Shown: in pieces, positions 1 to 64,000 of the stretch
How the letters are laid out: each line of letters begins with the position of its first letter
Position numbering within the stretch: position 1 is the stretch's first letter
Assembly: GCA_021824285.1 (NCBI GenBank)
Contig: JAKAKZ010000004.1
Span: forward strand, 225-64,224
Length of the DNA: 64,000 nt
Source: a bacterium
GTDB lineage: Bacteria; Patescibacteriota; Patescibacteriia; SG8-24
Direction of reading: 5' to 3'
The notes under the pieces: generated by a model
What the model saw: the letters and a program-made list of their open reading frames with translations, nothing else
The model's database searches: none
Told to the model about the DNA's origin: nothing
Translations under genes and position numbers: made by a program

Positions 1-20
1 ATCCTCCTCCCGATAAGCCT

Positions 21-1070
21 ATGGGCATGGTTACGCAAAAAACCCGCGGCGAGCTGATCCGGAATCTGTTTCCAGAGCTACCCGACTACCGCTTCCGCCA
101 GACGGAAGAGGCGGTTTTTCATGCCGGCTGGAAATCCTGGAACGACGTCTCGAACCTGCCGGGTGAGGCCCGCGCCAAATTGGCGGCCGAAGTCCCCTGG
201 ACGTCCTGGACCGCCGCGGACCTGCACCGCAGCGCGGCCGGCGACACCTTCAAGACCATCCTGGGACTGCCGGACGGCAACCGCATCGAAACCGTGCTCA
301 TGAAGAACAGCCGCGGCCAATGGACGGTCTGCGTCTCCTCGCAGGTCGGCTGCGCCATGAAGTGCGCCTTCTGCGCCACCGGTACCATGGGGCTGCTCCG
401 CAACCTCACGTCCGACGAAATCGTCGACCAGGTCCGCTACTGGCTGGATTTCGTCGCCTCACCGGAAGGGCCGGGCAGCCGCATCAGCAACATCGTTTTC
501 ATGGGCATGGGCGAGCCGCTGGCCAACTACGAGAACGTGAAGGAGTCCATCCGAACCGTCCTGAAGCGCACCGACATCGGCCTCACCCGCATTACCGTCT
601 CGACTTCCGGCATGCTGCCGCAACTCGAAGCGTTGCTCCTGGACCAGGACTGGCCGGACGTGCGTCTGGCCGTCTCGCTCCACAGCGCGGACGCCAAGAC
701 CCGCGCACAGATCATGCCGAGCTCGTATGAAGGGTTCTTGGAGCGGCTGAAGAACTGGGCGCTGAAGTACCTGGCCGCGAAAGGCGGCGGGCGGCGGCAC
801 CTCACCTTCGAACACATCATGCTCGGCAACGTGAACGACTCGCCGGAGCACGCGGCGAAACTCGCTGATTTCGCCAAGTCCATCGGCGACGTGCGCGTGA
901 ACCTCATCCCCTACAACCGCACGGACGCCGGTTTCGCGGTCACGCCGGACGCGCGCATCCGCGCTTTCATGGACGTGCTGGAACGGAACGGCATCACGGT
1001 CACGCGCCGCAAGAGCCAGGGCGACGACATCGCCGCGGCCTGCGGTCAGCTGGTCGTCCGAAAAAGTTGA
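21..1070 (+). CDS. rlmN: 23S rRNA (adenine2503-C2)-methyltransferase RlmN, radical SAM
   Basis: 349 aa with the CxxxCxxC cluster (CAMKCAFC) and GMGEP motif typical of RlmN/Cfr. Ends in TGA. Confidence 0.9.
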   Translation: MGMVTQKTRGELIRNLFPELPDYRFRQTEEAVFHAGWKSWNDVSNLPGEARAKLAAEVPWTSWTAADLHRSAAGDTFKTILGLPDGNRIETVLMKNSRGQWTVCVSSQVGCAMKCAFCATGTMGLLRNLTSDEIVDQVRYWLDFVASPEGPGSRISNIVFMGMGEPLANYENVKESIRTVLKRTDIGLTRITVSTSGMLPQLEALLLDQDWPDVRLAVSLHSADAKTRAQIMPSSYEGFLERLKNWALKYLAAKGGGRRHLTFEHIMLGNVNDSPEHAAKLADFAKSIGDVRVNLIPYNRTDAGFAVTPDARIRAFMDVLERNGITVTRRKSQGDDIAAACGQLVVRKS

Positions 1071-1105
1071 TAGTTGAAAGTTTTAGCAGATAACTCTCAA
1101 CTTCC
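1066..1105. repeat. AT-rich inverted-repeat hairpin (gttgatagttgaaagtt ... aactctcaacttcc), an 'empty' copy of the flank structure of repeat family A
   Basis: The same IR arms flank the family-A cores at 24226-24366 and 25833-25975. Here the arms are separated only by ttagcagat. The element overlaps the rlmN stop. Confidence 0.5.
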
Positions 1106-1213
1106 AGCTCTCACCCGCCCGCTTGTCGACCGCCATACGTCATTGACACGGACTTCAAAGACGACTAGGTTGATGCCGACGGAAGTCCGCTCCTTGCCCC
1201 CGAAAGGACTGTC

Positions 1214-1513
1214 GTGAACCGATCGCAGACCGAGAATCAGCCCGGCAGCACCGGATGGCGCTGGATTGTTCTGTTCCTGCTCTGCGCCGCGGGAATTCAG
1301 GCCTTCTTCGGCTACCGAGAATGGAAGCGCAACCGCCTCATTGAGTGCGCCCTGCGCGTCTACCAAGACAACAGCGCGGTAATCGACCGCTACGATCTCT
1401 GCACCCATCTCGAGCCGGTCGCCGGCGAAACGGAGGAACAGCGCAACAGCCGCTGCCAGCAATCCCTGAACCGCGACCTTACGGACATCGACAAAGCATG
1501 TCCGAAAAGCTGA
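1214..1513 (+). CDS. hypothetical small membrane protein
   Basis: 99 aa with a GTG start preceded by GAAAGGA and one predicted TM segment (WRWIVLFLLCAAGIQAFF). A hairpin plus T-tract lies downstream at about 1624-1645. No recognisable family. Confidence 0.3.
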   Translation: MNRSQTENQPGSTGWRWIVLFLLCAAGIQAFFGYREWKRNRLIECALRVYQDNSAVIDRYDLCTHLEPVAGETEEQRNSRCQQSLNRDLTDIDKACPKS

Positions 1514-1623
1514 TCGACCGGAACGGCCATCATAGGCCGTTTTTTGCTGCAACGACTTTGCCGACTGGACGACTTGCGCTCAATGCCGTTGTCCTGTATA
1601 GTCATGAGCGATAAGAGATTCCT

Positions 1624-1645
1624 GCCGCCGCCTAGGCGGTTTTTA
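1624..1645 (+). terminator. putative rho-independent terminator
   Basis: ccgcc-ta-ggcgg hairpin followed by ttttt. Confidence 0.4.
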
Positions 1646-1677
1646 GGACCAAGTAATTCACCTGAATTACGCTCAAT

Positions 1678-1881
1678 ATGGCCGAAAATCAGGCTACCGG
1701 TAACTCCCTCGTGACGTACCTCAAGGAATCCAAAGAGGAACTCAAGAAAGTCGCCTGGCCGTCCCGGGACACGGTCGTCCGCGACACCATCGTGGTACTG
1801 GCGCTCTCCGGCGCCGTCGCCGCTTTCTTCGGCGTGCTCGACTTCCTCCTGACCTACGGCTTTCGCCAGATTCTTCAGTAA
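1678..1881 (+). CDS. secE: preprotein translocase subunit SecE
   Basis: 67 aa with a single C-terminal TM helix. Sits in the conserved position immediately upstream of nusG. Confidence 0.85.
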   Translation: MAENQATGNSLVTYLKESKEELKKVAWPSRDTVVRDTIVVLALSGAVAAFFGVLDFLLTYGFRQILQ

Positions 1882-1919
1882 TCTGAAGCTTAAGGCCTGA
1901 AGCCCCAAGCCCCAACGAT

Positions 1920-2465
1920 ATGCCCAAACAGACCCGCCAACTCGGCAAGCGCTGGTACGCCATCCACACCTACTCCGGCTACGAGGAGAACGTGGCGCAG
2001 AACCTGAAACAGCGCATCGAGTCCATGGACATGCAGGACAAGATCTTCGACATCATGATCCCGAAGGAGAAGAAGATCCGCATCAAGAACGGCAAGCGCA
2101 AGATTGTGGAGGAGAAGATCTTCCCCGGCTACGTGCTCGTGGAGATGATTGTCACGGACGACTCCTGGTACGTGGTGCGCAACACGCCGAGCGTGACCGG
2201 TTTCATCGGCACGGGCGTGGATCCGACGCCGATCGCCGAAACGGAGATCAAGGCGCTGCAGAAACGCATGGGCCTTGAGGAGCCGGAATTCAAGATCGAC
2301 GTGGTCGTGAACTCGGCCGTGAAGATCACCGACGGCCCGTTCAAGGGCTTCGAGGGCAAGGTAGCCGAAATCGACGAGGCGCGCGGCAAGATCAAGGTGC
2401 TCGTCTCGATGTTCGGCCGCGAGACGCCGGTCGAGCTGGATTTCTTGCAGGTGAAAAAAATATAA
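1920..2465 (+). CDS. nusG: transcription termination/antitermination factor NusG
   Basis: 181 aa with an NGN domain (KRWYAIHTYSGYE) and a C-terminal KOW motif. Confidence 0.9.
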   Translation: MPKQTRQLGKRWYAIHTYSGYEENVAQNLKQRIESMDMQDKIFDIMIPKEKKIRIKNGKRKIVEEKIFPGYVLVEMIVTDDSWYVVRNTPSVTGFIGTGVDPTPIAETEIKALQKRMGLEEPEFKIDVVVNSAVKITDGPFKGFEGKVAEIDEARGKIKVLVSMFGRETPVELDFLQVKKI

Positions 2466-2469
2466 GGAC

Positions 2470-2535
2470 TTTCCCGACTTAAAGTCGGGACCCCGCCCCG
2501 CATTAAACTAAGATGAAAGTGGCGGGGCCTCCAGG
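2470..2535. repeat. degenerate copy of dispersed two-hairpin element (family A)
   Basis: tttcccgac-ttaa-agtcggga followed by ccccgcc...ggcgggg. Same architecture as the copies at 24284, 25900, 41646 and 44066. Confidence 0.4.
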
Positions 2536-2563
2536 TCAAAAAGATCTAAACCGAATGCAGACA

Positions 2564-2593
2564 CCCCGGGCCGCAAGCCCGGGGTTTTGTTTT
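2564..2593 (+). terminator. rho-independent terminator after nusG
   Basis: ccccgggc-cgcaa-gcccgggg stem-loop followed by ttttgtttt. Confidence 0.7.
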
Positions 2594-2634
2594 AGCGAAA
2601 GGCAGGAAACCGCCAAGTTCGTCGCATAAGAACT

Positions 2635-2666
2635 GCTAAAAACAAAAACCGGCCGTTGAAGGCCGG
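2635..2666 (-). terminator. rho-independent terminator for the 2679..2930 gene
   Basis: ccggcc-gttgaa-ggccgg hairpin with a T-tract on the minus strand (aaaaacaaaaa on plus). Confidence 0.55.
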
Positions 2667-2678
2667 AAGGCGGAGAGT

Positions 2679-2930
2679 TCAGGACAGCAGGCGGACGATG
2701 GTCATGCCGGCGCACCAGCCGACCGTGAACACCAGGCCGCGGATAACGCTAGGCCAGAGGCCCTGACCGCGCCAGATTCGCCAAAGGGTGATGAGACCCA
2801 TCACCGCGCATGTGGTCGCGACCCCGAGCAGCGCGCTGTTCAGGGGCGTGAGATACTGGGCGGCCGCGCCGCCGGCGAGACACATGACGAACGACACCGG
2901 TACTTCACCTGGACGAAGAGGGGCTTCCAT
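2679..2930 (-). CDS. hypothetical small membrane protein (2 TM)
   Basis: 83 aa with two hydrophobic helices. Its own terminator lies downstream. Confidence 0.5.
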   Translation of the reverse strand: MEAPLRPGEVPVSFVMCLAGGAAAQYLTPLNSALLGVATTCAVMGLITLWRIWRGQGLWPSVIRGLVFTVGWCAGMTIVRLLS

Positions 2931-3037
2931 GTCTGTCCTCCGAAAAAGAACCTTAAGGAGTTAAGCACGCCTACGCTAATAGTCAATGTTCCAAGTTGAG
3001 GCGACAAAAAAAGCCCCACCGAAGGGGCCGAAGAGAC

Positions 3038-3670
3038 CTACCGTCCGAATTCCCGGAGCAGGCCGAGATCCACGAGCTGGGAGACCAGGCGGTCGTCGTA
3101 GAGGAACGAGTTCAGGCTCTCGGCCACGGACTTGCCATGGCCCAGCTCGATCATCAGCCGGCCCGTGTCCGCGCCGAGATGGCGGAACGACGAGAGCCGC
3201 GCGGCCAAAGTCGCGCCGCAGCCTTTCTGCAGGAGCCGCTGTGCCAGGGCGTCATGGTCGAGGCCGGTCAGGTAGTTGACGAGGCGAGGCACCACCTCCA
3301 CATCGCCGATGGTGATCAGCGCCTCCGCGGTGCGGAACCCGAGCCGACCGAAGGAGCCGACGTTGAGCTCGAATTCCTTGGCGAAGCCCAGGGCGACAAG
3401 GCGCAGGGCGACCTCCTCGTTCAGCCCGCTGAACCGGCCGAGACTGTCGATCACCTGACGCGGGTAGCCGAGATCGATGAGGCGCAGGGCCACGCGCGCG
3501 TCGAGCAGGCGAAAGCGGTGCAGGTTGTCGAGCACCGCATGCGTGCAGTACTCGGCGATGAACCGCAGTGCCGTCGCCGGATGCCTGTCGTCCGGCATCT
3601 CGTCCACAATCTTGAGATCGTGGTTGGCGAGGTAGTACGCGACCGCGTCTTCAGGATTCCAGTTGGGCAT
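3038..3670 (-). CDS. hypothetical repeat-containing protein (about 27-aa Leu/Arg-rich tandem repeats)
   Basis: ORF 3038..3715. The probable start is the internal Met giving MPNWNPED... Internal repeats of the form ALRLIDLGY.../ALRLVALGF.../AQRLLQKGC.../GRLMIELGH.../SQLVDLGLL... No known family recognised. Confidence 0.5.
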   Translation of the reverse strand: MPNWNPEDAVAYYLANHDLKIVDEMPDDRHPATALRFIAEYCTHAVLDNLHRFRLLDARVALRLIDLGYPRQVIDSLGRFSGLNEEVALRLVALGFAKEFELNVGSFGRLGFRTAEALITIGDVEVVPRLVNYLTGLDHDALAQRLLQKGCGATLAARLSSFRHLGADTGRLMIELGHGKSVAESLNSFLYDDRLVSQLVDLGLLREFGR

Positions 3671-3766
3671 GATTCTCTTTCCTCGTACGTGAAATGAGCG
3701 GCCGCAACCTATCATGTCCGGACGGCCACGTCAAGCCGACGCACAGCGGTCCGCCTTATTTTCCCA

Positions 3767-4501
3767 TTGCCGACTGCGGCCAAAGTGCTAACATTCAGCG
3801 ATGTCCTTTCACTTTCGAAGCGAGGTTACGCCATGTTCGATCCGCTGGCACTCGATGAGTTCGAATCCCGCACCGGCATCCGCAAAAGCGATTTTTCCGG
3901 CATTTGGGACCGCGCCGACCGCATCGTGGCCCTGCGGGACCTGGCCGCAGTCACGGGCGTGCAGGCCATGCCCTGGCCGTATCTCGAAAAGCTCATCCGC
4001 GGCGTGACGCTCGCCGGCGACCGCACCCGCCGCCCGTACCGCGACGGCCAGATTCGCCAACTCCGCATGGACCCCCGCGGCCTGACGCTCGGCCAGACCT
4101 TCATCCAGCGCTCCAAGTACCAGGCGCTCCTGGAGCACTTCGGCGATTTCTTCCGGGGCTTCTGCGTGACGAACGGCGTGGCCAAGTCGACGGCCGCCAT
4201 CGTCCTGGGGCGGACAGCGGACGGCACCCCGGCCATCGCGCACTACCTGCCGCCGATCGTCGAGGAACACGACGGGAAGTTCATCCTCATGGACGGCGTG
4301 CACCGGAACTTCCTGGTCCGCTGCGTCGGCACGACCATCGAGTCGATCGTCGTCCGGAACGTGGCCGAACCGTTCCCCTGCGACGCCCGCCCGTGGGAAG
4401 AGGTCCAAGTGACGGAAGAGAAGCCGGCCAAGGACCAGCGTTTCTTCAACCTCCGTCCGGAACTCTTCCGTGACGTGAAGCACATCGGCATCGACGGCTG
4501 A
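3767..4501 (+). CDS. ParB/Srx-like nuclease-domain protein (DGxHR motif)
   Basis: 244 aa with a TTG start. The motif ILMDGVHRNF matches the ParB-N/sulfiredoxin-fold catalytic signature. There is no HTH/ParB C-terminal dimerisation region, so this is not a canonical partition ParB. Confidence 0.55.
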   Translation: MPTAAKVLTFSDVLSLSKRGYAMFDPLALDEFESRTGIRKSDFSGIWDRADRIVALRDLAAVTGVQAMPWPYLEKLIRGVTLAGDRTRRPYRDGQIRQLRMDPRGLTLGQTFIQRSKYQALLEHFGDFFRGFCVTNGVAKSTAAIVLGRTADGTPAIAHYLPPIVEEHDGKFILMDGVHRNFLVRCVGTTIESIVVRNVAEPFPCDARPWEEVQVTEEKPAKDQRFFNLRPELFRDVKHIGIDG

Positions 4502-4544
4502 CTCCAGCCGTCTTTTTTTATCTCATGTGCCGCACCTGAATAAA

Positions 4545-4572
4545 AAAAGACCGGATCAGTTCCGGTCAAAAA
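4545..4572. terminator. bidirectional terminator-like hairpin
   Basis: aaaaaaa-gaccgga-tcagt-tccggtc-aaaaaa. Confidence 0.5.
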
Positions 4573-4832
4573 AGGGCGGGAATCCGTCGTAGCGGCTGAT
4601 TCGGCCGGCGCTGGCGCTTACGGCGCTCCGGCCTGAGCGGGATGGAATCGAATCGTTCCGACAGCCGGCGAACCTCGAGGAAACGCGCGGCCGGAATCGG
4701 CATCAGGACACAGCAGAGCCCCATGCCGGCTATCGCCAAACCGAGGAAACTCGCGCGAACCGACTCCCGAACCGCCCTCTTCAGACGCGTTTTGCGCATG
4801 TAAAGGCCTCTGATACGGCGTGTGGTGCGCAT
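4566..4832 (-). CDS. doubtful small basic ORF
   Basis: 88 aa, Arg-rich. The 3' end overlaps the terminator hairpin and no RBS is evident. Confidence 0.2.
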   Translation of the reverse strand: MRTTRRIRGLYMRKTRLKRAVRESVRASFLGLAIAGMGLCCVLMPIPAARFLEVRRLSERFDSIPLRPERRKRQRRPNQPLRRIPALF

Positions 4833-4974
4833 AAGTTAGACAAATAATTAAGGATTGTCAACCTAGCTGACAAGGTACGCGATTCGCCAGTGAAAGCAGC
4901 GCGTATCGCCAAAAACTCCACAAATATAAATGTGCCCTCCCCCGAAGCCGGGGAAGGGCACAGACTGCGTTCTT

Positions 4975-5055
4975 TGGCCCCAACGGGCCGTACGGGGTTT
5001 GGTTAGGCTCTGCCTTCTGCGATTTTGGCCCCAACGGGCCGTACTGGGTTTGGTT
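4975..5055. repeat. tandem direct repeat, 2 x about 31 nt (ttggccccaacgggccgtacKgggtttggtt), spaced 50 nt
   Basis: Two near-identical copies with one mismatch in the untranslated region upstream of rplK. Each contains a ggccc/gggcc mini-hairpin. Confidence 0.6.
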
Positions 5056-5376
5056 TCTTTGTTCGGCTTCATCACCGAACATCATAGGATAACACAAAAA
5101 GGCGTTTTTGTCAAGGGTATTTGACGCCATAAGAACGCCTTAATATAGCGAAAAAATAGACTAAAAACACGGCCAAATCTGGGCAATGGCTCTAGTGCGT
5201 CGCCTTTTTTGGTGAGGACGGAGAAACCAAACATCAACTGACCATCCCCGCCCGCCCACGCGCCCTTGCGCAAAAACCGTCTATAAGCTAATCTGGTGGT
5301 CGAATAAGCGGTGGGGCCGATGAGGCCCGCTTCTCGCCGCGACGTCACCTTATTGAACGTCGTTTTTTATTTTCGT

Positions 5377-5802
5377 ATGGCCAAGAAAATCAAAGTCCTC
5401 ATCAAGCTCCAGATTCCTGGCGCCAAGGCCAATCCGGCCCCGCCGGTCGGTCCGGCCCTCGGTCAGCACGGTCTGAACATCGCGGAGTTCTGCCAGAAGT
5501 TCAACGCCGCGACCCAGAAGATGGCCGGCGACATCATCCCGGTCGTCATCACCGTCTACGAGGACCGCACCTACACCTTCGTCCTCAAGACCCCGCCGGC
5601 TTCCGAGCTCCTGAAGAAGGCCGCCGGCATCCCGAAGGGTTCGGGCAAGCCGCTCACCGAGAAGGTCGGCAAGGTCACGAAAGCCCAGATCCGCGAGATC
5701 GCCGAAAAGAAGCTCCCAGACCTGAACACCACGAACATCGAGTCCGCCATGCGCACCATCGAGGGCACCGCCCGGCAGATGGGACTCGAGGTGACTCCGT
5801 AG
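5377..5802 (+). CDS. rplK: 50S ribosomal protein L11
   Basis: [32 protein letters not shown]... is the canonical L11 N-terminus. The internal Met is taken as start (ORF opens at 5311). Confidence 0.9.
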
Positions 5803-5931
5803 GAGTCATCCCGAGCGCAGCGAGGGATCCCGTCCATTTCGCGTCGAGATTGCTTCGCTCCGCTCGCAATGACATAAGATATTATTCACGTGGGAGGACC
5901 GATTTAACGGCCCGCCCGTACCACGACATAT

Positions 5932-6615
5932 ATGGCTCGCAGCAAACGCTACAAGGAACTCAAGACGCAGGTCGACTCCAAGAAAACCTACTCCCCGGAG
6001 GAGGCCATCGAGCTCGTGAAGAAGACCGCCACGACCAAGTTCGACTCCTCCGTTGAGGTCCATGTCCGCCTGGGCATCGACCCGAAGAAGGGCGAACAGA
6101 TGGTCCGCGGCACCACGACCCTGCCGCACGGCACGGGCAAGACCAAGAAGGTCGCCGTCTTCACCACCTCCCCGGACAAGGAGAAAGAGGCCAAGGATGC
6201 CGGCGCCGATCTCATCGGCGGCGAGGAGCTCGTCAGCCAGATCGTCTCCACCGGCAAGTGCGACTTCGACATCGCGGTCGCCACGCCGGACATGATGCCG
6301 AAGATGGCCAAGGCCGCCAAAGTCCTCGGTCCGAAGGGCCTCATGCCGAGCCCGAAGAACGACACCGTGACCGCCAAGGTCAAGGAGACCGTCGCGGCCC
6401 TCAAGAAGGGCAAAGTCGCGTTCAAGAACGACGACACCGCGAACGTGCACCAGGTCATCGGCAAGGCCTCGTTCGCTTCGGCCCAGCTGGTCGAGAACTT
6501 CAGCGCCCTCATGGATGCCCTGCGCCGCGCCAAGCCGTCCAGCTCCAAGGGTACCTATCTCATCTCCGTGACCCTGACCTCCACGATGGGCCCGGCGGTG
6601 AAGGTCCAGCTCTAA
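5932..6615 (+). CDS. rplA: 50S ribosomal protein L1
   Basis: 227 aa. MARSKRYKELKTQVD... is canonical L1. Confidence 0.9.
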   Translation: MARSKRYKELKTQVDSKKTYSPEEAIELVKKTATTKFDSSVEVHVRLGIDPKKGEQMVRGTTTLPHGTGKTKKVAVFTTSPDKEKEAKDAGADLIGGEELVSQIVSTGKCDFDIAVATPDMMPKMAKAAKVLGPKGLMPSPKNDTVTAKVKETVAALKKGKVAFKNDDTANVHQVIGKASFASAQLVENFSALMDALRRAKPSSSKGTYLISVTLTSTMGPAVKVQL

Positions 6616-6699
6616 TCAGTTATCCGATTCCGACTGGACGGCATATGGCGTATAATGCCATATGCCGTCTGCGTTTGGCGGCTAGTCCGCCTCACTGAC

Positions 6700-7053
6700 A
6701 TGAAACTTCCCGTCCGCAAAACCCTGGCCGTCGTGAGCGGCGCGCTGCTCACGGCCTCCCCGGCTTCGGCCGAGGTGCTGTTCACGGCCAATGCCCCAAC
6801 CGAGACCGTCGTCACCGGCATCCTCCGTTTTGCCCTGGCGCTGACGTCGCTGTTCCTCATGGTCGGCGTCGGTCAGGCCTGGCACCAGCTGCAAAACCAC
6901 GGCGGCAACGAGGAACGCAAGGCCGCGGCCCACGTCGCCTTCCGCGATGCGGTGCTTTTCTTCCTGCTGATCATCGCGGCCGGCTATGCCGTACCGTCGG
7001 CCGTGAACATCGCCTTCGCCGTGATCAATAACGGCGTCTCCATCAGCCTTTGA
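6700..7053 (+). CDS. TrbC/VirB2-like pilin family protein
   Basis: Signal peptide (MKLPVRKTLAVVSGALLTASPASA|EV), then two TM helices separated by a short charged loop, then a short tail. This is the VirB2/TrbC topology. The ORF opens at 6655, and the 6700 Met is the likelier start. The stop overlaps the dut start. Confidence 0.5.
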   Translation: MKLPVRKTLAVVSGALLTASPASAEVLFTANAPTETVVTGILRFALALTSLFLMVGVGQAWHQLQNHGGNEERKAAAHVAFRDAVLFFLLIIAAGYAVPSAVNIAFAVINNGVSISL

Positions 7054-7054
7054 T

Positions 7055-7486
7055 ATGCGCCTTAACCTCACGCGCGTCGACCGGGAGCTCCCCCTTCCCG
7101 CCTACGCCACCGCGGGCTCCGTCGCCTTCGACGTCTACGCCCGGACGGAGACGACTGTCGCGCCCAAGACAGTCGCGCTCATCCCCACGAACCTGATCGT
7201 GCAGGTGCCGGAAGGCTACGCCTTCCTGCTCTGCTCGCGCTCTTCGACGCCGGTCAAGAAAGGCCTGCTCACGCCGCACGGTTTCGGCATCGTGGACCAG
7301 GATTTCTGCGGGCCAAACGACGAGCTGCGGGCCCAGGTCTACAACTTCACCGATGCGCCGATCACCGTGGCGCGCGGCGAACGGATCGCGCAGGCGCTCT
7401 TGGTGCCCATCGCCAAATGCGATCTGCAGGAAACAGAGGTCGCGACCGCCGCGAGCCGCGGAGGCTTCGGTTCCACCGGAAGGTAG
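7055..7486 (+). CDS. dut: dUTP diphosphatase
   Basis: 143 aa with dUTPase motifs (AGSVAFDVYA, RSS, GxVDxDF.G, RGGFGSTG). Confidence 0.85.
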   Translation: MRLNLTRVDRELPLPAYATAGSVAFDVYARTETTVAPKTVALIPTNLIVQVPEGYAFLLCSRSSTPVKKGLLTPHGFGIVDQDFCGPNDELRAQVYNFTDAPITVARGERIAQALLVPIAKCDLQETEVATAASRGGFGSTGR

Positions 7487-7504
7487 CCCGGAATATCTTC
7501 CGGA

Positions 7505-7537
7505 ACAAAAAAGCCCGCGCAAGTGCGCGGGTTTTGC
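7505..7537. terminator. bidirectional rho-independent terminator between dut and gmk
   Basis: aaaaaa-gcccgcgc-aagt-gcgcggg-ttttg. A second hairpin, gcctgac-g-gtcaggc, lies at 7541-7555. Confidence 0.6.
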
Positions 7538-7563
7538 GTTGCCTGACGGTCAGGCGCCGACGG

Positions 7564-8157
7564 CTACTTGATCTGGCCGGAAGTCAGCAGGCTGTTCACG
7601 AAGGCGTCGAGACGGTCGATGGCCTCGTCGAGCCGGCCGTCGCGGTTCACCACGACGAGCGACACCAGATCGGCGCGCTCCGTGACGAAACGCTCTTCGC
7701 GGGCCGCATTGCGGACGCGGCGCTCCAGGTCCTCCGGCGTGGTGCCCGGACGCTCCGAGAGGCGGCGCCGGATCTCGCGGATGTTGCCGGCGTCGACGAA
7801 GACGACGCGCGCCTCCGGCAGCACCCCCTTGATCGTCGCGGTGCCCTGCACGTCGACCACGCCGAAGACGATCGGATGGTCGATGCGCAAGCGCCGCAGA
7901 ACCTCGCGCGAAGAGCCGTAGAAGTGGGCGTGGACTTCCGCCCACTCCAGGAACTCGCCGCGGTCGCGGCGGGCCGTAAAATCCTCGGGCGTAGTGAAAT
8001 GGTAATCGCGCCCGCTGACCTCGCCGGGCCGTGGCGCCCGCGTGGTGGTGGTGATGAGGCGCGCCGCCGAAGGGTGGCGGCGCAGCATCTCGTCGACCAG
8101 AGTGGATTTTCCGGCGGCAGATGGGCCGGTGATGATGACGAAAGCGCCGAGTTGCAT
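7564..8157 (-). CDS. gmk: guanylate kinase
   Basis: 197 aa with P-loop GPSAAGKST and the guanylate kinase fold. Confidence 0.9.
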   Translation of the reverse strand: MQLGAFVIITGPSAAGKSTLVDEMLRRHPSAARLITTTTRAPRPGEVSGRDYHFTTPEDFTARRDRGEFLEWAEVHAHFYGSSREVLRRLRIDHPIVFGVVDVQGTATIKGVLPEARVVFVDAGNIREIRRRLSERPGTTPEDLERRVRNAAREERFVTERADLVSLVVVNRDGRLDEAIDRLDAFVNSLLTSGQIK

Positions 8158-8276
8158 GGTATCTCCGGTTCAAAGAGCCTTGTATTTTGTTGGCGCTACC
8201 TTAGCGGCCCGGCGGCCAATAGTCAACGGCGGACGGGACCGGCGGACCGGCCAGGATTTGGGAGCAATAACCCCGG

Positions 8277-9488
8277 CTAACGCACCTCAATGCGGATCCT
8301 CTTAGCCACCTGGGGCAGACGGCTGGCCCAGACCGGCGAAACGGATACCGAGGCGGACGAGACGCCATCCAGCTTCTCCAGGTAGCGCTTGGCCGCGTCC
8401 GCGGTGATGCCGACCAGCTTCTCCGGATCGAGCGAGGGGTTAGCCGGCGACAGCACTGCGGTCCCATGCGCGGCGATCCGCAAGGTGGCGCGCCCGGCGG
8501 CGAGATCGGTTTTTTCAAGATGCAATTCCTCGTCTTTCTCCGCCACCTCGTTCAGGGCGCGGCCGCTGGGCAACTGCCGTTCCAGATCGCTCCGCACCGC
8601 CTGGTTCAATGAGTTCCGGTCATAGAAGACGCCCACGGCCTTGACCGTCACGGACATCTCGAATGAATCCGCCTCCTCACCTGGCTGGACGCTCGACTGC
8701 TCGCCGAGGGTCGTCAGCACGGTGAATTCGGCGTCGCCCGTCGCCGCCCCGGCCTCGCGGCGCAATCGCTCCTTGAGCGTCCGCGCCAGCTCGTCTTCCA
8801 GCATGGCCTTCGCCTTCTCCGTATCCTCGAGCGTGACGGCTTTGATGTTCTGGGAGCCGCCGCTGATGGGCTGGATGATCTGAACCTTGAAATAGCGGCG
8901 CAGGTCTTCGTTCAATCCGGGAATCGAAAAGTCGGCGTCCGCGGTCTCTCCCTGCCGTCCGGAGACCGTGGAAAAGACCTCGACCTCCGTTCCCCCGCCG
9001 CCTGGTACGGTCACGGTCTTCTTGGTGCGGTAGAGTCGCCCGTCAGCGGCCAACAGGCGAGTCGTGGCGACGAGCGTCTGGCTGCGCGTCAGCCGGCTCT
9101 CGATGCGCACTCGACCTTCGGCCGGCACGTCCATGTTGACGAGCGAGGAGGCGGGGAAAACCCGCGTCAGGGTATCGGTAACCTCGTAGACGCCACCGGC
9201 GATTTCCCCCGAGGACGGCGATTTCGTGACGTCCAGCAGGAAACTGTCCTTGACCGTCTGGGGCGCGGACATGACCACGACCGTGGCGCGGGTAAAGACC
9301 ATATAGAGCACGAGCGCCACGAGACCGGCGGTAAACAGCACGAAAAGCGTCGCGATGCGCCGATAGACGGCGAGCGACGCGTTAGCCGCGAAAACGGCCG
9401 CCCCCTTGGGCGGAACCGCGGTCGGCGGCTTTACCGGCGGAGCGTCGGGCCTATCACCCGGCGGTTGTCCGTTACCGATGACCAACAT
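8277..9488 (-). CDS. hypothetical membrane-anchored protein (Pro-rich N-terminus, single TM, large extracytoplasmic domain)
   Basis: 403 aa with a TM at about residues 45-70. No recognisable motif. Confidence 0.55.
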   Translation of the reverse strand: MLVIGNGQPPGDRPDAPPVKPPTAVPPKGAAVFAANASLAVYRRIATLFVLFTAGLVALVLYMVFTRATVVVMSAPQTVKDSFLLDVTKSPSSGEIAGGVYEVTDTLTRVFPASSLVNMDVPAEGRVRIESRLTRSQTLVATTRLLAADGRLYRTKKTVTVPGGGGTEVEVFSTVSGRQGETADADFSIPGLNEDLRRYFKVQIIQPISGGSQNIKAVTLEDTEKAKAMLEDELARTLKERLRREAGAATGDAEFTVLTTLGEQSSVQPGEEADSFEMSVTVKAVGVFYDRNSLNQAVRSDLERQLPSGRALNEVAEKDEELHLEKTDLAAGRATLRIAAHGTAVLSPANPSLDPEKLVGITADAAKRYLEKLDGVSSASVSVSPVWASRLPQVAKRIRIEVR

Positions 9489-9677
9489 AATTCCATATTA
9501 GCATAAGGTTTGGAGTCTTGGAGGTGTGGAGAAAGAAAGTGGCGGAGAGAGAAAGAGAAAAAGTGACAAAGTACGGCCTTTTTCACGGCACTCAAAGATC
9601 AAAAATCGCGCCTTATCAGCGCGATTTTTACATTCACTTTCACTCTCCATCTCTCCTTCTCTCATTCTCTATAATCC

Positions 9678-12600
9678 TTATTCCGCCAGCACCGCACCTT
9701 TACCGACCACCGCCTCAATGTCCGCAATCGTATCCGCCGAAAAAGCTATGGAATAGCTCGTGGCATAGTGCCGCGCCGCGCCGTTCTCGCGGATCTCCAG
9801 CACCACGCGCCGGTTGCCGGGGTGCTCGCCCATCACGCGCTTGAGCTCGTCGGCCATCTGACGCGGCAGTTTCGGAGGCACGAGAACGCGCACCTTGGCC
9901 TGATCGGCGAAAGTGGCGGAGACTGGTTCGAGCCGGCGATGGCCGTTGGCGTAACCGAGGCGCGTACGGATGTCGGCGAGCGACTCCTGTTTCATCTCTT
10001 CGGCCGACTCCACCAGAAAACGGTGTTCGCCGTCCTTGTCGCTGAACTTGCCCTCGATCATGAGCGCCACGTCCGGCCGCCAGAGCGCGCGGTCCTTGGC
10101 CAGCACGGAGGGGAAGATGACGCATTCGATGCTGCCGCTCACGTCCGCCACGGTAGCGAAGGCCATGGGGTCGCCCTTCTTGGTGATGATGTCCTGCAGG
10201 GTCAGCACATAGCCGCCGATGCGCACCAGACCGCCGCGGCGGTCCTTGTACGCCTGTGCCACATCGCGGATGGGCGTCAGCAGATCGCCGAAATAGTCGC
10301 CGTATTCCTTATATGGATGTTCGGAGACATAGAGCCCCAAGAGCTCGCGCTCCCAGGAGAGCTTTTCGCGCTTGGTGGCCGCGGGCACGGGCCGCAACGT
10401 CACCTCGGCCCGATCGGCGAGCACCGGCGCGGCGCCGAACAGGTTCGACTGGCCCGAAGCCGCATCCTTCACTGCGGACTTATGGTAGGACAGAATCTGG
10501 TCGATGTTCGTGAGCAGGAGGTTGCGCTCCCCCATCGCATCCAGCGCGCCGGCCTTGATGAGCGACTCGAGCGCGCGCTTGTTGAAGCCCTTGGAATCCA
10601 CGCGAGCGGCGAAATCCGACAGGTTCTGGAACGGGCCGTGGGCCTCGCGCTCCGCGATGATGGCCGCGGCGATATCCGTGCCCAGGTTCTTGATGGCGCC
10701 GAGACCGAATCGGATCGACTTGTCGTCGATGTAGGTGAATTGCTGCTTGGAGGAATTGACGTCCGGCGGCAGGACGGCGATGCCGATGCTGCGGCAGTGC
10801 TCGACCATCTGGGCCACGGTCTCCACGTCGCCGGATTCCTCGGTCAGGACCGCGGTCATGTATTCGGCCGGCCAGTTGGCCTTGAGGTAGCTGGTCTGGT
10901 ACGCGACCATGCCGTAGGCGCAGGCATGGGCCTTGTTGAAGCCGTACGCGGCGAACGGCTCGATGAGCGCCCAGAGCTGCTGCGCGACCTCGGGCTTCAT
11001 GCCGTGCTTCACGCAGCCGGTCAGGAACTTGTCCTTCTGCTTGGCCATCTCCTCCGGGATCTTCTTGCCCATGGCCTTGCGGAACTTGTCCGCTTCCTCC
11101 CAGTTGTAGCCGGCCAAATGGATGGCGGAGAGCATGATGTCGTCCTGATAGGTCAGCACGCCGTAGGACATGCCCAGGATGTCCTTGAGCCGCGGGTCGA
11201 GGTAAGTGACGAGCGACGGGTTGTGCTTGCGGCGGATGAACTCTGGGATGGAGTCGATGGGTCCCGGGCGGTAGAGCGCGACCATGGCCATGATGTCCTC
11301 GACGCGCGAGGGCTTGAGGTCCATCAGGTACTTGGTCATGCCCGAACCGTTCAGCTGGAACAGGCCGATGGTCTCGCCGCGGCCGAGCATCTCGTAGGTC
11401 CGGGAGTCGTCGAGCGGGATGTTCTGCAGGTCGATGTCCACGCCCTTGGTGCGCTTGATGATCTGCACGGCGCGGCCGAGGATGGAGAGGTTGCGGATGC
11501 CGAGGAAATCCATCTTCAGCACGCCGGCCCCGTCCTCGCCGATGGCGCCCATGTCGTATTGGGTGATGAGCTTGTCGCCGCCGGACTCCAACTGCAGGGC
11601 GGTGTAGTCGGTGAGCGAAGTGGGCGCGATGACCACGCCCGCCGCGTGCACGCCGACCTGGCGGGCGCGGCCCTCGATGCGCTGGGCGAGCTCCAGGAGC
11701 CGCTTGGCCTGCGGGTCGGTGTCGATGAGGTTGCGCAGGTCCGCGGTCTCGTCGATGGCCCGCTTGATGGTCATGGCAAAGCCCTGGCTGCCCATGGGGA
11801 TCATCTTGGCGACGCGGTCCACGTACTGGATCGGCAGGCCGAGCGCGCGGCCGACGTCGCGCACGGAACCGCGCGCGGCCATGGTGCCGAAGGTGCAGAT
11901 CTGGGCCACGCGGTCCTTGCCGTATTTCTCGGTGACGTAGGCGATGACCTCGCCGCGCCGCGAATCCTCGAAGTCCGCGTCGACATCGGGCGCGGACGGG
12001 CGGAAGGGGTTCAGGAAGCGCTCAAACGGCAGGTTGTAGGTCAGCGGGTTGATCGGCACGATGTCGATGCAGTAGGACACGAGCGAGCCGGCGGCCGAAC
12101 CTCTCGTGGTCGTGACGATGCCGTGCTTCTTGGCCCAGCTGACGTAGTCGGAGACGACCAAAAAGTAGGTCGAATAGCCTTTGGTCTCGATGATGCCGAG
12201 CTCATAGTCCAGTCGCTCCTGCATGGCCGGCGTGAAATCCGGTATCTTGGCGCGCAGCCCGTCGTTGGCGAGCTTGCGCAGATACTGGTCGTGGGTCAGG
12301 CCGTCGGGCACGCGGAAATCCGCGAAGTGCCACTTGCCGATCTCGATCTTCACGTTGCAGCGTTCGGCGATCTTCACGGTGTTCTCCACGGCCTCGGGCA
12401 CGTCCTTGAACGCCTCCAGCATGTGGGCCTCGTCCGTGAGCGAATAGTCGGCGTCGGTCATGCGCAGGCGCCGCTCGTCGTCGAGCGTGCGGCCGTCCCC
12501 CACCGCCAAGAGCACGTCGTGCGCTTCCGCGTCCGATGGCTTGAGGTAATGTACGTCCTTCGTGGCCACGAGCGGGATGCCGGTGCGCTCCGAGAGGCGG

Positions 12601-13178
12601 ATGAGGTCGCGGTTCCGGGCCACCTGCTCGTCGAGCTCCGGATGGTCCTGCAGCTCCAAAAAGAAATTTCCCTTGCCGAAAATATCTTCGTATTCGCGGG
12701 CGACGGTCTCGGCCTTGCCGAACTCGTCGTTGGCGAGAGCCTTGCAGATCTCGCCGCGCAGGCCGCCGGAGAGCCCGATGAGCCCTCTGTGGTATTGGCG
12801 GAGCAGATCCTTGTCGATGCGCGGGACGTAATAGAAACCGTCCAAATGCGCTTTGGTGGTAAGCTGAAGCAGGTTGCGGTAGCCCTCGTCGGTCTCGCAG
12901 AGCAGGATGAGCTGACTCGTCTTGTCGTCAATGCGCGGGCGCTTGTCCGTGTGCTTCTCGAGCGCGACATAGGCGCACTGGCCGATGATGGGCTTGATCT
13001 CCTTCTTCTGGCATTCCTTGAAGAACTCGATGATGCCGTAGGTCGCGCCGGAGTCCGTGAGCGCAATGGCCTCCATGTTCGCGCCCTTGGCAGCCTTAAC
13101 CAGCTCGTCCACGGCCGGCAGGGCCTTGAGGAACGAGTAGTGGCTATGGACGTGCAGGTGGACGAATTTGGAGTTCAT
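9678..13178 (-). CDS. dnaE: DNA polymerase III alpha subunit
   Basis: 1166 aa with an N-terminal PHP domain (VHLHVHSHYSFL) and polymerase core motifs. Confidence 0.95.
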   Translation of the reverse strand: MNSKFVHLHVHSHYSFLKALPAVDELVKAAKGANMEAIALTDSGATYGIIEFFKECQKKEIKPIIGQCAYVALEKHTDKRPRIDDKTSQLILLCETDEGYRNLLQLTTKAHLDGFYYVPRIDKDLLRQYHRGLIGLSGGLRGEICKALANDEFGKAETVAREYEDIFGKGNFFLELQDHPELDEQVARNRDLIRLSERTGIPLVATKDVHYLKPSDAEAHDVLLAVGDGRTLDDERRLRMTDADYSLTDEAHMLEAFKDVPEAVENTVKIAERCNVKIEIGKWHFADFRVPDGLTHDQYLRKLANDGLRAKIPDFTPAMQERLDYELGIIETKGYSTYFLVVSDYVSWAKKHGIVTTTRGSAAGSLVSYCIDIVPINPLTYNLPFERFLNPFRPSAPDVDADFEDSRRGEVIAYVTEKYGKDRVAQICTFGTMAARGSVRDVGRALGLPIQYVDRVAKMIPMGSQGFAMTIKRAIDETADLRNLIDTDPQAKRLLELAQRIEGRARQVGVHAAGVVIAPTSLTDYTALQLESGGDKLITQYDMGAIGEDGAGVLKMDFLGIRNLSILGRAVQIIKRTKGVDIDLQNIPLDDSRTYEMLGRGETIGLFQLNGSGMTKYLMDLKPSRVEDIMAMVALYRPGPIDSIPEFIRRKHNPSLVTYLDPRLKDILGMSYGVLTYQDDIMLSAIHLAGYNWEEADKFRKAMGKKIPEEMAKQKDKFLTGCVKHGMKPEVAQQLWALIEPFAAYGFNKAHACAYGMVAYQTSYLKANWPAEYMTAVLTEESGDVETVAQMVEHCRSIGIAVLPPDVNSSKQQFTYIDDKSIRFGLGAIKNLGTDIAAAIIAEREAHGPFQNLSDFAARVDSKGFNKRALESLIKAGALDAMGERNLLLTNIDQILSYHKSAVKDAASGQSNLFGAAPVLADRAEVTLRPVPAATKREKLSWERELLGLYVSEHPYKEYGDYFGDLLTPIRDVAQAYKDRRGGLVRIGGYVLTLQDIITKKGDPMAFATVADVSGSIECVIFPSVLAKDRALWRPDVALMIEGKFSDKDGEHRFLVESAEEMKQESLADIRTRLGYANGHRRLEPVSATFADQAKVRVLVPPKLPRQMADELKRVMGEHPGNRRVVLEIRENGAARHYATSYSIAFSADTIADIEAVVGKGAVLAE

Positions 13179-13341
13179 CGGGCTTGTCTGGCCGCTCCTC
13201 TCCAGCGGCTTCGTTCATCACCAGTCTACTGAATCCGGCGGATATAAAAAAGACCCCATAGGCAGGCAGCTGGCCGCTCGGGGTCTTGACTTTTCGGCAA
13301 AAATCCTTACAATCAGCCGAGCCATAAAAAGGAGGCCAAAA

Positions 13342-13809
13342 TTGCCCAAAGACTTCATTTCCAAGCTGCGGCAGGACGAGGCGACCATCGCCAAGCTCAT
13401 CACGAACGAATTTGGCCCCATGTTCGCCTGGGTCGGCATGGCGGACGACGACGCGCTGTTCGCCGGCATCCTGCTCTCGGAGACCGAGCGCCGCATCCAG
13501 CTCGCGGTCCGTTCCTACCTGGAGTGGCTGGCGAGCCGCGCATTCCGCGGCCAGGACTTCGGCCCGGCGGACCTCATCGAGATGCCAGAGGCCGACCTCT
13601 GGACCGCGGTCGCCAAGTACGGCTATGGGCCGGCGCCGCACGGCGAAGTGCAGCTCCTGAAGCAGACCGTCAAATGGCTGCGCTGGCGCGCCGATGACCG
13701 GCGCCTGCCTCCCCTCTCGACTGCGCTCGGCCAGCTCAAGGATGGCCAGTTCGTGCCGAACGAGGCGGCCGTCCGCGCCTGGGCGGCGCACTACGATTGG
13801 AGCAAGTGA
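13342..13809 (+). CDS. hypothetical protein
   Basis: TTG start 6 nt after AGGAGG. The longer ORF from 13168 would overlap the dnaE start. A terminator lies downstream. Confidence 0.45.
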   Translation: MPKDFISKLRQDEATIAKLITNEFGPMFAWVGMADDDALFAGILLSETERRIQLAVRSYLEWLASRAFRGQDFGPADLIEMPEADLWTAVAKYGYGPAPHGEVQLLKQTVKWLRWRADDRRLPPLSTALGQLKDGQFVPNEAAVRAWAAHYDWSK

Positions 13810-13812
13810 TCA

Positions 13813-13839
13813 CACGGCCCGCTTGGGCCGTGTTTTTTT
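13813..13839 (+). terminator. rho-independent terminator
   Basis: cacggccc-gctt-gggccgtg followed by ttttttt. Confidence 0.6.
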
Positions 13840-13924
13840 GTGGACGAATTCGTTGAACCATAAGCTGACGCCCGTGAGTCAGCAGCCGCTGGACGGGATG
13901 CTCTGCGCCAGCGGACCCAGCGGC

Positions 13925-13953
13925 TGCGACAAAAAACCGGCCCGCAAAGGGCC
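13925..13953 (-). terminator. rho-independent terminator for 13961..14605
   Basis: ccggccc-tttgc-gggccgg with a T-tract on the minus strand. Confidence 0.55.
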
Positions 13954-13960
13954 GGTCGGT

Positions 13961-14605
13961 TCAGCTGACGTTGATGCCGTGGAGGAGCAGGTACTCGAGC
14001 GCCTCCTCGGGCAGCCCGAGGCCGGGCGCGAGCGCTTCCCGACGGCGCGCCAGGATATCGCGCGCGTCCTTGGCCGTGAGCACGTCCAGGTCCTCGGCCA
14101 GCCAGTCGTCGAACGACTTCAGGTCGCGACCCTGGAGCACGGCGGCGAGCGCCGGACCGCAGGCCGAGGCCTGCGGCAGCATGGCCGCATCCACCGCCGC
14201 GAGCGGCAGGTGGCGCTGGCCGTCCCGGTCCTCGGCGAGGAGCTCGAAGGACTGCATCCAGGCCGCGGCGAGCCGGTCGGCGATCTGCTCGGCGTCCTCC
14301 CGGACAGTCGCCTCGTCCAGCTCGAGCAGGGGCTCGTCGCCGGGCAGGAGATGCTCGAGCACGCTGTCGATCTCGTCCTCGGTGACGTCCTTGCGCCGCA
14401 GGTCGGCGACGATGTCGGAGACGACCACGACGCTCGGGAGCGGCGGGAACGGCTTGGCGCTCCGCACGATCTCCTCGTAGAAGCGTCGGACGTACGGCTC
14501 CACGAGCGGCTTCAGGCCGTCGGACAGCTCCGCGAGGAGCTGGCCACGGTAGGCCGAAAGGCCGTCGGTGGACTGCGATTCGGTATCAGCTTCGTTCAGG
14601 TTCAT
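13961..14605 (-). CDS. hypothetical acidic protein
   Basis: 214 aa. A strong RBS (GGAGGAAAG) precedes the ATG and a terminator follows the stop. Confidence 0.55.
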   Translation of the reverse strand: MNLNEADTESQSTDGLSAYRGQLLAELSDGLKPLVEPYVRRFYEEIVRSAKPFPPLPSVVVVSDIVADLRRKDVTEDEIDSVLEHLLPGDEPLLELDEATVREDAEQIADRLAAAWMQSFELLAEDRDGQRHLPLAAVDAAMLPQASACGPALAAVLQGRDLKSFDDWLAEDLDVLTAKDARDILARRREALAPGLGLPEEALEYLLLHGINVS

Positions 14606-14712
14606 CTTTCCTCCAGTTGGAAGGGGCGTATTTCGGGCAGACTATCAGAAAATAGGCTCGCTGTCAAGGTTGTCGGGCAATCTTATATTGATAAAAAAAG
14701 CTTAACTAACAT

Positions 14713-14735
14713 AAAAAACACGGCTCTAGGCCGTG
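14713..14735 (-). terminator. rho-independent terminator for 14736..15146
   Basis: cacggcc-taga-gccgtg followed by tttttt on the minus strand. Confidence 0.5.
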
Positions 14736-15146
14736 TTAAGGAACCCCGCCGTCCGCTTCCGGACAGCCGCGGCAATCGCACGAATTGTGCGTCTCGCAGA
14801 AGCATTCCTGGCGCTGCCGCCGATAGCACTTGTCGTTCACCTCGCCCCAAGCGATGTTGGCGCAGGAGTCGCGGCAGACTTCGGCGTCGCCGCACCTGGC
14901 CAGGCACTTGGCTTTCCAGGCTTCGACCTGCTCGCGGCAGGCCAGGTACTCGCGGTTGCGGCGGTCCCAGCAGGCGCTCTCGCAGTCGCGACCGGCCGCG
15001 AGTTCCTCCGCCAACCTGGCGCGGCAGGCATAGCACGCCTGGCAGTCCGCGGGCTGCTTACTGATGTGGCCATAACGCTCCTCGCAGCCGGTCAGGGCCA
15101 GCAGGAAAACGGCGGCCAAGGACGCGATTCCAGCATTATTTTTCAA
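14736..15146 (-). CDS. cysteine-rich lipoprotein (19 Cys in 136 aa)
   Basis: Lipobox-type signal (AAVFLLALTGC) with many CxxC / CxxxC pairs. No family recognised. Confidence 0.5.
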   Translation of the reverse strand: MKNNAGIASLAAVFLLALTGCEERYGHISKQPADCQACYACRARLAEELAAGRDCESACWDRRNREYLACREQVEAWKAKCLARCGDAEVCRDSCANIAWGEVNDKCYRRQRQECFCETHNSCDCRGCPEADGGVP

Positions 15147-15259
15147 ACTTTTGTCCTTCTGGGTAAAGAGCGGCCGTCCGATGGTTATCGGTCCGATGAC
15201 TGATATTTAGCCTTTTATTGGCTAAAAGTCAAGATGGCCGCTGGCTCCGGCCGAAACGA

Positions 15260-15285
15260 AAACGGCCCCGAAAAGGGGCCGGTCT
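15260..15285 (-). terminator. rho-independent terminator for 15292..15621
   Basis: cggcccc-ttttc-ggggccg followed by ttttcgttt on the minus strand. Confidence 0.5.
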
Positions 15286-15291
15286 GCCTGA

Positions 15292-15621
15292 TTATTCCTC
15301 ATCTTCCGCCTCCGCTTTCTTCCTCCGGCGTGGCCGTGGCTCCTCGCTGGCGGCGCGGCGCTGGGCCATGGCCCAACCGATGATTTCCTTGGCCGCCTGG
15401 GCAGCTAGAGTGAAGGAAGCGGCAGAACGCTCAACCTTGTCGTGGACCACATGAGCCAGATGATCGATGGTCTCCACGGCCTCCCGCACGCGGCGCATGA
15501 TGATCTCCGCGTCGCGCACTGCGGCCATCAGATAATAGAGCAGCCAGCAAAGGAAGACGGTCAGCCAGATGACGCAGAACGCCAAGGTGACGAAGAGTAG
15601 GTCTTTGCTGGTCTCGATCAT
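15292..15621 (-). CDS. hypothetical membrane protein
   Basis: 109 aa with an N-terminal TM helix and a charged C-terminal tail. Confidence 0.45.
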   Translation of the reverse strand: MIETSKDLLFVTLAFCVIWLTVFLCWLLYYLMAAVRDAEIIMRRVREAVETIDHLAHVVHDKVERSAASFTLAAQAAKEIIGWAMAQRRAASEEPRPRRRKKAEAEDEE

Positions 15622-15824
15622 GGCCGTGGGGGCTTAAGTTGGCCTTATGGTCAGATTGTAGCACGCGACCGGCTGGGGGCGGAAGTGGCATGCGGCACGT
15701 ACCGGACTGCGGCGCCAATCTTGACAGGCGGACGGAGTTCCGCTAGATTGTTTCCCGGCATCTGGGGTCAGACCCCGATGCGCGCAGTCCGACAGTCCCA
15801 CCCGACGGAACACGAGGCAACGCG

Positions 15825-15992
15825 ATGAGCAAGAAGGCCACCCAGGTGACGAGCTCCGGCTACGACCCGCAGTGCCCCTACTGCCGCGGCAAGAACAAGC
15901 ACGGCCCGAGCCAGCGCAAGGCCTGCAAGAACGGCAAGTTCAAGACCGTCTCGAGCGGCAGCGGCACGACCGCGGGCAACAAGCCGACGTAG
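15825..15992 (+). CDS. small basic zinc-ribbon-like protein (55 aa, below the ORF-track cutoff)
   Basis: Reads MSKKATQVTSSGYDPQCPYCRGKNKHGPSQRKACKNGKFKTVSSGSGTTAGNKPT. GAGG lies 7 nt upstream of the ATG and a strong terminator follows directly after the stop. Confidence 0.4.
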   Translation: MSKKATQVTSSGYDPQCPYCRGKNKHGPSQRKACKNGKFKTVSSGSGTTAGNKPT

Positions 15993-16011
15993 CACGCGAC
16001 TTCTTAAGAAA

Positions 16012-16037
16012 CACCGCCCCCATGAGGGCGGTTTTTT
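16012..16037 (+). terminator. rho-independent terminator
   Basis: ccgccc-ccatga-gggcgg followed by tttttt. Confidence 0.6.
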
Positions 16038-16040
16038 ATA

Positions 16041-16151
16041 GTGTGAAGGGTGAAGTTGGGAGTGTGGAGTTAATGTAAAAATCGCGCTGCGGCGCGATTT
16101 TAATCTTGAATAACGCGACTCCATACTCCACACTCCCCGCTCCACACTACC
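16041..16151. repeat. dispersed GT-rich / CA-rich long inverted-repeat element (family B), with a central bidirectional terminator palindrome
   Basis: Left arm gtgaagggtgaagttgggagtgtggag, right arm gactccatactccacactccccgctccacac. Core aaatcgcgc-tgc-ggcgcgattt at about 16078-16100. It lies between convergent genes. Confidence 0.55.
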
Positions 16152-17586
16152 GTACTGCTTTCAACGCAAAACTGAACGTCGTTCCCTTCCCTGCCTCGGA
16201 ACGGAACCAGATGCGGCCGCCCATCCGCTCAACCAGCTGTTTGGTGATGAAAAGACCCAGACCGGTCCCGGGCGCGCTGCGGATGACCCGCTCGCCGGAA
16301 CGGAAGAACTTTTCGAAGACCTGCTTCTGCTCCTCAGCGGCGATGCCGTAGCCGGTATCCTGGACATGGGTGATGATCTCGCCGTCCGCCGCCTCGTGCC
16401 GCACCGTAATCCGGCCGCCCTCGGGCGTGTACTTGATGGCGTTCGTCAGCAGGTTGGCCATCACTTCCTTGAGCCGCCCGGCATCCGCCAAAACCGGACT
16501 CGCGCCCGCAGCGAGATATTCCACTTCCTGCTTCTTGCTCTCCGCCGGCAGGCGCTGTTCCGCGACGATCGCGCGCACCGCTTCGCTGAGATCGCACGGG
16601 CTGACCTCCACCGAAAGCTTGCCGGCTTCGGACCGTGCGATATCCAGGATATCGTTCACGAGCTGGGCGAGACGGCCGTTCGCCGTCTTGACGTTCTCGA
16701 TGTACTTTGAAGCCTCCGGTGTCACCGCACCGCCGCCGAGCTCGTCCAGCAGGCTCAAGTAGCCGTTGATCACAGTCACCGGGGCGCGGAGCTCGTGCGA
16801 GGCGATGAAGACAAACTCGTTGCGGAGTTCCTGCAGGCGCTTGAGGCCATCGGACATCCGGTTCAGCTCTCCGCCCAAACGCCCGATCTCATCCCGCGAC
16901 CTGATCTTCAGCTTATTGTCGAACTTGCCTTCGGCGACCTCGGAAATGAAGACGCCGATGCGCCGGAGCGGCGCGCCGAGGAAAAACTGGGCGGTCAGCA
17001 GGATAAACGCGATGAGCAGCAGGGTGCCGACCGCCAAAATCCAGAAGATGGCGCCGAGCTGGCGGCTGACGGGCGCCAAAACCGCACCCACGACCGAATG
17101 CACTTCGGCCACGCCGCGCACGCGGCCGCCCAAGCTGATGGGCACGAAGATGTCCACGAACTGGCCGACATCGGTCTGCACGAAATCGGCATCGTCTTTC
17201 TGGCGGACGACGTATTCCGGCTGGCCGCTCGCCAAAACCCGCGTCAGGTCGGGGTGATCCGATGCGGTCCGGCCGATGAGCGACGGCAGATCGGAAAAGA
17301 TCACGCGTCGATCCGTATTCCACACGGTCAGGCGGGCCGTCGTCGGGTCGGTCGTGTCCTGCAGGAAGGTCAGAAAATTGCGGCGGCCTTCTTCGCTATC
17401 CGGGTTCGTGAAATCCTCCGCGCGCAGGTGCTGAATGGCCTGTGAAATCACCAGCTCGCGCACATCGAAAAACTCCTCGCGGATCAGCGAGTTGCGGATC
17501 GCCTGCTCGGAATACAGGGCAATGAAACCCATGAGCAGAAGCGAAAACGTGACGATCGGCAGGACGATTTTAGTGACGAGCCTCAT
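16147..17586 (-). CDS. sensor histidine kinase (2 TM, periplasmic sensor, HisKA and HATPase_c)
   Basis: H-box FIASHELRAPV and G-box GTGLGLFITKQLVERMGG. The start is placed at the internal Met (MRLVTKIVLP...). The track's longer N-extension is Arg/Gly-rich junk. Confidence 0.8.
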   Translation of the reverse strand: MRLVTKIVLPIVTFSLLLMGFIALYSEQAIRNSLIREEFFDVRELVISQAIQHLRAEDFTNPDSEEGRRNFLTFLQDTTDPTTARLTVWNTDRRVIFSDLPSLIGRTASDHPDLTRVLASGQPEYVVRQKDDADFVQTDVGQFVDIFVPISLGGRVRGVAEVHSVVGAVLAPVSRQLGAIFWILAVGTLLLIAFILLTAQFFLGAPLRRIGVFISEVAEGKFDNKLKIRSRDEIGRLGGELNRMSDGLKRLQELRNEFVFIASHELRAPVTVINGYLSLLDELGGGAVTPEASKYIENVKTANGRLAQLVNDILDIARSEAGKLSVEVSPCDLSEAVRAIVAEQRLPAESKKQEVEYLAAGASPVLADAGRLKEVMANLLTNAIKYTPEGGRITVRHEAADGEIITHVQDTGYGIAAEEQKQVFEKFFRSGERVIRSAPGTGLGLFITKQLVERMGGRIWFRSEAGKGTTFSFALKAVR

Positions 17587-17590
17587 AGCT

Positions 17591-18271
17591 TTACCGCGTT
17601 GGGAGCGGCCCTGTCCGCCGCGCCCGGCGCCAAGCCCATGCCGTGCCCATGAGTGCGAAGACCGCCCCGACCGCAAAGGGCGCGGTGGCCGGCAGGAAGG
17701 CGGCACGGATATCGCGGTCCAGCACCAGCACGGGCTCGTAGACCTCAACCAGGCCGTAAACCGAGCCGTCGACGTTCCGAAGCGGGACGTAAATCTCGGC
17801 CGCAGCGGCGAATTCGCGTTCAGAAACGTGCTCGCTCTTCTTTTCCTCGATGGTCAGCACGATTTCGCCGCCGAACGCCTCCCGGACCTCCTCGTTGTCC
17901 GGAAACTGCTGGCCGATGATTTCGGCCAGATTCGACCAGAGCACGGTCCCGTCTTTTGCCCACACTTTCATGCGGAAAATGCGCGGCGATTGCACCGCGG
18001 AGTAGAGGGCCCGGAACGCCGCTTGAGCCTCGACGGAGTTGGGGGCGGCGAAATGCTCCGGTCGGATGAGGCCGGCAGCGCGCTCCAGGACCACGCCGGC
18101 GACCTCCGTCTTCTCCAGCTCGATGCGCGCGGCGCGACGCTGGGCGTAGTCCCGCGACAGCAGGGCAGCCGCCCCGACGAGAAGCAGGGCGGAAATAACG
18201 GTCAGGATGACGGCAAAACCGAGACGCCGATTCATGGCTATGCTGGTCAGGATGAATACGATTTCATGCAT
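17591..18271 (-). CDS. membrane protein with periplasmic sensor-like domain, paralogous to the sensor domain of the adjacent kinase
   Basis: 226 aa with TM helices at both ends. The central domain is visibly similar to the kinase sensor region (FAAPNSVEAQAAFRALY... versus FTNPDSEEGRRNFLTFL...). Confidence 0.5.
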   Translation of the reverse strand: MHEIVFILTSIAMNRRLGFAVILTVISALLLVGAAALLSRDYAQRRAARIELEKTEVAGVVLERAAGLIRPEHFAAPNSVEAQAAFRALYSAVQSPRIFRMKVWAKDGTVLWSNLAEIIGQQFPDNEEVREAFGGEIVLTIEEKKSEHVSEREFAAAAEIYVPLRNVDGSVYGLVEVYEPVLVLDRDIRAAFLPATAPFAVGAVFALMGTAWAWRRARRTGPLPTR

Positions 18272-18394
18272 TCATTATACCATGCGCCGACATCCAGGGA
18301 CGACCGGTGCGGCCGAACTGCCGACGGCACCGCGGGGTCACTTGTGCCGGGATTCGCCGCCATCAGCGGCGGGTCTGATGCTTCCGAGAAGGTA

Positions 18395-18425
18395 ATAATA
18401 CGAAAATCCGCCTGAGTGGCGGATT
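18395..18425 (-). terminator. rho-independent terminator for 18458..19132
   Basis: aatccgcc-actca-ggcggatt followed by ttcgtattatt on the minus strand. Confidence 0.5.
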
Positions 18426-18457
18426 TATCGCGTGGACATTGACGCGCGCCGGACATC

Positions 18458-19132
18458 CTACCGTCCCGCTTCGACCAGTTTACCGTCCTCGACCTCCAGG
18501 TACTTCGAGGTGCCGACCGAGGGCGAATCGCTCATCGGGGCGCCGGCGGGTCGGTCGGCGAAGTTGGCGATGATGCGCCCGTCGCGGATTTCCGTGGGCT
18601 GCGGCGCGACACGGTCACCGAGCAGGAAGGCCCCGGTCCCCTTGTAACCTTCGACGGTCCAAAGGGCGGCGACGACATAGTAAAACAGTCCGCTGCCGCC
18701 TGCGTCTTCCGTAATGATGAAGGCCGCATCCGGCCGACCATCGCCATCCAGGTCACCGACGGCTTCATTCCCGAAATAGCGGATGACGCGCTTCGTGGCC
18801 GCGCCCGGTTCGAGCTCCTGCTCGAAAACCCCGTCCCGCATCGTGACGACCCCATCGCCCATCGTGAACGTCAGGTTCTTCAGCTGCGCGTAAAGCTCGG
18901 CCGACGCGGTTTCGCACTTCTCCTCCCAAATGCGCAGGCATTTCTGTTTTGCCTCGCACCAGGTGTAGCCGGCGGAGCCGATGCAGCCGTGGGCGTCACG
19001 GTCGCCGCCAACAAGAGGGGCGTCCGATCCGCCGCAACCGACGCCGGCAAGGGCCAGAAAGACGGACGAGAGCAGAAGGGTTTTTGCGGCAGTGCGCATA
19101 GCTCCGATGGTTACGTTATTATTTTCTATCAT
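18458..19132 (-). CDS. secreted lipoprotein with DGDGRPD (FG-GAP/VCBS-like) motif
   Basis: Signal plus lipobox (FLALAGVGCGG) and an N-terminal Cys cluster. Confidence 0.55.
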   Translation of the reverse strand: MIENNNVTIGAMRTAAKTLLLSSVFLALAGVGCGGSDAPLVGGDRDAHGCIGSAGYTWCEAKQKCLRIWEEKCETASAELYAQLKNLTFTMGDGVVTMRDGVFEQELEPGAATKRVIRYFGNEAVGDLDGDGRPDAAFIITEDAGGSGLFYYVVAALWTVEGYKGTGAFLLGDRVAPQPTEIRDGRIIANFADRPAGAPMSDSPSVGTSKYLEVEDGKLVEAGR

Positions 19133-19207
19133 ACGCCGTTCCGCTAAATGGCGCTAATGGGACGAAAAAGGGATCCGGTCGGATCCCTCTTCCGCAAAAG
19201 CGTGCGT

Positions 19208-19315
19208 TTAGCGGCGTTTCTTGCCGCCCTTCTTCGCCTTCTTCGCGCGCTTCGCCTTCTTCGCCGGCTTGCGCTTGGCGAGCTTCTTCGCCTTCTTCTT
19301 CAGCTTCTTGGCCAT
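19208..19315 (-). CDS. possible 35-aa Lys/Ala-rich basic mini-protein (MAKKLKKKAKKLAKRKPAKKAKRAKKAKKGGKKRR)
   Basis: Read from the (aag)n-rich stretch. The track frame 19119..19340 is a low-complexity Glu-rich alternative. No clear RBS. Uncertain. Confidence 0.2.
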   Translation of the reverse strand: MAKKLKKKAKKLAKRKPAKKAKRAKKAKKGGKKRR

Positions 19316-19700
19316 ATGCGTAGATAGTTATTTTTTTCAATAATTAACCCTCGACCTTTGATTCCGGGCCGCGACTAAGACAAAAACCCGCGGCCGAAAT
19401 TTTCTGAATTCAACATAACATGAGTCCGCCGCGAGACACAATGCTTTTTTGTGGACAAGTGCCGATCCGACGCGACCGACCAGCGCCGCACCGCCTCCCG
19501 TTGCGTCGGCGCGGCTGCCATAAAATGAAAATTTGTTCAATTAAAGGGATTGCGCCGAAATCCCGAAGGCCGGAAGGCGCGCGCCGTGCTCGACGGACAG
19601 GACCATCGGTCTCCAGGACCGCCGACAGCCGCGTCACCGCCTTGACCCGAACCGTTTTTTCCGCTATGGTGGCGGCGCACTTTGAGATCAGGAGGACGCA

Positions 19701-20432
19701 TTGCGCCCGACCCAGACCCACGCCGTCGTGTTCGATTTCGACGGTACGCTGTTGCCGAAAACCCTGGCTTCCGCCATGCGCATCATCGAGCTCAAGCTCT
19801 ACTCGCCGGCGAGCCTGACCCGAGTGGATAGGCACGTCGCCCGGCATAAGGACAGTATCGTGAACGGCACCATCACGCCGCACGATTCCGAGCAGGGCTG
19901 GCGTTTCACGCACGACCTCTACGCCCGCGAAGGCGTGACGCTCGGCCGCGTACGGAAGGCGCTCCGTGACGCGCGGCTGCGCGACGGCGCGGCGGACTGC
20001 CTGCGTCTGCTCCGGCGGCGCGGCATCCCGACGGCCATCATCTCCTGCGGCGTCGCGGCGTTAATCCCGCCCATCCTCGAAGCCAACGGCGTGGCCGATT
20101 GCGTGACCGCGATCTACGCGACGCGTATCGGCTTCGACCGGCGGAGCGGCGCCCTGCTCCCCTACGAGCCGCACCGCCACGTGAGCGCCAAGGACAAGGG
20201 CAACCTCTCCCGGGAGTTCGCCGCGCGGCACGGCGTGGCGCCCGCCAACCTGCTCGCCGTGGGCGACTCGCGCGGCGACCGCAAGCTGGGGCACCTGAAG
20301 AAAAACCGCCTGGGCCTGGCCGCCGACGCCGATGAGGCCGCCCTGCTCGCCCCGTTCATGGGCTGCGTACTCGTCACGAAAAGCTTCCGGCCGGTCACGG
20401 ACTGGCTCCTCAAGAAACTCAAATCCGCCTAG
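19701..20432 (+). CDS. HAD-superfamily hydrolase
   Basis: TTG start 6 nt after AGGAGG. Motif I VVFDFDGTL, then a conserved Ser/Thr, then a C-terminal GD..D. Confidence 0.7.
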   Translation: MRPTQTHAVVFDFDGTLLPKTLASAMRIIELKLYSPASLTRVDRHVARHKDSIVNGTITPHDSEQGWRFTHDLYAREGVTLGRVRKALRDARLRDGAADCLRLLRRRGIPTAIISCGVAALIPPILEANGVADCVTAIYATRIGFDRRSGALLPYEPHRHVSAKDKGNLSREFAARHGVAPANLLAVGDSRGDRKLGHLKKNRLGLAADADEAALLAPFMGCVLVTKSFRPVTDWLLKKLKSA

Positions 20433-20465
20433 TCAGGCGGATTTTTTCGTTCGTCATCCGGCGCC

Positions 20466-20816
20466 TTAGTGCGGGAACAGGAATTCGCCGGCAATCATTA
20501 AAATCCAAAAAGCGGCGATGAAAATCGAGGGAATCAGCCCGAGCCACATGGCCCAAGACCGCTCCCCGGCGCGGTAGGCGCGGACCGAGACGATGAGCGC
20601 GGCGATAGAGAGCCCCAAGACTCCGAAACCGAACAGGAAACCGACCGCGCGTCCGGCGGTCTCGCCGACTAAACCGTCCACGAACGGCCGACCCACGGCC
20701 GCAAAAACGCCGAGCGCCGGCGGGATAAAGAAGGACGCCAACCCGAAACCGCATGCCCACCAGCCGATGTCGGTCTTTGGATGTTCTCGGAAACGGCTGA
20801 TGACGGTCTGCGACAT
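20466..20816 (-). CDS. hypothetical integral membrane protein (4 TM)
   Basis: 116 aa, highly hydrophobic. Confidence 0.5.
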   Translation of the reverse strand: MSQTVISRFREHPKTDIGWWACGFGLASFFIPPALGVFAAVGRPFVDGLVGETAGRAVGFLFGFGVLGLSIAALIVSVRAYRAGERSWAMWLGLIPSIFIAAFWILMIAGEFLFPH

Positions 20817-20830
20817 GGGAATGCGGGACT

Positions 20831-21736
20831 TTATTTGATTGCGCCTTTCTTCACGAATGTCCCGGCTTCGTATTCGGCGAAGGCCTGCCGGATTTCCGCT
20901 TCGGTGTTCATGACGATAGGACCGTACCAGGAAATCGGCTCGCCGAGCGGGCGGCCGGAAACCAGCAGGACGCGGGCGCCGACCGGACCGGCGGTGAATC
21001 GCACGCCCTCCCCTGCCCCGAAGTGGACCACGTGGTCGGCGGTAATGTCCGTCGCGCCGACACCTAAATCAACCGCGCCCTCGGCCACATAGGCGAAAGC
21101 GTTGCGGTCGGCGGGAATATCGTGCGTGAAACCAGCGCCCGCCGGCAGCAGGACATCGAGATATTCCGGCCGCACGGCGAGATCTTCGACCGGACCGGTA
21201 ACGCCGCGGTAGGAGCCGCAGATGACCTTCACTTTTACGCCGCCGTCGGAGGCGACCTCCGGGACCGCGGACGCGCGGATGTCCTGGTAGCGCGGATCGG
21301 CCATCTTGTCCTTGGCCGGCAGGTTCACCCAGAGCTGGAAGCCGCGCATCCGGCCCTCGAACACCTCGGGCATCTCCTCGTGGATGATGCCGCTGCCGGC
21401 GGTCATCCACTGGATATCGCCCGAACCGATGGTGCCTGAATTGCCGAGGCTGTCCTTGTGCCGCACGCTGCCCGCGAAGACGTAGGTCACGGTCTCAATG
21501 CCGCGGTGCGGATGCCACGGGAACCCGAGCAGGTAGTCGCGCGGATCATCGGACCCGAAGTCGTCGAGCAGGAGAAACGGATCGTATTTCGGCACTTCGT
21601 AATAACCGAACGCACGGTGCAGGTGCACGCCCGCGCCTTCGATGGTCGGCTTACTCGCGGCGATATGGTCGACGGGACGGAAGTTCATGGGCCGGAAAGT
21701 GAATTGCATTTTGAGGATATCATCTGGGAGGCACAT
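20831..21736 (-). CDS. pirin-family cupin protein
   Basis: 301 aa with the HPHRGIETVTYV metal-binding motif and a bicupin layout. Confidence 0.85.
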   Translation of the reverse strand: MCLPDDILKMQFTFRPMNFRPVDHIAASKPTIEGAGVHLHRAFGYYEVPKYDPFLLLDDFGSDDPRDYLLGFPWHPHRGIETVTYVFAGSVRHKDSLGNSGTIGSGDIQWMTAGSGIIHEEMPEVFEGRMRGFQLWVNLPAKDKMADPRYQDIRASAVPEVASDGGVKVKVICGSYRGVTGPVEDLAVRPEYLDVLLPAGAGFTHDIPADRNAFAYVAEGAVDLGVGATDITADHVVHFGAGEGVRFTAGPVGARVLLVSGRPLGEPISWYGPIVMNTEAEIRQAFAEYEAGTFVKKGAIK

Positions 21737-21802
21737 CGGAGAATACGCCGGTCACCTGAAACGAAACCGCCTCGGATTGCCGAGGCGGTCAGCCTTATGG
21801 AT

Positions 21803-24214
21803 TTAGGCGCGGCGCACCGCACCGAACTTCTTGGCGAGCTCGTCCATGATGCCGTTCACCGCCGCGTCGCATTCCTCGGCCGTCAGCGTCCGTTCGGGAT
21901 GGGCGAAGGTCAGGTGCAGGGCCAGGCTCTTGCTGCCGTGGTCCACGCCTTTGCCGCGATAGACGTCGAAAAGCTCGGCATCGACGAGAAGCGGCGCGGC
22001 GCCGCGGATGGCCGCGAGCGTCTCGGCGTACTCGATGCGCTCCGGCACGATGAAGGCCAGGTCGCGCAGGACCGGCGGATAGAGCGGCACAGGCACGTAG
22101 CGGAGCGCGGGCTTGAGGAGCGCGACGAGCGCGGCGACATCCAGATCGAGCGCGGCCGCGCGCACGTCCAGGCCGAACTTCTGGCTGATGGTCGGGTGGA
22201 TTTCCCCCACCGTGCCGACGACCTCGCCGTTCAGGAGCACGCGGGCACTGCGGCCCGGATGCCAGTGCCGATCGTCAGACACGCGCTCCAGAGACAGATC
22301 GCCGGATGCCGGCGGGACGAGCGCTTCAAGCAGTCCCTTCACCTCGCGGAAAAGCGAATCATCGGACGTGCGGCCGTAAGCCACTGCCAAGACGCGCGGC
22401 TTCTCCTCGGGCAGACCCTTGTCGCGCTTCAGGTAGGTCTGGCTGACCTCGAAGACGCGGCCATCCGGGAAGAGACCCTGATTCTGGCTCAAGGTGGAGA
22501 GCGTGGACGGGATAAGCGACGGTCGCATGAACTCGAAGTCTGACGAGAGCGGGTTGGCGATGCGCAAGGCGCCGTCCGGCGAGAAGCCGTAGCGCTCCAG
22601 CTGGTCGCGCGAAATCATCGAGTACTGCAGGAGCTCGGTGTAGCCGGCCGCGCGCAGGAAGTCGCGCAAGCGGTCCTCGAGCGCCAGCACCGGATCGGCC
22701 GGCGCGAGCGGCAGGGTACCCGTCGGCATCTCGGAAGGCAGGTTGTGGTAGCCGTAGATGCGGGCGATCTCCTCGGCGAAGTCACGCTCGTCCTCGATGT
22801 CGCGGACGCGCCAATAAGGCACCGTGACCTCGAAGCGCTGGCTCTTGCCCGCGCCTTTCGGCGTGACGCCGAAGCCGAGCGACTTGAGGATGCCGACCAT
22901 CTCCTTTTTCGGCAGTTGCACGCCGATGAGCTCGGCGGCCTTCTCCGGGCGGAACTGGAACTTGTCCTTGTGGGCCGGAGCGTGGTCGAGATCGACGAGC
23001 GGACTCGCGACACGGCCGCAGGCGACCTTCTGGCAGAGCTCCACGGCGCGCGCGAGCGCGGCGCGGGTCAGCTCCTCGGGCAGGCCCTTCTCGTAGCGGA
23101 GCGAGGAATCGGAATGCAGGTTGAGCGCGCGGGCCGTGCGGCGCACGGACACTGGATCGAAGGTCGCGCACTCGAAGACGATGGTCGTGGTCTTGTCGGT
23201 GACACCGGAATCCTCGCCGCCCATGACGCCGGCGACCGCGACCGGACGGGCGGCATCCGCGATGACCACATGCGCCGCGGCCAGCTCACGCTCCACGCCG
23301 TCGAGCGTCGTGATCCTCTCCCCCGCTTTGGCGTGGCGCACCGTGATGGTGCGGTCCTGCAGCTTCTCGTAGTCGAAGGCGTGCATCGGCTGGCCGTACT
23401 CGAGCATCACGTAATTGGTGATGTCCACGACCGTATTGATGGGCCGGATGCCGGCCATGCGCAGGCGGCTCTTCAGCCACCACGGCGACGGCGTGACACA
23501 CACGTTGTCCATGACCACGGCCAGGTACTTGGTGCAGACCTCCGGTGCCTGGTCCTTGACCGTGAGCGGCAGGACACGGACGGATTTGGACGGTGTCGGG
23601 ATGACGCCTTCGCGCCAGAGGAACTTGCCGCCGAGGATGGCCGCGGCCTCGCGCGCCAGACCGATCATGCTGAAGGCGTCAGGGCGGTTCGTCGTCACTT
23701 CTATATCAAAAACCGTGTCTTCGAGGTCCAAAGCCTTGGCGAGCGGCGTGCCGGGCTTGGATTTGCACCACGAAAGGTCGAGGATCTCCTTCTCCTCGTG
23801 CGGAAAAGCGTCCGCCAGGCCGATTTCGTTGGCGCCGCAGATCATGCCCGCGGACTTGAGGCCGCGGATTTCGGCTGGCTGCAGTTCGACGAGGTCGCCC
23901 TGCCCATGCCAGCGGACCTTGGCGCCGACAAGCGCCACCGCCACCTTCATGCCCACGTTCAGGTTGCTGCCGCCGCAGACAATCTGCGCGACCTCGCCGC
24001 CGATGTCGGTCATGGCGAGGCGCAGCTTGTCCGCGTTCGGGTGCGGCTTGACCTCGACGATGCAGCCGACGACCATGCGGTCGAACGGCGGTGCCTGCGG
24101 ATAGAGACGCTCCACGCCCGGACCGCACAGCGAAACCTTGCGCGCGAACTGTTCGGCGGTCTCCTTCAGGCTGACGAATTCCTTGATCCACTGGTAGGGG
24201 GCGAGGAGGTTCAT
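21803..24214 (-). CDS. pheT: phenylalanine--tRNA ligase beta subunit
   Basis: 803 aa with a tRNA-binding N-domain, B3/B4 and B5 domains, and a C-terminal anticodon-binding region. Confidence 0.95.
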   Translation of the reverse strand: MNLLAPYQWIKEFVSLKETAEQFARKVSLCGPGVERLYPQAPPFDRMVVGCIVEVKPHPNADKLRLAMTDIGGEVAQIVCGGSNLNVGMKVAVALVGAKVRWHGQGDLVELQPAEIRGLKSAGMICGANEIGLADAFPHEEKEILDLSWCKSKPGTPLAKALDLEDTVFDIEVTTNRPDAFSMIGLAREAAAILGGKFLWREGVIPTPSKSVRVLPLTVKDQAPEVCTKYLAVVMDNVCVTPSPWWLKSRLRMAGIRPINTVVDITNYVMLEYGQPMHAFDYEKLQDRTITVRHAKAGERITTLDGVERELAAAHVVIADAARPVAVAGVMGGEDSGVTDKTTTIVFECATFDPVSVRRTARALNLHSDSSLRYEKGLPEELTRAALARAVELCQKVACGRVASPLVDLDHAPAHKDKFQFRPEKAAELIGVQLPKKEMVGILKSLGFGVTPKGAGKSQRFEVTVPYWRVRDIEDERDFAEEIARIYGYHNLPSEMPTGTLPLAPADPVLALEDRLRDFLRAAGYTELLQYSMISRDQLERYGFSPDGALRIANPLSSDFEFMRPSLIPSTLSTLSQNQGLFPDGRVFEVSQTYLKRDKGLPEEKPRVLAVAYGRTSDDSLFREVKGLLEALVPPASGDLSLERVSDDRHWHPGRSARVLLNGEVVGTVGEIHPTISQKFGLDVRAAALDLDVAALVALLKPALRYVPVPLYPPVLRDLAFIVPERIEYAETLAAIRGAAPLLVDAELFDVYRGKGVDHGSKSLALHLTFAHPERTLTAEECDAAVNGIMDELAKKFGAVRRA

Positions 24215-24225
24215 ATATGTTGGTT

Positions 24226-24366
24226 AGTTGAGAGTTCGAAGTTGATAGTTGAAAGTTCCGAATCGCAGATGACTTTCAACTTTTCCCGCCTCTTTAGGCG
24301 GGACCCCGCCTTCTTTGACTAAAGATAGGGGGCGGGGCAACTACGAACTTTCAACTGCCCGACGGC
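24226..24366. repeat. composite dispersed repeat: AT-rich IR flanks plus a two-hairpin CCCCGCC core (family A)
   Basis: gttgagagtt..gttgatagttgaaagtt / actttcaact around the core tcccgcc-tcttta-ggcggga ccccgcc-(loop)-ggcgggg at 24284-24347. Near-identical to the 25833-25975 copy. Confidence 0.6.
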
Positions 24367-24716
24367 GGAGCGGGCGGCATGGGCGGCTGGACACCGCCGA
24401 TATTCGGTCGTTTGACCATGAAATAATAGAGCAGCCCGGACAGCCAATGAAAGCCGAAAAACAGGCTGACGATCAGGGCCACCACCCAGGTGTTCTTTTC
24501 CGGCCACTCGCGTTTGAGGCAGTCGACCAGCATGAACACCCAGAAGACGAGCAGGGCGACGTTCAGAACCACGATGAAGAGCAGAAACAGCAGCAGGCCG
24601 CCCATGATGCCGGCACCGGCGGCGGCCGGAACGGCGTTGGTCAGGTCCACGGTCTGAGCGAATGCGGCCGTCGGCAGCAGGGAGAGGGCCGCGGCGAGGG
24701 CGAACTTGGTTCTCAT
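24351..24716 (-). CDS. hypothetical secreted/membrane protein
   Basis: 121 aa with a signal peptide and two TM helices. The 3' end overlaps the repeat flank. Confidence 0.5.
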   Translation of the reverse strand: MRTKFALAAALSLLPTAAFAQTVDLTNAVPAAAGAGIMGGLLLFLLFIVVLNVALLVFWVFMLVDCLKREWPEKNTWVVALIVSLFFGFHWLSGLLYYFMVKRPNIGGVQPPMPPAPPSGS

Positions 24717-24763
24717 ATGATCGGAAGCTCCAAGCTTTCAGCTTCAAGCTCCAAACTACGTGA

Positions 24764-25825
24764 TTAGAATTGTCTCAAGAACCGGAAATCATTCCGGTAA
24801 AGTTCACGGATGTCGTCGAGCCGCACGCCCGACTTCATCATCATGGTACGCTCCACGCCCCAGCCGAAGGCCAAGGCGCTCCACTCGTCCGGATCCAAGC
24901 CGCCGGCCTTGAGCACGTTGGGGTGCAGCATGCCGGCGCCGCCGAGCTCCAGCCAGCCCTCCTTGCAGAGCCGGCATTTGGCGCCGCTCGCCACGATTCC
25001 CGTACCGCCGCAGACGCCGCAGCTCACGTCGATCTCGAAACTCGGCTCGGTGAAGCGGAAGTGGAACGGGCGCAGGCGCGTCCGGCGGTCGGGACCGAAG
25101 AACTCCTGGGCGAAACGGTCGAGCACGCCCTTGAGGTTCGTGACCGCGATGCCCTTGTCGATGAGCAGGCCCTCGAACTGGTGGAACATCGGGACGTGCG
25201 ACACGTCGATCTGGCGGCGGTAGGTCTTGGAGATGTTGATCATGCGCACCGGCAGGCGGCCCTTCTGGATCTCGCGCACGTCGCCCGAGGTCGTGTGCGG
25301 CGTGAGCACCATCTTGCCGAGCTTGGCGTCCGGCGACGCATCCATGAAGAAGGTCTCCCACTCGTCGCGGGCCGGATGGTCGCCCGGCATGTTGAGCGAC
25401 TCGAAGGCGAACCAGTCCCATTCCACCTCCGGATGGCGCACGCGGGTGAAACCCATGCCGGCGAAGATGCCGGTGATCTCGCGGATGGCCTGGCTCGTCA
25501 GGTGCAGATGGCCCTCCGGCGGACGCTCCCCCGGCACGGTGACGTCGATCCATTCGGTCTCGGCCACGGCGGCCGCGGCGCGAGCGGCGAAGGCCGCGCG
25601 GGCCTCCATGAAAATGCCTTCAATCGTCTTCTTGGCCTCGTTGGCGCGCTGGCCGAACGTGCGCCGGTCCTCCGGCGGCAACGCGCCCAGGCTCTTCATG
25701 AACTGGGAAAACTCGCTCTTGCGGCCGAGATACTCGATCTCCAGCTCTTCGAGCACCTTCAGGTCGCCGACCTGGGCGACCGCGGCCTTGGCCTTTTCGA
25801 TCAGTTCTTCGAGTTTGTTGTGCAT
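24764..25825 (-). CDS. pheS: phenylalanine--tRNA ligase alpha subunit
   Basis: 353 aa with class II motifs (GDHPARDEWETFF, GWGVERTMM). Confidence 0.95.
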   Translation of the reverse strand: MHNKLEELIEKAKAAVAQVGDLKVLEELEIEYLGRKSEFSQFMKSLGALPPEDRRTFGQRANEAKKTIEGIFMEARAAFAARAAAAVAETEWIDVTVPGERPPEGHLHLTSQAIREITGIFAGMGFTRVRHPEVEWDWFAFESLNMPGDHPARDEWETFFMDASPDAKLGKMVLTPHTTSGDVREIQKGRLPVRMINISKTYRRQIDVSHVPMFHQFEGLLIDKGIAVTNLKGVLDRFAQEFFGPDRRTRLRPFHFRFTEPSFEIDVSCGVCGGTGIVASGAKCRLCKEGWLELGGAGMLHPNVLKAGGLDPDEWSALAFGWGVERTMMMKSGVRLDDIRELYRNDFRFLRQF

Positions 25826-25832
25826 ATCGGCG

Positions 25833-25975
25833 GTTGAAAGTTGAGTGTTGGAAGTTGAGAGTTCCGGTCGATTGTTGAAAACAATAAACTTTTCACTTTT
25901 CCCGCCATTTGGGCGGGACCCCGCCTTCTTTAACTAAAGATAAGTGGCGGGGCAACCCTCAACTCTCAACTTCCC
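25833..25975. repeat. composite dispersed repeat (family A) immediately upstream of pheS
   Basis: gttgaaagttgagtgttggaagttgagagtt ... tcccgcc-atttg-ggcggga ccccgcc-ttctttaactaaagataagtg-gcgggg ... caaccctcaactctcaacttcc. Confidence 0.6.
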
Positions 25976-27045
25976 GCAAAACGGACGATGTCCTGATAGG
26001 TGACGGCGAGGATGAGCAGGAGCAGGACGGCAAAACCGATGTTGTGGACCACGGCCTCAAAACGCCGGTCCAGCGCGCGGCCACGGACCGCCTCCACCGC
26101 CAGGAAAAAGACGCGGCCGCCGTCGAGCGCCGGAAACGGCAGGATGTTGATGACCGCCAAGTTGACCGAAAGGAGCGCGGTGAACTGGAGCAGGTAGCGG
26201 AAGCCGAGTTTGGCCACTTCCGAAGTCACGACCGCGATGCCCACCGGTCCCGAGAATTCCGCGGTGACCTCGTGCCGCACGAACAGGTCGCGAATGAAAC
26301 CGGCGAACGTGCCGACAATCTCGCTCACGAAGGACCAAGTCGCGCCGAGCCCCTGGATTGGCGCCAGATAGAACGGATATGACACCACGGCCGTGGTCAT
26401 GAGCGCGACGCCGATGCCGGGGCGCCCGGTTTCGGCGAGCGTCACGGGCGTGAGCGGCACGGAAAGCAGCTTGCCGTCGCGCTCAACGGACATGCTCACG
26501 GAACTGCCGTCATGCTCCGCCGTGTACTGGCGCAGGAATTCGATATCTTTGACTTCCTGGCCGTCGACCGAGCGCACGGCATCGCCGGACCGGAGACCGG
26601 CGCGGTCAGCCGGCGAACCGGTCAGCACCGAACCGACGCGGATGCGCACTTCGGAAAGCCGGGCGTAGGCCGGCGGCTCGTCGATGACTTGCGGCAGTCC
26701 GACCATGTAGCCGACCGAGAGCAGGAACCACGCCAGAACCAGGTTCATAAACACGCCGGCGCAAAGGATCAGTGCCTTCTGCCAACGCGGTTTAGCGGCA
26801 TAGGAATCCGGATCCGAGGCGTGCTCGCCGAGCTCGCCCTTGATGCGCACGTAACCGCCGAGCGGCACCCAGTTCACGGCGTAGAGCGTCTTACCGCGCT
26901 TCAGGCCGAAAATCCGCGGCGGAAAGCCGAAAGCGAACTCCTCCACGTGCACGCCGCAGCGGCGCGCCATGGCAAAATGCCCGTACTCGTGCACCAGCAC
27001 GAGTACGGAGAGGACGGCGACGAAAATCAGGATAGTGGTAATCAT
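25966..27045 (-). CDS. rseP: site-2 (RIP) zinc metalloprotease RseP, M50 family
   Basis: HEYGH zinc motif in TM1, PDZ domain, and LDG motif. Confidence 0.85.
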   Translation of the reverse strand: MITTILIFVAVLSVLVLVHEYGHFAMARRCGVHVEEFAFGFPPRIFGLKRGKTLYAVNWVPLGGYVRIKGELGEHASDPDSYAAKPRWQKALILCAGVFMNLVLAWFLLSVGYMVGLPQVIDEPPAYARLSEVRIRVGSVLTGSPADRAGLRSGDAVRSVDGQEVKDIEFLRQYTAEHDGSSVSMSVERDGKLLSVPLTPVTLAETGRPGIGVALMTTAVVSYPFYLAPIQGLGATWSFVSEIVGTFAGFIRDLFVRHEVTAEFSGPVGIAVVTSEVAKLGFRYLLQFTALLSVNLAVINILPFPALDGGRVFFLAVEAVRGRALDRRFEAVVHNIGFAVLLLLILAVTYQDIVRFAGS

Positions 27046-27827
27046 CCGAGTCTGACGGTTTCGAGTTCAACCGGCCGGCCGAGCCAGTCGGAAGCGATGC
27101 GCGCGAACTGGTCCGTGCGGTCGCTGACCGTATAGCTGTCCGAACCGACGCGGTCGAGGGACTTGGCCAATTCCGGATTGACGGCCAGATGGCGCTTGAG
27201 TGCGGCCACGGTTTCCCGGGCCGGATCGATTAGCCGCACTCCCTTGCCCACCGCCGCGGCGATGACCGGGCGCAGGAAAGGATAGTGCGTGCAGCCCAAA
27301 ATCAGGGTATCAATGCGGCGTAATTTTAGCTGATTAAGGTAAGTTCTGGCAACTTCCCGGACCGCCTTGGAGCGGTGCCAGCCCTCCTCCACGAATGGCA
27401 CGAAAAGCGGACACGGCTCGGCGAAGACTTCCGCCTCCGGTGCCTCGATCTCCAGGTGGTGCTGGTAAGTCCCAGAACCGACCGTAGCGCGCGTACCGAT
27501 CAGGCCGATGCGGCCCTTCGTGACCTTGACCGCCGCGGCCACGGCCGGCGAAATCACCTCCCAAACCGGCACCGGGAGCTCGGCCCGCAGCGTGCCCATG
27601 GCAACCGCGGAAGCCGTATTGCAGGCCACGACGATGATCTGCGCCCCGCGGGAGACCAAAAACCGCGCGTCCTCCAAGGCGTACTGGCTGATGAGCTCTT
27701 TGCTTTTGCCGCCATAGGGCGTACGGGCCGTATCGCCGAAATAGGCGATGCGGTAACCGGGCATCTGGCGATGCAGTTCTTTGACGACCGTCAGTCCGCC
27801 GAGTCCGGAATCGAAGACGCCGATCAT
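27042..27827 (-). CDS. murI: glutamate racemase
   Basis: MIGVFDSGLGGLTV... is the hallmark N-terminus. The track ORF extends to 27908 only by translating the family-B repeat. Confidence 0.85.
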   Translation of the reverse strand: MIGVFDSGLGGLTVVKELHRQMPGYRIAYFGDTARTPYGGKSKELISQYALEDARFLVSRGAQIIVVACNTASAVAMGTLRAELPVPVWEVISPAVAAAVKVTKGRIGLIGTRATVGSGTYQHHLEIEAPEAEVFAEPCPLFVPFVEEGWHRSKAVREVARTYLNQLKLRRIDTLILGCTHYPFLRPVIAAAVGKGVRLIDPARETVAALKRHLAVNPELAKSLDRVGSDSYTVSDRTDQFARIASDWLGRPVELETVRLG

Positions 27828-27830
27828 GGT

Positions 27831-27913
27831 GGTGGAGGTTTGGAGGTGTGGAGGTTTGGAGGTGTGGAGTATTGCTTTCTCCAAACCTCCAAGACTCCAA
27901 ACCTCCAAACCTC
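27831..27913. repeat. long imperfect hairpin of the GT-rich / CA-rich dispersed repeat (family B)
   Basis: ggaggtttggaggtgtggaggtttggaggtgtggag - tattgcttt - ctccaaacctccaagactccaaacctccaaacctc. It fills the gap between the phosphohexomutase stop and the murI start. Confidence 0.6.
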
Positions 27914-27916
27914 TAA

Positions 27917-29284
27917 TTACGCTCTAATTAACCCCAAAAGCTCTTCCTGCTTGGATTCCATCTTAGTCCGCGATTTGGCTTCCAGATTCAAGCGCAACAA
28001 CGGTTCGGTGTTGGAAGAACGGACGGAAAACCACCAGTCCTCCTCCGGCCGGACAGCATCGCGGAAATCATAGCGCAGACCGTCTATCGTGGTCTCGGTC
28101 GCTGCCTCATGCCCGTAGGACTCACGCAGGCGGGCAAAGACAAGGGAGGGGTCGGCGACTTCGGAATTGATCTCGCCGGAATGGTGGTAGCGGCGGAGCG
28201 GCGCGACGATTTCGGAAAGGGGTTTCTTAAGCCGCGACATCATGGCCATGATGAGCAGCATAGCCACGTCCGACGACTCGCAGCCGTAGAGGTCACGGAA
28301 ATAGAAATGCAGCGACAGCTCGCCGCCGAAGATGGCGCCGGTCTGGCGCAGGAGCGGCTTGATCAGCCCGTGGCCGACCGGGCACATGACCGGATTGCCG
28401 CCCGCGGCCGCAATTGCCTCGGCCGTCGCCATGCTGGAGCGCACGTCGTAGAGAACGGTCGCACCCGGCTCGGCCGGCAGGAGCTCGGCCGACAATAGCG
28501 CGGTCAGCAGATCGCCGCGCACGACCTCGCCGCGCTCGTCCACGACGCCGATGCGATCACCGTCGCCGTCGAACGCGAAACCCACGTCCGCGCCCTCGCG
28601 CCGTACCCGCTCCGCGAGCATCACGAGGGTTTCCTCCTTGAGCGGGTTGGCCTCATGGTTCGGAAAATTGCCGTTCGGCTCCAGACAGAGGGTCTTATAG
28701 GTCACGCGGCGGCAGCGGTCCAAGAGGTCCTTGATGATGGCCCCCTCCATGCCGTTTCCGGTATCCGTCACTACCTTTAATTTGGCTAAGTACTGCGGTT
28801 CTACGGCCTCAAAGAGGCGGTCCAGATAATCGCTCCGAATGTCGGTTTCGACGATGGTTCCCGGCTCCCCGACTTCCGGATAGGGGCCGGCTGCGGCCAG
28901 ATCGCGGATTTCCGCCATGCCGGTCGTCGCGCCGATGGGACTGGCGTCGCCCAGACAGAGCTTGATGCCGTTGTACTCCTTCGGATTGTGGGACGCGGTG
29001 ATCATCGCGCCAGCGTCGTGCAGGTCATAGGCGCCGACGGTGAAGTAGAGCATCGGGGTCGTGACCTGGCCGATGTCGATGACGTCAGCACCGAGCGAGT
29101 TCACGCCGCGGGCTAACGCCTCAAACAGTTCCGGCGAGGTAGCGCGCATGTCGCGACCCACCACCACGGCCTTGGCGCCGGAGAATTTCACGAGCGCCTG
29201 ACCGACGCGGTAGGCGGTGTCCGCGTCGAGCTGTCCGGGGGCTAGGCCGCGGATGTCGTAAGCCTTGAAAATTTTCTGGTCCAT
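27917..29284 (-). CDS. phosphoglucomutase/phosphomannomutase family (alpha-D-phosphohexomutase)
   Basis: FKAYDIRG start region and the TASHNP active-site serine loop. The internal Met is taken as start. Confidence 0.8.
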   Translation of the reverse strand: MDQKIFKAYDIRGLAPGQLDADTAYRVGQALVKFSGAKAVVVGRDMRATSPELFEALARGVNSLGADVIDIGQVTTPMLYFTVGAYDLHDAGAMITASHNPKEYNGIKLCLGDASPIGATTGMAEIRDLAAAGPYPEVGEPGTIVETDIRSDYLDRLFEAVEPQYLAKLKVVTDTGNGMEGAIIKDLLDRCRRVTYKTLCLEPNGNFPNHEANPLKEETLVMLAERVRREGADVGFAFDGDGDRIGVVDERGEVVRGDLLTALLSAELLPAEPGATVLYDVRSSMATAEAIAAAGGNPVMCPVGHGLIKPLLRQTGAIFGGELSLHFYFRDLYGCESSDVAMLLIMAMMSRLKKPLSEIVAPLRRYHHSGEINSEVADPSLVFARLRESYGHEAATETTIDGLRYDFRDAVRPEEDWWFSVRSSNTEPLLRLNLEAKSRTKMESKQEELLGLIRA

Positions 29285-29394
29285 AAGGTAAGGGGTGCGG
29301 GCTGGCAGGGAACCGCGCGGCACCTATAGAAAATAGCACTCCCCGGCTCGAATCCTCAACCCCGCCGGAACATTGCAGCCGACGAAAAACACCC

Positions 29395-29421
29395 GCCGAT
29401 GGCGGGTGCAAGACGAGGTGT
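29395..29421 (-). terminator. rho-independent terminator for 29422..29661
   Basis: cacccgcc-atcg-gcgggtg followed by tttttcg on the minus strand. Confidence 0.5.
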
Positions 29422-29661
29422 TCAGCGACGGCGGACGGACTTCAGGACGGACCGACCGGCGGGGCCGGTGCGGGAGGGGCGGCGCCAGTAGCTCGCGATG
29501 ATCGCGTCGGGGTCGTCGCCGGGCTCGGCCCGCAGGCTCCGGCCCTCGAACCGCGCCGTAACGGTCTGCTTGATGTCGTTGGCCAAGGAGACCATCCCCT
29601 GGGCCGCGGTCTTGATGGTGTCGCCGAGTTTCGGGTTGTAGGTGATCACGTTGTCCTCCAA
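29422..29661 (-). CDS. hypothetical small protein
   Basis: 79 aa. A terminator lies directly downstream. Confidence 0.4.
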   Translation of the reverse strand: MEDNVITYNPKLGDTIKTAAQGMVSLANDIKQTVTARFEGRSLRAEPGDDPDAIIASYWRRPSRTGPAGRSVLKSVRRR

Positions 29662-29871
29662 AAACGGTGCCGTGCCTCCCGCACGACTGGGCCAGACGAC
29701 TGCTGGAAGCTCAATCTAGCAATAAATGCGGTGGCAGTCAACTATTGGCCGCGTGATCATTCAAGCATAAACATATCCACTTTACCCTTATGCCCCACCA
29801 TTTTATAATGAAAGGGTCTAAAATAAGGCTACTTGGCCTTATCCATATCTGCGGCGCTGGCCGCGAAAATT

Positions 29872-30426
29872 ATGAACCTTATTCCGCTCATCCTGCTCGG
29901 GGCACTGGTGCTGCTCGTCGGCTGGCTTGTCGCCGTCTATAACGGCCTGGTGACCCTCAAAAACCGCACTGACGAGGCCTGGTCGGATATCGATGTCCAG
30001 CTCAAACGCCGCTACGACCTCATCCCCAACCTGCTGGAAACTGTGAAGGGCTATGCCGCGCACGAGGCCGGCACGCTCGAAAAAGTCGTGCAAGCGCGCA
30101 ACATGGCCATGAACGCCCAAGGCACCGCTGAAAAAGCGCAAGCGGAAAACATGCTCTCCAACACGCTGAAATCGATTTTCGCGCTTTCCGAGAGCTACCC
30201 AAACCTCAAGGCCAACGAGAATTTCGCCCAGCTCATGACTGAACTCAAGGACACGGAAGACAAGATCCAGGCCGCGCGCCGCTTCTTCAACGCCAACGTC
30301 CGCGACTTCAACACCAAGATCGAGGTCTTTCCGAACAACCTGATTGCCGCGAAGCTGCAGTTCAAGAAATACGAGTTCTTCGAGGCCAACGGCCAGGAGC
30401 GCGAGGCGGTAAAGGTGCAGTTCTAA
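29872..30426 (+). CDS. lemA: LemA-family membrane protein
   Basis: N-terminal TM followed by the conserved EAWSDIDVQLKRRYDLIPNL segment. The internal Met is taken as start. Confidence 0.8.
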   Translation: MNLIPLILLGALVLLVGWLVAVYNGLVTLKNRTDEAWSDIDVQLKRRYDLIPNLLETVKGYAAHEAGTLEKVVQARNMAMNAQGTAEKAQAENMLSNTLKSIFALSESYPNLKANENFAQLMTELKDTEDKIQAARRFFNANVRDFNTKIEVFPNNLIAAKLQFKKYEFFEANGQEREAVKVQF

Positions 30427-30429
30427 AAG

Positions 30430-30506
30430 CGTGAAGGGTGGAGCGTGAAGGGTGAAGCTTGATGAATTTTCAACTCCACACTCCCAACTCCACACTCCAC
30501 ACTCCC
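30430..30506. repeat. family-B GT-rich / CA-rich repeat between lemA and htpX
   Basis: gtgaagggtggagcgtgaagggtgaag ... ctccacactcccaactccacactccacactccc. Confidence 0.55.
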
Positions 30507-30507
30507 G

Positions 30508-31398
30508 ATGACCACTTACGACTTCATCTCCGGCAACAAGCGCAAGACGGCCCTGCTCATGGCCGTCTTTGCGGCGTTTGTGCTGGCCATCGGCTGGTTC
30601 CTGGATCGGGTTTATGACACCGGCGGCGCGGCCGTCATCATCGCCGGCGGCTATTCGGTCGTCTCCGGCCTCGTCAGCTATTACGCGGGCGACCGGATGG
30701 CCCTCGCCATGTCCGGCGCCCGGCCGGTGAACGTCGAAGATGCGCCGCGCCTCGTGCACACCATCGAAAACCTCTGCATCGCTTCCGGCACCCCTCTGCC
30801 GAAAATCCACATCATCCCCGACCCGGCCATCAATGCCTTCGCCACGGGACGGGATCCGGAGCACGCTTCCATCGCGGTCACGACCGGCGCCCTGGAGAAG
30901 CTGGATAACGGCGAACTGGAAGGCGTGCTGGCGCACGAGCTGTCGCACATCCGCAACTACGATATCCGGCTCATGACTGTGGTCATCGTGCTGGTCGGCA
31001 CGGTCGCCATGCTGTCGCAGATATTCTTCCGCTTCGGCAGGTGGGGCGGCCGATCACGCGATCGCCGCGGCGGCGACGGCGGCCTCCTCCTGCTCATCGG
31101 TGCGGTCCTGCTAATCTTCGCCCCGCTCATCGCGCAGCTGATCAAGCTGGCGGTCTCCCGGCGCCGCGAATACCTAGCGGACGCGTCCGGCGCGCTCCTG
31201 ACCCGCTTCCCCGACGGCCTGGCCAGCGCGCTCCGCAAGATCCAGGTCGAAAACCAGCCGCTTCAGAACCGTTCCGCCGCGACCGCGCACCTCTACATCG
31301 CCAATCCCTACTCCGGCAGCGCCTTCGCCGACCTCTTCTCGACCCATCCGCCAATCGAGAAACGCATCACCGCGCTGGAGAAGATGGGACGGGCATAA
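30508..31398 (+). CDS. htpX: zinc metalloprotease HtpX (M48)
   Basis: HELSH zinc motif and a downstream EYLAD glutamate. 4 TM. Confidence 0.9.
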   Translation: MTTYDFISGNKRKTALLMAVFAAFVLAIGWFLDRVYDTGGAAVIIAGGYSVVSGLVSYYAGDRMALAMSGARPVNVEDAPRLVHTIENLCIASGTPLPKIHIIPDPAINAFATGRDPEHASIAVTTGALEKLDNGELEGVLAHELSHIRNYDIRLMTVVIVLVGTVAMLSQIFFRFGRWGGRSRDRRGGDGGLLLLIGAVLLIFAPLIAQLIKLAVSRRREYLADASGALLTRFPDGLASALRKIQVENQPLQNRSAATAHLYIANPYSGSAFADLFSTHPPIEKRITALEKMGRA

Positions 31399-31490
31399 AG
31401 TTTAGAAGTTTAAGAGTGTAAAGGTCTAAAGGTCGTGCGTCGCGCGACCTCTCGACCTCTAAACCCTTAAACCCCTAAACCCACATCACC

Positions 31491-34061
31491 ATGGACATCC
31501 TCGACAAGTTCACTTCGCATCTCAAGAGCGTGCTGGCGAAATCCTATTCGCTGGCCGTGGAGGCCGGCTCATCCGACATCAACCCGGAGCATCTCCTGCT
31601 CTCCCTGCTGCTGCAGAAGGGCAGCCTTGGCGGCGAACTGCTCCGCAAGTCCGATGTCGGCGCGGAACCGGTCCGCGCCATGCTGGGGCGGCTGCGCGGC
31701 CTCGACCAGCCGGAAACGGCGACCCACGCGCACGCCCTGCCGAAACTCTCGCCGGACGCCAAGCGGGCCATCGAGAAGGCCGTGCTCACGGCCAACGTGC
31801 ACGAGCATAAATACGTCGGCACCGAGCACCTGCTCGCCGGGCTCCTGGACATCAATTCCCCGGCCATCGAGGCCATCATGAACGACCAGGACGTGGATAT
31901 CCTGAACCTCAAGGAGAAGGTCGAGGACAACCTGCGCGGCACGTCGCGGTTCCCGGAGATTACCGAGACTTTTGAGGCCGGCAAGGCCCCGCAGAAGGAC
32001 AAGGCCGAAGCGAAGGAGGAATCCAAACCGGCCAAGAAGCAGAAGGCCGCCGCCAAGGCCGCGCAGAAGACGCCCGCACTCGACTTCTTCGCCGTGGACA
32101 TGACCACGCCGGAATACCAGAAGAAGGTCGACCCGGTCATCGGCCGCGACAAGGAGATCGAGCGGCTGATCCAGATTCTCTGCCGCCGCACCAAGAACAA
32201 CCCGGCGCTCCTCGGCGAGCCGGGCGTAGGCAAGACCGCCATCGTGGAGGGACTGGCCAAGAAGATCGCGCAGGGCGAGGTGCCGGACGTGCTCACGGGC
32301 AAGCGCATCTACTCGCTGGACCTCGGCCTGATGCTCGCCGGCACCATCTACCGCGGCGAATTCGAGGGCCGTATCAAGCAGATTGTGGACGAGGTGAAAG
32401 CCGACCCGGACATCATCCTGTTCATCGACGAGCTGCACAACATCATGGGCGCCGGCGCCACTTCCGGCTCCATCGACGCCGCCAACCTGCTGAAGCCCGC
32501 CCTGGCGCGCGGTGAACTGCACTGCATCGGCGCGACGACCCTCAACGAATACAAGAAGCACATCGAGAACGACAGCGCGCTCGAGCGCCGCTTCCAGTCG
32601 ATAATCGTCGACCCGCCGACGCCGGAACACGCCGTCATCATCCTCAAGGGCGTGCGCAGCAACTACGAGCAGTACCACGGCGTGGAAATCAGCGACGAGG
32701 CCATCGAAGCCGCGGTCCAGCTCTCTGAACGCTACATGACCGACCGCTTCCTGCCGGACAAGGCCGTGGACCTGATTGATGAAGCCGCCGCCTGCGTGCG
32801 CGTCGCCCACTCCGCCGAGGCAGGCGCGCGCAAAATCGCGCTGGCCGAAGAGGAGCTGGAGAAGATCAACAAGAAGAAGCAGAAGGCCGTCTCCGGCGAG
32901 AACTTCATCGAGGCGCTGGACCTCAAAGCCCGCGAAAAGCAGCTGGAACACGAGATCGTCCGCCTGCGCCGCGAAGCCGCCTCCAAGGACAAGCCGAAGG
33001 TCGGCCGCATCGGTCGCGCTGACGTGGCGGCCGTCATCGCCCGGGCCACCGGCATCCCCGCCTCCGAGCTTCTCGCCACGGAAAAGGATCGCCTGCTCAA
33101 GATGGAGAAAATCCTCGGTGGCCGGCTCATCGGCCAGGACGAGGCCGTGGCCGCGGTCTCCGAGACCGTGCGCCGCGCCAAGACCGGCATCGGCCACCCG
33201 GGCCGCCCGCTCGCCTCTTTCCTGTTCGTCGGCCCCTCCGGCGTGGGCAAGACCGAGATGGCTAAACTCCTCGCCGAGACTGCCTTCCAGGACCCGCGCG
33301 CGCTAGTGCGCATCGACATGTCCGAGTTCTCCGAGGGCTTCAACATCTCGAAGCTCATCGGCGCGCCGGCGGGCTACGTCGGCTACAAGGAGGGCAACAA
33401 GTTCACGGATGTCATCAAGCGCAAGCCGCACTCCGTGGTGCTCTTCGACGAGATCGAGAAGGCACACCCGGATGTCCATAACCTGCTGCTGCAGATCCTC
33501 GAGGACGGCCACATCACGGACGCCACGGGCCGCAAGGTGGATTTCAAGCACACCATCATCGTCATGACCTCGAACGTCGGCGCCCAGCAGATGTCCGCAG
33601 GCAGCATCGGGTTCTCTTCGGCCGCCGATGGCGAGGTCAACGAAGAGCTGGCCGAGGAGATCAAGAGCCGCGCGCAGAAGGAGTTGGAGAGCGCCTTCCG
33701 GCCGGATTTCCTGAACCGCATAGACAAGGTGATCGCCTTCCGCCCGCTCGGCAAGTCCGACCTCGAGCAGATCGTCCGCCTGCAGATTGCGGATCTCGAC
33801 GGCCGCATCTCCCGCGACTACGGGGTGCATGTCAGCGTACAGGCGCCGGCCGTGGCCATCATCGCGGAGAAGGCCTGGAATCCCCTCTTCGGGGCGCGCG
33901 GCGTGCGCCGCCAGATCCAGGAGCTGGTCGAGAATCCGCTGGCCAAACGTCTGCTCGAAGACGACTGCGTCTCGGGCGACAGCTTCGTCCTGGGGGCGAA
34001 GAGCGGAGCTCTAGCGCTCGTAAAGAAACAGACCCATGCCCGCGCCGCAGCCGCCAATTGA
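31491..34061 (+). CDS. Clp/Hsp100 ATPase with two AAA+ modules, ClpC-type short middle domain
   Basis: Clp N-domain repeats, Walker A GEPGVGKT and GPSGVGKT, and a sensor arginine. The M-domain is about 60 aa, which is ClpC-like rather than ClpB-like. Confidence 0.9.
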
Positions 34062-34701
34062 ATTCCGACCGAAGCCGAAGCCGGTCTCTCCGACCGGCGC
34101 GGGAATAAGCGTCCCGGAACGCCCACGGGCTCAAGCCGCGGCGCCAGCGGCACCGGAGAATCAAGGCTACGTCGGGGAAGATGACGAGGAAGAGGCGGGG
34201 GAGCCGATGGAGGCCGGTGCCGAAGAGCCGGAAGATGTCGACGTGACCGATCTTTCGCAAATATCGCAGATTGCGGTCGGCGTCGGCTCCGGCGTGTTCT
34301 GGCGCTACGCGCTGGCCTATACGTCCTTTTTCATCATCCCGGCGGGAATCTTCTGGCTGGTCAACCTCGGTTCGAACCGCGACTTCATAACAAAATGCGG
34401 CCAACTCAAGCAGCTGAAGGATAAGCTGCCGACGGACCAGATCATCAAGCTCATTCCACCGCCCTACCAGCTGCTGGCCCGCGCCATTTCGCTGGCCATC
34501 GATATCGGACCGGGACCGCTCATCTTCGCGACCTGTCAGATTTCCGTGCTCCTCTCGGCTATGGGTATAGCCGTCCTGATGGTTTACGCGTTCTTCTTCT
34601 TTACGGTCGACTATTGCAAGGCCGCAAGTCACATCAATGAGTGCATCAGCATTTTCGGCTGGAAAGCGATGCTGAATATCCTTAAAGACATCTACGGCTA
34701 A
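34036..34701 (+). CDS. hypothetical 4-TM membrane protein with acidic N-terminal region
   Basis: 221 aa. The start is uncertain and a downstream Met (MEAGAEEPEDV...) would avoid the overlap with clp. Confidence 0.45.
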   Translation: MPAPQPPIEFRPKPKPVSPTGAGISVPERPRAQAAAPAAPENQGYVGEDDEEEAGEPMEAGAEEPEDVDVTDLSQISQIAVGVGSGVFWRYALAYTSFFIIPAGIFWLVNLGSNRDFITKCGQLKQLKDKLPTDQIIKLIPPPYQLLARAISLAIDIGPGPLIFATCQISVLLSAMGIAVLMVYAFFFFTVDYCKAASHINECISIFGWKAMLNILKDIYG

Positions 34702-34736
34702 GCCCGCCGTCACCAAATGCCCTTAGCGCCTCGCCT

Positions 34737-35978
34737 ATGAACCTGAAACGCGTCGCCATCATCGCCCTATTCATCTTGGCCGTCGTGCTCGGCGGACTGG
34801 TGCTATACCGGATTTTTTTCCGGCCGCTCCTCACCATCCAACCGCCCGCTCCGGGAGCCGAAAACACCGTGAACGGCGGCGGGTTGCAGCCCTCCGTGAA
34901 CGGCCGGCCAGTGACGGTGCCGACCAACGTCAACGCGCGGCCGACGACACCGCCGCCCGTGACGCCGACGCGACCGGCCGTCTCCCCCACCGCACAGGGC
35001 GGCGTAACGGCCGTAACCCAACTCGAAACGGCACCGACGGTCGGCGCGACGCTCGCTGCGGACGGTACGCTGCGCTTCTACAATAAAGATGACGGCAAAT
35101 TCTACCGGCTGAACGCCGACGGCACCATGTCGACCATCTCCAATAAGACTTTCTTCAACGTCAGTGCCGCGACCTTCAACCCGCAGGGCAGCGGCGTCAT
35201 CCTGGAATACCCTGACCGCACCAAGTTCTTCTACGACTTCAACGCCAACCGCCAATACACGATCCCCCAACACTGGGAGCAGTTCCAGTTCAGCCCGGGC
35301 GGCGACAAGATCGAGACGAAAAGCATGACCTTAGACGCGGAAAACCGCTACCTGGTCATCTCCAACCCCGACGGCTCCGGCGCCAAGGCGATTCAGGAGC
35401 TGGGCAACAATGCGGACAAGGTGGCGCTGGCCTGGTCACCGAACAACCAGATCGTCGCCACTGCGGCCACGGGCACCAACCAGGGGCTCGGCCGCACGGA
35501 AGTCTACTTCGTCGGACAGAACAACGAGAATTTCAAGTCCATGATGGTCGAGGGCATCGACTTCCGGCCCCAGTGGTCTCCGACGGGCAACAACATGCTC
35601 TACAGCGTGACCGGTCCGCTCACGGATTGGCGGCCGACGCTCTGGGTAGTCGACGCGAGCGGCCAGAACGTCGGGTCCGGCCGCCGGATGCTCAACCTCA
35701 ACACCTGGGCCGACAAATGCAGTTTCGCGGGCGGCACCACCCTTTACTGCGCCGTACCGCAGACGCTCGAGCGCGGCGCCGGCCTCCAGCCTGACGTCGC
35801 CGATACCACTCCGGACGACATCTACCGCGTCGATCTCACGACCGGCACCCAGACCAAGATCGCCACGCCGGAGGGCGACCACACCGTGGACAAACTGATG
35901 CCCTCATCCGACGGCCAATATCTCTTCTTCACGGACCGGGGTTCGGGATTGATCAACAAGATCAAACTCGCACCGTAA
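34737..35978 (+). CDS. membrane-anchored beta-propeller (TolB/PD40-like) protein
   Basis: N-terminal TM, a Pro/Thr-rich linker, then repeated DG..I/..Y.. blade-like segments (PDGSGAKAI, SPNNQIVA, SPTGNNMLYS, SSDGQYLFFTD). Confidence 0.55.
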   Translation: MNLKRVAIIALFILAVVLGGLVLYRIFFRPLLTIQPPAPGAENTVNGGGLQPSVNGRPVTVPTNVNARPTTPPPVTPTRPAVSPTAQGGVTAVTQLETAPTVGATLAADGTLRFYNKDDGKFYRLNADGTMSTISNKTFFNVSAATFNPQGSGVILEYPDRTKFFYDFNANRQYTIPQHWEQFQFSPGGDKIETKSMTLDAENRYLVISNPDGSGAKAIQELGNNADKVALAWSPNNQIVATAATGTNQGLGRTEVYFVGQNNENFKSMMVEGIDFRPQWSPTGNNMLYSVTGPLTDWRPTLWVVDASGQNVGSGRRMLNLNTWADKCSFAGGTTLYCAVPQTLERGAGLQPDVADTTPDDIYRVDLTTGTQTKIATPEGDHTVDKLMPSSDGQYLFFTDRGSGLINKIKLAP

Positions 35979-35981
35979 GCT

Positions 35982-36671
35982 ATGCGCACCTCACCTGCCG
36001 TTCCGGCCATCATCGGACTCGCGGCACTGACCGTGCTTTTGGTCTTCGGAATCACGGCCTATTCCGACTACAAGGCGGTCACGCCCGCGCCGACGCCGGC
36101 CACGGCCGACGGCACCGGCAACGCCGAGCAGAAAGCGCCGAAAATCGACTTTGCCAACCCCTCCATCGGCCCGACCGATGCGCCCTTGACCATCGTCGTC
36201 TACGGGGACTATCTTTGCGGCGCCTGCGGCGACCAGGAAAAAACGCTCCTCGAAACGCTCAAGGAATTCAGCGGCAAATTCCGGCTGGTCTGGAAGGATC
36301 TGCCGAATGAAACCGCCCATCCCGGCGCGGGCGCCATGGCCGAAGCGGCACGATGCGCCGGCTTGCAGGGGCAGTTCTGGTCCATGCATGATCGCCTATT
36401 CGCTAACCAGGATACGCTCAACGGATCCTCCCTGCCGGCCTTGGCCGAAGGGCTGAACATGGATACGAACGCCTTCCAGTCTTGCGTGACTGACCGCAGC
36501 GCCAAACCGCTGATCGACCGCGATGTCGAAGAGGCGGTGGCCCTCAAAATAGATGCGACACCATACATGTTCGTCGGCACCCGCCGCATCTCCGGCGCCA
36601 TGGGGGCAGCCGAGCTGAAGACGGTGATCGCGGCGCAGCTGGAGGCAGCGACGCCAAAGGCCAAGCCATAA
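35982..36671 (+). CDS. DsbA-like thiol:disulfide oxidoreductase
   Basis: N-terminal TM anchor and a thioredoxin fold with CGAC active site (YGDYLCGACGD). Confidence 0.75.
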   Translation: MRTSPAVPAIIGLAALTVLLVFGITAYSDYKAVTPAPTPATADGTGNAEQKAPKIDFANPSIGPTDAPLTIVVYGDYLCGACGDQEKTLLETLKEFSGKFRLVWKDLPNETAHPGAGAMAEAARCAGLQGQFWSMHDRLFANQDTLNGSSLPALAEGLNMDTNAFQSCVTDRSAKPLIDRDVEEAVALKIDATPYMFVGTRRISGAMGAAELKTVIAAQLEAATPKAKP

Positions 36672-36687
36672 TCGCCACAACCAACCT

Positions 36688-38016
36688 ATGACCATTGCCA
36701 GCCACCGCCGTTCGACCAAACGCCTGCGCCCGCTCGCCGCCACCTTGGCGCTCAGCGCCGTTCTGGCGTTCACCGTGGCCCCGGTAGCCGGCTTCGCCCA
36801 GCAGGTTGATCGCTACGGCAACGACATGGGTGCGCAATACGCCGGCCAACCTTACAACGAACCGAACGCCACGACGGCCTATTCTTTTAGTCTTGGAGAG
36901 GATTGTGGCCTGCTGAACGTCGGGTATTCCTGCAACGCCAACACGAAATATTTCAAATGCAGGCCGAAAGACGGCGGCGCGACTTGCCAAGACATAAGTC
37001 CGGCCAAACAGCAGCCAGCCACACCGGAACCGGAGCAGATCCTGCCGAACCTATCCATACCGATTCCCGACCTGACGTTCAGCAACGCGGTAATCGCGAC
37101 CCAGGACGGGCAGGCCGGCATCCAAATCAACTGGATCGCCCAATGGATCCAGGCCGTCTACCGCTTCGGCATCGGTGTCGCGACCGTGCTTGCGGCCGTC
37201 ATGATGATGATCGGCGGCATCCAGTGGCTGACGGCCGGCGGCGACGCCAGCAAGGTCTCTGCGGCCAAAGAGAAGATCAGCGATGCGGTCATGGGCCTGG
37301 CGCTCTCGCTCGGCGTCTTCCTTATCCTGTCGCTCATCAATCCGGATATCCTGAACCTGAACTCGCTGTTTGTCAGCAAAGTCCCGGCCGACACGGTGGA
37401 CTCGCCCTTCAGCGGCACCATGACCGGCGCCAATGCCGCGAACTGCGCGGAGGCCGTAAAGGCGGCCCAAGCAGCGAAGTGCGCCTTCGCTGAGGGCATC
37501 GTCCCGGCATCGCCGGGCAGCTCGCTGGCCTGCAATTACCATTTCAGTACGCTGAACTATGACTACACGAAGATAAACATGGTGGACTACACTGGCAACT
37601 GGGGCTCCGTCATCACCGCGCCCATCAACGGAACAGTCAAATACACCAAAGCCGACGGCATCTGCGGCAATTCCATCAGGGTCATAAACAGCAACGGCTA
37701 CATTACCATCTGCCACGCGAAAGACTTCATCGGCGAGGATGGCAAGCAGCTGGCGAACGGGACCGCCGTCACGCAGGGCACTCCCCTTGGTCACGTCGGG
37801 GGCCGCTGCTGCAGCGGTGAGACCGTGCCCTCGAGCTGGACTCACCCGAATGCCGGCAGTTGGTGCCACTTCGACGGCCGCGCCTGCAACGATCCCAGTT
37901 CGGCGGAAAGCTGCGAATGCCAGACCTCGGCCCAATCCGGGCAGACCTCCGGCCCGCACCTGCATTTGACCTATCGGGGCTCGACTGGTTATCTGCTGTC
38001 CTGCATCAAGCAATAA
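36688..38016 (+). CDS. fusion protein: VirB2/TrbC-like pilin module plus C-terminal M23 (LytM) peptidase domain
   Basis: Signal peptide, a Cys-rich segment, and two TM helices around a short loop (IGGIQWLTAGGDASKV...VMGLALSLGVFLILSLINPDIL). The C-terminus carries HxxxD (ICHAKD) and HxH (GPHLHLT) M23 signatures. Confidence 0.6.
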   Translation: MTIASHRRSTKRLRPLAATLALSAVLAFTVAPVAGFAQQVDRYGNDMGAQYAGQPYNEPNATTAYSFSLGEDCGLLNVGYSCNANTKYFKCRPKDGGATCQDISPAKQQPATPEPEQILPNLSIPIPDLTFSNAVIATQDGQAGIQINWIAQWIQAVYRFGIGVATVLAAVMMMIGGIQWLTAGGDASKVSAAKEKISDAVMGLALSLGVFLILSLINPDILNLNSLFVSKVPADTVDSPFSGTMTGANAANCAEAVKAAQAAKCAFAEGIVPASPGSSLACNYHFSTLNYDYTKINMVDYTGNWGSVITAPINGTVKYTKADGICGNSIRVINSNGYITICHAKDFIGEDGKQLANGTAVTQGTPLGHVGGRCCSGETVPSSWTHPNAGSWCHFDGRACNDPSSAESCECQTSAQSGQTSGPHLHLTYRGSTGYLLSCIKQ

Positions 38017-38028
38017 TCCCCTCCGGCC

Positions 38029-39408
38029 ATGCCCAAAACCGCCGTTACCGCCGTCTACGTCTGCGCCCAATGCGACGCCCAGAGCCCGAAATGGAACGGG
38101 CAGTGCCTGGAATGCGGCACCTGGGGTTCGCTTCAGATCCAGGCCGCGCCGTCTAAGGCCGCGACCGCCAAAAAACTGGGTGCGCTCGTGGCCGCCTCCC
38201 CCATTACGGGTTTCGGCGATATCCGCGCCGAGGACGCCCGCCGCATCACCACCGGCATCGGCGAACTCGATCGCGTCTTCGGCGGCGGCATCGTACTTGG
38301 TTCCGTGACGCTTTTGGGCGGCGAGCCGGGCATCGGCAAATCCACGCTCTCCTTGGCGCTTGCCTCCTCCGTGGCCGCGCGCGGCCGCAAGACCCTCTAC
38401 GTCTCCGGCGAGGAGTCGGCCGCGCAAGTCAAGCTCCGCGCCGACCGGCTCGGCCTGCGCCAGGACGGGATATATTTCCTCGGCGAAACGGACGTGGACG
38501 CCATCATCGCCACACTCGAGAAGGAAGGAGCCGAATTCGCCGTCATCGACTCGGTCCAGACCCTGACTGCCGCGGAACTGCCGTCCGAGGCCGGCGCGAC
38601 CAACCAGGTACGCTACGCGGCCGCGCGGCTCGTCGGTTTCGCCAAGGCGCGCGGCGTACCGCTGATTGTCATCGGCCACGTCACGAAAGACGGCAACGTC
38701 GCCGGCCCGAAGACCCTCGAGCACGTGGTGGATACGGTGCTCTCTTTCGAAGGCGAACGCAGTCACCCGCTCCGCACGCTGCATTCGGCCAAGAACCGCT
38801 TCGGCTCCACGGACGAGACCGGCATCTTCGCCATGACCGAGACGGGACTCGCGGAAATCAAGAACCCGTCCGCCTACCTGCTCGACGAACGCCGTGCCGG
38901 CACGCCCGGTTCGGTCATCTGCTGCGTCATGGAAGGCACGCGCCCGATGCTCGTCGAGATACAGGCGCTCGTGCGGCACATGCAGTTCGGCTACCCGACG
39001 CGCCGCGCCACCGGTTTCGACCAGGCGCGCCTCGAAATGCTCGTGGCCGTGCTCGCCAAGCGCGGCGGCATCGACCTGGGCCAGCATGACGTCTACGTGA
39101 ACGTGGTCGGCGGACTGAAGGTCCGCGAACCCGCGGCTGATCTGGCCGTGCTCGCGGCCCTCGTTTCCGCGTATCGCGACCGGCCACTGCCGGACGATGC
39201 GGCGGCCTGGGGCGAAGTCGGCTTGGGCGGCGAGGTCCGCTCAGTGCTCTCGGCCGACCGGCGGCTTTCCGAGGCCGCGGCGCTCGGCGTCAAACGCGTC
39301 CTCACCTCTCTACCACGCTCCGGCAAGATGAAAATGCCGGACGGGCTAGGCATCACGGAGATTGGCACCGTGGCCCAGTTGGCCGCCGTTATCGGGAAGA
39401 AGAACTGA
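38029..39408 (+). CDS. radA: DNA repair protein RadA
   Basis: C4 zinc finger (CAQCDAQSPKWNGQCLECG), Walker A GGEPGIGKST, KNRFG motif, and a Lon-like C-domain. Confidence 0.9.
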   Translation: MPKTAVTAVYVCAQCDAQSPKWNGQCLECGTWGSLQIQAAPSKAATAKKLGALVAASPITGFGDIRAEDARRITTGIGELDRVFGGGIVLGSVTLLGGEPGIGKSTLSLALASSVAARGRKTLYVSGEESAAQVKLRADRLGLRQDGIYFLGETDVDAIIATLEKEGAEFAVIDSVQTLTAAELPSEAGATNQVRYAAARLVGFAKARGVPLIVIGHVTKDGNVAGPKTLEHVVDTVLSFEGERSHPLRTLHSAKNRFGSTDETGIFAMTETGLAEIKNPSAYLLDERRAGTPGSVICCVMEGTRPMLVEIQALVRHMQFGYPTRRATGFDQARLEMLVAVLAKRGGIDLGQHDVYVNVVGGLKVREPAADLAVLAALVSAYRDRPLPDDAAAWGEVGLGGEVRSVLSADRRLSEAAALGVKRVLTSLPRSGKMKMPDGLGITEIGTVAQLAAVIGKKN

Positions 39409-39465
39409 TGAGGCGTCGTGACGTCTGGTCAACCAAAAACGGCCCCGAGTGGGGCCGTTTCGCGT

Positions 39466-41541
39466 TCATTCCAGATGGACCTTGTTCAGTGCGTTAGAGG
39501 ATAGTACCGCTTCCGCCGTCTTCTCCTGCTCACCTCCCAACATAGCCACGGCGGCCTTCACTTCCTGGATGAGCCGGGCATCACCGAGCGAGGCCACCCG
39601 GAATCCCGGAAACCCGGATTGCAGCTCGCCCAAAAGTTCGCCGGGGCCGCGCATGGCCAAATCCTTTTCTGCGAGATCAAAACCGTCCTGCAGCTCGACC
39701 ATGGCGCGCAGCCGTTCCTTTTCCGCCGCTTCGTCGGTGGACGGCAGCAGCAGGCAGTAGGACTGGTGCTCGCTGCGGCCCACGCGGCCGCGGAACTGGT
39801 GCAGCTGGGCCAGTCCGAAGCGCTCGGCTCCGGAGATGCACATCACAGTGGCGTTCGGCACGTCGATTCCGACCTCCACCACCGAAGTGGACACGAGAGC
39901 CATGATCTTCCTTTCCAGAAAATCGCGCATCACGGCCTCCTTCTCCGCCGCCGCCAGGCGGCCATGCAGCAGACCGACCCCAATGCCGGGCAGCTCCACC
40001 TTGGACAGCCGATCGAATTCCTCTTCCGCGGACACCGTCTCCACCGCCTCCGACTCCTCGATGAGCGGACAGACCACGAAGGCCTGCCGACCAGCGGCTA
40101 TCTGTTCCCGGATGAAATCATAGGCGTCGGTGCGGCGGCTGGCCGGCACGAGCCGCGTCAGGATCGGTTTACGGTCCTTGGGTTTCTGCCGGAGCAGGGA
40201 AAGGTCCAAATCGCCGAGGACCGTGAGCGCCAGTGAGCGCGGGATGGGCGTCGCGGTCATGGACAGCAGGTGCGGCTCCACGCCTGGTTCCGCGCCCTTC
40301 TCGCAGAGCAATTGCCGGGCCCGGACGCCGAAGCGGTGCTGCTCGTCCACGACCGCCAGCGCCAGACGGCGGAACCCGACGGCTTCCTCAATAAGCGCGT
40401 GGGTCCCAACCACGACCGGCACGCGGCCGGCCGCGATATCGTCCGCCAGTCGCGCGGCCTCGGCCTTGTTGGCGCAGGCGAGCTCCTTGCCGTCCGCGAA
40501 GCAGCGGCGATAGGCGTTGGTCCAAAGCGCCACGGAAACCGGCTGGCCGGCGAAGACCTTCTTGAGCGACTCGTAATGCTGCTTGGCCAGGATTTCGGTC
40601 GGGGCCATAAGCGCGCTCTGGCAGCCCGAAGCGGCCGCGTTAATCATGGCGATGGCCGCGACCACGGTCTTGCCACTGCCCACATCGCCGTCGAGCAGGC
40701 GGTTCATGGGTGCGGCCTTAGCCATGTCGAGCAGCGCCTCCCAAGCGGCGCGCCGCTGGTCGTCCGTGAGGCGGAACGGTAGTGCGGCCACAAGACGCCG
40801 GGTGACGGCCTCGTCGAACCGTACCGGAATCCCCTTTTTACCCTGCCGCAGTCGGCGCAACTCGGCCATGGACAGCTCCAGACGGAACAGCTCGTCGAAA
40901 CCGAGACGGCGGCGGGCCGCATCGCGTCCGTCATGTGTCGCCGGAAAATGTGCCTCACGCACCGCCTCCGCCAGGCTGACCAGGCCGAAACGCCGCCGGA
41001 CCTGCCCAGGCAGCGTCTCCTCCAACTCTGCGGCAAGCGGTTCGGCCGTGCGCACCAGGCGGCGCATCAGCGCCTGGCTGATGCCCTTAGGCAAGGAATA
41101 GACCGGGAGGAGCGGCGACAGGTAGCCGCGTTCGCTTGTCGTCGGCTCATGCAGCGGACTGATAAGCCGGAGCCCGAATTTAGAGGCAGTCACCTTGCCG
41201 GCCAACCTATAGGTCGAGCCGACGGTGAGCGACTTCTGCAGATACGGCTGGTTGAACCAGAGTGCCGTCAGTTTCCCGCTGTCGTCCTTGAGGACGGCCT
41301 CCGTGAGCGACATGCGCCGGCCCCAGGCCCGGCGGCTGCGGACCTTCTCCACTTCGGCGATGACCGTAACCTGCTCCCCCGCTCGCGCGTCGGCCAACTT
41401 CACGCAGCGGCTGAAATCCTCATAGCGGAACGGGAAATGGAAAAGCAGATCGCGCACGGTGCGGATTTCGATGGAGTTCAGGGCGGAAATGGCGCTGCGG
41501 CTTTTCGGGCTCAAGACCGAGACCGGGCTGGAGAGGTCCAT
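39466..41541 (-). CDS. recG: ATP-dependent DNA helicase RecG
   Basis: 691 aa with wedge domain, DVGSGKT Walker A, DEQHRFGV and helicase C motifs. Confidence 0.9.
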   Translation of the reverse strand: MDLSSPVSVLSPKSRSAISALNSIEIRTVRDLLFHFPFRYEDFSRCVKLADARAGEQVTVIAEVEKVRSRRAWGRRMSLTEAVLKDDSGKLTALWFNQPYLQKSLTVGSTYRLAGKVTASKFGLRLISPLHEPTTSERGYLSPLLPVYSLPKGISQALMRRLVRTAEPLAAELEETLPGQVRRRFGLVSLAEAVREAHFPATHDGRDAARRRLGFDELFRLELSMAELRRLRQGKKGIPVRFDEAVTRRLVAALPFRLTDDQRRAAWEALLDMAKAAPMNRLLDGDVGSGKTVVAAIAMINAAASGCQSALMAPTEILAKQHYESLKKVFAGQPVSVALWTNAYRRCFADGKELACANKAEAARLADDIAAGRVPVVVGTHALIEEAVGFRRLALAVVDEQHRFGVRARQLLCEKGAEPGVEPHLLSMTATPIPRSLALTVLGDLDLSLLRQKPKDRKPILTRLVPASRRTDAYDFIREQIAAGRQAFVVCPLIEESEAVETVSAEEEFDRLSKVELPGIGVGLLHGRLAAAEKEAVMRDFLERKIMALVSTSVVEVGIDVPNATVMCISGAERFGLAQLHQFRGRVGRSEHQSYCLLLPSTDEAAEKERLRAMVELQDGFDLAEKDLAMRGPGELLGELQSGFPGFRVASLGDARLIQEVKAAVAMLGGEQEKTAEAVLSSNALNKVHLE

Positions 41542-41559
41542 ATGCGCCTATATCGTATC

Positions 41560-41571
41560 GGGGACTGTCCC
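41560..41571. promoter_or_regulatory. GGGGACTGTCCC palindrome about 20 bp upstream of the recG start. The same 12-mer occurs twice at 54541-54578.
   Basis: Perfect dyad GGGAC-T-GTCCC, candidate operator. Confidence 0.35.
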
Positions 41572-41625
41572 ATTTAGGCAAAAATCAATCAAACGAAAAA
41601 CACCGGTGTTCCCGGTGTTTTCCGA

Positions 41626-41724
41626 TGGTGCGCCCGGCACGATTCCCCCGCCACCCATCTTTAGTCAAAGAAGGCGGGGTCCCGCCAACGGCGGGAGAAC
41701 GTGCGACCTCATCCTCCGCAGGGG
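41626..41724 (-). pseudogene. duplicated 3' fragment of tRNA-Arg (anticodon arm to CCA) with a family-A element inserted in the T-loop
   Basis: Matches tRNA-Arg positions about 29-76 plus 45 nt of downstream flank including the terminator. The T-loop attc|gaa is split by the 52-nt ccccgcc...ggcggga element at 41646-41697. Confidence 0.5.
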
Positions 41725-41912
41725 TCAGGCGCGAGACACGCAGCGCCTGGCGGGCGGCAAAAGCCGCCCGGGCTTGTCGGTTCTGTTTTTTGACCGAGCC
41801 GAAGGCGAGAAATACGCGCACGGCCTGACCAATATGACACATCGGCTGGTGGGACGGCTCCAGGCGCATCCCTGCGAAAACAGAAAACACCGGTGTTCCC
41901 GGTGTCCTCCGA

Positions 41913-41990
41913 TGGTGCGCCCGGCACGATTCGAACGTGCGACCTCATCCTCCGCAGGGATGCGCTCTATCCAAACTGAGCTACGGGCGC
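41913..41990 (-). tRNA. tRNA-Arg (anticodon read as GCG)
   Basis: Cloverleaf: acceptor GCGCCCG/CGGGCGC, D-arm GCTC-AGTTTGGATA-GAGC, anticodon stem CATCC/GGATG with loop CTGCGGA, T-arm GCACG-TTCGAAT-CGTGC, encoded CCA. A terminator hairpin follows. Confidence 0.7.
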
Positions 41991-42124
41991 GGCTTATTTT
42001 CTGCTTCCAAAGAAGGGGCTAACCGGCTCGGCGGCGACTTCCCCGCCCCAAGACTGACGCCGAATACGATAACACAACTCCCCAATTTTGGGAAGGGGCT
42101 TACCGTCCGACCGGTAGACTAACT

Positions 42125-42646
42125 CTAGAGCTTAAGGAAACGCCCGATGAAATCGCTGGCCGTTGGCTGAGTATTGATGCGGTCCTCCTTCAAAAACCTA
42201 CCCAGGATAGGCCGAATCTCCTCCGGCAGGACATCCGACAGGTCGATGCCGACCTCGCCCTTGAACAGGTCGCGGGTGCGCAAATAGACGCTCTGAACCA
42301 CGGGCGGCTCATAGACTACACGGAAACTTTCAATGGAAGAAAAGGGCAGGAACTCGCGGCCGATCTGTATTCCGCGTTCCGTAATGGCCATCCGCAGGAC
42401 ACGCGGTTCAGCGGCCGCGTTCAGGTAAATGACCAGGGCGAACAGCAGGATAAGCAGGGCGAACAGGAAGTTCGCAGTCGCGACGGCGTAGATGAGCAGG
42501 GCGATGCCCAAACCGGCGGAAATGCCGTACCAAAGCAGGCCGCGCTCATAGTGCGGCCGTTCCGAAAACTCCCAGGCGATCAGCACCTGCGGCTCCATAA
42601 GCTCGGCTACCTCTGTGGTCGCTTGGTCCTGAACTTGGTCGGTCAT
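42125..42646 (-). CDS. membrane protein with bacterial PH (YdbS/YdbT-like) domain
   Basis: 173 aa with a two-TM hairpin, then a beta-rich region (FRVVYEPPVVQSVYLRTRD...). Confidence 0.55.
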   Translation of the reverse strand: MTDQVQDQATTEVAELMEPQVLIAWEFSERPHYERGLLWYGISAGLGIALLIYAVATANFLFALLILLFALVIYLNAAAEPRVLRMAITERGIQIGREFLPFSSIESFRVVYEPPVVQSVYLRTRDLFKGEVGIDLSDVLPEEIRPILGRFLKEDRINTQPTASDFIGRFLKL

Positions 42647-42760
42647 AAGCTTATTTAGGCTAACGCCTACCTCTTATTTATAGCGTATTCCGGTCATCTT
42701 GACAAAAGGCCCTAAATGGGCTAAGCTACGCAGTTCTTTAAACATGGAAAGGAGAACGGC

Positions 42761-43600
42761 GTGTTCGCGAACGAGTTTGGTATCCTGCCGCAGCTGTCTG
42801 ACCAAGAGGAACCGATTCCCCTCCCCGGAGGGGTGGCCGACGAGAAACTGCTCGGCACCATCAACCACGTCCTGCGCCAGCACGGGCTCGACTCCTGGAC
42901 GGCGATCCAGTTGGGCCGGCCCGACCGGTGCGAGGTCATCGACCTGAACGGCTACGCGACGCTCAACCCGGGCCGCGTCCGACTCAACCTGAAGATCAAG
43001 GACGGCGACCAGACCTACGATACGCACCTCAACGTCGGCGGCCGGTTCGCCTTCGTCATCCCGATCGTGACCCTCACGGAGCGGGACGCGAGCATCCGCC
43101 CGGAAGACGAGGGGCTGCATCTGCTGACTCGCTCGCGTCTCGAGGGGCGCCAGGAGGAGGCCGGCTGGCTGAAGACGTTCGGACCCGAAGAGGCCGCCAC
43201 CATCCGGCAGTTCCACCTGCTGGGAACTTCCTGGGAGGCGCCGCGCAAGCTGCTCATGGAGTTCGACGAGAACCGCGAACTGGATCCGTTCGCCGGACCG
43301 GCCCGCGAGGTGCTGCAGAGCGCCTTCGGCGACGACTACGTGGCGGCTTTGGACCAGGCGTCAGTGATGCCGCTCGGCGCGCTGCGCATCAAGGGCGAGT
43401 TCGCCTTGGCCCGCGCCTACTTCTTCCGCGCCTGCATCTACGGCAAGCTCAGCTGGAACGACCTGCGAGGCCGCGTGATCCGCATTCCGCTCAAGAAGGT
43501 CAGGCCGGCGCTCAATCGGCTGGCTGGCCTCGCGGACACCGAGACCTTCGCCGTGCTGTCCTCCGCCATCCTCAAGGCACCGGCCGGAACCTTCGGCTAA
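42761..43600 (+). CDS. hypothetical protein
   Basis: 279 aa with a GTG start after AAGGAG and a TTGACA-17-TAAGCT promoter-like sequence upstream. No family recognised. Confidence 0.55.
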   Translation: MFANEFGILPQLSDQEEPIPLPGGVADEKLLGTINHVLRQHGLDSWTAIQLGRPDRCEVIDLNGYATLNPGRVRLNLKIKDGDQTYDTHLNVGGRFAFVIPIVTLTERDASIRPEDEGLHLLTRSRLEGRQEEAGWLKTFGPEEAATIRQFHLLGTSWEAPRKLLMEFDENRELDPFAGPAREVLQSAFGDDYVAALDQASVMPLGALRIKGEFALARAYFFRACIYGKLSWNDLRGRVIRIPLKKVRPALNRLAGLADTETFAVLSSAILKAPAGTFG

Positions 43601-43826
43601 ACAGCCGCTTTTGACCCCCTTTCGGGGGTCTTTTTTATAGATTAGGCCTTCACAAAGGGCGTCAGATGTATTAGGATACCGCTTGCCGAATGGAGGGTTG
43701 CGCCGAATGGGTCGCCGTGAGACATCGAACGGCGACGGGCGGCAAAAGACGCCCTGGCTTCCCGGCTCATTTTTTTGACCGAGGCGGAGCCGAGACCTAT
43801 AGGTTCTTTTGACCAAACTAACGCAT

Positions 43827-43915
43827 GGAGGGTTGCGCCGAATGGTAAGGCAACAGTTTGCTAAACTGTGACCTCGAAAGGGGTCTTATAGGTTCGATTC
43901 CTATACCCTCCGCCA
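43827..43915 (+). tRNA. tRNA-Ser (anticodon GCT), class II with long variable arm
   Basis: Acceptor GGAGGGT/ACCCTCC, anticodon stem ACAGT/ACTGT with loop TTGCTAA, variable arm GACCTCGAAAGGGGTC, T-arm ATAGG-TTCGATT-CCTAT, encoded CCA. The D-arm is slightly irregular in my hand fold. Confidence 0.7.
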
Positions 43916-43920
43916 CGCAA

Positions 43921-43950
43921 AAACCGGAGCCTTCTGGCCCCGGTTTTTGC
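43921..43950 (+). terminator. terminator-like hairpin after tRNA-Ser
   Basis: aaaaaccggagcc-ttct-ggccccggttttt. Confidence 0.45.
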
Positions 43951-44049
43951 GTTGTCAGACTGGCTCACGTTCCAGCTAACCCGCCTGATTTTCGGATCAT
44001 GACTACTCCCCTGTCCGCCCACTCGGCCACCCATGTTTACTTTTAAAGC

Positions 44050-44148
44050 GGAGGGGGTGAGATTCCCCCGCCACCCATCTCTAGTCAGAGAAGGCGGGGT
44101 CCCGCCCCAAAGGCGGGAGAACTCACGGACCCTTGCGGGTCAACAGTT
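44050..44148 (-). pseudogene. duplicated 3' fragment of tRNA-Ser(TGA) with a family-A element inserted in the T-loop
   Basis: gagattc|[ccccgcc...ggcggga at 44066-44120]|gaactcacggacccttgcgggtcaacagtt. The insertion point in the T-loop is the same as in the tRNA-Arg fragment. Confidence 0.5.
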
Positions 44149-44164
44149 TGGCCGCCTGACGACT

Positions 44165-44230
44165 TTCCGGCGGAGGGGGTGAGATTTGAACTCACGGTGC
44201 CTTTCGGCACGGCAGTTTTCAAGACTGCTG
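44165..44230 (-). pseudogene. second tRNA-Ser-like 3' fragment (anticodon arm, variable arm, T-arm, acceptor 3' strand), sequence-variant paralog
   Basis: Reverse complement reads GCAGT-CTTGAAA-ACTGC CGTGCCGAAAGGCACC GTGAG-TTCAAAT-CTCAC CCCCTCC. No matching 5' acceptor strand upstream. Confidence 0.45.
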
Positions 44231-44349
44231 CCTTGTTCGGCTCGACAATAATCTGAAGGTCTCGCCGAACACCAGGGCAGCCAATGCTGCCCGCAGACGC
44301 TGCGTCAACTCGCGTCCGCCCACTCGGCCACCCATGTTTACTTTTAAAG

Positions 44350-44434
44350 CGGAGGGGGTGAGATTCGAACTCACGGACCCTTGCGGGTCAACAGTTTTCA
44401 AGACTGTCCTCTTAAACCGCTCGAGCACCCCTCC
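44350..44434 (-). tRNA. tRNA-Ser (anticodon TGA), class II
   Basis: GGAGGGG-TG-CTC-GAGCGGTTTAA-GAG-G-ACAGT-CTTGAAA-ACTGT-TGACCCGCAAGGGTCC-GTGAG-TTCGAAT-CTCAC-CCCCTCC-G. CCA is not encoded. Confidence 0.75.
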
Positions 44435-44489
44435 ACCCTAAAAATAAACTCCGCGGCTATCCTATTATATATGAAGGGGTTTGTTAAGC

Positions 44490-45245
44490 CTATCGGCCTA
44501 AACCTGGGCCGCCGCGCAAGACGGCCAAGGCGTACACTTGGCGCGCTCCTGCGGTTTTAAGCGCTGCGGCGCAGTCGTTCAAGGTAGCCCCGGAAGTTAG
44601 GACGTCGTCCACCAACAGGCAGGATGGGGGGACGCTCTGGCCAAGCCGCGCGGCAAAACTGCCGGCCCGCAGGCGGCGGCGATCAGCTTCGGGCGTGGCG
44701 GCCTGCCGCCGCAAAGAGAAGCGGCGGCGCAGCAATCCCACCTCGCATTCGGTGCCGAAATGCTCTGCAAAGGCGCGGGCCAGAACCGCCGCCTGATTGA
44801 AGCCGCGCAGGGCCAGGCGATACGGATGGAGCGGCACCGGCACGGCGACCGCCAGGGGCGCCAGTCCACGCCAGAACGGCGATGAATCCCAAGCTGCGCG
44901 GCAGAGGCCAAGAAGGGCACGGCCTTCCGCGAGGCCACCCTCGTACTTCCAGCGGCGCAGCAGCGTGCCCAGCGCCGGTTCCGCGTACGAACCAAGATAC
45001 ACGGCCCCATCGAGCGGCGACTTTCCGCACAAGCGCCGACCGCAGCGGCCGAGCAGCGCCGTATGCCGACCGCAGCCGGGACAAACAAAAACGGCCGCCA
45101 GGCGGCCGCTGATCTTGGCTCGACACCCGTCGCACATGACCGGCCCTTCGGAACCGCAACCGGAACAGCGGTCAGGAAAGACCGCCGCGAGTACCGTCCT
45201 CAATAATTCCTTTTCTCTCCCCAATCCACGGAATCCGTCTTCCAT
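44490..45245 (-). CDS. comF: ComF-family protein (competence, phosphoribosyltransferase domain)
   Basis: N-terminal Cys4 zinc finger (CSGCG...CDGC...CPGCG) and the PRTase motif LLVDDVLTSGATL. Confidence 0.8.
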   Translation of the reverse strand: MEDGFRGLGREKELLRTVLAAVFPDRCSGCGSEGPVMCDGCRAKISGRLAAVFVCPGCGRHTALLGRCGRRLCGKSPLDGAVYLGSYAEPALGTLLRRWKYEGGLAEGRALLGLCRAAWDSSPFWRGLAPLAVAVPVPLHPYRLALRGFNQAAVLARAFAEHFGTECEVGLLRRRFSLRRQAATPEADRRRLRAGSFAARLGQSVPPSCLLVDDVLTSGATLNDCAAALKTAGARQVYALAVLRGGPGLGR

Positions 45246-45847
45246 ACGCCATCGGCTAACTTCATGACAAGTGCGGCATCCTGATAAAACAGCGAGGCAG
45301 TGCCGTCGGCCAGCGATTCGCGGCGCTGTGTCGTGACTGTGGCCTTGGCGATACCTCCGTCCTTATCGAACAGCTGAAACTGGACCGACAGGGCCCTGGT
45401 CGTGACGCCGTAGAATTCGGCGTTGACCGCCGACCGCTCCTTCTGCGCCGCCACGTAGGCGTCAGTCTTGGAAGCCAGTCCGGAAGTCATAAGCGGCTTC
45501 AGGTCGAGCAGGTTGGAGTAATCAGCAGTGTTCGAGAAACTGCCGTAACGTTCGACGAAAGCCATGGCCAGACGGCGGGCATCGGCCCGCTCGTCCACCG
45601 TAACGGCCGGCTGGGCCGGCTGCGGTTGGGGCTGCGGCTTGGGGGCAGGCGTGATATCCGTGACCGTGCCGCCGGCCGCGCCCCCGCTCGACGGCAAAGC
45701 CGCCGTACCGCCCTGTTCGGACGGTGCCGGCACGTTGACCGTTTCCGGAGCCTGTTGGGTCTGCCGCAAAAGCAGCAGCGCCAAAGCCGCCAGCAGCAGC
45801 AGGACGACGACGGCAATCCCGATTTTCTGACCGCGACTTAATGCCAT
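45200..45847 (-). CDS. membrane-anchored protein with PQPQPQP linker, possible VirB8/TcpC-like NTF2-fold periplasmic domain
   Basis: 215 aa with N-terminal TM (IGIAVVVLLLLAALALLLL). The VirB8-like assignment comes from position and topology only. It overlaps comF by 46 nt. Confidence 0.45.
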   Translation of the reverse strand: MALSRGQKIGIAVVVLLLLAALALLLLRQTQQAPETVNVPAPSEQGGTAALPSSGGAAGGTVTDITPAPKPQPQPQPAQPAVTVDERADARRLAMAFVERYGSFSNTADYSNLLDLKPLMTSGLASKTDAYVAAQKERSAVNAEFYGVTTRALSVQFQLFDKDGGIAKATVTTQRRESLADGTASLFYQDAALVMKLADGVWKTDSVDWGEKRNY

Positions 45848-45901
45848 ATGCGTACGCTCCGCCGCTTCTTACATCCGCTGCCGGTCGGCGTCAAATCAAG
45901 C

Positions 45902-47797
45902 TCAGGTCTTCATTTCCTTGGCCCGTTGGGCGGCCTCAAACTCCTTCTTGGCCTGCTCGATTTCCAGTAGCTGCTGCGGGTTCGTGGTGACGACCTGGTC
46001 CTCGGCATAGGAGGCCACGACCTTGATGGCCGCGTGCTTCATGCCGGCGAAGAATATGCCCTCGCCCACCCCGCCCTCAAGCAACAGGTATTTCTCCCCC
46101 TCGGTCAGCATGAAGGTCTTGGCGATGTTGTCGATAGCCGCCGGCGACTGCTTCAGAAGCAGCTGCATGGCGGAGTTGGTCACGATGGCCTGGCCGTAAG
46201 GCGAGCGCAGGAAGTCGTTGACGTCCTGGGTGATGGTCGTCACGCCGAGATAGTATTTGCGGCAGCGCTTCACGAGCGCGAAGATAAACTTGGCGGAGTC
46301 CTCGTGCTGCATGAGCCACCAGGCCTCATCAATCACCAGGATGCGTTTCTTGCGCTCGGAGCGGACCACGTTCCAGATGTAGTTGACGATGGCGTAGACC
46401 GCGAGCGGGCGCAGCTCGTCCTCCAGGTCACGGACCGAGAAGACGACGAGGAGGTTCTGCATGGCCACGGTGGTCGGCGAGTTGAACAGGCCGGAGAACG
46501 TGCCCTCGGTGAACTTCTTGAGCTTGATGACGATGTCCTTCGTGCCTTCCATTCCCTCCAGAACCTCAATGAAGTCCTGCATGATCGGCGGCTCGACGCG
46601 GGCCAGGTCGGCGTCCGGCGTGATGTCCTTCTTGGCGTAGGTTTCGAGCAGGGCGCGGTCCAGCACGGAGTCCTCTTGCGGCGTGATCGTGCCGAGCATG
46701 ATGCGCAGCAGGCCCTTTACCGTGATGACCGCGCTGCGGATGATATCCTCGACCGAAACCTCCTCCCCCACCGGCCGCGGCAGGTCGAACGGGTTGATCT
46801 TGGCGTCGGAGGCCAACGAGATGTTGATGTAGGTCCCGCCGACCGCGTCGGACAGGTGTTTGTATTCCATTTCCGGGTCGATGACGATGACCTCGGTGCC
46901 CATCATGAGCGAGCGCAGGATCTCCAGCTTCACGGTGTAGGATTTGCCCGCGCCGGAAGTGGCGAACACGATATAATTCGCGTTCTGCATGGAGAACCGG
47001 TCGAACAGGATCAGACTGTTGTTGTGGCGGTTGATGCCGAAAAGGATGCCGTTGTCCGAGGTCAGGTCCGCCGAGATGAACGGAAACGAGGAGGCGCACG
47101 GCGACGAGTTCATGTTGTAGGTGATCATGAGCTCGTCGTTGCCGAGCGGAATCGTGGAATTGAATCCCTGCTCCGCGGTGTAGAAAACGCGCTTGGTGTA
47201 GATCAGCTTGCCGCCGAAAATGGACTCAACGTCCTCGCTCAGCTTGTCGAGGGCCTTCTTGTCCTTGGCGTAGACCGTGACGTAGAGGGCAAACTGGAAG
47301 AAGTGCTCCGTGCCCTGGGTCAGGCTGTCGCGGAGGTCCTCGACGTCGCGCAGGGCCTGCTCGGAAATCGGGTCGCGCGGCTTGCCCTTCTCGGCATCTG
47401 AAAGGATGGTCGCCTCGAGCACGCCGGCTTTCTTCTTGAGCTGTTTCAGGATGACGGGCGCCTTCACCGGATAGAAGAACATGGCCACGTCCAGCGGGTA
47501 GTTCATGTTAATCACCGGCGAGAACCAGCCCAGCGAGATGTAGCGGGGATATGTGACCACGAAGATGGTGCGCAGGAAGGTCTCGCCGAGCTGGACGAGC
47601 GTCGGGTCGACTTTCATGCCCGCCGGCGCGATGAGGTCACGAATGGAGACGACGCCCTTGCGGTAGACGCGCTCCTCCTCCAGGAGCTCGCGCTCGCGCG
47701 AGATCTTTTCGGTCTCCTGCCGCTTCTTCACCTCTGCCGCCGTGTCCTTCTTCGGAGGCGGCGCGACAGCTCCTAATTGTGCGGGATTGAAGGCCAT
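45902..47797 (-). CDS. virB4: VirB4/TrbE-family T4SS ATPase, C-terminal 631 aa (Gram-positive PrgJ/TcpF type)
   Basis: Walker A FATSGAGKSYTV, Walker B RILVIDEAWWLM, and the conserved GETFLRTIFVVTYPRYI block. Confidence 0.85.
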   Translation of the reverse strand: MAFNPAQLGAVAPPPKKDTAAEVKKRQETEKISRERELLEEERVYRKGVVSIRDLIAPAGMKVDPTLVQLGETFLRTIFVVTYPRYISLGWFSPVINMNYPLDVAMFFYPVKAPVILKQLKKKAGVLEATILSDAEKGKPRDPISEQALRDVEDLRDSLTQGTEHFFQFALYVTVYAKDKKALDKLSEDVESIFGGKLIYTKRVFYTAEQGFNSTIPLGNDELMITYNMNSSPCASSFPFISADLTSDNGILFGINRHNNSLILFDRFSMQNANYIVFATSGAGKSYTVKLEILRSLMMGTEVIVIDPEMEYKHLSDAVGGTYINISLASDAKINPFDLPRPVGEEVSVEDIIRSAVITVKGLLRIMLGTITPQEDSVLDRALLETYAKKDITPDADLARVEPPIMQDFIEVLEGMEGTKDIVIKLKKFTEGTFSGLFNSPTTVAMQNLLVVFSVRDLEDELRPLAVYAIVNYIWNVVRSERKKRILVIDEAWWLMQHEDSAKFIFALVKRCRKYYLGVTTITQDVNDFLRSPYGQAIVTNSAMQLLLKQSPAAIDNIAKTFMLTEGEKYLLLEGGVGEGIFFAGMKHAAIKVVASYAEDQVVTTNPQQLLEIEQAKKEFEAAQRAKEMKT

Positions 47798-47800
47798 ACG

Positions 47801-48502
47801 TCAGATTTCGGTACCGGAATCGGTGACCCGGAGCTTGCCGGGGTCCTGGATCTTCTGCGTGTCGTAGGAATCAGGATTGTAGACGCGGTAATACAGCTCG
47901 ATGAGGCCCTGGGTGTCGAGCGTCACGGCCGACAGGCCCATGCTGCGGAGCGAGCCGACCATGCGGTCGGCGCGGGTCATGAGATCGCCGCGCTGGCGCT
48001 GGAAGCGCTCCTCGGCCAGACGCACCGCGGCGCCGGGCATGAAAGCGGCCTGCAGGCGCTCGAAGAAGCTCTTCTGCCGGTCGGAAAGCGGATTGTACTG
48101 CACGACGACGAAAAACTGCTTCTGCATGATCTGGCCGAGCGACACGAGTTCCTGCACGAAGGCGCGATAGTCGGCGATCTGCACCTTGAGCAGCTCGTTG
48201 GACTGGGACTTTTCCTGCTCGCGCAGGCGATCAATGTACTTGTCGATGTTCAGGCGCCGCGACTGCACGACAATCTGCAGCGGAAACTCCAGCGAGTTCA
48301 GAAAGGCGACGTACTGCGCGATGATGGCGTTCTGCTCGTCTTCCGACTTGAGCGCAAAATTAATGGAGGACACGAGCATCACGGCGCGCATGGTACCGTC
48401 CTTGAGCACCACCACGCCCTCCTTGATTTCGGCGATGTCCAAGTAGCGCTGGGTGGCAGCGCCCGGTTTCGTGCCGGCAAGTTGCGGTGACTGCATGTCC
48501 AT
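47801..48502 (-). CDS. VirB4 N-terminal region (233 aa), in the same reading frame as the ATPase ORF and separated from it only by TGA plus one codon
   Basis: The block KDGTMRAVMLVSSINFALKSEDEQNAIIAQYVAFLNSLEFPLQIVVQ resembles the N-terminus of Gram-positive conjugative VirB4 ATPases. The stop at 47801-47803 is in frame with the ATG at 47795-47797. Confidence 0.55.
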   Translation of the reverse strand: MDMQSPQLAGTKPGAATQRYLDIAEIKEGVVVLKDGTMRAVMLVSSINFALKSEDEQNAIIAQYVAFLNSLEFPLQIVVQSRRLNIDKYIDRLREQEKSQSNELLKVQIADYRAFVQELVSLGQIMQKQFFVVVQYNPLSDRQKSFFERLQAAFMPGAAVRLAEERFQRQRGDLMTRADRMVGSLRSMGLSAVTLDTQGLIELYYRVYNPDSYDTQKIQDPGKLRVTDSGTEI

Positions 48503-48503
48503 A

Positions 48504-48929
48504 TCACTCTTCGGGGTTGAACACGCCGCCGGTGTTTACGACGAGCGACAGCTCGGCGAGTTTGGACGCGGCCAGGGCCTCCTTCACGATCTTGGGCTTG
48601 GGCGGCGGCGGTGGTGTCTCGCGGACGAAAGCCAGGACTTCGGCGTCGGTCGGTTCCTTATTCCAGACGCGCAATCCGGGCCGACGCGTGGTGAGAATCA
48701 GGTTGAGGACGAAATAATGGAAGGCCTGGCCGTTAATGCGCGTGAAGGCGAAAACGCTGAAGAGTATGAAGGTCGGGATACCGACGAGCAGGAACAGCGC
48801 GAAATCGAACATCTTGTAATACGCGAACTCCAGGCCCAGCATGGCCAATTCAATAAGGAACTGACGGGCCGTCAGCGGACCAAGAATCTTGTCCTCGGTA
48901 TCGATGAATTGGGGAACGGCGTATTTCAT
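48504..48929 (-). CDS. VirB3/PrgI/TcpE-like small 2-TM protein
   Basis: 141 aa with two adjacent TM helices after EDKILGPLTARQFL and a Pro-rich tail. It sits immediately upstream of VirB4, as in Gram-positive T4SS operons. Confidence 0.4.
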   Translation of the reverse strand: MKYAVPQFIDTEDKILGPLTARQFLIELAMLGLEFAYYKMFDFALFLLVGIPTFILFSVFAFTRINGQAFHYFVLNLILTTRRPGLRVWNKEPTDAEVLAFVRETPPPPPKPKIVKEALAASKLAELSLVVNTGGVFNPEE

Positions 48930-49052
48930 CGGCTGGTCTCTACCTTACGTACATTTTTAACGCACAAAACCACGGCTATGAGGACCGTTTTAGCCTATTT
49001 TTAGGTTTATTTTAGGCTAATCAAGTATACCACGACCGGGGTGTGGACATCA

Positions 49053-51110
49053 TCAGCCGAAACGGAGCGTCCGATTCAGGGTCATGATGGCATCGAACTG
49101 CGGTTTGCTGAGGTTGGGCTGCTTGGCGGCCTCGCGCGCGGCAATCACATCCAGCACCGGCTTGCCCTCGAGACTGGCGCGAAGCAGCTCCAGATACAGA
49201 CGGTTGACTTCGGACTCGTGCCAGGCCTTTATCCCCTGCTGTTTTACCTCAAAGCCCTGATCCTCGAGCAAGTCGATCTTATCCTTGATCTTGAGCGTGG
49301 CCTCCGTCGGTTCCTTGGAGAGCCGGATGAAGTCCGCAAGCGTCATGGAGCGAAGTTCCTCGACCGGACCGGTGAGGCGCGGGGCCGCGATGATGTCGGC
49401 AACTATCGGTTTCTGCGTGGCGACTGGCTGGACCGGCGGTGCGGGCGGGCGCTGGGGCACGGAAACATAGCCCGGACCAGAAACGTGGGGCGCGGACGGT
49501 CCGCTCGTCGGCAGGTTCATCGGCGGCGCGGCCGTGGCGGTCGGCGGTTGCGGCGGTTCCGGCCTGGGGGCGGACGGCGGAGCCGGCTTGGCCGGCGGCG
49601 CTGGCGGCACAGCTGGCTTTGGCGCCGGCGGCGGCGTCAGAGGTGCGCTCGGCGGAACTGGAGGCTTCGGGGCCGCGGGGGCGGCGGTCGGAGCCGATTG
49701 GCCCACGGACGGTTGCTTCATGGCCGGGCCGGTGAGGTCCGGCAAGACCGGCTCTGGTTTCGGCGGCGGTGCGGCCGGGACGGCAGGACGCGGCGGAGCT
49801 GCCGCAGCGACAGCGGCTGACGGAGCTGCGGGCCTGGGGGCCGCGACAACCGGTACGGTGACCGGTGCGGAGGGAGCTTTCGGTGCCGGAGTCGGTGCGC
49901 TCCCCGGCGGCATCTGGATACCGGAACGCTGGACCAGATCCTGGTAGCGACGGTCTAGATCCTGCTTCTCCAGACGCTCGGTGCGCTCCTGCTGGAGCAG
50001 ATGGCGGCGCGCCTGTTCGGCTACGAATTTCTCCTTGTCCGCCGCGACCTGGCCGACGGCCTGCGACAGGAACTGCTGGCGCAGCGGCTTAAGCGCGGTC
50101 ATGACGCGGTCGGCGTCTGCCTCGGATAGGCCCAAGCCGCCAGTGGCGACCTGCGAAGTAAGTTTGGATTTCGTCTCCAGCGCGTCGCGCAGGTCGCGCA
50201 GATAAAGCGCGGATGCCATGCGAAAACGGTTGAGCGACTCTGGCGTCGGGCTTGGCAAGGCGGCCGCCTGCACGGCCCGTTCGACGAAGAAATCGAGGTC
50301 GCCGGCCGGCTCGGCGGCAGGCTCCATCGTCCTGCGCAAGGCCTCAACCTCCTTGATGTCCTCGACCTGGACTGTTTCGAAGGTGGGGACAGTGGGGAGG
50401 TTTGGAGGTTTGGAGGTTTGGAGGTTTGGAGTGGCCGTCGGCGCTTCCGCAATCGGAGGGATGACGACGGGTTTCGGTTTTTCGGCGGCCAGCACCTCAT
50501 CGGGAACGACGACGATCGCCCTCGCCTCAAGCGCCTTCATCTCCTCTTCCGCAGCCGCGACAACAAGCGCGGCCTCATCGCCGTTCAAACCAACGCCCGA
50601 CGTCTTCGCCGGACCCATGAGCGTCTCCGCCAGCTGTTCCACCTTGCGGCCGCCGAGGGCCACGGAGGCCAGAACCTTATCAAGGCGGCGGTCCAGGATG
50701 TCGTCGGAAACGACCACGCCGGACTTGCGGCGGATGACCGCGACGACGTCCGATGCCGCGACCTTCTTTTTGAAGATGTTAGGGTCGCCGCCTTCCTGCA
50801 GGATGAGAGCGGGGATGTCGGAATTCAGCCAATCCGCGATGTCCTGAAAATCATAGCCGAGTATCTTTTGGGCCACGTCAGGATAGCGGCCGTTCCCCTT
50901 GAGCAGGTCGCGCAGGAAGGCGAGGAAGGAGGACGGGGTAGTGACGCGGAAATAAACGTCAAACAGGGCCTCGGCGACGGCGAAGCGCTGACCCTCGTCG
51001 ATCAGCGGGAAAATTTCCTCGGCGTACCGCTCAGCCAACTGGGCGTCGAAAATGTGCGCCCGAACCTGGTCGGGCAGGCCACGGAGCTGTTCAAGTGAGT
51101 ATTTCGGCAT
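49053..51110 (-). CDS. hypothetical 685-aa protein with central Pro/Ala-rich low-complexity region
   Basis: No TM. Globular N- and C-terminal regions. It contains an in-frame copy of the family-B repeat encoding PNLQTSKPPNLP. Confidence 0.6.
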   Translation of the reverse strand: MPKYSLEQLRGLPDQVRAHIFDAQLAERYAEEIFPLIDEGQRFAVAEALFDVYFRVTTPSSFLAFLRDLLKGNGRYPDVAQKILGYDFQDIADWLNSDIPALILQEGGDPNIFKKKVAASDVVAVIRRKSGVVVSDDILDRRLDKVLASVALGGRKVEQLAETLMGPAKTSGVGLNGDEAALVVAAAEEEMKALEARAIVVVPDEVLAAEKPKPVVIPPIAEAPTATPNLQTSKPPNLPTVPTFETVQVEDIKEVEALRRTMEPAAEPAGDLDFFVERAVQAAALPSPTPESLNRFRMASALYLRDLRDALETKSKLTSQVATGGLGLSEADADRVMTALKPLRQQFLSQAVGQVAADKEKFVAEQARRHLLQQERTERLEKQDLDRRYQDLVQRSGIQMPPGSAPTPAPKAPSAPVTVPVVAAPRPAAPSAAVAAAAPPRPAVPAAPPPKPEPVLPDLTGPAMKQPSVGQSAPTAAPAAPKPPVPPSAPLTPPPAPKPAVPPAPPAKPAPPSAPRPEPPQPPTATAAPPMNLPTSGPSAPHVSGPGYVSVPQRPPAPPVQPVATQKPIVADIIAAPRLTGPVEELRSMTLADFIRLSKEPTEATLKIKDKIDLLEDQGFEVKQQGIKAWHESEVNRLYLELLRASLEGKPVLDVIAAREAAKQPNLSKPQFDAIMTLNRTLRFG
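50394..50423. repeat. family-B repeat unit (ggaggtttggag x3) embedded in frame inside the CDS
   Basis: Same unit as the intergenic 27831-27913 element. Confidence 0.5.
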
Positions 51111-51135
51111 GATATATGGCCGTTAGACCATGGTC

Positions 51136-54100
51136 CTAGCGACCGAGCTTCCGTTCGATGGCGTCGAGCAGGCGGGTGACTTGGGACTTGTCCGATTGGG
51201 ATGAATCCTTGAGCTTGTCGACCAGACCCTCGAGCGCCGAGGTCTGATCAGCGCCGGCATCGTTGATCGCCTCAATCAGCTTGTCGAAATTCTCGGGGGT
51301 GGGCCGGACACTGACATCATCCAGCGCATCTTTCACGGCTCCAGAAACGGATTCGGCGACGCCGGAGAAGGCCCGCTCGATCTCCTTCTTGTCGATCCAG
51401 TCGCGGCCGCCGCGACCGCCCGACGAATCAGAACCGTAGGACCTTGGCGCTTCCGTCGGCCGGGCACCCGGACCGCCCATCTCTTTGAGCCGCGCGCTGG
51501 CGGCCTTCAGGTCTTCAGTGGCTTGCCGCAAGGCTTCGGTTAGTGCTTCTAGTGTCTGCGGATTGGCACCGCCAGTCTTGGCTTTGTCATATTCCTGCTG
51601 GGCCTGCTGGGCCTTATCACCGGCCTTCTTCACCACATCCTGCTGCATACCCGCCTCGGTGGCGTCGAACTTGGGCATCTTGTAGCCGCGCCGGGCAAGA
51701 ATCTCCTCGATCTTTCCGATATTGTCGGCGGCTTCCTGACGCTCCTTATCGATCCGTTCCAGATCGCGTTTCTTCTGAAGTTCACCGCCGTTATAGTCGA
51801 AACTCGGCGTCGCCTGGATGCTGTCGCGCTCCGCGCCGAGCGAGAGGACTTTCGACTTCGCCTCGTCAGCATTCTTGAAGGCGTCCTGCGTTTCGCGCTC
51901 GACGCGCTTACGGTCCTTGACCCCGGACTCCCCGCCTTTCTCGGACACGATCTGCATCACCGGATTATTGATGGAGCGGCTCAAGTCGCGGTTGGCCTCG
52001 GCCCAGCCGCCTTTGATGGCGTCGGTTACCGCTTTGAGAAGCGCCGACTCGTTGGCCGATGCGGTGCCGCTCGCGGACTTCTCGGCCAAGCCGAGCAGGG
52101 CACCGCCTTTCATGCCGTCGATCAGCGCCTGCATGGCCTCCGTCGGCTCCCCGTCCTTGGTCAAGGACGATGCGTCAATCTTGGAAAGGGCCTCCGGGCC
52201 GTTGGACTTCACGAATTCCTGAAACGCAGCCTTGCCGAATTCGCTGCCGAACTGGCCTCCGGCGCCAAGGTCGAAGGCCTTGGCCGCACCGGCGGCATCT
52301 TCAGCCGTGCGGGCCACGGCCTGCCGCGCGTGCAGCGATTCCTCGGGGTGCTCGGCTATGTACTTCTCGTTCTCCTCGCGGTAGGCCTTTTTCTGCTTGC
52401 CTTCCAGCTTGGATTCGACGCGGTCGGCGTCATCCCGGAGGGCCACGTCATTGGCGTATTTGCGGATCTGCGCCTCGGTAAAGTCCTTGGGCTGCTGTTT
52501 GCCCTCACGCACCTCGCGGGCCATCTTGGAAGAGAGCTCCTGCAGCTTGTCCTCGAGAGTCTCCCCTTCTTTCAGGGCTGCCGGATCAAACGCCTCATCC
52601 GGGAAGTTCTTCTTGGCTGCCTCAACCGCGTCATCGACGGTTTTCTTGTCGGCGCCAGCTTCCTTCATGCGGCGGATGACCTCATGCGCGCCGCCGGCGT
52701 CATGGACTTTGGCGTTGCGCTTCTCCAGGGCCTGCTTGAGCGCGGCCACGCGTTCCACCTCGGTGAATTCCGCGGCGCGGCCGGTGAGGATGGCCTCGAT
52801 GCTGTCTTTGCTGAGCTCCTTCTGGGCCTTGGCGTAGATGCCGGCCTGACCTTCCTTGCCGGTCTGCTGAAGCTGACGACCGATGCGCCGGCCTTCAGCT
52901 GCGGCCTCTTGGCCGGATTTCACGATGCCGGCGCCGAGACGGCCGCCGGTGACGCCCTGGACAGCGCGGCCGGCTGCCTGACGCAGGCCGCCACGGAGCA
53001 ACGGCGTGACCCCCTCGCGGGCCTTACCGATTTTCTCGGTGTACTGCGCCGTAGTCAGGGCGATGCGCTCCTTGTAGCGGTCATCGCCGGCCTTCATCAT
53101 GGCGCCGACGGCACCGCGCGCGCCTTCCACGCGCTGACGCAGACCGGTCCGCTTGTATATCGCGCCGAGGGCTCCGCCGACGACGGCACCAGGCGCGAGC
53201 TTCTTGGCCCCCGGCAGGCCGCCGCCGAAGCCGCCGCCGCTAAGCTGCTGCGCGAAATCCACGCCCAGATACATGATGGCCAGCGCCATGATGAAACTGA
53301 GCAACGAATCCATTTTCATGAAGTTCGTCCGGAAGACAGCGTCCGCTCCCGATTCCGCATTGAACTGCAGCTGCTTGACGGTGGCCAACGACAGCCAGAG
53401 GAAAAAAGCCAGCACCGGACCGGTGAGGATCTGGGACTGGAGGTTGGACCACCACTTGCCATAGTAGGACTGCGTAGCCTTGAAGGGCATGCCGCGCATG
53501 GCGAAGGCCAGAGGCGAAAAGATGACCACGCCCCAAAGAACGACGATGCGCTTGAGGATGAAGAGCGTCATGATGAGGATGACGCCGCAGGCCGCGAGCA
53601 GGAACAGGCAGGTCGCGAAATAGGTCAGGAACATCGTAAAGGTAGTCTGGGCAGCGGAGAGAGTCAGTCCGGTGCTGTCCGGGCTCATGACGTTCATCTG
53701 CGTGGTGTTCAGCGACGTGATGAGGTTCTGTGCGGCCGCGCCCTTGAAGCCGTTCACGAAAGTCAGCATGACCACCTGACCGATATCGATCAGCACACCG
53801 ACGAAAGTCCGCGAAAAATTCACGAGAATCGCCATGATCAGCAGACGCGAGAGCTTCTTCCCCTTATAGCTGTATTCGTCCATGCCGAGAATCGTCGCGA
53901 ATGCCATCACAAGCATGCTGACCACGATGAGCATGTTGGCCATGTCACGCACGACGAGCCAGCCGGCGGTGACGACGGGATTGTTCACGAAGCTGTTGTA
54001 CTGGATGAAGAAAATCAGCAGTTCGATAAGCAGCGACAGGATCTGGCCGATGGCGAAGGCCAAGGCCTCGAAAACCCAGTAGATGAAGCTCTGGATGAAA

Positions 54101-54384
54101 CCCTGCTCTGTCTGCGCCGGCGGCTTTTTTTCATCGGCGGCGGTATTCGAGGCCGGGGGTGTCGTGGCCGATCCTTGACCTGATCCGCCAGCGGTCTGTG
54201 CGAGCTGGACCGTGCGCACCGCGGACAGGTGGTTCCCGGCGGCCAGTGCCGGACGGGCAAAGTGCGGCAGGACCGAAATCAAAACGCCAAAAACCGCCAC
54301 AGCGGCGATCATCCGCAATGCAGCGTGGCCCGAGGCGCGATGCCGGTTCTGATGGCGCGTGGCTTCGGGTTGGAAAAACAGCAT
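51136..54384 (-). CDS. VirB6/TrbL-like polytopic membrane protein with about 650-aa charged coiled-coil C-terminal extension
   Basis: 1082 aa. The N-terminal 420 aa carry a signal-like segment plus 7-8 TM helices in the TrbL/VirB6 pattern. The C-terminal half is Lys/Glu/Ala-rich. Confidence 0.6.
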   Translation of the reverse strand: MLFFQPEATRHQNRHRASGHAALRMIAAVAVFGVLISVLPHFARPALAAGNHLSAVRTVQLAQTAGGSGQGSATTPPASNTAADEKKPPAQTEQGFIQSFIYWVFEALAFAIGQILSLLIELLIFFIQYNSFVNNPVVTAGWLVVRDMANMLIVVSMLVMAFATILGMDEYSYKGKKLSRLLIMAILVNFSRTFVGVLIDIGQVVMLTFVNGFKGAAAQNLITSLNTTQMNVMSPDSTGLTLSAAQTTFTMFLTYFATCLFLLAACGVILIMTLFILKRIVVLWGVVIFSPLAFAMRGMPFKATQSYYGKWWSNLQSQILTGPVLAFFLWLSLATVKQLQFNAESGADAVFRTNFMKMDSLLSFIMALAIMYLGVDFAQQLSGGGFGGGLPGAKKLAPGAVVGGALGAIYKRTGLRQRVEGARGAVGAMMKAGDDRYKERIALTTAQYTEKIGKAREGVTPLLRGGLRQAAGRAVQGVTGGRLGAGIVKSGQEAAAEGRRIGRQLQQTGKEGQAGIYAKAQKELSKDSIEAILTGRAAEFTEVERVAALKQALEKRNAKVHDAGGAHEVIRRMKEAGADKKTVDDAVEAAKKNFPDEAFDPAALKEGETLEDKLQELSSKMAREVREGKQQPKDFTEAQIRKYANDVALRDDADRVESKLEGKQKKAYREENEKYIAEHPEESLHARQAVARTAEDAAGAAKAFDLGAGGQFGSEFGKAAFQEFVKSNGPEALSKIDASSLTKDGEPTEAMQALIDGMKGGALLGLAEKSASGTASANESALLKAVTDAIKGGWAEANRDLSRSINNPVMQIVSEKGGESGVKDRKRVERETQDAFKNADEAKSKVLSLGAERDSIQATPSFDYNGGELQKKRDLERIDKERQEAADNIGKIEEILARRGYKMPKFDATEAGMQQDVVKKAGDKAQQAQQEYDKAKTGGANPQTLEALTEALRQATEDLKAASARLKEMGGPGARPTEAPRSYGSDSSGGRGGRDWIDKKEIERAFSGVAESVSGAVKDALDDVSVRPTPENFDKLIEAINDAGADQTSALEGLVDKLKDSSQSDKSQVTRLLDAIERKLGR

Positions 54385-54540
54385 GTTTCAGGTTAATTAC
54401 GGCTAATGCGCCGAACTTGCGGCGACGCCGTTTCCTCTCCCTATATCATATCACGAATAAGCTCGGCTGCGGAGAAGAGATGTATACCTAATTTTAGGCC
54501 AATTTCAGGGGGTAATAGAGCGTCAAACACTTATCCACAC

Positions 54541-54578
54541 GGGGACTGTCCCTTTTGCGGCAAAAAGGGACTGTCCCC
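54541..54578. promoter_or_regulatory. two copies of the GGGGACTGTCCC palindrome arranged as cccTTTTgcggcAAAAAggg, upstream of the VirB6-like gene
   Basis: 54541-54552 and 54567-54578. The same 12-mer occurs at 41560-41571 upstream of recG. Confidence 0.4.
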
Positions 54579-54587
54579 TAACTGAAA

Positions 54588-54615
54588 CCGCCGTCCTTAT
54601 CTGGACGGCGGTTTT
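54588..54615. terminator. strong hairpin ccgccgtcc-ttatct-ggacggcgg followed by ttttctt, directly after the giant gene stop
   Basis: The T-tract is better on the plus strand than on the minus strand. Confidence 0.5.
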
Positions 54616-54626
54616 CTTGGTGCTTA

Positions 54627-57600
54627 TTAAGGTTTGACGACGATTTCTCCGGCGAACGTGTCCCAGGCCGTGTTGTAGCTGTCGCAGACGCCGCCGCCGG
54701 CGTTGGTTCCGGTATCCGGTCCGACGCAGAGCCCGTTCGGGTTGGCGACCGTCTTGTTGCCGGCGGAATCCAGCAGCAAGCCGCTGCAGGAACCGCTGCA
54801 CACGCCCCAATAATCCGTGAACTGGACGCGCGGCTTGAAGTGACACATGGAGCCGTCCTGGCACGGATACTTGTTGCCGTCGCAGGCCGGGAAGGTGGAG
54901 AGGTCGGAAGCCGTGCAGGTGTAGAGGATGGATTCGCGGAAGTACCGCGTGACACAGGACTCCGGCGTCTTGCCCCACTCGGTCGTGCCGGCGCAGATTT
55001 CCGTCGGGGCGGCACCAGAGGTGGCCGGCTTGATCACGCCGCGCTGATTCTTGTAGAGGCCCTTGGTCTCCACGTAGTCGGCGCTCACGATATTGGGATT
55101 TTTGTAAGTCGCGCCGTTGGCGTCGAAGCGCTTCTTGACGAGCGGCATGTGGTCCTTATCCGCGTAGCCGTAATAGGTGATGTTAGCCAAGTAGGAGCCG
55201 CCGCCGGCCGTATTGCCCACCTGGCCGCTCACGAAGCCGTCGACGGTCATCGCATTGGTCCCATCCTCTTCGCAGGCCCAATCGTTGACCGACGGATAGC
55301 AGCGCTGGCGCGTCGTGGCGGTAGAGCCCGAACCGATGATTTCCGGCGCAGTCAGGGCGGCGGCGACTTTCGGCTGGCTGTTCGCGCCGGCATCGGCCAT
55401 GACCGCAGTCATGCCCCAACCGGTGCCGGACGACAGACCGTAGGCCGTGCCGGTAAGTCCGTAGCGGCCATAGGACTGCACGAACATCTTCTGGAGCTCC
55501 GCTTGGGTATAAGTGTTGCCGGCGGCGGCGAAACCGACGTCGAACCGCTTGACCGGAGGATTGGTTCCCATCGGGTCGGTCTTCACGAAGCCCTTATTGT
55601 TGTTGTTACCGGCGCCGCCGCGCAGGGCCGACCAGAGCGGCAGACCGGAGGTGTACGGTGCGTCGCTGCCGAAGACACCGTTTGCCGCCGGCGTGGCCGG
55701 GAACACGTGCCCGTAGGGGGCGATGTCCTGGGAAGTCTTATTGTCGGCATCCTCCGGATTGTAGATATCTACCGTAACTCCATAAGGGATGCCCAAGTCG
55801 TTGGCCAGCTTCATCTTGAACTGGTTGGTCTTGACGATGGCCGGGGTGTTGGTCGAGGAGCTGCCGCCCAAATCCGTGTATTCGCGGCACTGCTCGCGGA
55901 GATAGACGGTAACAGTGCCCTCGCGGTTCACGGTCACGCTGTGGTTCCGATCAAGAATTCCGGTGCCGGACGCAAAGATGTCGTGACCGACGCACCAGAG
56001 ACTGCCGATGCTGCTTAGGGTGCCGTTGTCCCAGTTGGCCTGCGCATACATGCAGCCCTTGTCCTTGTCGATGGCGTCAGAGGCCCCGGTGGTGTTCGCC
56101 TGATCGCCGCACTTAAAGCCAGTGGCGTCATAATGCGGCGCGCAGAACGGACTGATGCCGCTACTGGTCCACTCGCCGGTAGACAGGAATTCCGTAGCTG
56201 GCGGCTGCGGCGGGTCCGCGCTCCCCTTCCAGCCAACCTCGAATTTCCAGCCGTTCGATGGCGTCAGCCAGAAATCAGTTATGGCGTTATCGGTAAAGTC
56301 GCGGCTGTAATGCTTAACCGAAATTTTGATGGCCGCGACATCATTGATGCTCAAGCCCACGGAACTGACATCAGAATTGTGGACGTCTTTTGTCGTCCAA
56401 TTGGCCGCAAGCCGCTTTTCGCCCCAAATCCAGGCTGACCAGAACATGTCGTTCCACAACCATGATGGAGGGGCACCGCCAGGATTGTTCTCCAGTTCAT
56501 ACAGGCCGACCTGATACTCATCGGTACACTGATAGTCAGGCGAATTGCTTGTGTAGGCGTCAATACCGCCCGCGAGCATACCGATGGTGCATCCGACAAG
56601 CGGAACCGTGGCGCATGCAATCGCCATTTCAGACGCGATTCTTGCCCAGTTAGGGCAATTCCTAACGGTTGTAGACCAATGATCGGTCCAGATGATGTTT
56701 GAATACTGCCCGGTCGGCCAGCCCTTGGACGCGTACTTGCCCGGCACGTTGACCTTATCGGAGCAGTAGAGCAGCTTGTCGACTCCGGCATCGATGGCCG
56801 GATCGAAACCGGCTTCCGGATACTGGTTATAGATGTCCGGCTGGCCGGAGAGCTGGTCCACCGGGAGCCACTGCAGGCAATGGTACTGGTCCGGCGTGCC
56901 GTTGATGCGCGTGCCGTAGTCCTTGTCGATGCAGATGCCGGTCCAGCCGGTGGCGTTCCGGGCCTTGGTCTTGGCGGAGCAGGAGCCGGTGCTCGCGTCC
57001 GCGCCGGTCGCGGCGCATGACGCGTTGCTCGTGCAGGGCTGTCCGAGTTTGGTGGCGTCGCCCATGGTGCAGACGCTGTTATCCATGGCGGTGCCGACCG
57101 GCTTGAAGACCGAGAAGCCGGGACCGTAATCGGCGCGGCTGTAGGAGCAGTCGCAGGCGTTGTTCAGGCCGGACGAATCGCTGTCCAAGCAGAGATTGGC
57201 GCTCTTGAAATTGGAGATCGGCTGGCTCCGGTTGGAGTAGGTGCCGCCCAAAAGCACAGTCTTGCCGTAGGGCGAGTCGGATTCCGGATAGCCGCGGCAC
57301 ATCATGGAAGCGCCGGCGCTCCGGGTGTCGGCCTTCATGGCCGGACCGCCGAAGAGGTCGAAGGCACAGACGCCGTTCTTGGCCTGGGCGTTGGATTTGA
57401 TGCAGCGGCCGTGGTTCTTGTTCGGATCGGGATCGTCGGTGATGACGCACTGGCTGTCGTTGGTGCAGGTCGTGATTATGCCGCCGACGTTGGAGTCGCG
57501 GACGATCGCGGCAACGTAATCCGGACTGCTGTCCTTGTCCGTGAGCGACAGCAGGGCCTCCGGCGGATAGGCGTTCGGGACGGTGTAGCCGGAAAATTCC

Positions 57601-60600
57601 GGTCCGCGATAGCTGATATCGCGGTCCGCGTACTTGTCCACGGTGAAACGGCCGTCCTCGGGCGAGCGCACGGTGAAGTCCACGCACTTAACGCCGCTCG
57701 CGGTCATCTGATACTGCTGGCAGAGCGCCATGGCGACGCATTGCGACTTCCACTTGGTGGAGCTGTTCTCGTCGTAGACCGGCACGGTCTGGCGGCACTC
57801 CAGCCACTCGGAGCACTCGCGGTCGCGGCGGACCTTCAGAATGACGTTGCCGTCGTTCTTCGGCGGTGCGGCGCTGATGTCACGGCAGACCGCTCCCTCG
57901 CACTTCTCGCCATAGCCGGTGCACTGGCTGTCCGCCGTGCAGAACTTGCCGGATTTGGTGCAGGTCTTCGGTCCGCAATCCGCATCCGCGACGCAGCTGC
58001 TGCCCCAAATATCAGTGCCATTCGAGGCGGTCCGGAAGCAGCGGTGGTCGCAGGCCGGATCGCGGACATTCGCGGCCGCCTCGCAGTTCACCGTGGGCAC
58101 GCGGTCGCTGTTCTTGTTGAGATCCTCGTGGCGATAGGTCGCATAAGAGGAGATGCGCTTCACCGGGACACTGGATTGGTTGAAGATCACGCAACCCTGT
58201 TTGAGCGAAGCCGTGCCGGAACAGGAAGACTTGTCCAACTTGTTGTTGTCCATGTAGTAATAGGCCGTACCCTCCGGGTTGGTGTTCGAGGTCTCGAGCG
58301 GATCGATGAACTCCTCGCACCGATTGAACTGTTCGGGGCACTTGCCGACCCAGCCCTGGTAACCGCAGCCGGTCTGGCCGAGCGCCACGCTGCAGACCGG
58401 CGTGCCGGTCTCGGGGCAGGAGCAGCCAAGCGGTTTATTGCAGGCCGCCGCAAGATTGCAGGAGACGTCGCCCTGCTTGGCGATCGGATAGAGAATGCCG
58501 TTCTGCAGCTCGCCCGGGGCGCAGGGAATCAGGGCCCCACCCGAACTCTTGCGGAACCAGCCGTTGCGCTTGGCGCCATCCGGCATGATGATGTCCTCCT
58601 TGTATTCGCAGATCTTGTCGCCTGGATCCTTGAAGAACTTGAGACCGTCCGCGGAGTTGTACTCCTTGCAGCCGAGCGCGGCCTCGGTGCAGAGCTGCTG
58701 GTCGTACTTGGCTGGGTTGTTCTTGATGGCGACATTGTCCCAGCGGTCAATGACGCCGGCGCCGAGCGAGAGCGTACAGGAGGTCTCGCCTTTCTTCATC
58801 AGGCAGAAATTGCCGGTGGCCGTATCCGTGCACTTGCAGGCGTCGTATTTCTGCGAGGTGCAGCCGTAAGCGCCGAAGGAGCAGGAGTCCACGGTGGTGC
58901 AGACGGCCTGCTGGCCGGATTCGTAGTGCAGGCATTGCTTCTCATAGACCTGGTGGGACTGGCCCATGACGCGACAGCCCACAGCCTCGGCTTTGCACTG
59001 GTATTTGACGTCCGCGGCGAGATACAGGCGCTCATCAGCAGCCACGCGGACGCGGTCGGGCGTGGAGAGGAGACATTTATTCGCGGCACCGCAGTCCGTA
59101 TCCGCACTGCAGAGCTTGTTCGCGTCGTTGGAGCACCGGCCGTCCGGCACGGAGACGTCCCAGCCGTCATAGTGGAAGCGGCAGGAGGTTTCGCCGTTCG
59201 GTACGCGGCAGACGTCTTTCAGCACGGCGGCCGGATTGCCGGAAGTCGGATCTTTGACCTTATAATCGCATGGCGTACCCAGGCCGGTCGCCGGCGAAGA
59301 CAGGCTGCAGACCGCGTTCCAGGTCTCGGAGTACGGGTTCTGCAGGGTGTTCTGTGTGTTGACGTAGGTGCCGCAGCCCACGGCGCGGTCGCGGCAGAGC
59401 TGGCTGAACTGGCGCAGGGTGGAAACCTGGCCCTTGGTGTCGCGGTATTCGCGGCAGCCGAGCATCTGGAGCGGGGCCGGCGTGCCGTCCGGCGCGGTGT
59501 TGCAGGAAGCCGGCGTCTGCCAGGAATTCGCGACCGCGTAGATGTTCTCCTGGACTTCGCGCATCACGAAATTGTCGATGTAGGCTGCCTGACCGGAGGG
59601 GTGCAGGGAAAGCGAGGTCAGGGCCGCATTCAGGAAGATGGGGCCGACGGAATAGAGCTTCCAAGAAGGCGATAGCGTGATTGTCGGCAGGGACGGCGTT
59701 GCCGCGGCGGCCGGCACGACGGAGATGGAGAGATTGCCGCTGCCCCGCGCCCAGAAGCTGAAGGAGTAGGAGCGGCCGGATTTGGCGAGGCCCGCAAGAG
59801 AGCGGCTGGCGGTGGCGTTCGCCGTGATGACGAGCGAGTGTCCGCCGACGACCACCGATTCCGCAGACTGCTTGGCGTCGGCCGCGGGCGTCCAGCCGGC
59901 CGTGCCGGATTCGAAATCATCCAGCGCCACCTGCCGGACGTTGCCGGCGGTGTTGCCCTTGTAGGCGCGGCAGCCGGCCAAGGCCGCGGAGCAGGAATCG
60001 CTGCCGGATGCGGTGAAGCGGTAAACGCAGGTCAGGGTGGTTTCGTTCCAGACGCCGCGGCTGGCTTCGCAGTCGAGTTTCGACTCGGCGATGTCGGTCG
60101 TGCGCGCGGTGATGCGGTTGTAGCGGCAGTCCGCGGTCGCGAGCACGGTCTGCGACAGGCGGCGGTAATGGCGGTTGCCGTCCTGGTCATAGAACTCGCG
60201 ACAGTCGAAGTCGCCCTGCTCGATGTCGGCGCGGGAACAGTAGCCGGTCGTATCCTGGTCGTTGCAGGTGAAGGCCTGCGTCACGGCGCTGCGCGTGAGC
60301 GCGGTGCATGGCGCAAACCCGGCATTGGCGCAGCTGCCTGGCGTGGTGCAGACATCGGAAGCGTTGTGGCCCGCGCTCTGGTCCGGAACCGTCGCGGCGG
60401 TCTTGCGCATGCTCCACTCCTTGATTTCGTAGCCTTGGGTGTCTGATCCTTCCCATGTATAGAAGGTCTGCGTTTCCGGATCCGTCGGCAGCTGGCACTG
60501 CTGCACTCTCTTATAATATGAAACCTGTTCGTTCTCGATATCCGTGAACTCGGAACAGCCGACGTCCGCGGCCGAACAGGCCTGGGCGGTCTTAGGGATG

Positions 60601-63434
60601 AAGTAGACCGGGAACTTGTCGCGCTCAAACGCGGTTGCCTCCTGCTTGAAGACGTCGTAACCGACGCACTCGGCCGGACAGCGATCACCATCGTTGACGA
60701 TGGCCGGGACGGCCGGGTCGCCGTTGGCCGGCGTATAGCGGTCACAGCCGACTTCGGTCTCACGGCAGATGGCAGCGTAGTTGGCGCAGGCAGCCGGATC
60801 ATTGCCCTCGCCTTTGCAGCCGAGTTCCGGCGGAGGAAGTTTGAGGTTGGCGTACTGCAGGTCGCCGCCGTACTGCTCATGGAAATCCGTCAGATTCCCC
60901 TCTTCCACCTGAACGTCGTCGGCCAGCAGGTAATCGTTGCCGTTGTTCACGAGACTCAACGTGGCGCTCGCCACGCGGTCGTCTGACACCATGAAGGAGC
61001 AGGAGAGGCGGTATTTGGTGAGCGCGTTGGCCGCGGTCAGGCGCACGCCGCCGCCGGTGGCGGTGCAGGTCGTGCCGCCCGGGGAATCCGTAAAGATTAG
61101 GGAGGCCGGGACGGTCAACGAAGTGCCTTGTTTGTCGGAGAACACCAGGCTGACCCTGGCATCGATGCCGGTCTTGCCGGTCTGAGTCAGGAAAACGGCG
61201 GAAACAGTGGTCGTCTTGAAAGGACGGACCGCGATGCCGACCTGGGACACGGATTGGGTGCGCTCGACCGTCATGGCATGGCTGCCGTGCGAAATCGGCT
61301 GGGGTGCGGTCGAGACGTAGCCGGAAGCGCCGGTCGCGGACACGTTGGCCATCGGCCACCAGAAGTTCGCGTGCTGGGCCGCACTGCCGTTGTTGTCGAA
61401 ATCCTCTATGGTCTCGAAACCGGGGTTGCGCACGAGGTTCAGCGACGAGCCGGCCGGCAGCATGGCCACGGCGCTGCAGCCGTCGTCCGCCGCCTGGCAT
61501 TTTTCGGCCTGGCGGTTCAGGTACAGCTGCGGCGCGGAATTCCAGGCCTGGTCCACGCTGGCAGGAGCGGCGGCGGTGTTGAGCGACGTGGAGTAGGCGG
61601 TGCAGCCCACGTTATCGCTGCCGCAGATGCCGGCATCGACCGTATTCAGCAGATAACTCACCTGTTTCTTCGTGGAAGTATCCGTGAGCGTGCGGCAGGA
61701 GGCGAACTGCGCCGGACACCGGTCGCCGTCGAAGCGCCAGACGTTCTTCTCCTGGGTGCAGTAGCCGTAGGAATCGCCGATGCAGTTGCCGGCATCGTCC
61801 TGCTTAAGGCAGGTGCGCTCATCGACGCACTCCTCGTTACGCTTCGGAGAATCCGGGCTCAACAGCGTCGGACCGAAGGCCTGTGCCTTGCACACCACCG
61901 GCGGTATCTTCACGACCCAGTCAGGATCGATCAGATGACAGTACGGGGTCGTCTGGCTCCAATGGCCGTTCTGATCGCATTCGGTGAAACGGGCGATGGC
62001 CGCACTGAGAGTAATCGCCTTGCTGGGATTGGTCTGGGCCTGCTGTGCGGCGAGTTCCCAACCGATCGGCAGGACACGGAGAGCGCGGAGTTTCTTGAGG
62101 TTAGCCTCGCAATAGCCGCTCGCGTAACATGTCCGGCTGCTGTCGGCCAGCGGATCGGTCGCGGGGATGAGTTTCCAGTCTCCGTGCAGGGCGCCGGTGG
62201 CGATCAGTTCCCGGACGGTCATCGGCTTGATGCGGGATTCGGTCAAGGCCTGCGCCAATTTGGCGTCGATGCTGCAGTTGTCCGGAGTGCGGCCCTGCGT
62301 TTCGCCGGGACAAATGGACATGTCGGCGACCGGGTCGATGGCCCCCGGTTCCTTGGGCTTGGCGACCGCATACTGCGGCGCGATGGCCTGGGCCACGGAT
62401 TGCGGCGTGGCAGAGACAGGATTGCTCAAGAAGTCGTAGGGCAGGTTGGGGTCAGCGGCGATGAGCATCTCGTTCGACATCATGCCGTTGACCATCTTGT
62501 TCCAGAGACGCGAAGCGAGCACCTGGGCGAAAGTGGCGGCCGCGCCGATGAGCGCGCCGACGATGCGGTTGCCTGACACCTGCGCGTTCGTGGACTGTTG
62601 GCCGGCTTCGGCCGTGCCCTTGTCCTTGGCGTCCTTGGCGTTCTCGGCTTCCTGCTTGACTTGGGAGGCCGGCGTCTTCACGCGCCCGGAGACCATATCG
62701 TAGATGCCGGAAAAGCCACCGCCAGCCGTGGCCTCATACTGCCGCTTGGCGGTATCGAGCTCCTGCGACTTCAGCCCCTGGGATTTGAGCGCCTCCTGGG
62801 CGGACATGAAAGTATCCGCCGGAGACTGGCCGGGGATGAACTGCAGGGAGACGTTCTTCATCAGCTCGCTGGGCTTCAGCGTCGAGGCTGCGCTTTCCCA
62901 GTTCTTGATGACATTATTGAAATCGCACTTCGGCTTCGGCGGCTGGTATTCGTCCATGATGCCGAGACCGACGTTGAGTTTGAACTTGAAATCAATGCCC
63001 TTCGGTTCGCAGAGGTTCAGACCGAGCTTCTCCAGACCGGATTCCTGGGAGAAGGTGCCGATGGCCTCGCCGAGGCCGCCCATGAGCGCGTCCTTCATGC
63101 CGGATTCGAACGACTTGCTGTTCCAGCAGGGCTTCTGGCCCGGGCAGTCGCTCGTGAGCGCCACGGCCGCCTGATAGGCAATCTGGTTGATGGTGTAGGA
63201 AAAGAGGTTGCTGGCGGCGGAGGTGATGGCCGGGACCGCGAACTCCTTGATGGTGTCGATGATCGTGTCCTTGGTCTTCATGACGTTCCCCGGAACGTCC
63301 ACGACCGGCAGGTCGGCGCGGGCCGGCTGCGGCGAGAGGAGGATGAACGAGGCCGAAGACACCGTCAGGGTGATGCCGAACAGCAGCGCGGCCAGCGCTT
63401 TCTTGAGCCGGTGGATGTAGCTGGAGGACTTCAT
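54627..63434 (-). CDS. giant secreted cysteine-rich surface protein (2935 aa)
   Basis: A single uninterrupted ORF with an N-terminal signal/anchor (LAALLFGITLTVSSASFILL). Cys is very abundant throughout as CxnC pairs. There are no internal TM segments. The ATG is preceded by a spacer and the gene lies immediately upstream of the VirB6-like gene. Confidence 0.85.
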   Translation of the reverse strand: MKSSSYIHRLKKALAALLFGITLTVSSASFILLSPQPARADLPVVDVPGNVMKTKDTIIDTIKEFAVPAITSAASNLFSYTINQIAYQAAVALTSDCPGQKPCWNSKSFESGMKDALMGGLGEAIGTFSQESGLEKLGLNLCEPKGIDFKFKLNVGLGIMDEYQPPKPKCDFNNVIKNWESAASTLKPSELMKNVSLQFIPGQSPADTFMSAQEALKSQGLKSQELDTAKRQYEATAGGGFSGIYDMVSGRVKTPASQVKQEAENAKDAKDKGTAEAGQQSTNAQVSGNRIVGALIGAAATFAQVLASRLWNKMVNGMMSNEMLIAADPNLPYDFLSNPVSATPQSVAQAIAPQYAVAKPKEPGAIDPVADMSICPGETQGRTPDNCSIDAKLAQALTESRIKPMTVRELIATGALHGDWKLIPATDPLADSSRTCYASGYCEANLKKLRALRVLPIGWELAAQQAQTNPSKAITLSAAIARFTECDQNGHWSQTTPYCHLIDPDWVVKIPPVVCKAQAFGPTLLSPDSPKRNEECVDERTCLKQDDAGNCIGDSYGYCTQEKNVWRFDGDRCPAQFASCRTLTDTSTKKQVSYLLNTVDAGICGSDNVGCTAYSTSLNTAAAPASVDQAWNSAPQLYLNRQAEKCQAADDGCSAVAMLPAGSSLNLVRNPGFETIEDFDNNGSAAQHANFWWPMANVSATGASGYVSTAPQPISHGSHAMTVERTQSVSQVGIAVRPFKTTTVSAVFLTQTGKTGIDARVSLVFSDKQGTSLTVPASLIFTDSPGGTTCTATGGGVRLTAANALTKYRLSCSFMVSDDRVASATLSLVNNGNDYLLADDVQVEEGNLTDFHEQYGGDLQYANLKLPPPELGCKGEGNDPAACANYAAICRETEVGCDRYTPANGDPAVPAIVNDGDRCPAECVGYDVFKQEATAFERDKFPVYFIPKTAQACSAADVGCSEFTDIENEQVSYYKRVQQCQLPTDPETQTFYTWEGSDTQGYEIKEWSMRKTAATVPDQSAGHNASDVCTTPGSCANAGFAPCTALTRSAVTQAFTCNDQDTTGYCSRADIEQGDFDCREFYDQDGNRHYRRLSQTVLATADCRYNRITARTTDIAESKLDCEASRGVWNETTLTCVYRFTASGSDSCSAALAGCRAYKGNTAGNVRQVALDDFESGTAGWTPAADAKQSAESVVVGGHSLVITANATASRSLAGLAKSGRSYSFSFWARGSGNLSISVVPAAAATPSLPTITLSPSWKLYSVGPIFLNAALTSLSLHPSGQAAYIDNFVMREVQENIYAVANSWQTPASCNTAPDGTPAPLQMLGCREYRDTKGQVSTLRQFSQLCRDRAVGCGTYVNTQNTLQNPYSETWNAVCSLSSPATGLGTPCDYKVKDPTSGNPAAVLKDVCRVPNGETSCRFHYDGWDVSVPDGRCSNDANKLCSADTDCGAANKCLLSTPDRVRVAADERLYLAADVKYQCKAEAVGCRVMGQSHQVYEKQCLHYESGQQAVCTTVDSCSFGAYGCTSQKYDACKCTDTATGNFCLMKKGETSCTLSLGAGVIDRWDNVAIKNNPAKYDQQLCTEAALGCKEYNSADGLKFFKDPGDKICEYKEDIIMPDGAKRNGWFRKSSGGALIPCAPGELQNGILYPIAKQGDVSCNLAAACNKPLGCSCPETGTPVCSVALGQTGCGYQGWVGKCPEQFNRCEEFIDPLETSNTNPEGTAYYYMDNNKLDKSSCSGTASLKQGCVIFNQSSVPVKRISSYATYRHEDLNKNSDRVPTVNCEAAANVRDPACDHRCFRTASNGTDIWGSSCVADADCGPKTCTKSGKFCTADSQCTGYGEKCEGAVCRDISAAPPKNDGNVILKVRRDRECSEWLECRQTVPVYDENSSTKWKSQCVAMALCQQYQMTASGVKCVDFTVRSPEDGRFTVDKYADRDISYRGPEFSGYTVPNAYPPEALLSLTDKDSSPDYVAAIVRDSNVGGIITTCTNDSQCVITDDPDPNKNHGRCIKSNAQAKNGVCAFDLFGGPAMKADTRSAGASMMCRGYPESDSPYGKTVLLGGTYSNRSQPISNFKSANLCLDSDSSGLNNACDCSYSRADYGPGFSVFKPVGTAMDNSVCTMGDATKLGQPCTSNASCAATGADASTGSCSAKTKARNATGWTGICIDKDYGTRINGTPDQYHCLQWLPVDQLSGQPDIYNQYPEAGFDPAIDAGVDKLLYCSDKVNVPGKYASKGWPTGQYSNIIWTDHWSTTVRNCPNWARIASEMAIACATVPLVGCTIGMLAGGIDAYTSNSPDYQCTDEYQVGLYELENNPGGAPPSWLWNDMFWSAWIWGEKRLAANWTTKDVHNSDVSSVGLSINDVAAIKISVKHYSRDFTDNAITDFWLTPSNGWKFEVGWKGSADPPQPPATEFLSTGEWTSSGISPFCAPHYDATGFKCGDQANTTGASDAIDKDKGCMYAQANWDNGTLSSIGSLWCVGHDIFASGTGILDRNHSVTVNREGTVTVYLREQCREYTDLGGSSSTNTPAIVKTNQFKMKLANDLGIPYGVTVDIYNPEDADNKTSQDIAPYGHVFPATPAANGVFGSDAPYTSGLPLWSALRGGAGNNNNKGFVKTDPMGTNPPVKRFDVGFAAAGNTYTQAELQKMFVQSYGRYGLTGTAYGLSSGTGWGMTAVMADAGANSQPKVAAALTAPEIIGSGSTATTRQRCYPSVNDWACEEDGTNAMTVDGFVSGQVGNTAGGGSYLANITYYGYADKDHMPLVKKRFDANGATYKNPNIVSADYVETKGLYKNQRGVIKPATSGAAPTEICAGTTEWGKTPESCVTRYFRESILYTCTASDLSTFPACDGNKYPCQDGSMCHFKPRVQFTDYWGVCSGSCSGLLLDSAGNKTVANPNGLCVGPDTGTNAGGGVCDSYNTAWDTFAGEIVVKP

Positions 63435-63548
63435 CTCCGTGACGGTTTACGGATGAATGATGGCGACGGTCGGACCGGATTTAACCGGCATTATCGCGCT
63501 GGCTTATTGTAGCACTGATTCTGTCGGCTGTCCTGTGCTTTTTTGAGC

Positions 63549-64000
63549 TTAATTTCCGGCGGAAAGCTCGCCAATCGTGTCCTTAAGCAGGCGGCGCAGC
63601 GTGGCGTCGTCGTTCTTCGCGATGGCTTGCGGCGGCATACCGATGCTTTCCAGGAAGGAGCGCAGGTCGGCCGAACTCATCTGGTCGACCTTCTGGGCGA
63701 TGTCCGCGTCGCTCATCTTGCTGATGTCGCCGAAAGCTTTGGTGAAGGCCCGGTAGACGGCCGCGTCGGCGGACGATGGCACGGCAGTTCCCGTGCCCTG
63801 CGCCGGGGGGCTAGCCGGAACTGGGGCCGGGGCGGCGGGAGCGGGGGCGGCTACGGCGCGGCACGTCTTGCCCGACGGACAGGTCGGATCGCCGCCGCTC
63901 CTGACCTCTACCCCATCCGGAATGCCATCGGAATCGGAATCGTCGTTGTAGGCGCTCGTATGATAGATGTACATCTCGTCGTAATCGGAAAGACCGTCGC
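63549..64000 (-). CDS. partial secreted acidic protein with Dx[DS]xDGxxD (thrombospondin-type-3-like Ca-binding) repeats. The 5' end lies beyond the window.
   Basis: The frame stays open to the window edge (..DGLSDYDEMYIYHTSAYNDDSDSDGIPDGVE..). Pro/Ala-rich linker. Confidence 0.5.
   Translation of the reverse strand, partial: DGLSDYDEMYIYHTSAYNDDSDSDGIPDGVEVRSGGDPTCPSGKTCRAVAAPAPAAPAPVPASPPAQGTGTAVPSSADAAVYRAFTKAFGDISKMSDADIAQKVDQMSSADLRSFLESIGMPPQAIAKNDDATLRRLLKDTIGELSAGN

Follow-up and report, generated by a model that had tools for sequence, protein, structure and literature searches.

In the patescibacterial DNA analysed here (the window, a stretch of 64 kb whose positions are used throughout), 2.9 kb (2466-5376) lies between nusG and rplK, which raises the question of what occupies this gap, how it arose and whether it serves a function. 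A preliminary description had taken the interval for one acquired cassette, possibly a nuclease-based defence or addiction module, joined to a structured leader or small RNA region.

An abnormally split nusG-rplK junction

The left border of the gap is nusG (1920-2465, plus strand), whose 181-aa product matches Pfam NusG (2.4e-30) and KOW and is 75-87% identical to 80 Patescibacteria NusG proteins, and the right border is rplK (5377-5802, plus strand), assigned by the Pfam L11 domains of its product (about 1e-29) and by synteny with L081 and L087, and followed downstream by rplA, a pilin-like gene, dut and gmk. The 2911 nt between them compare with a median of 71 nt (interquartile range 30-122) across 78 related Patescibacteria loci, only two of which have a gap exceeding 1 kb; therefore, the split is real and unusual, as had been claimed. 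Directly 3' of nusG lies a conserved three-stem element (2468-2538, plus strand), in which, compared with L001, the stems are kept and the loops have diverged, and which matched no Rfam family at threshold. It is followed by the terminator-like hairpin of nusG (2563-2585, plus strand), and the terminator scan placed such a hairpin 3' of each gene of the gap. The genes and terminators noted earlier stand at their positions, with small corrections. The same junction carries an aldehyde dehydrogenase and a C39-like peptidase in L003 and an IS1595 transposase in L001, the latter indicating that the site is insertion-prone.

A conserved ParB-like protein

The gap contains a ParB-like gene on the plus strand, whose open reading frame runs from 3767 to 4501 as described before; however, homologues and the public annotation begin at the ATG at 3833, so that the gene is placed at 3833-4501 and encodes 222 aa with the motif ILMDGVHRNF, its terminator being located by the terminator scan at 4493-4512 (plus strand). 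The 72 close homologues all come from Patescibacteria and are about 222 aa long, and the family comprises 829 representative clusters at E≤1e-3 and 89 at E≤1e-30. Q88, E144, D154, G155 and R158 do not vary in the family alignment, which has 13 invariant residues across 32 sequences, and H157 reaches at least 90% conservation.

DSSP applied to the AF2 model of the protein (pLDDT 93) gave a strand at 149-154 and a helix at 156-165, which places DGxHR at a strand-helix junction. The top Foldseek matches in the PDB (2hwj, 6sdk, 7ol9, 3cyi and 7bnk; probability 0.7-0.9), which include Atu1540, ParB-CDP, Noc and Srx-ATP, are weak, with E of 0.03-0.4 and only about 105 of the 222 residues covered, and the top BFVD matches are all ParB/Srx proteins, with probability up to 1.0. 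Additionally, 22 of the 32 family members match PF24392 (the 'ParB CE domain', an uncharacterised ParB/Srx-fold family) at E≤1, the best at 5.9e-9. The model and these matches show a genuine ParB/Srx fold with a phosphate-binding DGxHR motif, and the motif, as had been read from the sequence, thus stands in a ParB/Srx-fold context. The N-terminal half was assigned no fold. The protein ends at a GIDG tail, no HTH or ParB-C match to Pfam was obtained in any of the 32 members, and neither a secretion signal nor a membrane anchor is evident on reading the sequence. A literature search for this Patescibacteria family or PF24392 found nothing, biochemical data included.

Lineage-specific genes and repeat-rich DNA

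Three small genes on the minus strand accompany the ParB-like gene. The terminator-bounded membrane gene recognised earlier, mem83 (2679-2930), is real, being supported by its ORF and the public annotation; it encodes 83 aa with 2-3 hydrophobic segments, is followed by a terminator at 2666-2649, and showed no family matches and no relative in the fetched loci except in the same genome. Equally real is the tandem repeat protein (3038-3670; terminator 3029-3012), which has 210 aa and six helical-hairpin repeats of about 27 residues, its periodicity being seen in an offset-27 self-score of 18 against -144 ± 26 for shuffles. The AF2 model (pLDDT 79) consists entirely of paired helices and indicates that the protein is an alpha-solenoid. 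A single homologue, P0074, was found in 5.8 billion proteins at 59% identity, and its gene lies directly upstream of rplK in L149; the repeat proteins, known from these two lineages only, evolve fast, being 57-59% identical between genomes whose L11 is 97% identical. The third gene, orf88 (4566-4832; terminator 4567-4549), has an ORF and a public annotation, was nevertheless overlooked in the preliminary description, and encodes a very basic protein of 88 aa with one TM segment and 24 Lys+Arg, for which no homologues were found in the fetched loci.

Because orf88 is annotated, the untranslated stretch is confined to the 544 nt at 4833-5376. Just upstream of orf88, the promoter scan found a promoter-like site on the minus strand (TTGTCA-18-AATTAT, 4844-4873), which contains the TTGTCA-N7-TGACAA dyad previously noted at 4855-4873. 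The dyad is present where it had been placed, but chance alone would produce roughly one perfect 6-bp dyad with a short spacer in 544 nt (544 x 8 spacings / 4096), and the observed one does not exceed this expectation. The hairpin that had been given as 28 nt at 4931-4958 extends over 32 nt (4931-4962), with a 14-bp stem and a 4-nt loop, and a T-run follows it on the minus strand only. The direct repeats, formerly described as two tandem copies of 31 nt at 4975-5055, are two copies of 32 nt (4973-5004 and 5024-5055) that are 97% identical and, being separated by a 19-nt spacer, are not strictly tandem; TRF reported nothing, and the repeats are unique in the 64-kb window, where none is expected by chance.

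Read on the minus strand, these elements line up as a candidate small RNA unit (5114-4925) with a promoter-like site (TTGACA-17-TATCCT, 5114-5086), a hairpin (5061-5080), the two repeats (5055-5024 and 5004-4973), each carrying a GGCCC/GGGCC hairpin, and the 14-bp hairpin with its U-run as terminator (4962-4931). The predicted fold has -71 kcal/mol and z = -4.6 against shuffles, and the unit is absent from L149, showed no conservation outside this genome and matched no Rfam family. The repeat-rich DNA may encode a minus-strand small RNA.

The recent, lineage-specific layer of the gap would consist of the repeat protein, mem83 and orf88, each with its own terminator, together with a stretch of unique DNA, about 430 nt long, that bears the repeats. 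It could be argued that the whole interval is neutral junk, namely decaying insertion remnants and spurious ORFs, with function residing only in the rplK promoter and leader, since no homologues beyond this lineage were found for mem83, orf88 or the repeat-rich DNA, and the junction turns over quickly. We consider this highly unlikely: every ORF has its own terminator, and the reading already fails for the ParB-like gene, given its strong conservation and confident fold, and for the repeat gene, which has retained its reading frame and 27-aa repeats at 59% identity.

Age and neighbourhood of the ParB-like gene

The order nusG-ParB-rplK also occurs in four related lineages (L081, L087, L091 and L093), with the ParB-like protein 54-56% identical, and the identities of ParB, NusG and L11 fall in step (56/78/85, 55/85/85, 50/71/63, 46/59/55 and 43/59/55%). 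A comparison of junctions in related genomes had been suggested earlier, with shared genes taken to indicate an ancestral arrangement, and this is what was found for the ParB-like gene. In the best explanation, which taken as a whole we hold to be fairly probable, the gene has stood at this site since before the sub-clade diversified. It is dispensable there, since L149, the closest relative by L11, lacks it next to rplK, and it was absent within 8 kb in the 78 NusG relatives.

Elsewhere the gene keeps metabolic company. In 25 of 66 loci it lies directly beside the 5'-deoxyribonucleotidase gene NT5C, and tmk, dCTP deaminase (dcd), NUDIX, HD, AAA_28, dut, gmk, thyX and UDG genes occur within 3 kb in many other loci, with a nucleoside phosphorylase, a PRTase, a dCMP deaminase and a CYTH gene at single loci. 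No ParA-like cluster was found among the neighbours in the window or in the 66 loci. NT5C, tmk and thyX are all missing from the 64-kb window, where the ParB-like gene has the repeat-protein gene as its divergent partner. This pairing occurs at no other locus and is not a conserved one, since the repeat protein of L149 comes without ParB.

These observations bear on the proposal that a ParB-like nuclease, a repeat-protein partner and a membrane protein form a horizontally acquired defence or addiction module. ParB/Srx domains are indeed known in defence systems, namely in DndB, GmrSD and BREX-associated proteins, and the proposal also agrees with a split junction that varies among close relatives and holds a transposase in L001, with the separate termination of every gene, and with the rapid evolution of the repeat protein, which is frequent in conflict proteins. 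However, none of the four gap proteins matched PADLOC (at E≤1), PHROG or NCBIfam, no relatives were found in phages, plasmids or IMG/VR, and 2466-5376 contains no integrase or transposase, adjacent tRNA gene, flanking repeats, or GC or compositional shift. Moreover, four lineages keep the ParB-like gene in synteny, with a divergence that parallels NusG and L11, its partnership with the repeat protein breaks down in L149, and the neighbours that recur beside it elsewhere are genes of deoxynucleotide metabolism and not partners of a nuclease. An old, conserved gene found elsewhere beside genes of DNA-precursor metabolism, joined by a few lineage-specific genes, does not make a defence or addiction cassette, and we regard that origin as extremely improbable. 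The 2.9-kb gap is more plausibly a layered chromosomal variable region than a single imported module, a reading to which we give reasonable though not high confidence.

Probable promoter and conserved leader of rplK

The probable rplK promoter (TTGCGC-17-TAATCT, 5266-5294, plus strand) was not called by the consensus promoter scan; it is proposed from the conserved hexamers and 17-nt spacing, which recur with differing spacer sequences in L149 (TTGCCT-17-TAATGT) and L091 (TTGCGC-17-TAACCT). Downstream of it, a leader motif (5308-5340, plus strand) combines an outer helix GCGGU/GCCGC, an inner hairpin GGGCC-GAUGA-GGCCC and the 3' junction GCUUCUC, and is identical in L149, where the flanks differ. 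Of 20 loci bearing the motif, 15 have the same architecture, built from other helix sequences, before rplK, whereas shuffles gave 5 (maximum 10), a control that applies only in aggregate; each helix position shows 3-5 pair types, counts that are partly circular because the helices were picked by maximal pairing. Next comes a terminator-like hairpin read from the sequence (GACGU...ACGUC + U6, 5341-5368, plus strand), which ends 9 nt before the rplK start codon, is conserved in L149 and is a possible attenuator.

The leader is confined to the last ~75 nt before rplK. A structured element before rplK had been correctly anticipated, but the repeat-rich DNA is rejected as part of it, being located on the 5' side of the probable promoter and missing from L149. 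The Rfam search that had been proposed for 4850-5376 matched no family, either for the candidate small RNA or, in Rfam 15, for the leader motif. The motif is probably an L1 autoregulatory site, and the ~75-nt leader, with its hairpin, GCUUCUC junction and terminator-like hairpin, would most likely place the rplK-rplA operon under feedback control by L1. No rRNA was found in the 64-kb window.

A proposed role in deoxynucleotide metabolism

Based on its fold and gene neighbourhoods, we propose that the ParB-like protein would bind a nucleoside triphosphate and act in deoxynucleotide salvage or homeostasis. It would most likely serve as a phosphotransferase or NTPase that acts together with NT5C or opposes it, in a cycle of the kinase/nucleotidase type, and less likely an NTP-sensing regulator of NT5C. 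A link to NT5C is also suggested by P0216 (Dojkabacteria, 344 aa), in which ParB-CE is fused to a C-terminal HAD domain with the motif DFDDV that is 32% identical to a neighbour-type NT5C over 71 aa (pairwise E 3e-4), this fusion being one sequence only. Sulfiredoxin and the archaeal serine kinase SerK are precedents for phosphotransfer chemistry in the ParB/Srx fold, and SerK was not among the best 50 Foldseek matches of the model.

Some ParB/Srx proteins, e.g. Osa (Maindola et al. 2014), are reportedly DNases, and the protein could instead be a true DNase, a salvage nuclease that degrades imported or damaged DNA to dNMPs for dephosphorylation by NT5C. The nucleotide-salvage context suits such a route from DNA through dNMPs to deoxynucleosides, and a pilin-like gene belongs to the same conserved neighbourhood. 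Nevertheless, the best-documented activities of the fold are NTP binding, hydrolysis and phosphotransfer (surveyed in PMC12704722), ParB-CDP and Srx-ATP are among the top structural matches, and the protein has no detected DNA-binding domain and no evident export signal or anchor; we therefore judge a salvage nuclease to be rather unlikely.

Alternatively, the protein could be a CTP/NTP-gated DNA-binding switch in the manner of ParB, Noc and VirB, acting on nearby palindromes such as GGCCC-N4-GGGCC in the 32-nt repeats to regulate or organise the adjacent operons, given that two palindrome-bearing repeats lie 51 bp apart, ~470 nt downstream of the gene, and that the ParB-CTPase fold recurs widely in the role of a switch (PMC12704722). 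Such a switch is very unlikely: the domain searches detected neither an HTH nor any other DNA-binding domain, the repeats occur in this genome alone, being missing from the four syntenic relatives and L149, and the conserved NT5C linkage and the P0216 fusion favour metabolism. Hence we read the ParB-like protein as an NTP-binding enzyme or switch with a housekeeping role in deoxynucleotide metabolism, and not as a nuclease weapon.

Comparison with known systems

The rplK leader resembles the L1-autoregulated rplK-rplA leaders of E. coli and the archaeal L1 operons, which likewise have a conserved, covarying helix, internal loop and hairpin in a short 5' UTR, whereas its GCUUCUC junction corresponds to no Rfam 15 family. 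The repeat protein is similar to armadillo/HEAT alpha-solenoids, its best Foldseek matches being designed armadillo repeat proteins (probability 0.9-1.0, with E of only about 1e-2); however, its unit has 27 residues instead of 42 (ARM) or ~39 (HEAT), and no Pfam repeat family was matched at threshold.

The ParB-like protein shares with the ParB/Noc/Spo0J CTPase domain the fold and a phosphate-binding motif at a strand-helix junction, and ParB-CDP and Noc are among its top structural matches. However, with 222 aa and a different N-terminal half, it lacks the HTH, the C-terminal dimerisation domain, an adjacent parA and the GERRxRA box, in place of which it has DGVHRNF; a profile comparison with a Spo0J sequence found nothing. 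Sulfiredoxin has an xGxHR-type motif in common with it, and Srx-ATP and Srx-ADP structures are among the Foldseek matches (target-normalised TM 0.5-0.6), but DGVHR lacks the catalytic Cys of the sulfiredoxin GGCHR, the protein is twice the size of Srx, and its context is nucleotide metabolism and not peroxiredoxin repair.

With PF24392 it has in common the core PP(I/V)VE...(L/M)DGxHR followed by a helix, and the distant relatives P0181 and P0193 match that family at 1e-26 to 1e-31. The Patescibacteria branch differs in an extra N-terminal segment of ~45 residues and a conserved C-terminal FRDxKxxGIDG tail; moreover, the canonical PF24392 member examined lacks the NT5C/dNTP-gene neighbourhood of this branch, and canonical members occur in other contexts, for instance beside a CoA-ligase-like gene and a pterin-binding gene. 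Since the score of the window protein, 17.5-17.8 bits (E 0.003-0.004), falls short of the 23-bit gathering threshold, while 22 of the 32 members match, the family is a divergent sister group of PF24392 and not a member by the Pfam rule.

Results

The nusG-rplK junction

The distance from nusG (1920-2465) to rplK (5377-5802) is 2911 nt in the window. Among 80 related genomes chosen by NusG similarity (75-87% identity), both genes were placed in 78, and there the gap has a median of 71 nt (IQR 30-122), exceeding 300 nt in five and 1 kb in two; therefore, the split of the junction is real and unusual. Upstream lie an rlmN-like radical SAM gene (21-1070), a 99-aa ORF and secE (1678-1881), and downstream follow rplA (5932-6615), a pilin-like 132-aa gene (6655-7053, plus strand), dut (7055-7486) and gmk (7564-8157, minus strand), the last four belonging to a conserved neighbourhood, in which the counterpart of the 132-aa gene in the related loci L081 and L087 is T4SS_pilin-like (PF18895) and equally placed. 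Homologue searches found relatives of NusG, L11 and the insert proteins in metagenome-assembled genomes of Patescibacteria (CPR) only.

The ORFs listed in the preliminary description all exist, with corrections. The small membrane ORF of 83 aa (mem83) occupies 2679-2930 on the minus strand, and the repeat protein (3038-3670, minus strand, 210 aa) does start at 3670; the ParB-like ORF (plus strand, to 4501) begins at ATG 3833, giving 222 aa, and not at TTG 3767, as judged from homologues and the public annotation of an identical sequence (contig DAIERG010000048.1, assembly GCA_027346945.1). That annotation also holds a gene missed before, the basic, 88-aa orf88 (4566-4832, minus strand), with one TM segment and 24 Lys+Arg. 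A terminator scan placed an own terminator-like hairpin after each gene.

Two further observations concern the surroundings. Directly 3′ of nusG, at 2468-2538 on the plus strand, lies a three-stem RNA-like element (closing stem GACUU/AGGUC, hairpins UCCCGAC/GUCGGGA and CCCCGCC/GGCGGGG, the latter with a 23-nt loop), followed by a terminator at 2563-2585; at 5138-5215 of L001 its stems are kept and its loops diverged, partial similarity occurs in L091, and no Rfam family matched it, the best, anti-hemB, scoring 25.5 bits, below threshold. Another tight ribosomal pair is split as well, since about 25 of the 78 NusG-selected loci have a ~1-kb rplK-rplA gap, where in a large group of Patescibacteria (Kerfeldbacteria-like and others) a conserved gene for a ~320-aa multi-pass membrane protein is inserted (L011 9027-9992, L020 8987-9973).

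Fold and family of the ParB-like protein

For the ParB-like protein, 72 close homologues of similar length (~222 aa) were found, without exception in Patescibacteria (Parcubacteria, Kaiserbacteria, Liptonbacteria and others), and an exhaustive profile search collected 829 representative clusters at E≤1e-3, with 89 at E≤1e-30. Thirteen positions are invariant across 32 family sequences, including Q88 (GQTF), E144 (AHYLPPIVE) and D154-G155-x-H-R158. In an AlphaFold2 model built from the family alignment (pLDDT 93, pTM 0.89), DGxHR ends strand 149-154 and runs into helix 156-165. The top Foldseek matches in the PDB were Atu1540, ParB-CDP, Noc, pNOB8 ParB-N and sulfiredoxin-ATP/ADP, and those in BFVD were all ParB/Srx proteins, with probabilities of 0.7-1.0, modest E-values (0.008-0.4) and only ~105 residues aligned. 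Pfam PF24392 ('ParB CE domain') is matched by 22 of the 32 family members (best E 5.9e-9), the window protein itself staying at 17.5 bits, under the 23-bit threshold, and relatives further removed from the family are genuine members of PF24392. The model, the Foldseek matches and the PF24392 matches thus bear out that DGxHR stands in a ParB-fold context.

The PDB returned no sequence match, whether queried with the single protein or with the family profile. Because hhalign of the family profile against a Spo0J sequence gave no alignment, the residue-by-residue equivalence to the catalytic Gln/Glu of ParB is offered as our reading. The protein showed neither an HTH nor a ParA partner, and the fold and family analysis yielded no evidence for the nuclease function ascribed to it earlier. 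Nothing relevant was found in the literature on ParB-CE, PF24392 or ParB-like proteins with deoxyribonucleotidase, and a survey of the ParB fold mentions neither Patescibacteria nor nucleotidases (PMC12704722).

Synteny and neighbours of the ParB-like gene

The insert had been interpreted as an acquired cassette, possibly a nuclease-based defence or addiction module, an interpretation on which the gene neighbourhood of the ParB-like family decides. The ParB-like gene lies between nusG and rplK, oriented as in the window, in four independent relatives (L081, L087, L091 and L093), at identities of 78-86% for NusG, 81-85% for L11 and 54-56% for the ParB-like protein; dut and gmk follow downstream in L081, L087 and L091, whose contigs are long enough, and thyX and tmk are also present in all three. 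In the more distant L104, L121, L124 and L125 the gene is found a few kb downstream of rplK. The ParB-like identity drops in step with that of NusG and L11, as expected under vertical descent. Therefore, with the same gene in place in four syntenic lineages, the ParB-like arrangement is ancestral by the criterion set in the preliminary description.

Signs of defence or mobility were absent. None of the four insert proteins matched a PADLOC model, NCBIfam and PHROGs scans of them gave nothing usable, and their relatives are absent from 50,697 phage records, 72,556 plasmids and IMG/VR; the insert region holds no integrase, no adjacent tRNA gene and no flanking repeat, and the GC content of the flanks falls within the range of its coding part (0.57-0.70). 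The cassette interpretation is thus not supported, given the lack of PADLOC, phage/plasmid and mobility signals and a ParB-like gene that is syntenic and has metabolic neighbours.

These neighbours were clustered for 66 further loci with ParB-like family members. A 5'(3')-deoxyribonucleotidase (NT5C) is the immediate neighbour in 25 of them, mostly head-to-head, a count that includes near-duplicates of one species and is estimated to represent ~20 distinct cases. Within 3 kb there recur thymidylate kinase, dCTP deaminase, a NUDIX hydrolase, an HD-domain protein, an AAA_28 kinase-like protein, dUTPase, guanylate kinase, ThyX and UDG, and individual loci also contain a nucleoside phosphorylase, a phosphoribosyltransferase, a dCMP deaminase or a CYTH protein. 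In P0216 (Dojkabacteria, 344 aa, 517-kb contig), a ParB-CE-like domain is fused to a C-terminal HAD domain with a DxDxV motif, which shares 32% identity with the neighbour-type NT5C across 71 aa (pairwise E 3e-4); a search for more such fusions with P0216 as query returned P0216 itself only.

Two other companions were seen. A ~245-aa protein lacking any Pfam hit (cluster 'c10' in L096, L124 and L127, and L133 5088-5825) recurs beside ParB-like genes together with the AAA_28 kinase-like and HD proteins, and its motif HPWNDACGR recalls the Fic motif HxFx(D/E)GNGR. In L082 (1-3658, JGI contig C687J35174_10000184), a Cas12a (Cpf1)-cas4-cas1-cas2 locus lies ~2.3 kb upstream of the NT5C/ParB-like pair, which is probably a coincidence.

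The putative rplK promoter and the leader

The non-coding stretch before rplK spans 544 nt (4833-5376), and in alignment with L149 only the part from ~5263 onward is conserved. It contains a promoter-like pair, TTGCGC-17-TAATCT (5266-5294), whose hexamers and 17-nt distance are conserved in L149 and L091 despite a different spacer sequence, followed at 5308-5340 by a structured element with an outer helix (GCGGU/GCCGC), an inner hairpin (GGGCC-GAUGA-GGCCC) and GCUUCUC as 3′ junction, and by a terminator-like hairpin with U6 at 5341-5368, 9 nt before the rplK start codon. The structured leader proposed before rplK holds.

Upstream of rplK, 23 of 88 loci have the sequence GCUUCU[C/A], and the leader motif of the window is shared by L001, L003, L007, L015, L023, L040, L050, L054, L063, L081, L087 and L149. 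Helix lengths differ among loci, defeating MAFFT/RNAalifold alignment, and a covariance model from four AT-rich seeds was too narrow, recovering one extra locus; because both were unsuitable, the architecture was scored with our own script and a shuffle control. In 15 of the 20 motif loci examined, both helices were placed as expected and had 8 pairs or more, whereas flank-shuffled controls averaged 5 such loci, with 10 as the maximum; the helix sequences vary widely, with 3-5 pair types per position. Neither the leader nor the repeats nor the nusG 3′ element matched a family in Rfam 15, scanned over the window at gathering thresholds and over sub-regions at permissive E-values. Elsewhere, at 44179-44242 on the minus strand, a fourth tRNA-like match of Rfam stands right at threshold (29.4 vs 29 bits, covering only 9-63 of the model); it lies between two tRNA-Ser genes, is not called by ARAGORN and could be a fragment or a pseudogene of a tRNA.

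The repeat-rich DNA upstream of the putative promoter

The repeat-rich DNA at 4833-5260 had been taken for part of a structured leader or sRNA region. Since it lies upstream of the putative rplK promoter, it is not the rplK leader. Its features are present with altered extents: the hairpin spans 4931-4962 with a 14-bp stem, and the two direct repeats measure 32 nt each (4973-5004 and 5024-5055), stand 19 nt apart and are unique in the window, with zero expected by chance; the TTGTCA-N7-TGACAA dyad exists but is expected about once by chance in 544 nt. Read on the minus strand, the stretch offers a promoter-like TTGACA-17-TATCCT with an upstream TG (5114..5086), then a hairpin, the two 32-nt repeats, each a GGCCC/GGGCC hairpin, and a strong terminator with a U-run (4962-4931), with a predicted fold of -71 kcal/mol (z = -4.6). 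From this sequence layout, the unit is a candidate ~150-nt small RNA unique to the genome of the window.

A mini-CRISPR was considered for the 32-nt repeats and rejected on account of two copies only, a 19-nt spacer and no cas genes nearby; an exact-match scan of IMG/VR with the 18-nt repeat core gave one coincidental match inside a coding region. Long imperfect hairpins (33-40-nt arms, 7-8-nt tandem repeats) stand at the same position upstream of the rplK leader in L091 (6705-6790), L093 (3114-3185) and L149 (1476-1592), homologous neither to each other nor to the repeats of the window. Because non-homologous hairpins hold an equivalent position, a generic insulating or terminating role of structured DNA/RNA at this spot is suggested.

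Variable cargo at the junction

The 27-residue periodicity noted for the repeat protein is significant (offset-27 self-score 18 vs -144 ± 26 in shuffles). Its AF2 model (pLDDT 79) has six helix-turn-helix repeats, the best fold matches being designed armadillo-repeat proteins with weak E-values, and on this model the protein is probably a binding scaffold. Among 5.8 billion proteins it has one homologue, P0074 (59% identical), whose gene in L149 immediately precedes rplK, in divergent orientation. As L11 and L1 of L149 are 97% and 89% identical to those of the window, the repeat protein evolves much faster than its surroundings. The ParB-like gene, orf88 and the repeat-rich DNA are missing from the L149 locus, which has another gene downstream; the repeat protein and the ParB-like gene do not form a conserved pair. 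Homologues of mem83 and orf88 were absent from all fetched loci, and the similarity of mem83 to a 114-aa membrane ORF of L001 was too weak (pairwise E 0.014) to be taken as homology.

The two closest NusG relatives, L001 and L003, each carry different cargo at the junction: in L001 it is an IS1595/ISXO2-like transposase (5271-6065, minus strand) together with a small membrane ORF, and in L003 a 526-aa ORF resembling aldehyde dehydrogenase (8619-10199, plus strand) together with a C39-like peptidase (10270-10836, minus strand). Since the cargo differs between the window, L001 and L003, the junction is an insertion-prone variable spot in this sub-clade.

Discussion

The insert is layered, an old ParB-like resident with recent additions, and the nusG-rplK junction of one Patescibacteria sub-clade is a hotspot that collects unrelated cargo. 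From the preliminary description, the ParB/Srx fold, the split junction and the structured leader remain, and the acquired nuclease-based defence/addiction cassette does not. The case calls for caution, as a 'ParB-like nuclease' motif in a split conserved operon resembled a defence island, and comparative context turned it into housekeeping.

Feedback by L1 acts on the L1 operons of E. coli and archaea, and by analogy the leader motif is probably an L1 feedback site of the rplK-rplA operon. This covarying motif, widespread in Patescibacteria and absent from Rfam, could serve to annotate L11-operon regulation or become a new RNA family.

What interests us most is the ParB/Srx-fold family itself, which is uncharacterised, occurs across the phylum and is tied to deoxynucleotide metabolism. 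To our knowledge, CPR/Patescibacteria have no de novo nucleotide synthesis and depend on salvage, several steps of which have no assigned gene. Being phylum-wide, well folded and persistently linked (once fused) to NT5C, and linked also to tmk, dcd, dut, thyX and gmk, the family is a concrete candidate, cheap to test, for one such step. A salvage nuclease that degrades DNA to dNMP upstream of NT5C would be another way to read this linkage, which we rate lower because the protein has no DNA-binding module.

The documented activities of the ParB/Srx fold are NTP binding and hydrolysis, in ParB and Noc, and phosphotransfer, in sulfiredoxin and the archaeal serine kinase SerK. Depending on lineage, the ParB fold binds ATP, GTP or CTP (PMC12704722). 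Combining the known activities of the fold with the linkage to NT5C and dNTP genes, we infer that the ParB-like protein may serve deoxynucleotide salvage or homeostasis as an NTP-dependent enzyme or switch, most plausibly as a phosphotransferase or NTPase that would work together with NT5C or against it. Going further, we venture as a long shot that the ParB-CE-like proteins of Patescibacteria might be an unrecognised enzyme class of deoxynucleotide metabolism, either (i) a ParB/Srx-fold (deoxy)nucleoside or dNMP phosphotransferase, which with the adjacent NT5C would form a substrate cycle setting dNTP pools in auxotrophic, salvage-dependent bacteria, or (ii) an NTP-sensing switch that would gate NT5C. 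If either were true, the ParB-CTPase fold would reach into core small-molecule nucleotide metabolism.

What the first reader, a model, noticed from the sequence alone, without database searches (positions are those of the whole stretch)
24226..24366. Dispersed two-hairpin element (family A) with AT-rich inverted-repeat flanks, at least 6 copies in 64 kb
The core TCCCGCC-loop-GGCGGGA followed by CCCCGCC-(20-nt loop ctttgactaaagata-like)-GGCGGGG occurs at 24284-24347, 25900-25953, 41646-41697 and 44066-44120. A degenerate copy lies at 2470-2535. At 24226 and 25833 the core is bracketed by AT-rich arms (gttgagagtt...gttgaaagtt / aactctcaact), which is unusual in a 65%-GC genome. At 1066-1105 the arms occur without the core, directly at the rlmN stop. 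The copies sit at gene ends, in a 5' UTR (pheS) and inside tRNA T-loops. Candidates are a MITE/REP-like mobile repeat, a structured terminator or RNA stability element, or the footprint of a homing element.
Basis: seen in the sequence. Interest (0 to 1): 0.55.

Follow-up and report, generated by a model that had tools for sequence, protein, structure and literature searches.

The report
Mobile double-hairpin repeat targeting tRNA loops
This is a roughly 52-base repeat made of two GC-rich hairpins, common in uncultivated ultra-small bacteria, that inserts without duplicating its target and turns up again and again inside broken spare copies of tRNA genes sitting next to the working gene.

Summary
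The core is real. A covariance model finds exactly five copies in the window: four strong and one degenerate. Chance expectation is 0.02. The "AT-rich arms" are not part of it. They are a separate hairpin made of heptad repeats (AGTTGAN)n, and the core is inserted into that hairpin's C/A-rich strand at TTT|CAA.

The core, which I call E, has the form TCCCGCC-loop-GGCGGGA-CCCCGCC-loop-GGCGGGG. It belongs to a large family found in Patescibacteria (CPR), Omnitrophota and related MAGs. The window itself comes from a relative of Ca. Uhrbacteria. No Rfam family matches E, and it has no hits on viral contigs.

E inserts precisely, with no target-site duplication, at TTY|CAA-like sites. It also nests inside its own loop. 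It is present at one orthologous site and absent at the same site in a relative.

At least 30% of copies lie in the D-arm, anticodon loop or T-loop of a tRNA sequence. None lies in a sole complete tRNA. The host is always a truncated copy beside an intact gene, as with tRNA-Arg and tRNA-Ser in the window.

The best reading is a non-autonomous, REP-like mobile DNA element. No transposase was identified. How the tRNA duplications arise is unexplained, and so is the apparent allele turnover. It appears to be a new variant of a known kind.

The parts
24284..24337 (+). E copy (double hairpin). It lies in the gap between a 121-aa ORF and pheT, antisense to those genes, inserted at CTTT|CAAC in the C/A-rich arm of a heptad-repeat hairpin.
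   Evidence: 66.8 bits; DNA fold -21.5 kcal/mol, z -6.5
25900..25952 (+). E copy in the rseP|pheS gap, antisense to the genes, at CTTT|CAAC in a heptad-repeat arm.
   Evidence: (71.1 bits)
41646..41696 (-). E copy inserted between C56 and G57 of the T-loop of a truncated tRNA-Arg(gcg) duplicate.
   Evidence: D5, D7; 73.7 bits
44066..44118 (-). E copy inserted between C56 and G57 of the T-loop of a truncated tRNA-Ser(tga) duplicate. Its loop-2 stem carries a compensatory change (TCTCT/AGAGA).
   Evidence: D2, D4, D6; 70.5 bits
2472..2527 (+). Degenerate E copy 6 nt after the nusG stop, sense to the gene. Hairpin 1 has a compensated stem (TCCCGAC/GTCGGGA).
   Evidence: (42.3 bits)
41591..41723 (-). 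Truncated duplicate of tRNA-Arg (anticodon loop to 3' end, plus about 35 nt of trailer) that hosts E.
   Evidence: (D5 93%, D7 100%)
41913..41990 (-). Intact tRNA-Arg(gcg), the functional neighbour.
44013..44149 (-). Truncated duplicate of tRNA-Ser(tga) (position 38 to 3' end, plus 35 nt of trailer) that hosts E.
   Evidence: (D2, D4 100%)
44349..44434 (-). Intact tRNA-Ser(tga), the functional neighbour.
24226..24357 (.). Heptad-repeat (AGTTGAN)n arm hairpin that serves as host/target for E. It is not part of E.
   Evidence: composite fold z -8.9
25832..25974 (.). Second heptad-repeat arm hairpin hosting E.
1064..1103 (.). Heptad-repeat arm hairpin without E (an empty host), overlapping the stop codon of the rlmN-like gene.
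   Evidence: no E

Best explanation
E is a short (48-77 nt) non-autonomous mobile DNA repeat made of two adjacent 7-bp GC hairpins (TCCCGCC/GGCGGGA and CCCCGCC/GGCGGGG) with variable loops. It is REP-like but lacks the REP tag sequences.

Shown: E occurs in hundreds of places in CPR/Patescibacteria, Omnitrophota and related MAGs. It inserts precisely, with no target duplication, at sites resembling 5'-TTY|CAA-3' on its own strand. Favoured places are the D-arm (12|13), anticodon loop (35|36) and T-loop (55|56 or 56|57) of tRNA sequences, the C/A-rich arms of intergenic repeat hairpins, and loop 2 of other E copies.

Inferred: an unidentified enzyme moves it in trans by recognising the invariant stems. 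The most likely candidate is a single-strand (HUH-type) transposase of the IS200/IS605-RAYT or IS91 kind, because those enzymes use terminal hairpins, make no target duplication and read a short target next to one end.

Inferred: insertion into a working tRNA gene is lethal, so only insertions in redundant copies survive. That would explain why every tRNA-borne E sits in a truncated copy beside an intact gene. Whether E causes those duplications, merely marks them, or arrives together with them is not resolved.
For: Real and non-random. Stable fold: (z -4.9 to -6.5).

Family size and hosts: at least 120 metagenome loci and 108 genome loci, named carriers being Omnitrophota, Patescibacteria and 'Planctomycetia' MAGs. 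The window's pheS is 80% identical to a Ca. Uhrbacteria protein.

Precise insertion without duplication: in-silico excision restores contiguous tRNA sequence.

Target logo from 137 distinct copies: -2 T 66%, -1 T/C 70%, +1 C 61%, +2 A 74%, +3 A 52%.

DNA-level targeting: 8 of 41 tRNA-borne copies are antisense to the tRNA yet still have TTN|NAN on E's own strand.

Mobility: nested E-in-E three deep in L036 and tandem arrays in L055; pseudo-tRNAs carrying 2-3 insertions in L167 and L076. At the orthologous site upstream of pheT the arm hairpin is filled in the window and empty in L242/L243, while at rseP|pheS E sits in a different arm and strand in the two species. Relatives at 72-73% pheS identity have gaps of only 1-57 nt.

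tRNA enrichment: 41/148 by matching of both flanks, 44/141 by BLAST, and 30/141 junctions spanned by a tRNA profile against 0/141 control positions.

Never in a sole complete tRNA: 0/148.

Compensated stem variants.
Against: No transposase or integrase was found near any copy I inspected (window; L022, L038, L135). No ORF-carrying parent element was found.

All sampled strains of the window organism are identical at these loci, so no recent movement is visible.

At an orthologous tRNA-Val locus in four species whose flanks are only 64-68% identical, E is in the same place with 27-28 of 28 stem bases intact while the loops have diverged. That fits long residence under constraint as well as, or better than, a purely selfish and rapidly turning-over element.

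The hairpins abut the element ends directly, whereas IS200/IS605 ends have spacers and guide sequences. The target logo is weak.

The stems were fixed by the search pattern, so their apparent universality is partly due to how the copies were found.
Confidence: 0.68

Rival explanations
1. E is a domesticated or primary functional structure: an RNA or DNA hairpin module bound by a conserved host protein. It might act in processing or stabilising tRNA precursors and operon transcripts, or as a DNA-binding site. On this view the 'pseudo-tRNA + E' leaders and trailers are maintained by selection rather than being junk.
For: At the tRNA-Val and tRNA-Leu loci the arrangement is conserved between species whose flanks are 64-68% identical. 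Between L034 and L027, identity falls in steps: intact tRNA 100%, E stems 27/28, pseudo-tRNA part about 86%, E loops and spacer about 70%. The pseudo-half of tRNA-Leu differs at only 3 of 35 positions between L008 and L069, whereas the functional 5' halves differ at 9 of 35, and the pseudo-half keeps a TTGAAY-N17-TATAAT promoter. The stem sequences are the same across phyla. Copies lie at gene ends and in operon gaps.
Against: E occurs in both orientations relative to transcription (3 sense, 2 antisense in the window). It occurs at many different tRNA positions and in many tRNA species, nests within itself, forms tandem arrays, and is present or absent at orthologous sites. No U-tract follows it, so it is not an intrinsic terminator. 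No Rfam family matches. Stem invariance is inflated because the search pattern required it.
Confidence: 0.17
2. E is the folded recombination site of miniature integrative modules. A small DNA circle carrying E plus a piece of tRNA (and sometimes a promoter or trailer) integrates into the matching tRNA gene by site-specific, attC- or CTX-like single-strand recombination. The gene is rebuilt, the old part is displaced, and repeated events produce arrays and allele turnover.
For: E lies exactly at the boundary between tRNA-homologous and unrelated sequence. The truncated copy runs from that point to the mature 5' or 3' end of the tRNA. Arrays of units occur next to the intact gene (L055, L064, L159). 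The truncated copy is often a different allele from the intact neighbour, and that allele is the working one in another species. Other hairpin families occupy the same kind of boundary. A circularised E would form a dumbbell with a 14-bp stem (sequence logic).
Against: No recombinase gene is nearby and the 'elements' are only about 90-300 nt. E orientation is not tied to whether the fragment lies upstream or downstream of the intact gene. Many copies have no tRNA context at all. Where alleles differ, the intact tRNA is wholly of one type, acceptor stem included, which a crossover inside the tRNA would not give. In the window the duplicates include 35 nt of native trailer at 93-100% identity, which points to local duplication.
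Confidence: 0.12
3. E is an intron-like or RNA-level insertion in tRNA that is removed from the transcript.
For: It sits in the D-arm, anticodon loop and T-loop, places where archaeal non-canonical introns are found. Its two helices would bring its ends together.
Against: 0 of 148 copies lie in a sole complete tRNA. The 4 genuinely reconstituted tRNAs (L007, L064, L084, L199) each have an intact twin next door; the fifth (L028) is a spurious call. 8 of 41 are antisense to the tRNA. Many copies lie outside tRNAs. No bulge-helix-bulge or group I core can be drawn.
Confidence: 0.02

Closest known systems
REP/BIME/REPIN elements mobilised by RAYT (TnpA-REP) transposases
   Same: Both are short GC-rich extragenic hairpin repeats in high copy, often found as doublets and at gene ends. 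REPs can be inserted inside larger palindromes (PMC3733652), can persist for very long periods (PMC8049555 abstract), and make no target duplication.
   Different: E has no GTAG or CGTC tag. Its two hairpins are head-to-tail with no spacer, an arrangement rare or absent among REP dimers. It is found across phyla in CPR and Omnitrophota. It shows a strong preference for tRNA loops. No flanked RAYT gene was seen.
IS200/IS605-family palindrome-associated elements (PATEs) and, for the target, IS91-family rolling-circle elements
   Same: Both have a hairpin at each end, no terminal inverted repeats in the usual sense, no target duplication, and an orientation fixed by a short asymmetric target. Read on the opposite strand, the E target is NTTG|/NTTC|, which resembles my recollection of IS91's CTTG/GTTC target.
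   Different: E's hairpins are terminal rather than subterminal and no guide sequence is evident. The target logo is weak. No parent IS was found. The comparison rests on general knowledge and was not tested here.
Mitochondrial double-hairpin elements (DHEs), repetitive hairpin-forming elements and GC clusters
   Same: Both consist of two adjacent GC-rich hairpins. Both are dispersed in intergenic regions and inside structural RNA genes, show no flanking duplication, have presence/absence differences between related species, and have an unknown mobility mechanism (PMC10085805, PMC2800124).
   Different: DHEs are found in fungal, chytrid and sponge mitochondria, not bacteria. Sequence relatedness was not examined. 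They are not reported to associate with truncated tRNA duplicates.
Partial tRNA duplications at attachment sites of tRNA-integrating elements
   Same: Both give a direct repeat of a tRNA segment running from the anticodon loop or T-loop to the 3' end, beside an intact gene, and tandem accretion can occur.
   Different: Here the 'island' between the repeats is only 20-300 nt and has no integrase. The repeat is interrupted by E. 5'-side duplications are equally common. D-arm sites are also used.

Membership tests
REP/BIME (RAYT-associated) | Conserved GTAG (or CGTC) tetranucleotide tag at one end of the palindrome | tested here: not met
   E begins with TCCCGCC and ends with GGCGGGG. No tag appears in the flank logo. 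Tag definition taken from PMC3733652.
REP/BIME (RAYT-associated) | RAYT gene flanked by the repeats (REPtron) | not testable with these tools
   No transposase-like ORF was seen near E in the window, L022, L038 or L135. Whole genomes of the carriers could not be searched.
REP/BIME (RAYT-associated) | Short extragenic palindromic repeat in high copy | tested here: met
   5 copies in 64 kb, all intergenic. Hundreds of copies in public data.
Classical MITE (DDE-transposon derivative) | Target-site duplication flanking terminal inverted repeats | tested here: not met
   Excising E restores contiguous tRNA sequence with no duplicated bases. The AT-rich 'arms' are an independent hairpin that exists empty.
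IS200/IS605 PATE | Hairpins at both ends, no TIR or TSD, insertion next to a fixed 4-5 nt target | tested here: inconclusive
   Hairpins and the absence of a TSD are met. The target is only a weak TTY|CAA logo. No cognate IS was found.
tRNA intron (group I or bulge-helix-bulge type) | Interrupts the only functional copy of a tRNA gene and is removed from the RNA | tested here: not met
   0/148 in a sole complete tRNA. 8/41 are antisense.
Intrinsic terminator | GC hairpin followed directly by a U-tract on the transcribed strand | tested here: not met
   The 3' flanks are CAA/GAA/AAA on E's strand and A-rich on the opposite strand. At 2472 a separate canonical terminator follows at about 2560-2600.
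Any Rfam family | Match to a curated covariance model | tested here: not met
   Nothing matches E at the gathering threshold or at E<=10.
Integrative-element att site in a tRNA gene | tRNA 3'-segment repeats bracketing an island that encodes an integrase | tested here: not met
   The repeats are present, but only about 154-200 nt of non-coding sequence lies between them.
Mitochondrial double-hairpin elements | Two adjacent GC-rich hairpins, dispersed, no flanking duplication | tested here: met
   The form matches. This is a likeness of form only; homology was not tested.

The most novel reading that the evidence does not exclude
Double-hairpin elements of this kind, together with the sibling hairpin families seen at the same boundaries, may be the active ends of a so-far undescribed class of tRNA-gene-targeting mobile modules in CPR and Omnitrophota. 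These modules would enter a tRNA loop and keep the host alive by bringing or provoking a replacement copy of the gene. The result would be a 'conveyor belt' of displaced, hairpin-capped tRNA fragments and a turnover of tRNA alleles between species.
Probability: 0.2. Interest if true: 0.85.

Novelty: new variant of a known kind. Interest (0 to 1): 0.62.

Why it matters
CPR and Omnitrophota have tiny genomes that are thought to carry little repetitive DNA. Here an untagged hairpin repeat shared across these phyla recurs at the most conserved positions of tRNA genes and is always paired with a spare gene copy.

If E is a parasite, it shows a target choice (tRNA loops) and a survival filter not described for bacterial REP-like repeats. 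If it comes with gene replacement, it would be a new route for tRNA allele exchange between uncultivated lineages.

There are also practical consequences. These repeats break metagenome assemblies: contigs end inside them. They also create tRNA-like fragments that can confuse annotation; one fragment in the window passes Rfam's tRNA threshold.

Tried and rejected
- A loop-specific pattern scan of the species-representative genomes found nothing. A looser stem pattern was needed.
- A viral-contig scan found nothing.
- Rfam searches at gathering and permissive thresholds found no family for E.
- I looked for strain-level empty sites through exact-protein look-ups. All samples of the window organism are identical, and several contigs simply end inside E.
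- I looked for a transposase or integrase next to E-dense regions (L022, L038, L135, window) and saw none.
- I considered resemblance to the hammerhead core (CUGAUGA in loop 2 of some copies), C/D-box or kink-turn motifs. I rejected these on inspection because the required helices are absent and the window's own loops lack the motif.
- I looked for a guide-target match between loop sequence and flank. The same subfamily uses different targets (L167), so I found none.
- I considered a dependence of the closing base pairs (T..A / C..G) on orientation. This was uninformative because the search pattern fixed them.
- Literature searches for a described tRNA-loop-targeting hairpin repeat in bacteria found none in the held library. 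They returned only the mitochondrial DHE and REP literature.

Full report
**Observation.** The motif is present at all the stated coordinates. CCCCGCC-N10-30-GGCGGGG occurs 5 times and TCCCGCC-N2-12-GGCGGGA occurs 4 times, each against 0.02 expected. I built a covariance model from 28 family members and ran it over the whole window with filters off. It finds exactly five copies: 41646-41696(-), 25900-25952(+), 44066-44118(-), 24284-24337(+), and a degenerate copy at 2472-2527(+). Nothing else scores above 15 bits. Each copy folds as two adjacent hairpins far more stably than shuffled sequence (z -4.9 to -6.5). I call the element E: T-CCCGCC-loop1-GGCGGG-A followed directly by C-CCCGCC-loop2-GGCGGG-G. 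Loop 1 is free to vary (GTTG, TTTGG, ATTTG, TCTTTAG). Loop 2 is conserved and contains a small stem (TCTTT/AAAGA), which becomes TCTCT/AGAGA in the 44066 copy. Across the family this inner stem is only moderately supported: 84% of positions are paired and one pair covaries.

**The arms are a different thing.** AGTTGARAGTT occurs 14 times against 0.79 expected; 13 of those sit at three loci, and the fourteenth is an isolated single-mismatch hit at 30465. The arms are tandem heptads (AGTTGAN)n followed by their complement, which form a long hairpin. At 24226-24357 the two arms pair almost perfectly once E is removed, and E sits inside the C/A-rich arm at CTTT|CAAC. The same is true at 25832-25974. 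The hairpin at 1064-1103 has no E.

Comparison with relatives settles the relationship. The window organism is a relative of Ca. Uhrbacteria: its pheS is 80% identical to a protein from an Uhrbacteria MAG, and the murI-rseP-pheS-(120 aa)-pheT gene order is conserved. In relatives at 72-73% pheS identity, the rseP|pheS and pheT-upstream gaps are 1-57 nt and contain no arms of this kind and no E. The 80% relative (L242/L243) has arm hairpins at both gaps, but they are built from a different repeat unit (GGGATTNA / TCAACCCC). In that relative the pheT-upstream hairpin is empty. The rseP|pheS hairpin holds an E variant in the other arm and strand compared with the window. So E is present or absent at orthologous sites, and it enters C/A-rich arms independently.

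**The tRNA copies.** The two minus-strand copies lie in truncated duplicates of the neighbouring tRNA genes. For tRNA-Arg(gcg), the intact gene is at 41913-41990. A second copy of the segment from the anticodon loop to the 3' end, plus about 35 nt of trailer, lies at 41591-41723. E is inserted in it exactly between C56 and G57 of the T-loop (TTC|GAA). For tRNA-Ser(tga), the intact gene is at 44349-44434 and the same arrangement lies at 44013-44149.

**The family.** It found nothing on viral contigs. About 150 hits have the complete two-hairpin form. The rest are GC-rich coding sequence from actinomycetes and similar organisms, and these lack hairpin 1. Named carriers are Ca. Omnitrophota (many MAGs), Patescibacteria including Doudnabacteria and Saccharibacteria, MAGs labelled 'Planctomycetia/Planctomycetales', and one MAG labelled 'Ca. 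Binatia' that by pheS similarity and gene order is an Uhrbacteria-like CPR. GC content of the hosts ranges from 21% to 68%. Subfamilies differ in loop length and sequence (48-77 nt). Variants with compensated stems exist: TCCCGAC/GTCGGGA in the window, TGCCGCC/GGCGGCA, and TCCCCCGC/GCGGGGGA. No Rfam family matches.

**Where it inserts.** Flanks of 137 distinct copies give a target logo of T(45%) T(66%) Y(70%) | C(61%) A(74%) A(52%), with no duplicated bases. 41 of 148 copies have both flanks matching an intact tRNA gene within a few hundred bases. The insertion points are D-arm 12|13 or 22|23, anticodon loop 35|36, and T-loop 55|56 or 56|57. A BLAST test gives 44/141. A tRNA profile spans the junction after in-silico excision in 30/141 cases, against 0/141 random control positions in the same loci. 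Eight of the 41 are antisense to the tRNA but still have the target on E's own strand. That argues for recognition of DNA rather than of tRNA transcripts.

Pseudo-tRNA copies can carry two or three insertions: L167 in the D-arm and T-loop, and L076 in the D-arm, anticodon loop and T-loop. E also inserts into loop 2 of other E copies at TTTG|ATG, nested three deep in L036. Units of [short stem][E][tRNA 3' end][spacer] form tandem arrays in L055, L064 and L159. When E is removed computationally, a complete tRNA is restored in only 5 of 148 cases. One of these (L028) is a spurious call, and the other four each have an intact tRNA of the same anticodon next door. No copy lies in a sole complete tRNA, which rules out an intron-like role.

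**What is not explained.** The truncated copy usually runs from one mature end of the tRNA to a few bases beyond E, roughly to the end of the local stem. Of 79 tRNA fragments lying beside intact tRNAs, 41 abut E. Most of the rest abut other GC-rich hairpin or two-hairpin families. The window has one such family at 41724-41810 and 43711-43795.

In the window the duplicates are recent local copies: 100% identity, or 93% in the trailer. Elsewhere the truncated copy is often a different allele from the intact neighbour. At an orthologous tRNA-Leu(CAA) locus the truncated and intact types are A/B, A/C and B/C in three species. At a tRNA-Val(CAC) locus they are X/Z, W/Z, Y/X and Y/Z in four species. 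The allele that is truncated in one species is the working one in another.

These loci have flanks only 64-68% identical, yet E is in the same place with 27-28 of 28 stem bases intact while its loops have diverged. This fits either long residence with constraint on the stems or repeated turnover at a hot spot. Because the search required intact stems, I cannot tell these apart.

**Mechanism.** I favour a non-autonomous mobile DNA repeat moved in trans by an enzyme that recognises the stems. Terminal hairpins, no target duplication, an orientation set by a short asymmetric target, and entry into hairpin-prone DNA all point to a single-strand HUH transposase (IS200/IS605-RAYT-like or IS91-like). 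This is inference from general knowledge. That only redundant tRNA copies carry E is what purifying selection would leave. Whether the duplication precedes, accompanies or follows insertion is open.

The rivals are a selected structural module, and a folded recombination site of miniature tRNA-integrating modules. They keep about 0.17 and 0.12 of the probability.

**Comparison and novelty.** E is closest in kind to REP/BIME/REPIN repeats, and in form to mitochondrial double-hairpin elements. It lacks the GTAG/CGTC tag that defines the REP super-families, has a head-to-tail hairpin pair, and shows a tRNA-loop preference with paired truncated gene copies. I could not find such a combination described in the held literature. 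I rate it a new variant of a known kind.

Noticed in passing
window 1064-1103, 24226-24357, 25832-25974; L242 2749-2931 and 3992-4120; L244 4426-4484: Intergenic hairpins whose arms are tandem short repeats: G/T-rich, then the C/A-rich complement. The repeat unit is lineage-specific at orthologous operon gaps (AGTTGAN in the window, GGGATTNA in L242, GAGAGTC in L244). Two strains differ by one 24-nt repeat (L242 vs L243). The C/A-rich arm runs up to the start codons of pheS and pheT, where no Shine-Dalgarno sequence is evident. Function unknown.
   Followed up: partly
window 41724-41810 and 43711-43795: A second two-hairpin repeat ('family B', 83% identical between copies, with core GGGCGGCAAAAGNCGCCC) followed by a TTGACC-N17-TATAGG promoter-like stretch. 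One copy abuts the truncated tRNA-Arg. The other abuts a 24-nt duplicate of the 5' end of tRNA-Ser(gct) (43687-43710 vs 43822-43845).
   Followed up: partly
window 44170-44245 (-): A third, 5'-truncated tRNA-Ser(tga)-like fragment, 79% identical to the working gene, with a different anticodon stem and variable arm. It looks like an older or foreign allele. It reaches Rfam's tRNA gathering score (29.4 bits) and could be mis-annotated as a gene.
   Followed up: partly
L209 about 1075-1110, L191 about 2260-2300 and 2530-2570, L055 about 7700-7740, L205 about 95-140, L147 about 2758-2810: Other GC-rich hairpin families (e.g. GGCCGGCCCGGAGCGA...GAGCGGAGGG) sit exactly at the internal boundary of tRNA fragments beside intact tRNAs. 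The phenomenon is therefore not specific to E.
   Followed up: no
L081 3063-3204: A c-di-GMP-I riboswitch match (39.4 bits, gathering score 35) stretched to 142 nt because an E copy (3083-3140) sits in the 5' strand of its first hairpin.
   Followed up: no
L044, L069, L177, L048, L080 (immediately after tRNA 3' ends): The motif TTCTGCTTCGCC (or TTTTGCTTCGCC) recurs directly after the CCA end of several different tRNAs and tRNA fragments in Omnitrophota-type contigs.
   Followed up: no
L244 (GCA_035495855.1, DATJFD01): A MAG labelled 'Candidatus Binatia' has a pheS 73% identical to the window's and the same CPR-type gene order, and it carries many E copies. It is probably a mislabelled Uhrbacteria-like CPR genome.
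   Followed up: partly
window 54627-63434 (-) and 51136-54384 (-): Two very large ORFs (2935 and 1082 aa) with no Pfam domain at E<=0.001, next to a TraG/VirB4-like ATPase (45902-47797).
   Followed up: no
window 39466-41541 (-): recG is one 691-aa gene here and in the ENA assembly, but is called as 72 + 615 aa in the NCBI MAG. This indicates a sequence or annotation difference between assemblies.
   Followed up: no
L239, L240, L234 and other short contigs: Independent assemblies of this organism end inside or right next to E, so the repeat fragments metagenome assemblies.
   Followed up: no

Follow-up and report, generated by a model that had tools for sequence, protein, structure and literature searches.

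The wall hydrolases PrgK (pCF10), TraG (pIP501), CwlT (ICEBs1) and TcpG (pCW3) serve monoderm T4SS as Gram-positive VirB1 analogues. PrgK includes a LytM domain (hydrolase literature referenced in PMC12102498). These proteins are membrane-anchored and exoplasmic, with a simple N-terminal TM or signal anchor and an SLT or muramidase domain plus CHAP or NlpC/P60; none has been reported as a fusion to a VirB2-type pilin. In Patescibacteria, the known VirB2-like pilins (PF18895; for example SEML1_0014-0019 in S. epibionticum) are stand-alone, Cys-poor proteins of 100-185 aa, whose genes form sequence-divergent arrays within the T4SS cluster; some family members adjoin VirB4. Within the T4SS cluster of S. 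epibionticum, the stand-alone pilins with PF18895 are among the essential components, two of them matching PF04956 as well (PMC10633639). The T4SS and its pilins are needed for epibiotic growth of S. epibionticum, for which neither a relaxase nor a coupling protein was recognised (PMC10633639). Two wall hydrolases, SEML1_0006 (lysozyme-like, 643 aa) and SEML1_0007 (M15/M23-like, 1113 aa), also adjoin VirB4; these large, separate proteins are genetically tied to the T4SS and essential for epibiotic growth, and PF18895 is unrecorded for them in the source table (PMC10633639). VirB1 was undetected in most VirB2-bearing Patescibacteria (Quinonero-Coronel et al.).

Here we analysed a patescibacterial stretch of 64,000 nt (the window), in which a 442-aa protein combines a module of the PF18895 type with a C-terminal M23 peptidase domain.

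A four-gene cluster ending in a pilin::M23 fusion

Four co-oriented genes occupy positions 34036-38016 of the + strand. The coordinates given in the first-pass annotation were exact, and the ORF list matches independent gene calls made on the source contig. The genes are separated by 35, 3 and 16 nt, and the RadA gene starts 12 nt after the last of them. The first (34036..34701, +; ORF and gene call) encodes a putative membrane protein of 221 aa, ORF221, with an acidic N-terminal region and two predicted hydrophobic TM segments. A Pfam/NCBIfam search returned no family match for it, and it showed no similarity to its positional counterpart, a 239-aa gene, in the closely syntenic locus L001. 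ORF221 is the occupant of a fast-evolving slot, with ClpC on one side and the beta-propeller gene on the other.

The second gene (34737..35978, +) encodes a 413-aa protein that is probably an N-terminally anchored, exoplasmic, PD40/TolB-like beta-propeller. In addition to the N-terminal TM segment, PD40 (1.2e-3) and TolB (1.6e-5) matches were obtained, each below cut-off, so that the beta-propeller assignment made earlier has weak support in this protein; 11 out of 23 orthologues contain a detectable PD40 (best 5.3e-7). Orthologues (35-56% identity) lie just 5' of DsbA in 25 loci, and DsbA and the fusion have in this gene a conserved partner. As annotated before, the gene directly upstream of the fusion (35982..36671, +) encodes a DsbA-like thiol-disulfide oxidoreductase of 229 aa, membrane-anchored through an N-terminal TM segment, with clear profile matches (Thioredoxin_4, 1.1e-21; DSBA, 1.5e-9) and a CGAC (CxxC) motif at aa 79-82 (nt 36216-36227). 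The fourth gene (36688..38016, +) encodes the 442-aa fusion, as supported by ORF, gene call, domain matches and hydropathy.

The N-terminal half carries a Patescibacterial pilin module

Hydropathy predicts a signal peptide at aa 1-37 of the fusion (36688..36798, +), with a hydrophobic core at aa 13-37 and putative cleavage between AGFA and QQ. A variable N-terminal segment containing four Cys (C73, C82, C91 and C100; 36799..37041, +) follows; its length differs across the family, with a median of 86 aa ahead of the module. The T4SS_pilin-type module itself (aa 119-232; 37042..37383, +) consists, in order, of a conserved LSIPIPxLxFS region (aa 122-132), a beta-hairpin, helix/TM1 (aa 149-182), a GGDASK loop, helix/TM2 (aa 187-217) and a short strand. 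Hydropathy places the TM helices at about aa 158-182 and 198-218, and AF2 models the module as a beta-hairpin followed by helix-loop-helix (pLDDT 91-98). None of the 16 Cys of the protein lies within the TM hairpin.

The module had been described as VirB2/TrbC-type. PF04956 (TrbC) gave no match to the 442-aa protein in a Pfam search, and for this protein alone PF18895 remained below its cut-off (20.1 bits against 26.6). However, PF18895 was matched by 95 of the 100 closest relatives, and hhalign aligned the module with stand-alone Patescibacterial pilins at 98.9% (E 1.6e-17), or 99.3% when the alignment of fusion modules was used. At the level of sequence comparison, through relatives and profiles, the pilin homology of the module is secure. 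Since neither the sequence-profile search nor Foldseek matched any solved pilin, the label "pilin" denotes a family assignment and not a demonstrated filament. The 442-aa protein and the known pilins, all from one phylum, share a signal peptide followed by two TM segments that form a homologous two-helix hairpin with a GGD-x-x-K loop. It differs from them by its extra conserved beta elements, its Cys-rich enzymatic head, its DsbA partner and its location about 8 kb from VirB4.

After Sec export and removal of the signal peptide, the VirB2-type module would be held in the membrane as a two-TM hairpin, its helices joined via a short basic cytoplasmic loop, GGDASKVSAAKEK. In this predicted orientation both flanks would be exoplasmic, namely the small 4-Cys N-terminal segment and the C-terminal M23 zinc endopeptidase. 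A linker (aa 233-269; 37384..37494, +) of low to medium pLDDT connects module and peptidase, and C253 and C265 within it are conserved in the alignment of relatives.

The C-terminal domain has the M23 fold and a probable non-canonical first motif

The M23/LytM fold of the C-terminal, presumably exoplasmic, domain (aa 270-442; 37495..38013, +) was confirmed. The top 30+ Foldseek matches to the model were all M23/LytM, and an M23 profile against PDB (7.5e-7) lined up D300, H343 and the HxH motif; the Peptidase_M23 score was 28.1 bits, marginally below the cut-off of 28.7. The fold is shared with M23B (LytM, lysostaphin, zoocin A) and M23A (LasA, beta-lytic protease) enzymes, with which Asp, third His and HxH align.

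Both strings noted earlier, ICHAKD (aa 341) and GPHLHLT (aa 422), are present, and the latter supplies the aligned HxH, H424 and H426 (nt 37957-37965, +). ICHAKD was ruled out as the HxxxD motif: it aligns with "HL" in zoocin A and in further M23 enzymes, which makes its His, H343 (nt 37714-37716, +), the third catalytic one. The Asp is D300 (nt 37585-37587, +), and the canonical His position, four residues N-terminal of it, is occupied by Ile296. H285(x)14D300 is the probable first motif, with H285 (nt 37540-37542, +), 15 residues before D300, as the ligand; the H285 region has low confidence in both structural models. H285, D300, H343, H424 and H426 are unchanged across nine distinct M23-type fusions. 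The active site would then read H285(x)14D300 ... H343 ... H424xH426 in a putatively active enzyme. The H(x)nD family motif has a variable n, with n=7 in gp13 and n=12 in LasA, whose long spacing resembles that of the 442-aa protein (PMC9662197). Here n is 14, and it reaches 24 in one relative.

A further difference from known M23 enzymes, besides the position behind a pilin hairpin, is a 49-aa Cys-rich insertion ahead of HxH (aa 373-421; 37804..37950, +), which extends from the "GhvGG" strand to GPHLH, appears as a break in the Pfam/PDB alignments and is not present in canonical M23 enzymes. C375, C400 and C411 are invariant in M23-type relatives, and the whole C-terminal region (aa 247-442) has seven invariant Cys, with 12 Cys in the 442-aa protein. 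The single M23 head, the H(x)14D motif and this insertion also distinguish the fusion from the Gram-positive VirB1 analogues.

One pilin handle with exchangeable hydrolase heads

A phmmer search with the pilin module retrieved 19,080 cluster representatives. The nearest family members are fusions of 300-650 aa to peptidoglycan hydrolases, with VanY/M15, C39-like, SLT, Amidase_2, glucosaminidase, M23, 3D and NlpC/P60 heads. The module marks a very large, undescribed Patescibacterial family in which a pilin handle is combined with swapped wall-hydrolase heads. The first-pass annotation overlooked that M23 is one rare head type in this family (about 3%). Across the 115-aa module, with its conserved loop and flanking beta elements, identity is about 50%, and the GGDxxK loop is common to fusions and stand-alone pilins, whereas the heads of 206 fusions sort into 44 clusters. 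The median Cys number per head is 10, compared with about 0.26 per module.

A recurrence of pilin-M23 fusions in related genomes, suggested earlier as a check, was found in nine distinct relatives with matching gene context, so the architecture is not due to chance. Full-length relatives (32-45% identity) come from independent assemblies and retain the context, and the identical 442-aa protein was found on six contigs from several samples. An M23 head is present in the window and in L007, but in L001 the syntenic slot contains two fusions, one SLT-like and one with VanY.

This design, with a conserved N-terminal handle and variable enzymatic C-terminal heads, many of which target peptidoglycan, recalls polymorphic toxins and effectors, including wall-degrading antibacterial T4SS/T6SS effectors. 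In contrast to these, the fusions have no adjacent immunity genes, their handle is an integral-membrane pilin module and not a soluble secretion signal, and their chromosomal loci are syntenic and conserved by vertical descent.

Association with DsbA and with the T4SS

Of 59 evaluable fusion loci, 45 have a DsbA homologue that ends no more than 1 kb ahead of the pilin module, as against 1 of 16 loci with short pilins only. These counts and the Cys-rich heads agree with the fit between DsbA and fusion proposed earlier. The 12 C-terminal Cys of the fusion are presumably oxidised by the membrane-anchored DsbA whose gene lies 16 nt upstream, and the head may depend on disulfides. The slot between DsbA and RadA is conserved and holds one to four fusions, standing back to back and bearing different enzymes; in many genomes it is flanked by core genes (LemA, HtpX, ClpC ... 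RadA, RecG).

A Patescibacteria-type T4SS core, recognised by Pfam matches and TM counts, lies outside the cluster on the - strand (45200..54384). It comprises ORF215 (45200-45847), VirB4 (45902-47797), a TrsD/TraC-like N-domain protein (47801-48502), PrgI/VirB3 (48504-48929), ORF685 and the polytopic ORF1082, a VirB6-like candidate. These genes are about 8 kb from the fusion, with RadA, RecG and other genes between. Downstream of VirB4 there are only ORF215 and then a ComF-like gene; since the window has no separate hydrolases at this S. epibionticum-type position, the pilin-fused M23 could provide the missing activity.

The fusion had been proposed as a second piece of the apparatus, separate from the VirB4 locus. 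Comparative support for a T4SS link comes from three loci (L037, L023 and L050), with the PrgI-TrsD-VirB4 cluster co-oriented and in one locus with the beta-propeller/DsbA/fusion genes; L037 has a single co-directional run of PrgI, TrsD, VirB4, ORF215, long pilin, beta-propeller, DsbA, pilin::SLT and RadA. Proximity is not general, VirB4 being within 10 kb in only 8 of 64 fusion loci.

Proposed role and alternatives

We propose, at about an even chance, that the 442-aa protein is a pilin-tethered cell-wall hydrolase acting at a T4SS or pilus site, analogous to VirB1. The hairpin would dock to the T4SS and position the hydrolase where the T4SS or pilus is assembled; cleavage of peptide cross-links would locally open the wall, perhaps the cell's own and perhaps that of a host, for the channel or pilus. 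The task of VirB1, PrgK, TraG or CwlT would thereby fall to a pilin-fused and not a separately encoded enzyme. Several observations speak against this reading: most fusion loci are without VirB4 within 10 kb, the T4SS genes of the window lie about 8 kb off on the opposite strand, the neighbours are housekeeping genes (ClpC, RadA) that fit a general autolysin too, the 442-aa protein alone is under both Pfam cut-offs, and the head polymorphism is more effector-like than assembly-factor-like.

This polymorphism leads to a reading that we consider unlikely, yet the strongest of the alternatives, in which the module leaves the membrane and joins a putative T4SS pilus, at the tip or as a minor subunit, its disulfide-stabilised head being carried to the host and digesting the host wall at contact. 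Head swapping would then follow host wall chemistry. The conserved handle behind 44 head clusters, the mixed-enzyme arrays and the different heads of closely syntenic genomes (M23 in the window and L007, SLT-like and VanY in L001) are in line with such an effector, as is the GGDxxK loop, compatible with co-assembly with stand-alone pilins. Cys-rich, DsbA-dependent domains are moreover typical of extracellularly acting proteins, and the requirements of S. epibionticum epibiotic growth, with no relaxase or coupling protein recognised, point the same way. On the other hand, no immunity-like genes are found, RadA following 12 nt past the stop codon and tandem fusions being back to back, and a head of about 200 aa per subunit would be a steric difficulty in a helical pilus. 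Less probable again is a housekeeping autolysin for own-wall growth and division, with no T4SS role, for which a pilin-derived hairpin was recruited once as a mere membrane anchor and inherited. The position amid LemA, HtpX, ClpC ... RadA, RecG and the rarity of nearby VirB4 suit it, and enzymes of the M23, amidase, glucosaminidase and lytic transglycosylase types are what cells ordinarily use to divide and elongate (PMC9662197 and established knowledge). But a plain anchor would need neither about 50% identity across 115 aa nor a conserved loop and beta elements, close relatives normally do not swap housekeeping hydrolases at one slot, and module genes adjoin VirB4 in several genomes.

It is very improbable that the domain is a catalytically dead LytM-type regulator that recruits or activates another hydrolase, as EnvC, NlpD, DipM and SpoIIQ do. 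Ile296 in place of the canonical His, the marginal Pfam score and the frequent degeneration of M23 domains (PMC9662197) would be explained, but D300, H343, H424, H426 and the upstream H285 are invariant in all nine relatives, and H(x)nD spacing is known to vary (PMC9662197). Finally, the metagenomic origin of the contig is the sole ground for a mis-assembly or frameshift merging a small pilin gene with a separate M23 gene. Such an artefact, to which we assign a negligible probability, is refuted by recurrence: the identical protein on six contigs, the full-length relatives in independent assemblies with matching context, and hundreds of similar fusions.

Gene organization of the fusion locus

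The window is a chromosomal stretch of about 62% GC that carries core genes for NusG, L11, L1, DnaE, PheST, RseP, MurI, GlmM, LemA, HtpX, ClpC, RadA and RecG. Four co-oriented genes had been proposed at 34036–38016 in the first-pass annotation, and ORFs were found exactly there on the forward strand: ORF221 (34036–34701), a beta-propeller-like gene (34737–35978), a DsbA-like gene (35982–36671) and the gene of the 442-aa pilin–M23 protein (36688–38016), with gaps of 35, 3 and 16 nt. An independent gene prediction for the 68-kb source contig concurs. ORF221 is overlapped by ClpC, and RadA starts 12 nt past the stop of the fusion gene. The best promoter-like site is found upstream of LemA (29781–29809) and no strong forward-strand terminator interrupts the LemA-to-RadA run; therefore, judging from these predicted signals, the four genes may be part of one long LemA-to-RadA transcription unit.

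The N-terminal half is a T4SS pilin module

The hydropathy profile of the 442-aa protein displays a signal-peptide-like segment at residues 13–37 and two transmembrane (TM) helices at about 158–182 and 198–218, joined by a basic loop (GGDASKVSAAKEK). All 16 cysteines lie in two segments flanking this TM hairpin. The T4SS_pilin family (PF18895) matched residues 149–210 with 20.1 bits, under its gathering cut-off of 26.6, and Peptidase_M23 (PF01551) matched residues 299–373 with 28.1 bits, under its cut-off of 28.7. As the protein alone fell just below both Pfam cut-offs, further tests were needed.

An exhaustive phmmer search with residues 115–235 recovered 19,080 cluster representatives at E≤1e-3, of which 3,940 remained at E≤1e-10; the best 150 of the 19,080 were nearly all 300–650 aa long. 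PF18895 was matched by 95 of the 100 closest relatives (best 1.8e-25) and by 80 of 85 fusion ORFs from GTDB loci, these counts being based on a whole-protein E-value ≤0.001 and not on per-member scores against the gathering cut-off. Using hhalign, the module was compared with 23 short (116–154 aa) stand-alone pilins from Saccharimonadia, Kerfeld-, Woese- and Pacebacteria loci: the module alone aligned at 98.9% (E 1.6e-17) and a profile of the fusion modules at 99.3% (E 7.5e-21). The earlier assignment to the TrbC family stands only in part. The Pfam search of the protein gave no PF04956 (TrbC/VirB2) match at E≤1, but homology to T4SS pilins is supported through the PF18895 relatives and the short pilins. 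A relationship of the module to VirB2/TraA is drawn from the Pfam family itself, from weak PF04956 matches in two relatives (2.9e-5 and 5e-3; one among the 85 GTDB fusions) and from PF18895 pilins of S. epibionticum, two of which match PF04956, at about 1e-6 (PMC10633639).

An AlphaFold2 model of residues 115–235, built on a deep alignment, reached a pLDDT of 91–98, with a beta-hairpin (135–147), a helix (149–182), a four-residue loop (183–186), a second helix (187–217) and a short strand (227–230). Hydropathy and model together give the protein the signal peptide, two TM helices and short basic loop of a pilin. It is not the small stand-alone protein of a VirB4 cluster, since it has 442 aa with a fused enzyme and VirB4 lies about 8 kb away on the opposite strand. 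Foldseek with the high-confidence model returned no solved pilin from the PDB, a bare helical hairpin being uninformative for such a structural search, and the sequence profile of the module had no PDB match. A word-index homology search, which fails on short queries, gave one weak match for the module alone and none for the M23 domain alone, not even the query itself.

The C-terminal half is an M23 domain with a probably displaced first motif

The Pfam M23 alignment of the protein is broken by a Cys-rich insertion, and relatives pass the cut-off (best 2.8e-11). A first AlphaFold2 model, from a 4-sequence alignment, was poor overall but reached a pLDDT of 65–88 over residues 250–442; when it was submitted to Foldseek against the PDB, the top 30 or more matches were all M23/LytM proteins (best E 2.6e-5, probability 1.00), including Csd1/2, ShyA, LytM, lysostaphin and EnpA. 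A 5-sequence profile of the domain matched zoocin A (7.5e-7) and about 30 other M23 chains in the PDB. In that alignment D300, H343 (at the 'aHLs' position of zoocin A) and GPHLH (H424 and H426) are matched, and the alignment breaks across the 49-aa Cys-rich insertion at residues 373–421. The LytM-type fold, together with an HxH motif and a third catalytic His that align to M23 enzymes, bears out the proposed fusion of a pilin module to an M23 domain.

The motifs that had been put forward for this domain fared differently. GPHLHLT does contain the HxH, but ICHAKD is not the HxxxD motif: since H343 aligns with the 'aHLs' His of solved M23 enzymes, ICHAKD holds the third catalytic His. The canonical His position, four residues before D300, is occupied by Ile296. 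Nine distinct M23-type fusions were collected, which confirms that the architecture recurs in relatives, and H285, D300, H343, H424 and H426 are invariant in all nine, as are C265, C326, C342, C375, C400, C411 and C439. The first motif of M23 enzymes is H(x)nD, in which n differs between enzymes: LasA has 12 and gp13 has 7 (PMC9662197). Because H285 is invariant and n is documented as variable, H285(x)14D300 is likely the first zinc-ligand motif. The region around H285 had low pLDDT in both AlphaFold2 models, and when the M23 profile was compared by hhalign with an approximate LasA sequence, only the core aligned (probability 89%) and the first His was not reached. The domain follows the second TM helix in the chain and is accordingly predicted to be exoplasmic.

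A polymorphic family of pilin–hydrolase fusions

The only close full-length matches to the protein resemble it in the module alone (about 50% identity) and have different heads. Among GTDB genomes, the closest relative over the full length comes from a Candidatus Uhrbacteria MAG and is 40% identical. The head domains among the 100 nearest relatives were Peptidase_C39_2 (13), VanY (10), SLT, Peptidase_M15 and C70 (6 each), Amidase_2 (5), glucosaminidase (4), M23 (3) and NlpC/P60 (1). The 85 GTDB fusions bear M15_4, VanY, C39_2, 3D, glucosaminidase, SLT, M23, Amidase_2 and PG_binding_1 heads, and many fusion heads have no Pfam match. Long forms of the family also occur in Saccharimonadia loci, L063 and L083 among them. 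In an all-against-all BLAST, the 206 heads compared formed 44 clusters, with a small one of 6 for the M23 type. The heads are rich in cysteine (median 10, 4.5% of residues, at least four in 95%), whereas the module has about 0.26.

A conserved N-terminal module followed by such variable C-terminal heads is a trait of polymorphic toxin and effector systems. No cognate immunity gene was found next downstream, where RadA follows directly and tandem fusions abut each other. A tblastn search with the full-length protein had no match among 72,556 plasmids and 50,697 phage records, so that, as far as BLAST can detect, the family does not correspond to a known function of plasmids or phages. Full-text literature searches on the topic yielded no description of pilin–hydrolase fusions; even so, a protein database shows the architectures as precomputed Pfam pairs. 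The protein is a variation on T4SS pilins, T4SS-associated wall hydrolases and M23 peptidases, all of them known, and its value lies more in the family than in the single gene.

Other arrangements of the module were also seen. Five relatives (P0010, P0011, P0012, P0110 and P0123) have 3–6 tandem pilin modules in polypeptides of 555–891 aa and are concatenated pilins, not pilin–enzyme fusions; more than one module occurs in 18 of 235 sequences. A short pilin ORF of Kerfeldbacteria (L066:9824–10237) has an in-frame stop near its C-terminus, inside the aligned region, and may be a pseudogene or a wrongly extended ORF.

A DsbA homologue accompanies the fusions

The gene directly upstream of the fusion had been called DsbA-like, and its product indeed matched Thioredoxin_4/DSBA with 78.2 bits (cut-off 23.2) and has CGAC at residue 79. 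Of 59 evaluable fusion loci, 45 have a DsbA homologue that ends less than 1 kb upstream of the pilin module, versus 1 of 16 loci with short pilins only. This pairing, which is kept in many loci that share no other syntenic gene, and the Cys content of the heads sustain the proposal that DsbA fits the Cys-rich protein. In 79 GTDB loci, DsbA was followed by one fusion in 46, two in 13, three in 4 and four in 1. All four additional metagenomic M23-type fusions have the order beta-propeller, DsbA, fusion, RadA.

For the beta-propeller the support is divided: the window protein scored 19.2 bits against PD40, below the cut-off of 20.9, but 11 of 23 orthologues match (best 5.3e-7). Searches of the PDB with phmmer and with a 23-sequence profile were uninformative. 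ORF221 has no detectable relatives, its syntenic slot included. The slot between ClpC and the beta-propeller gene (34036–34701 here; 5893–6609 in L001, a syntenic GTDB locus) is filled in syntenic loci by genes whose products share no sequence similarity, and its flanking genes are 53–68% identical between the same relatives. The slot holds a predicted membrane protein that evolves very fast.

Many GTDB records with titles such as 'uncultured Gammaproteobacteria', 'Binatia', 'Acutalibacteraceae' or 'Vicinamibacterales' hold pilin-fusion loci (L010, L011, L013, L014, L016, L017, L018, L022 and others), and several of them (e.g. L013, L014 and L016–L018) show LemA-HtpX-ClpC...RadA synteny at 50–75% protein identity. 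Mislabelling of these records, or mis-binning of the contigs, is the probable cause.

Association of the fusions with T4SS genes

Patescibacterial T4SS, PF18895/VirB2-like pilins and pilin arrays have been described (PMC12102498, PMC12857230, PMC10633639), and PMC12857230, citing Wang et al. 2023, names this system as the first T4SS proven essential for the growth of its owner. A survey that gives PF18895 matches without domain context found VirB1 absent from most VirB2 genomes and concluded that it is apparently dispensable for pilus biogenesis (PMC12102498). Six short PF18895 pilins are essential in S. epibionticum, and so are two hydrolases encoded separately beside VirB4: SEML1_0006, which is lysozyme-like plus Cys protease, and the M15B/M23-like SEML1_0007 (PMC10633639). 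The corresponding position downstream of VirB4 in the window holds only ORF215, then a ComF-like gene.

The fusion gene of the window is outside the VirB4 cluster. The syntenic locus L001 reads PGM, LemA, HtpX, ClpC, a 239-aa gene, beta-propeller, DsbA, pilin::SLT-like, pilin::VanY, RadA and RecG. Tandem fusions bear different enzymes, as with Amidase_2 and 3D in L017 or VanY and unknown heads in L018. In L037, a single co-directional block comprises PrgI, TrsD, VirB4, ORF215, a long pilin, beta-propeller, DsbA, pilin::SLT and RadA; L023 has the run PrgI, TrsD, VirB4, ORF215, long pilin, beta-propeller and pilin::VanY, with no DsbA match, and in L050 beta-propeller and DsbA follow a single VirB4-proximal long pilin. 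The envelope module had been regarded as a second piece of the T4SS apparatus. The VirB4 cluster is contiguous with it in L037 and in the same locus in L023 and L050, but only 8 of 64 fusion loci have VirB4 within 10 kb; the coupling of fusions to T4SS genes is occasional but real.

Possible roles of the fused hydrolase

We favour a VirB1-like role, with the hydrolase physically tied to the pilin, and hold it to be evenly balanced between true and false. It is preferred because the fusion joins two functions for which S. epibionticum has separate, adjacent and essential genes, and because sister fusions bear SLT, the classical VirB1 enzyme. Both flanks of the membrane hairpin would lie outside the cell, DsbA would oxidise the head, and the hairpin would position the enzyme at the T4SS or pilus, where it would cut peptide cross-links and thereby open the peptidoglycan. 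As a whole, the earlier interpretation keeps its architecture, DsbA link and T4SS association, and loses its HxxxD assignment.

Head polymorphism, the absence of immunity genes and the presumed extracellular hardening of the heads could also fit a pilus-borne role directed at the host wall, which we regard as doubtful yet worth weighing. More speculatively, the VirB2-type module could be the assembly handle of polymorphic wall-degrading heads on or at the tip of the T4SS pilus, forming an enzymatic drill through the host wall. Under this reading, the swapped heads (M23, VanY, SLT, amidase, glucosaminidase, C39-like and others) would follow host wall chemotypes, and a dedicated DsbA would harden them for extracellular work. 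Such a drill, if true, would explain both the absence of VirB1 in most VirB2 Patescibacteria and a T4SS that is essential for epibiosis without recognisable DNA-transfer components. A plain autolysin, to which the housekeeping gene neighbourhood lends some weight, is unlikely. It is very improbable that the domain is a dead LytM regulator; it keeps all catalytic-type residues. The chance of an assembly artefact is close to nil, a chimera being rejected as the same architecture recurs in relatives. A prophage endolysin/holin context was likewise discarded, with no phage genes nearby.

Among monoderm systems, the essential Patescibacterial T4SS is unusual in having pilins, and the family bears on how this T4SS meets cell walls. 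A huge family that fuses every major wall-hydrolase class to a pilin module offers, under the favoured VirB1-like role, an answer to the missing VirB1: the hydrolase would travel with the pilin. The fusion is also a "Rosetta-stone" link between pilins and wall hydrolases, which S. epibionticum encodes as separate proteins, co-clustered and essential. It further reveals a tight DsbA–substrate gene pair in minimal-genome organisms and a catalogue of compact, disulfide-stabilised putative peptidoglycan hydrolases with unusual active-site spacing.

Other pilin and T4SS genes

The Patescibacteria-type T4SS core of the window (45.2–54.4 kb, reverse strand) encodes PrgI, a TrsD/TraC-like N-domain protein, VirB4 and a polytopic 1082-aa protein. 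Two of these proteins, the 233-aa TraC/TrsD-like N-domain protein (47801–48502, reverse) and a 631-aa ATPase (45902–47797, reverse), divide the VirB4 function between them, as in the TrsD plus VirB4 arrangement described for Patescibacteria. The 1082-aa protein (51136–54384, reverse), a VirB6-like candidate with at least 8 TM segments, adjoins a 2935-aa secreted protein encoded past the core (54627–63434, reverse), which has 130 Cys (4.4%) and only a weak CBM_4_9 match; both genes are upstream of PrgI-TrsD-VirB4. This Cys-rich giant protein is likely another DsbA client.

Directly downstream of the core, a ComF-like gene (44490–45245, reverse) shares about 46 nt with the end of ORF215; it encodes a double zinc ribbon and phosphoribosyltransferase with 12 Cys. 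A second class of long pilins, of 320–430 aa with C-terminal domains without Pfam match, directly follows VirB4-ORF215 in other loci (L037:6626–7756, L050:6252–7541, L023:5979–6944, L052:9938–11158 and L065:9791–10984); the window has no long pilin there, the ComF-like gene following ORF215. Finally, a 132-aa ORF between rplA and dut (6655–7053, forward) encodes a signal peptide and a pair of TM helices, along with a 'GGNEERK' loop. With an E-value of 0.048 against the module HMM, 47% (E 1.9e-4) in hhalign against the short pilins and no Pfam match, it is a weak candidate for a stand-alone VirB2-like pilin.
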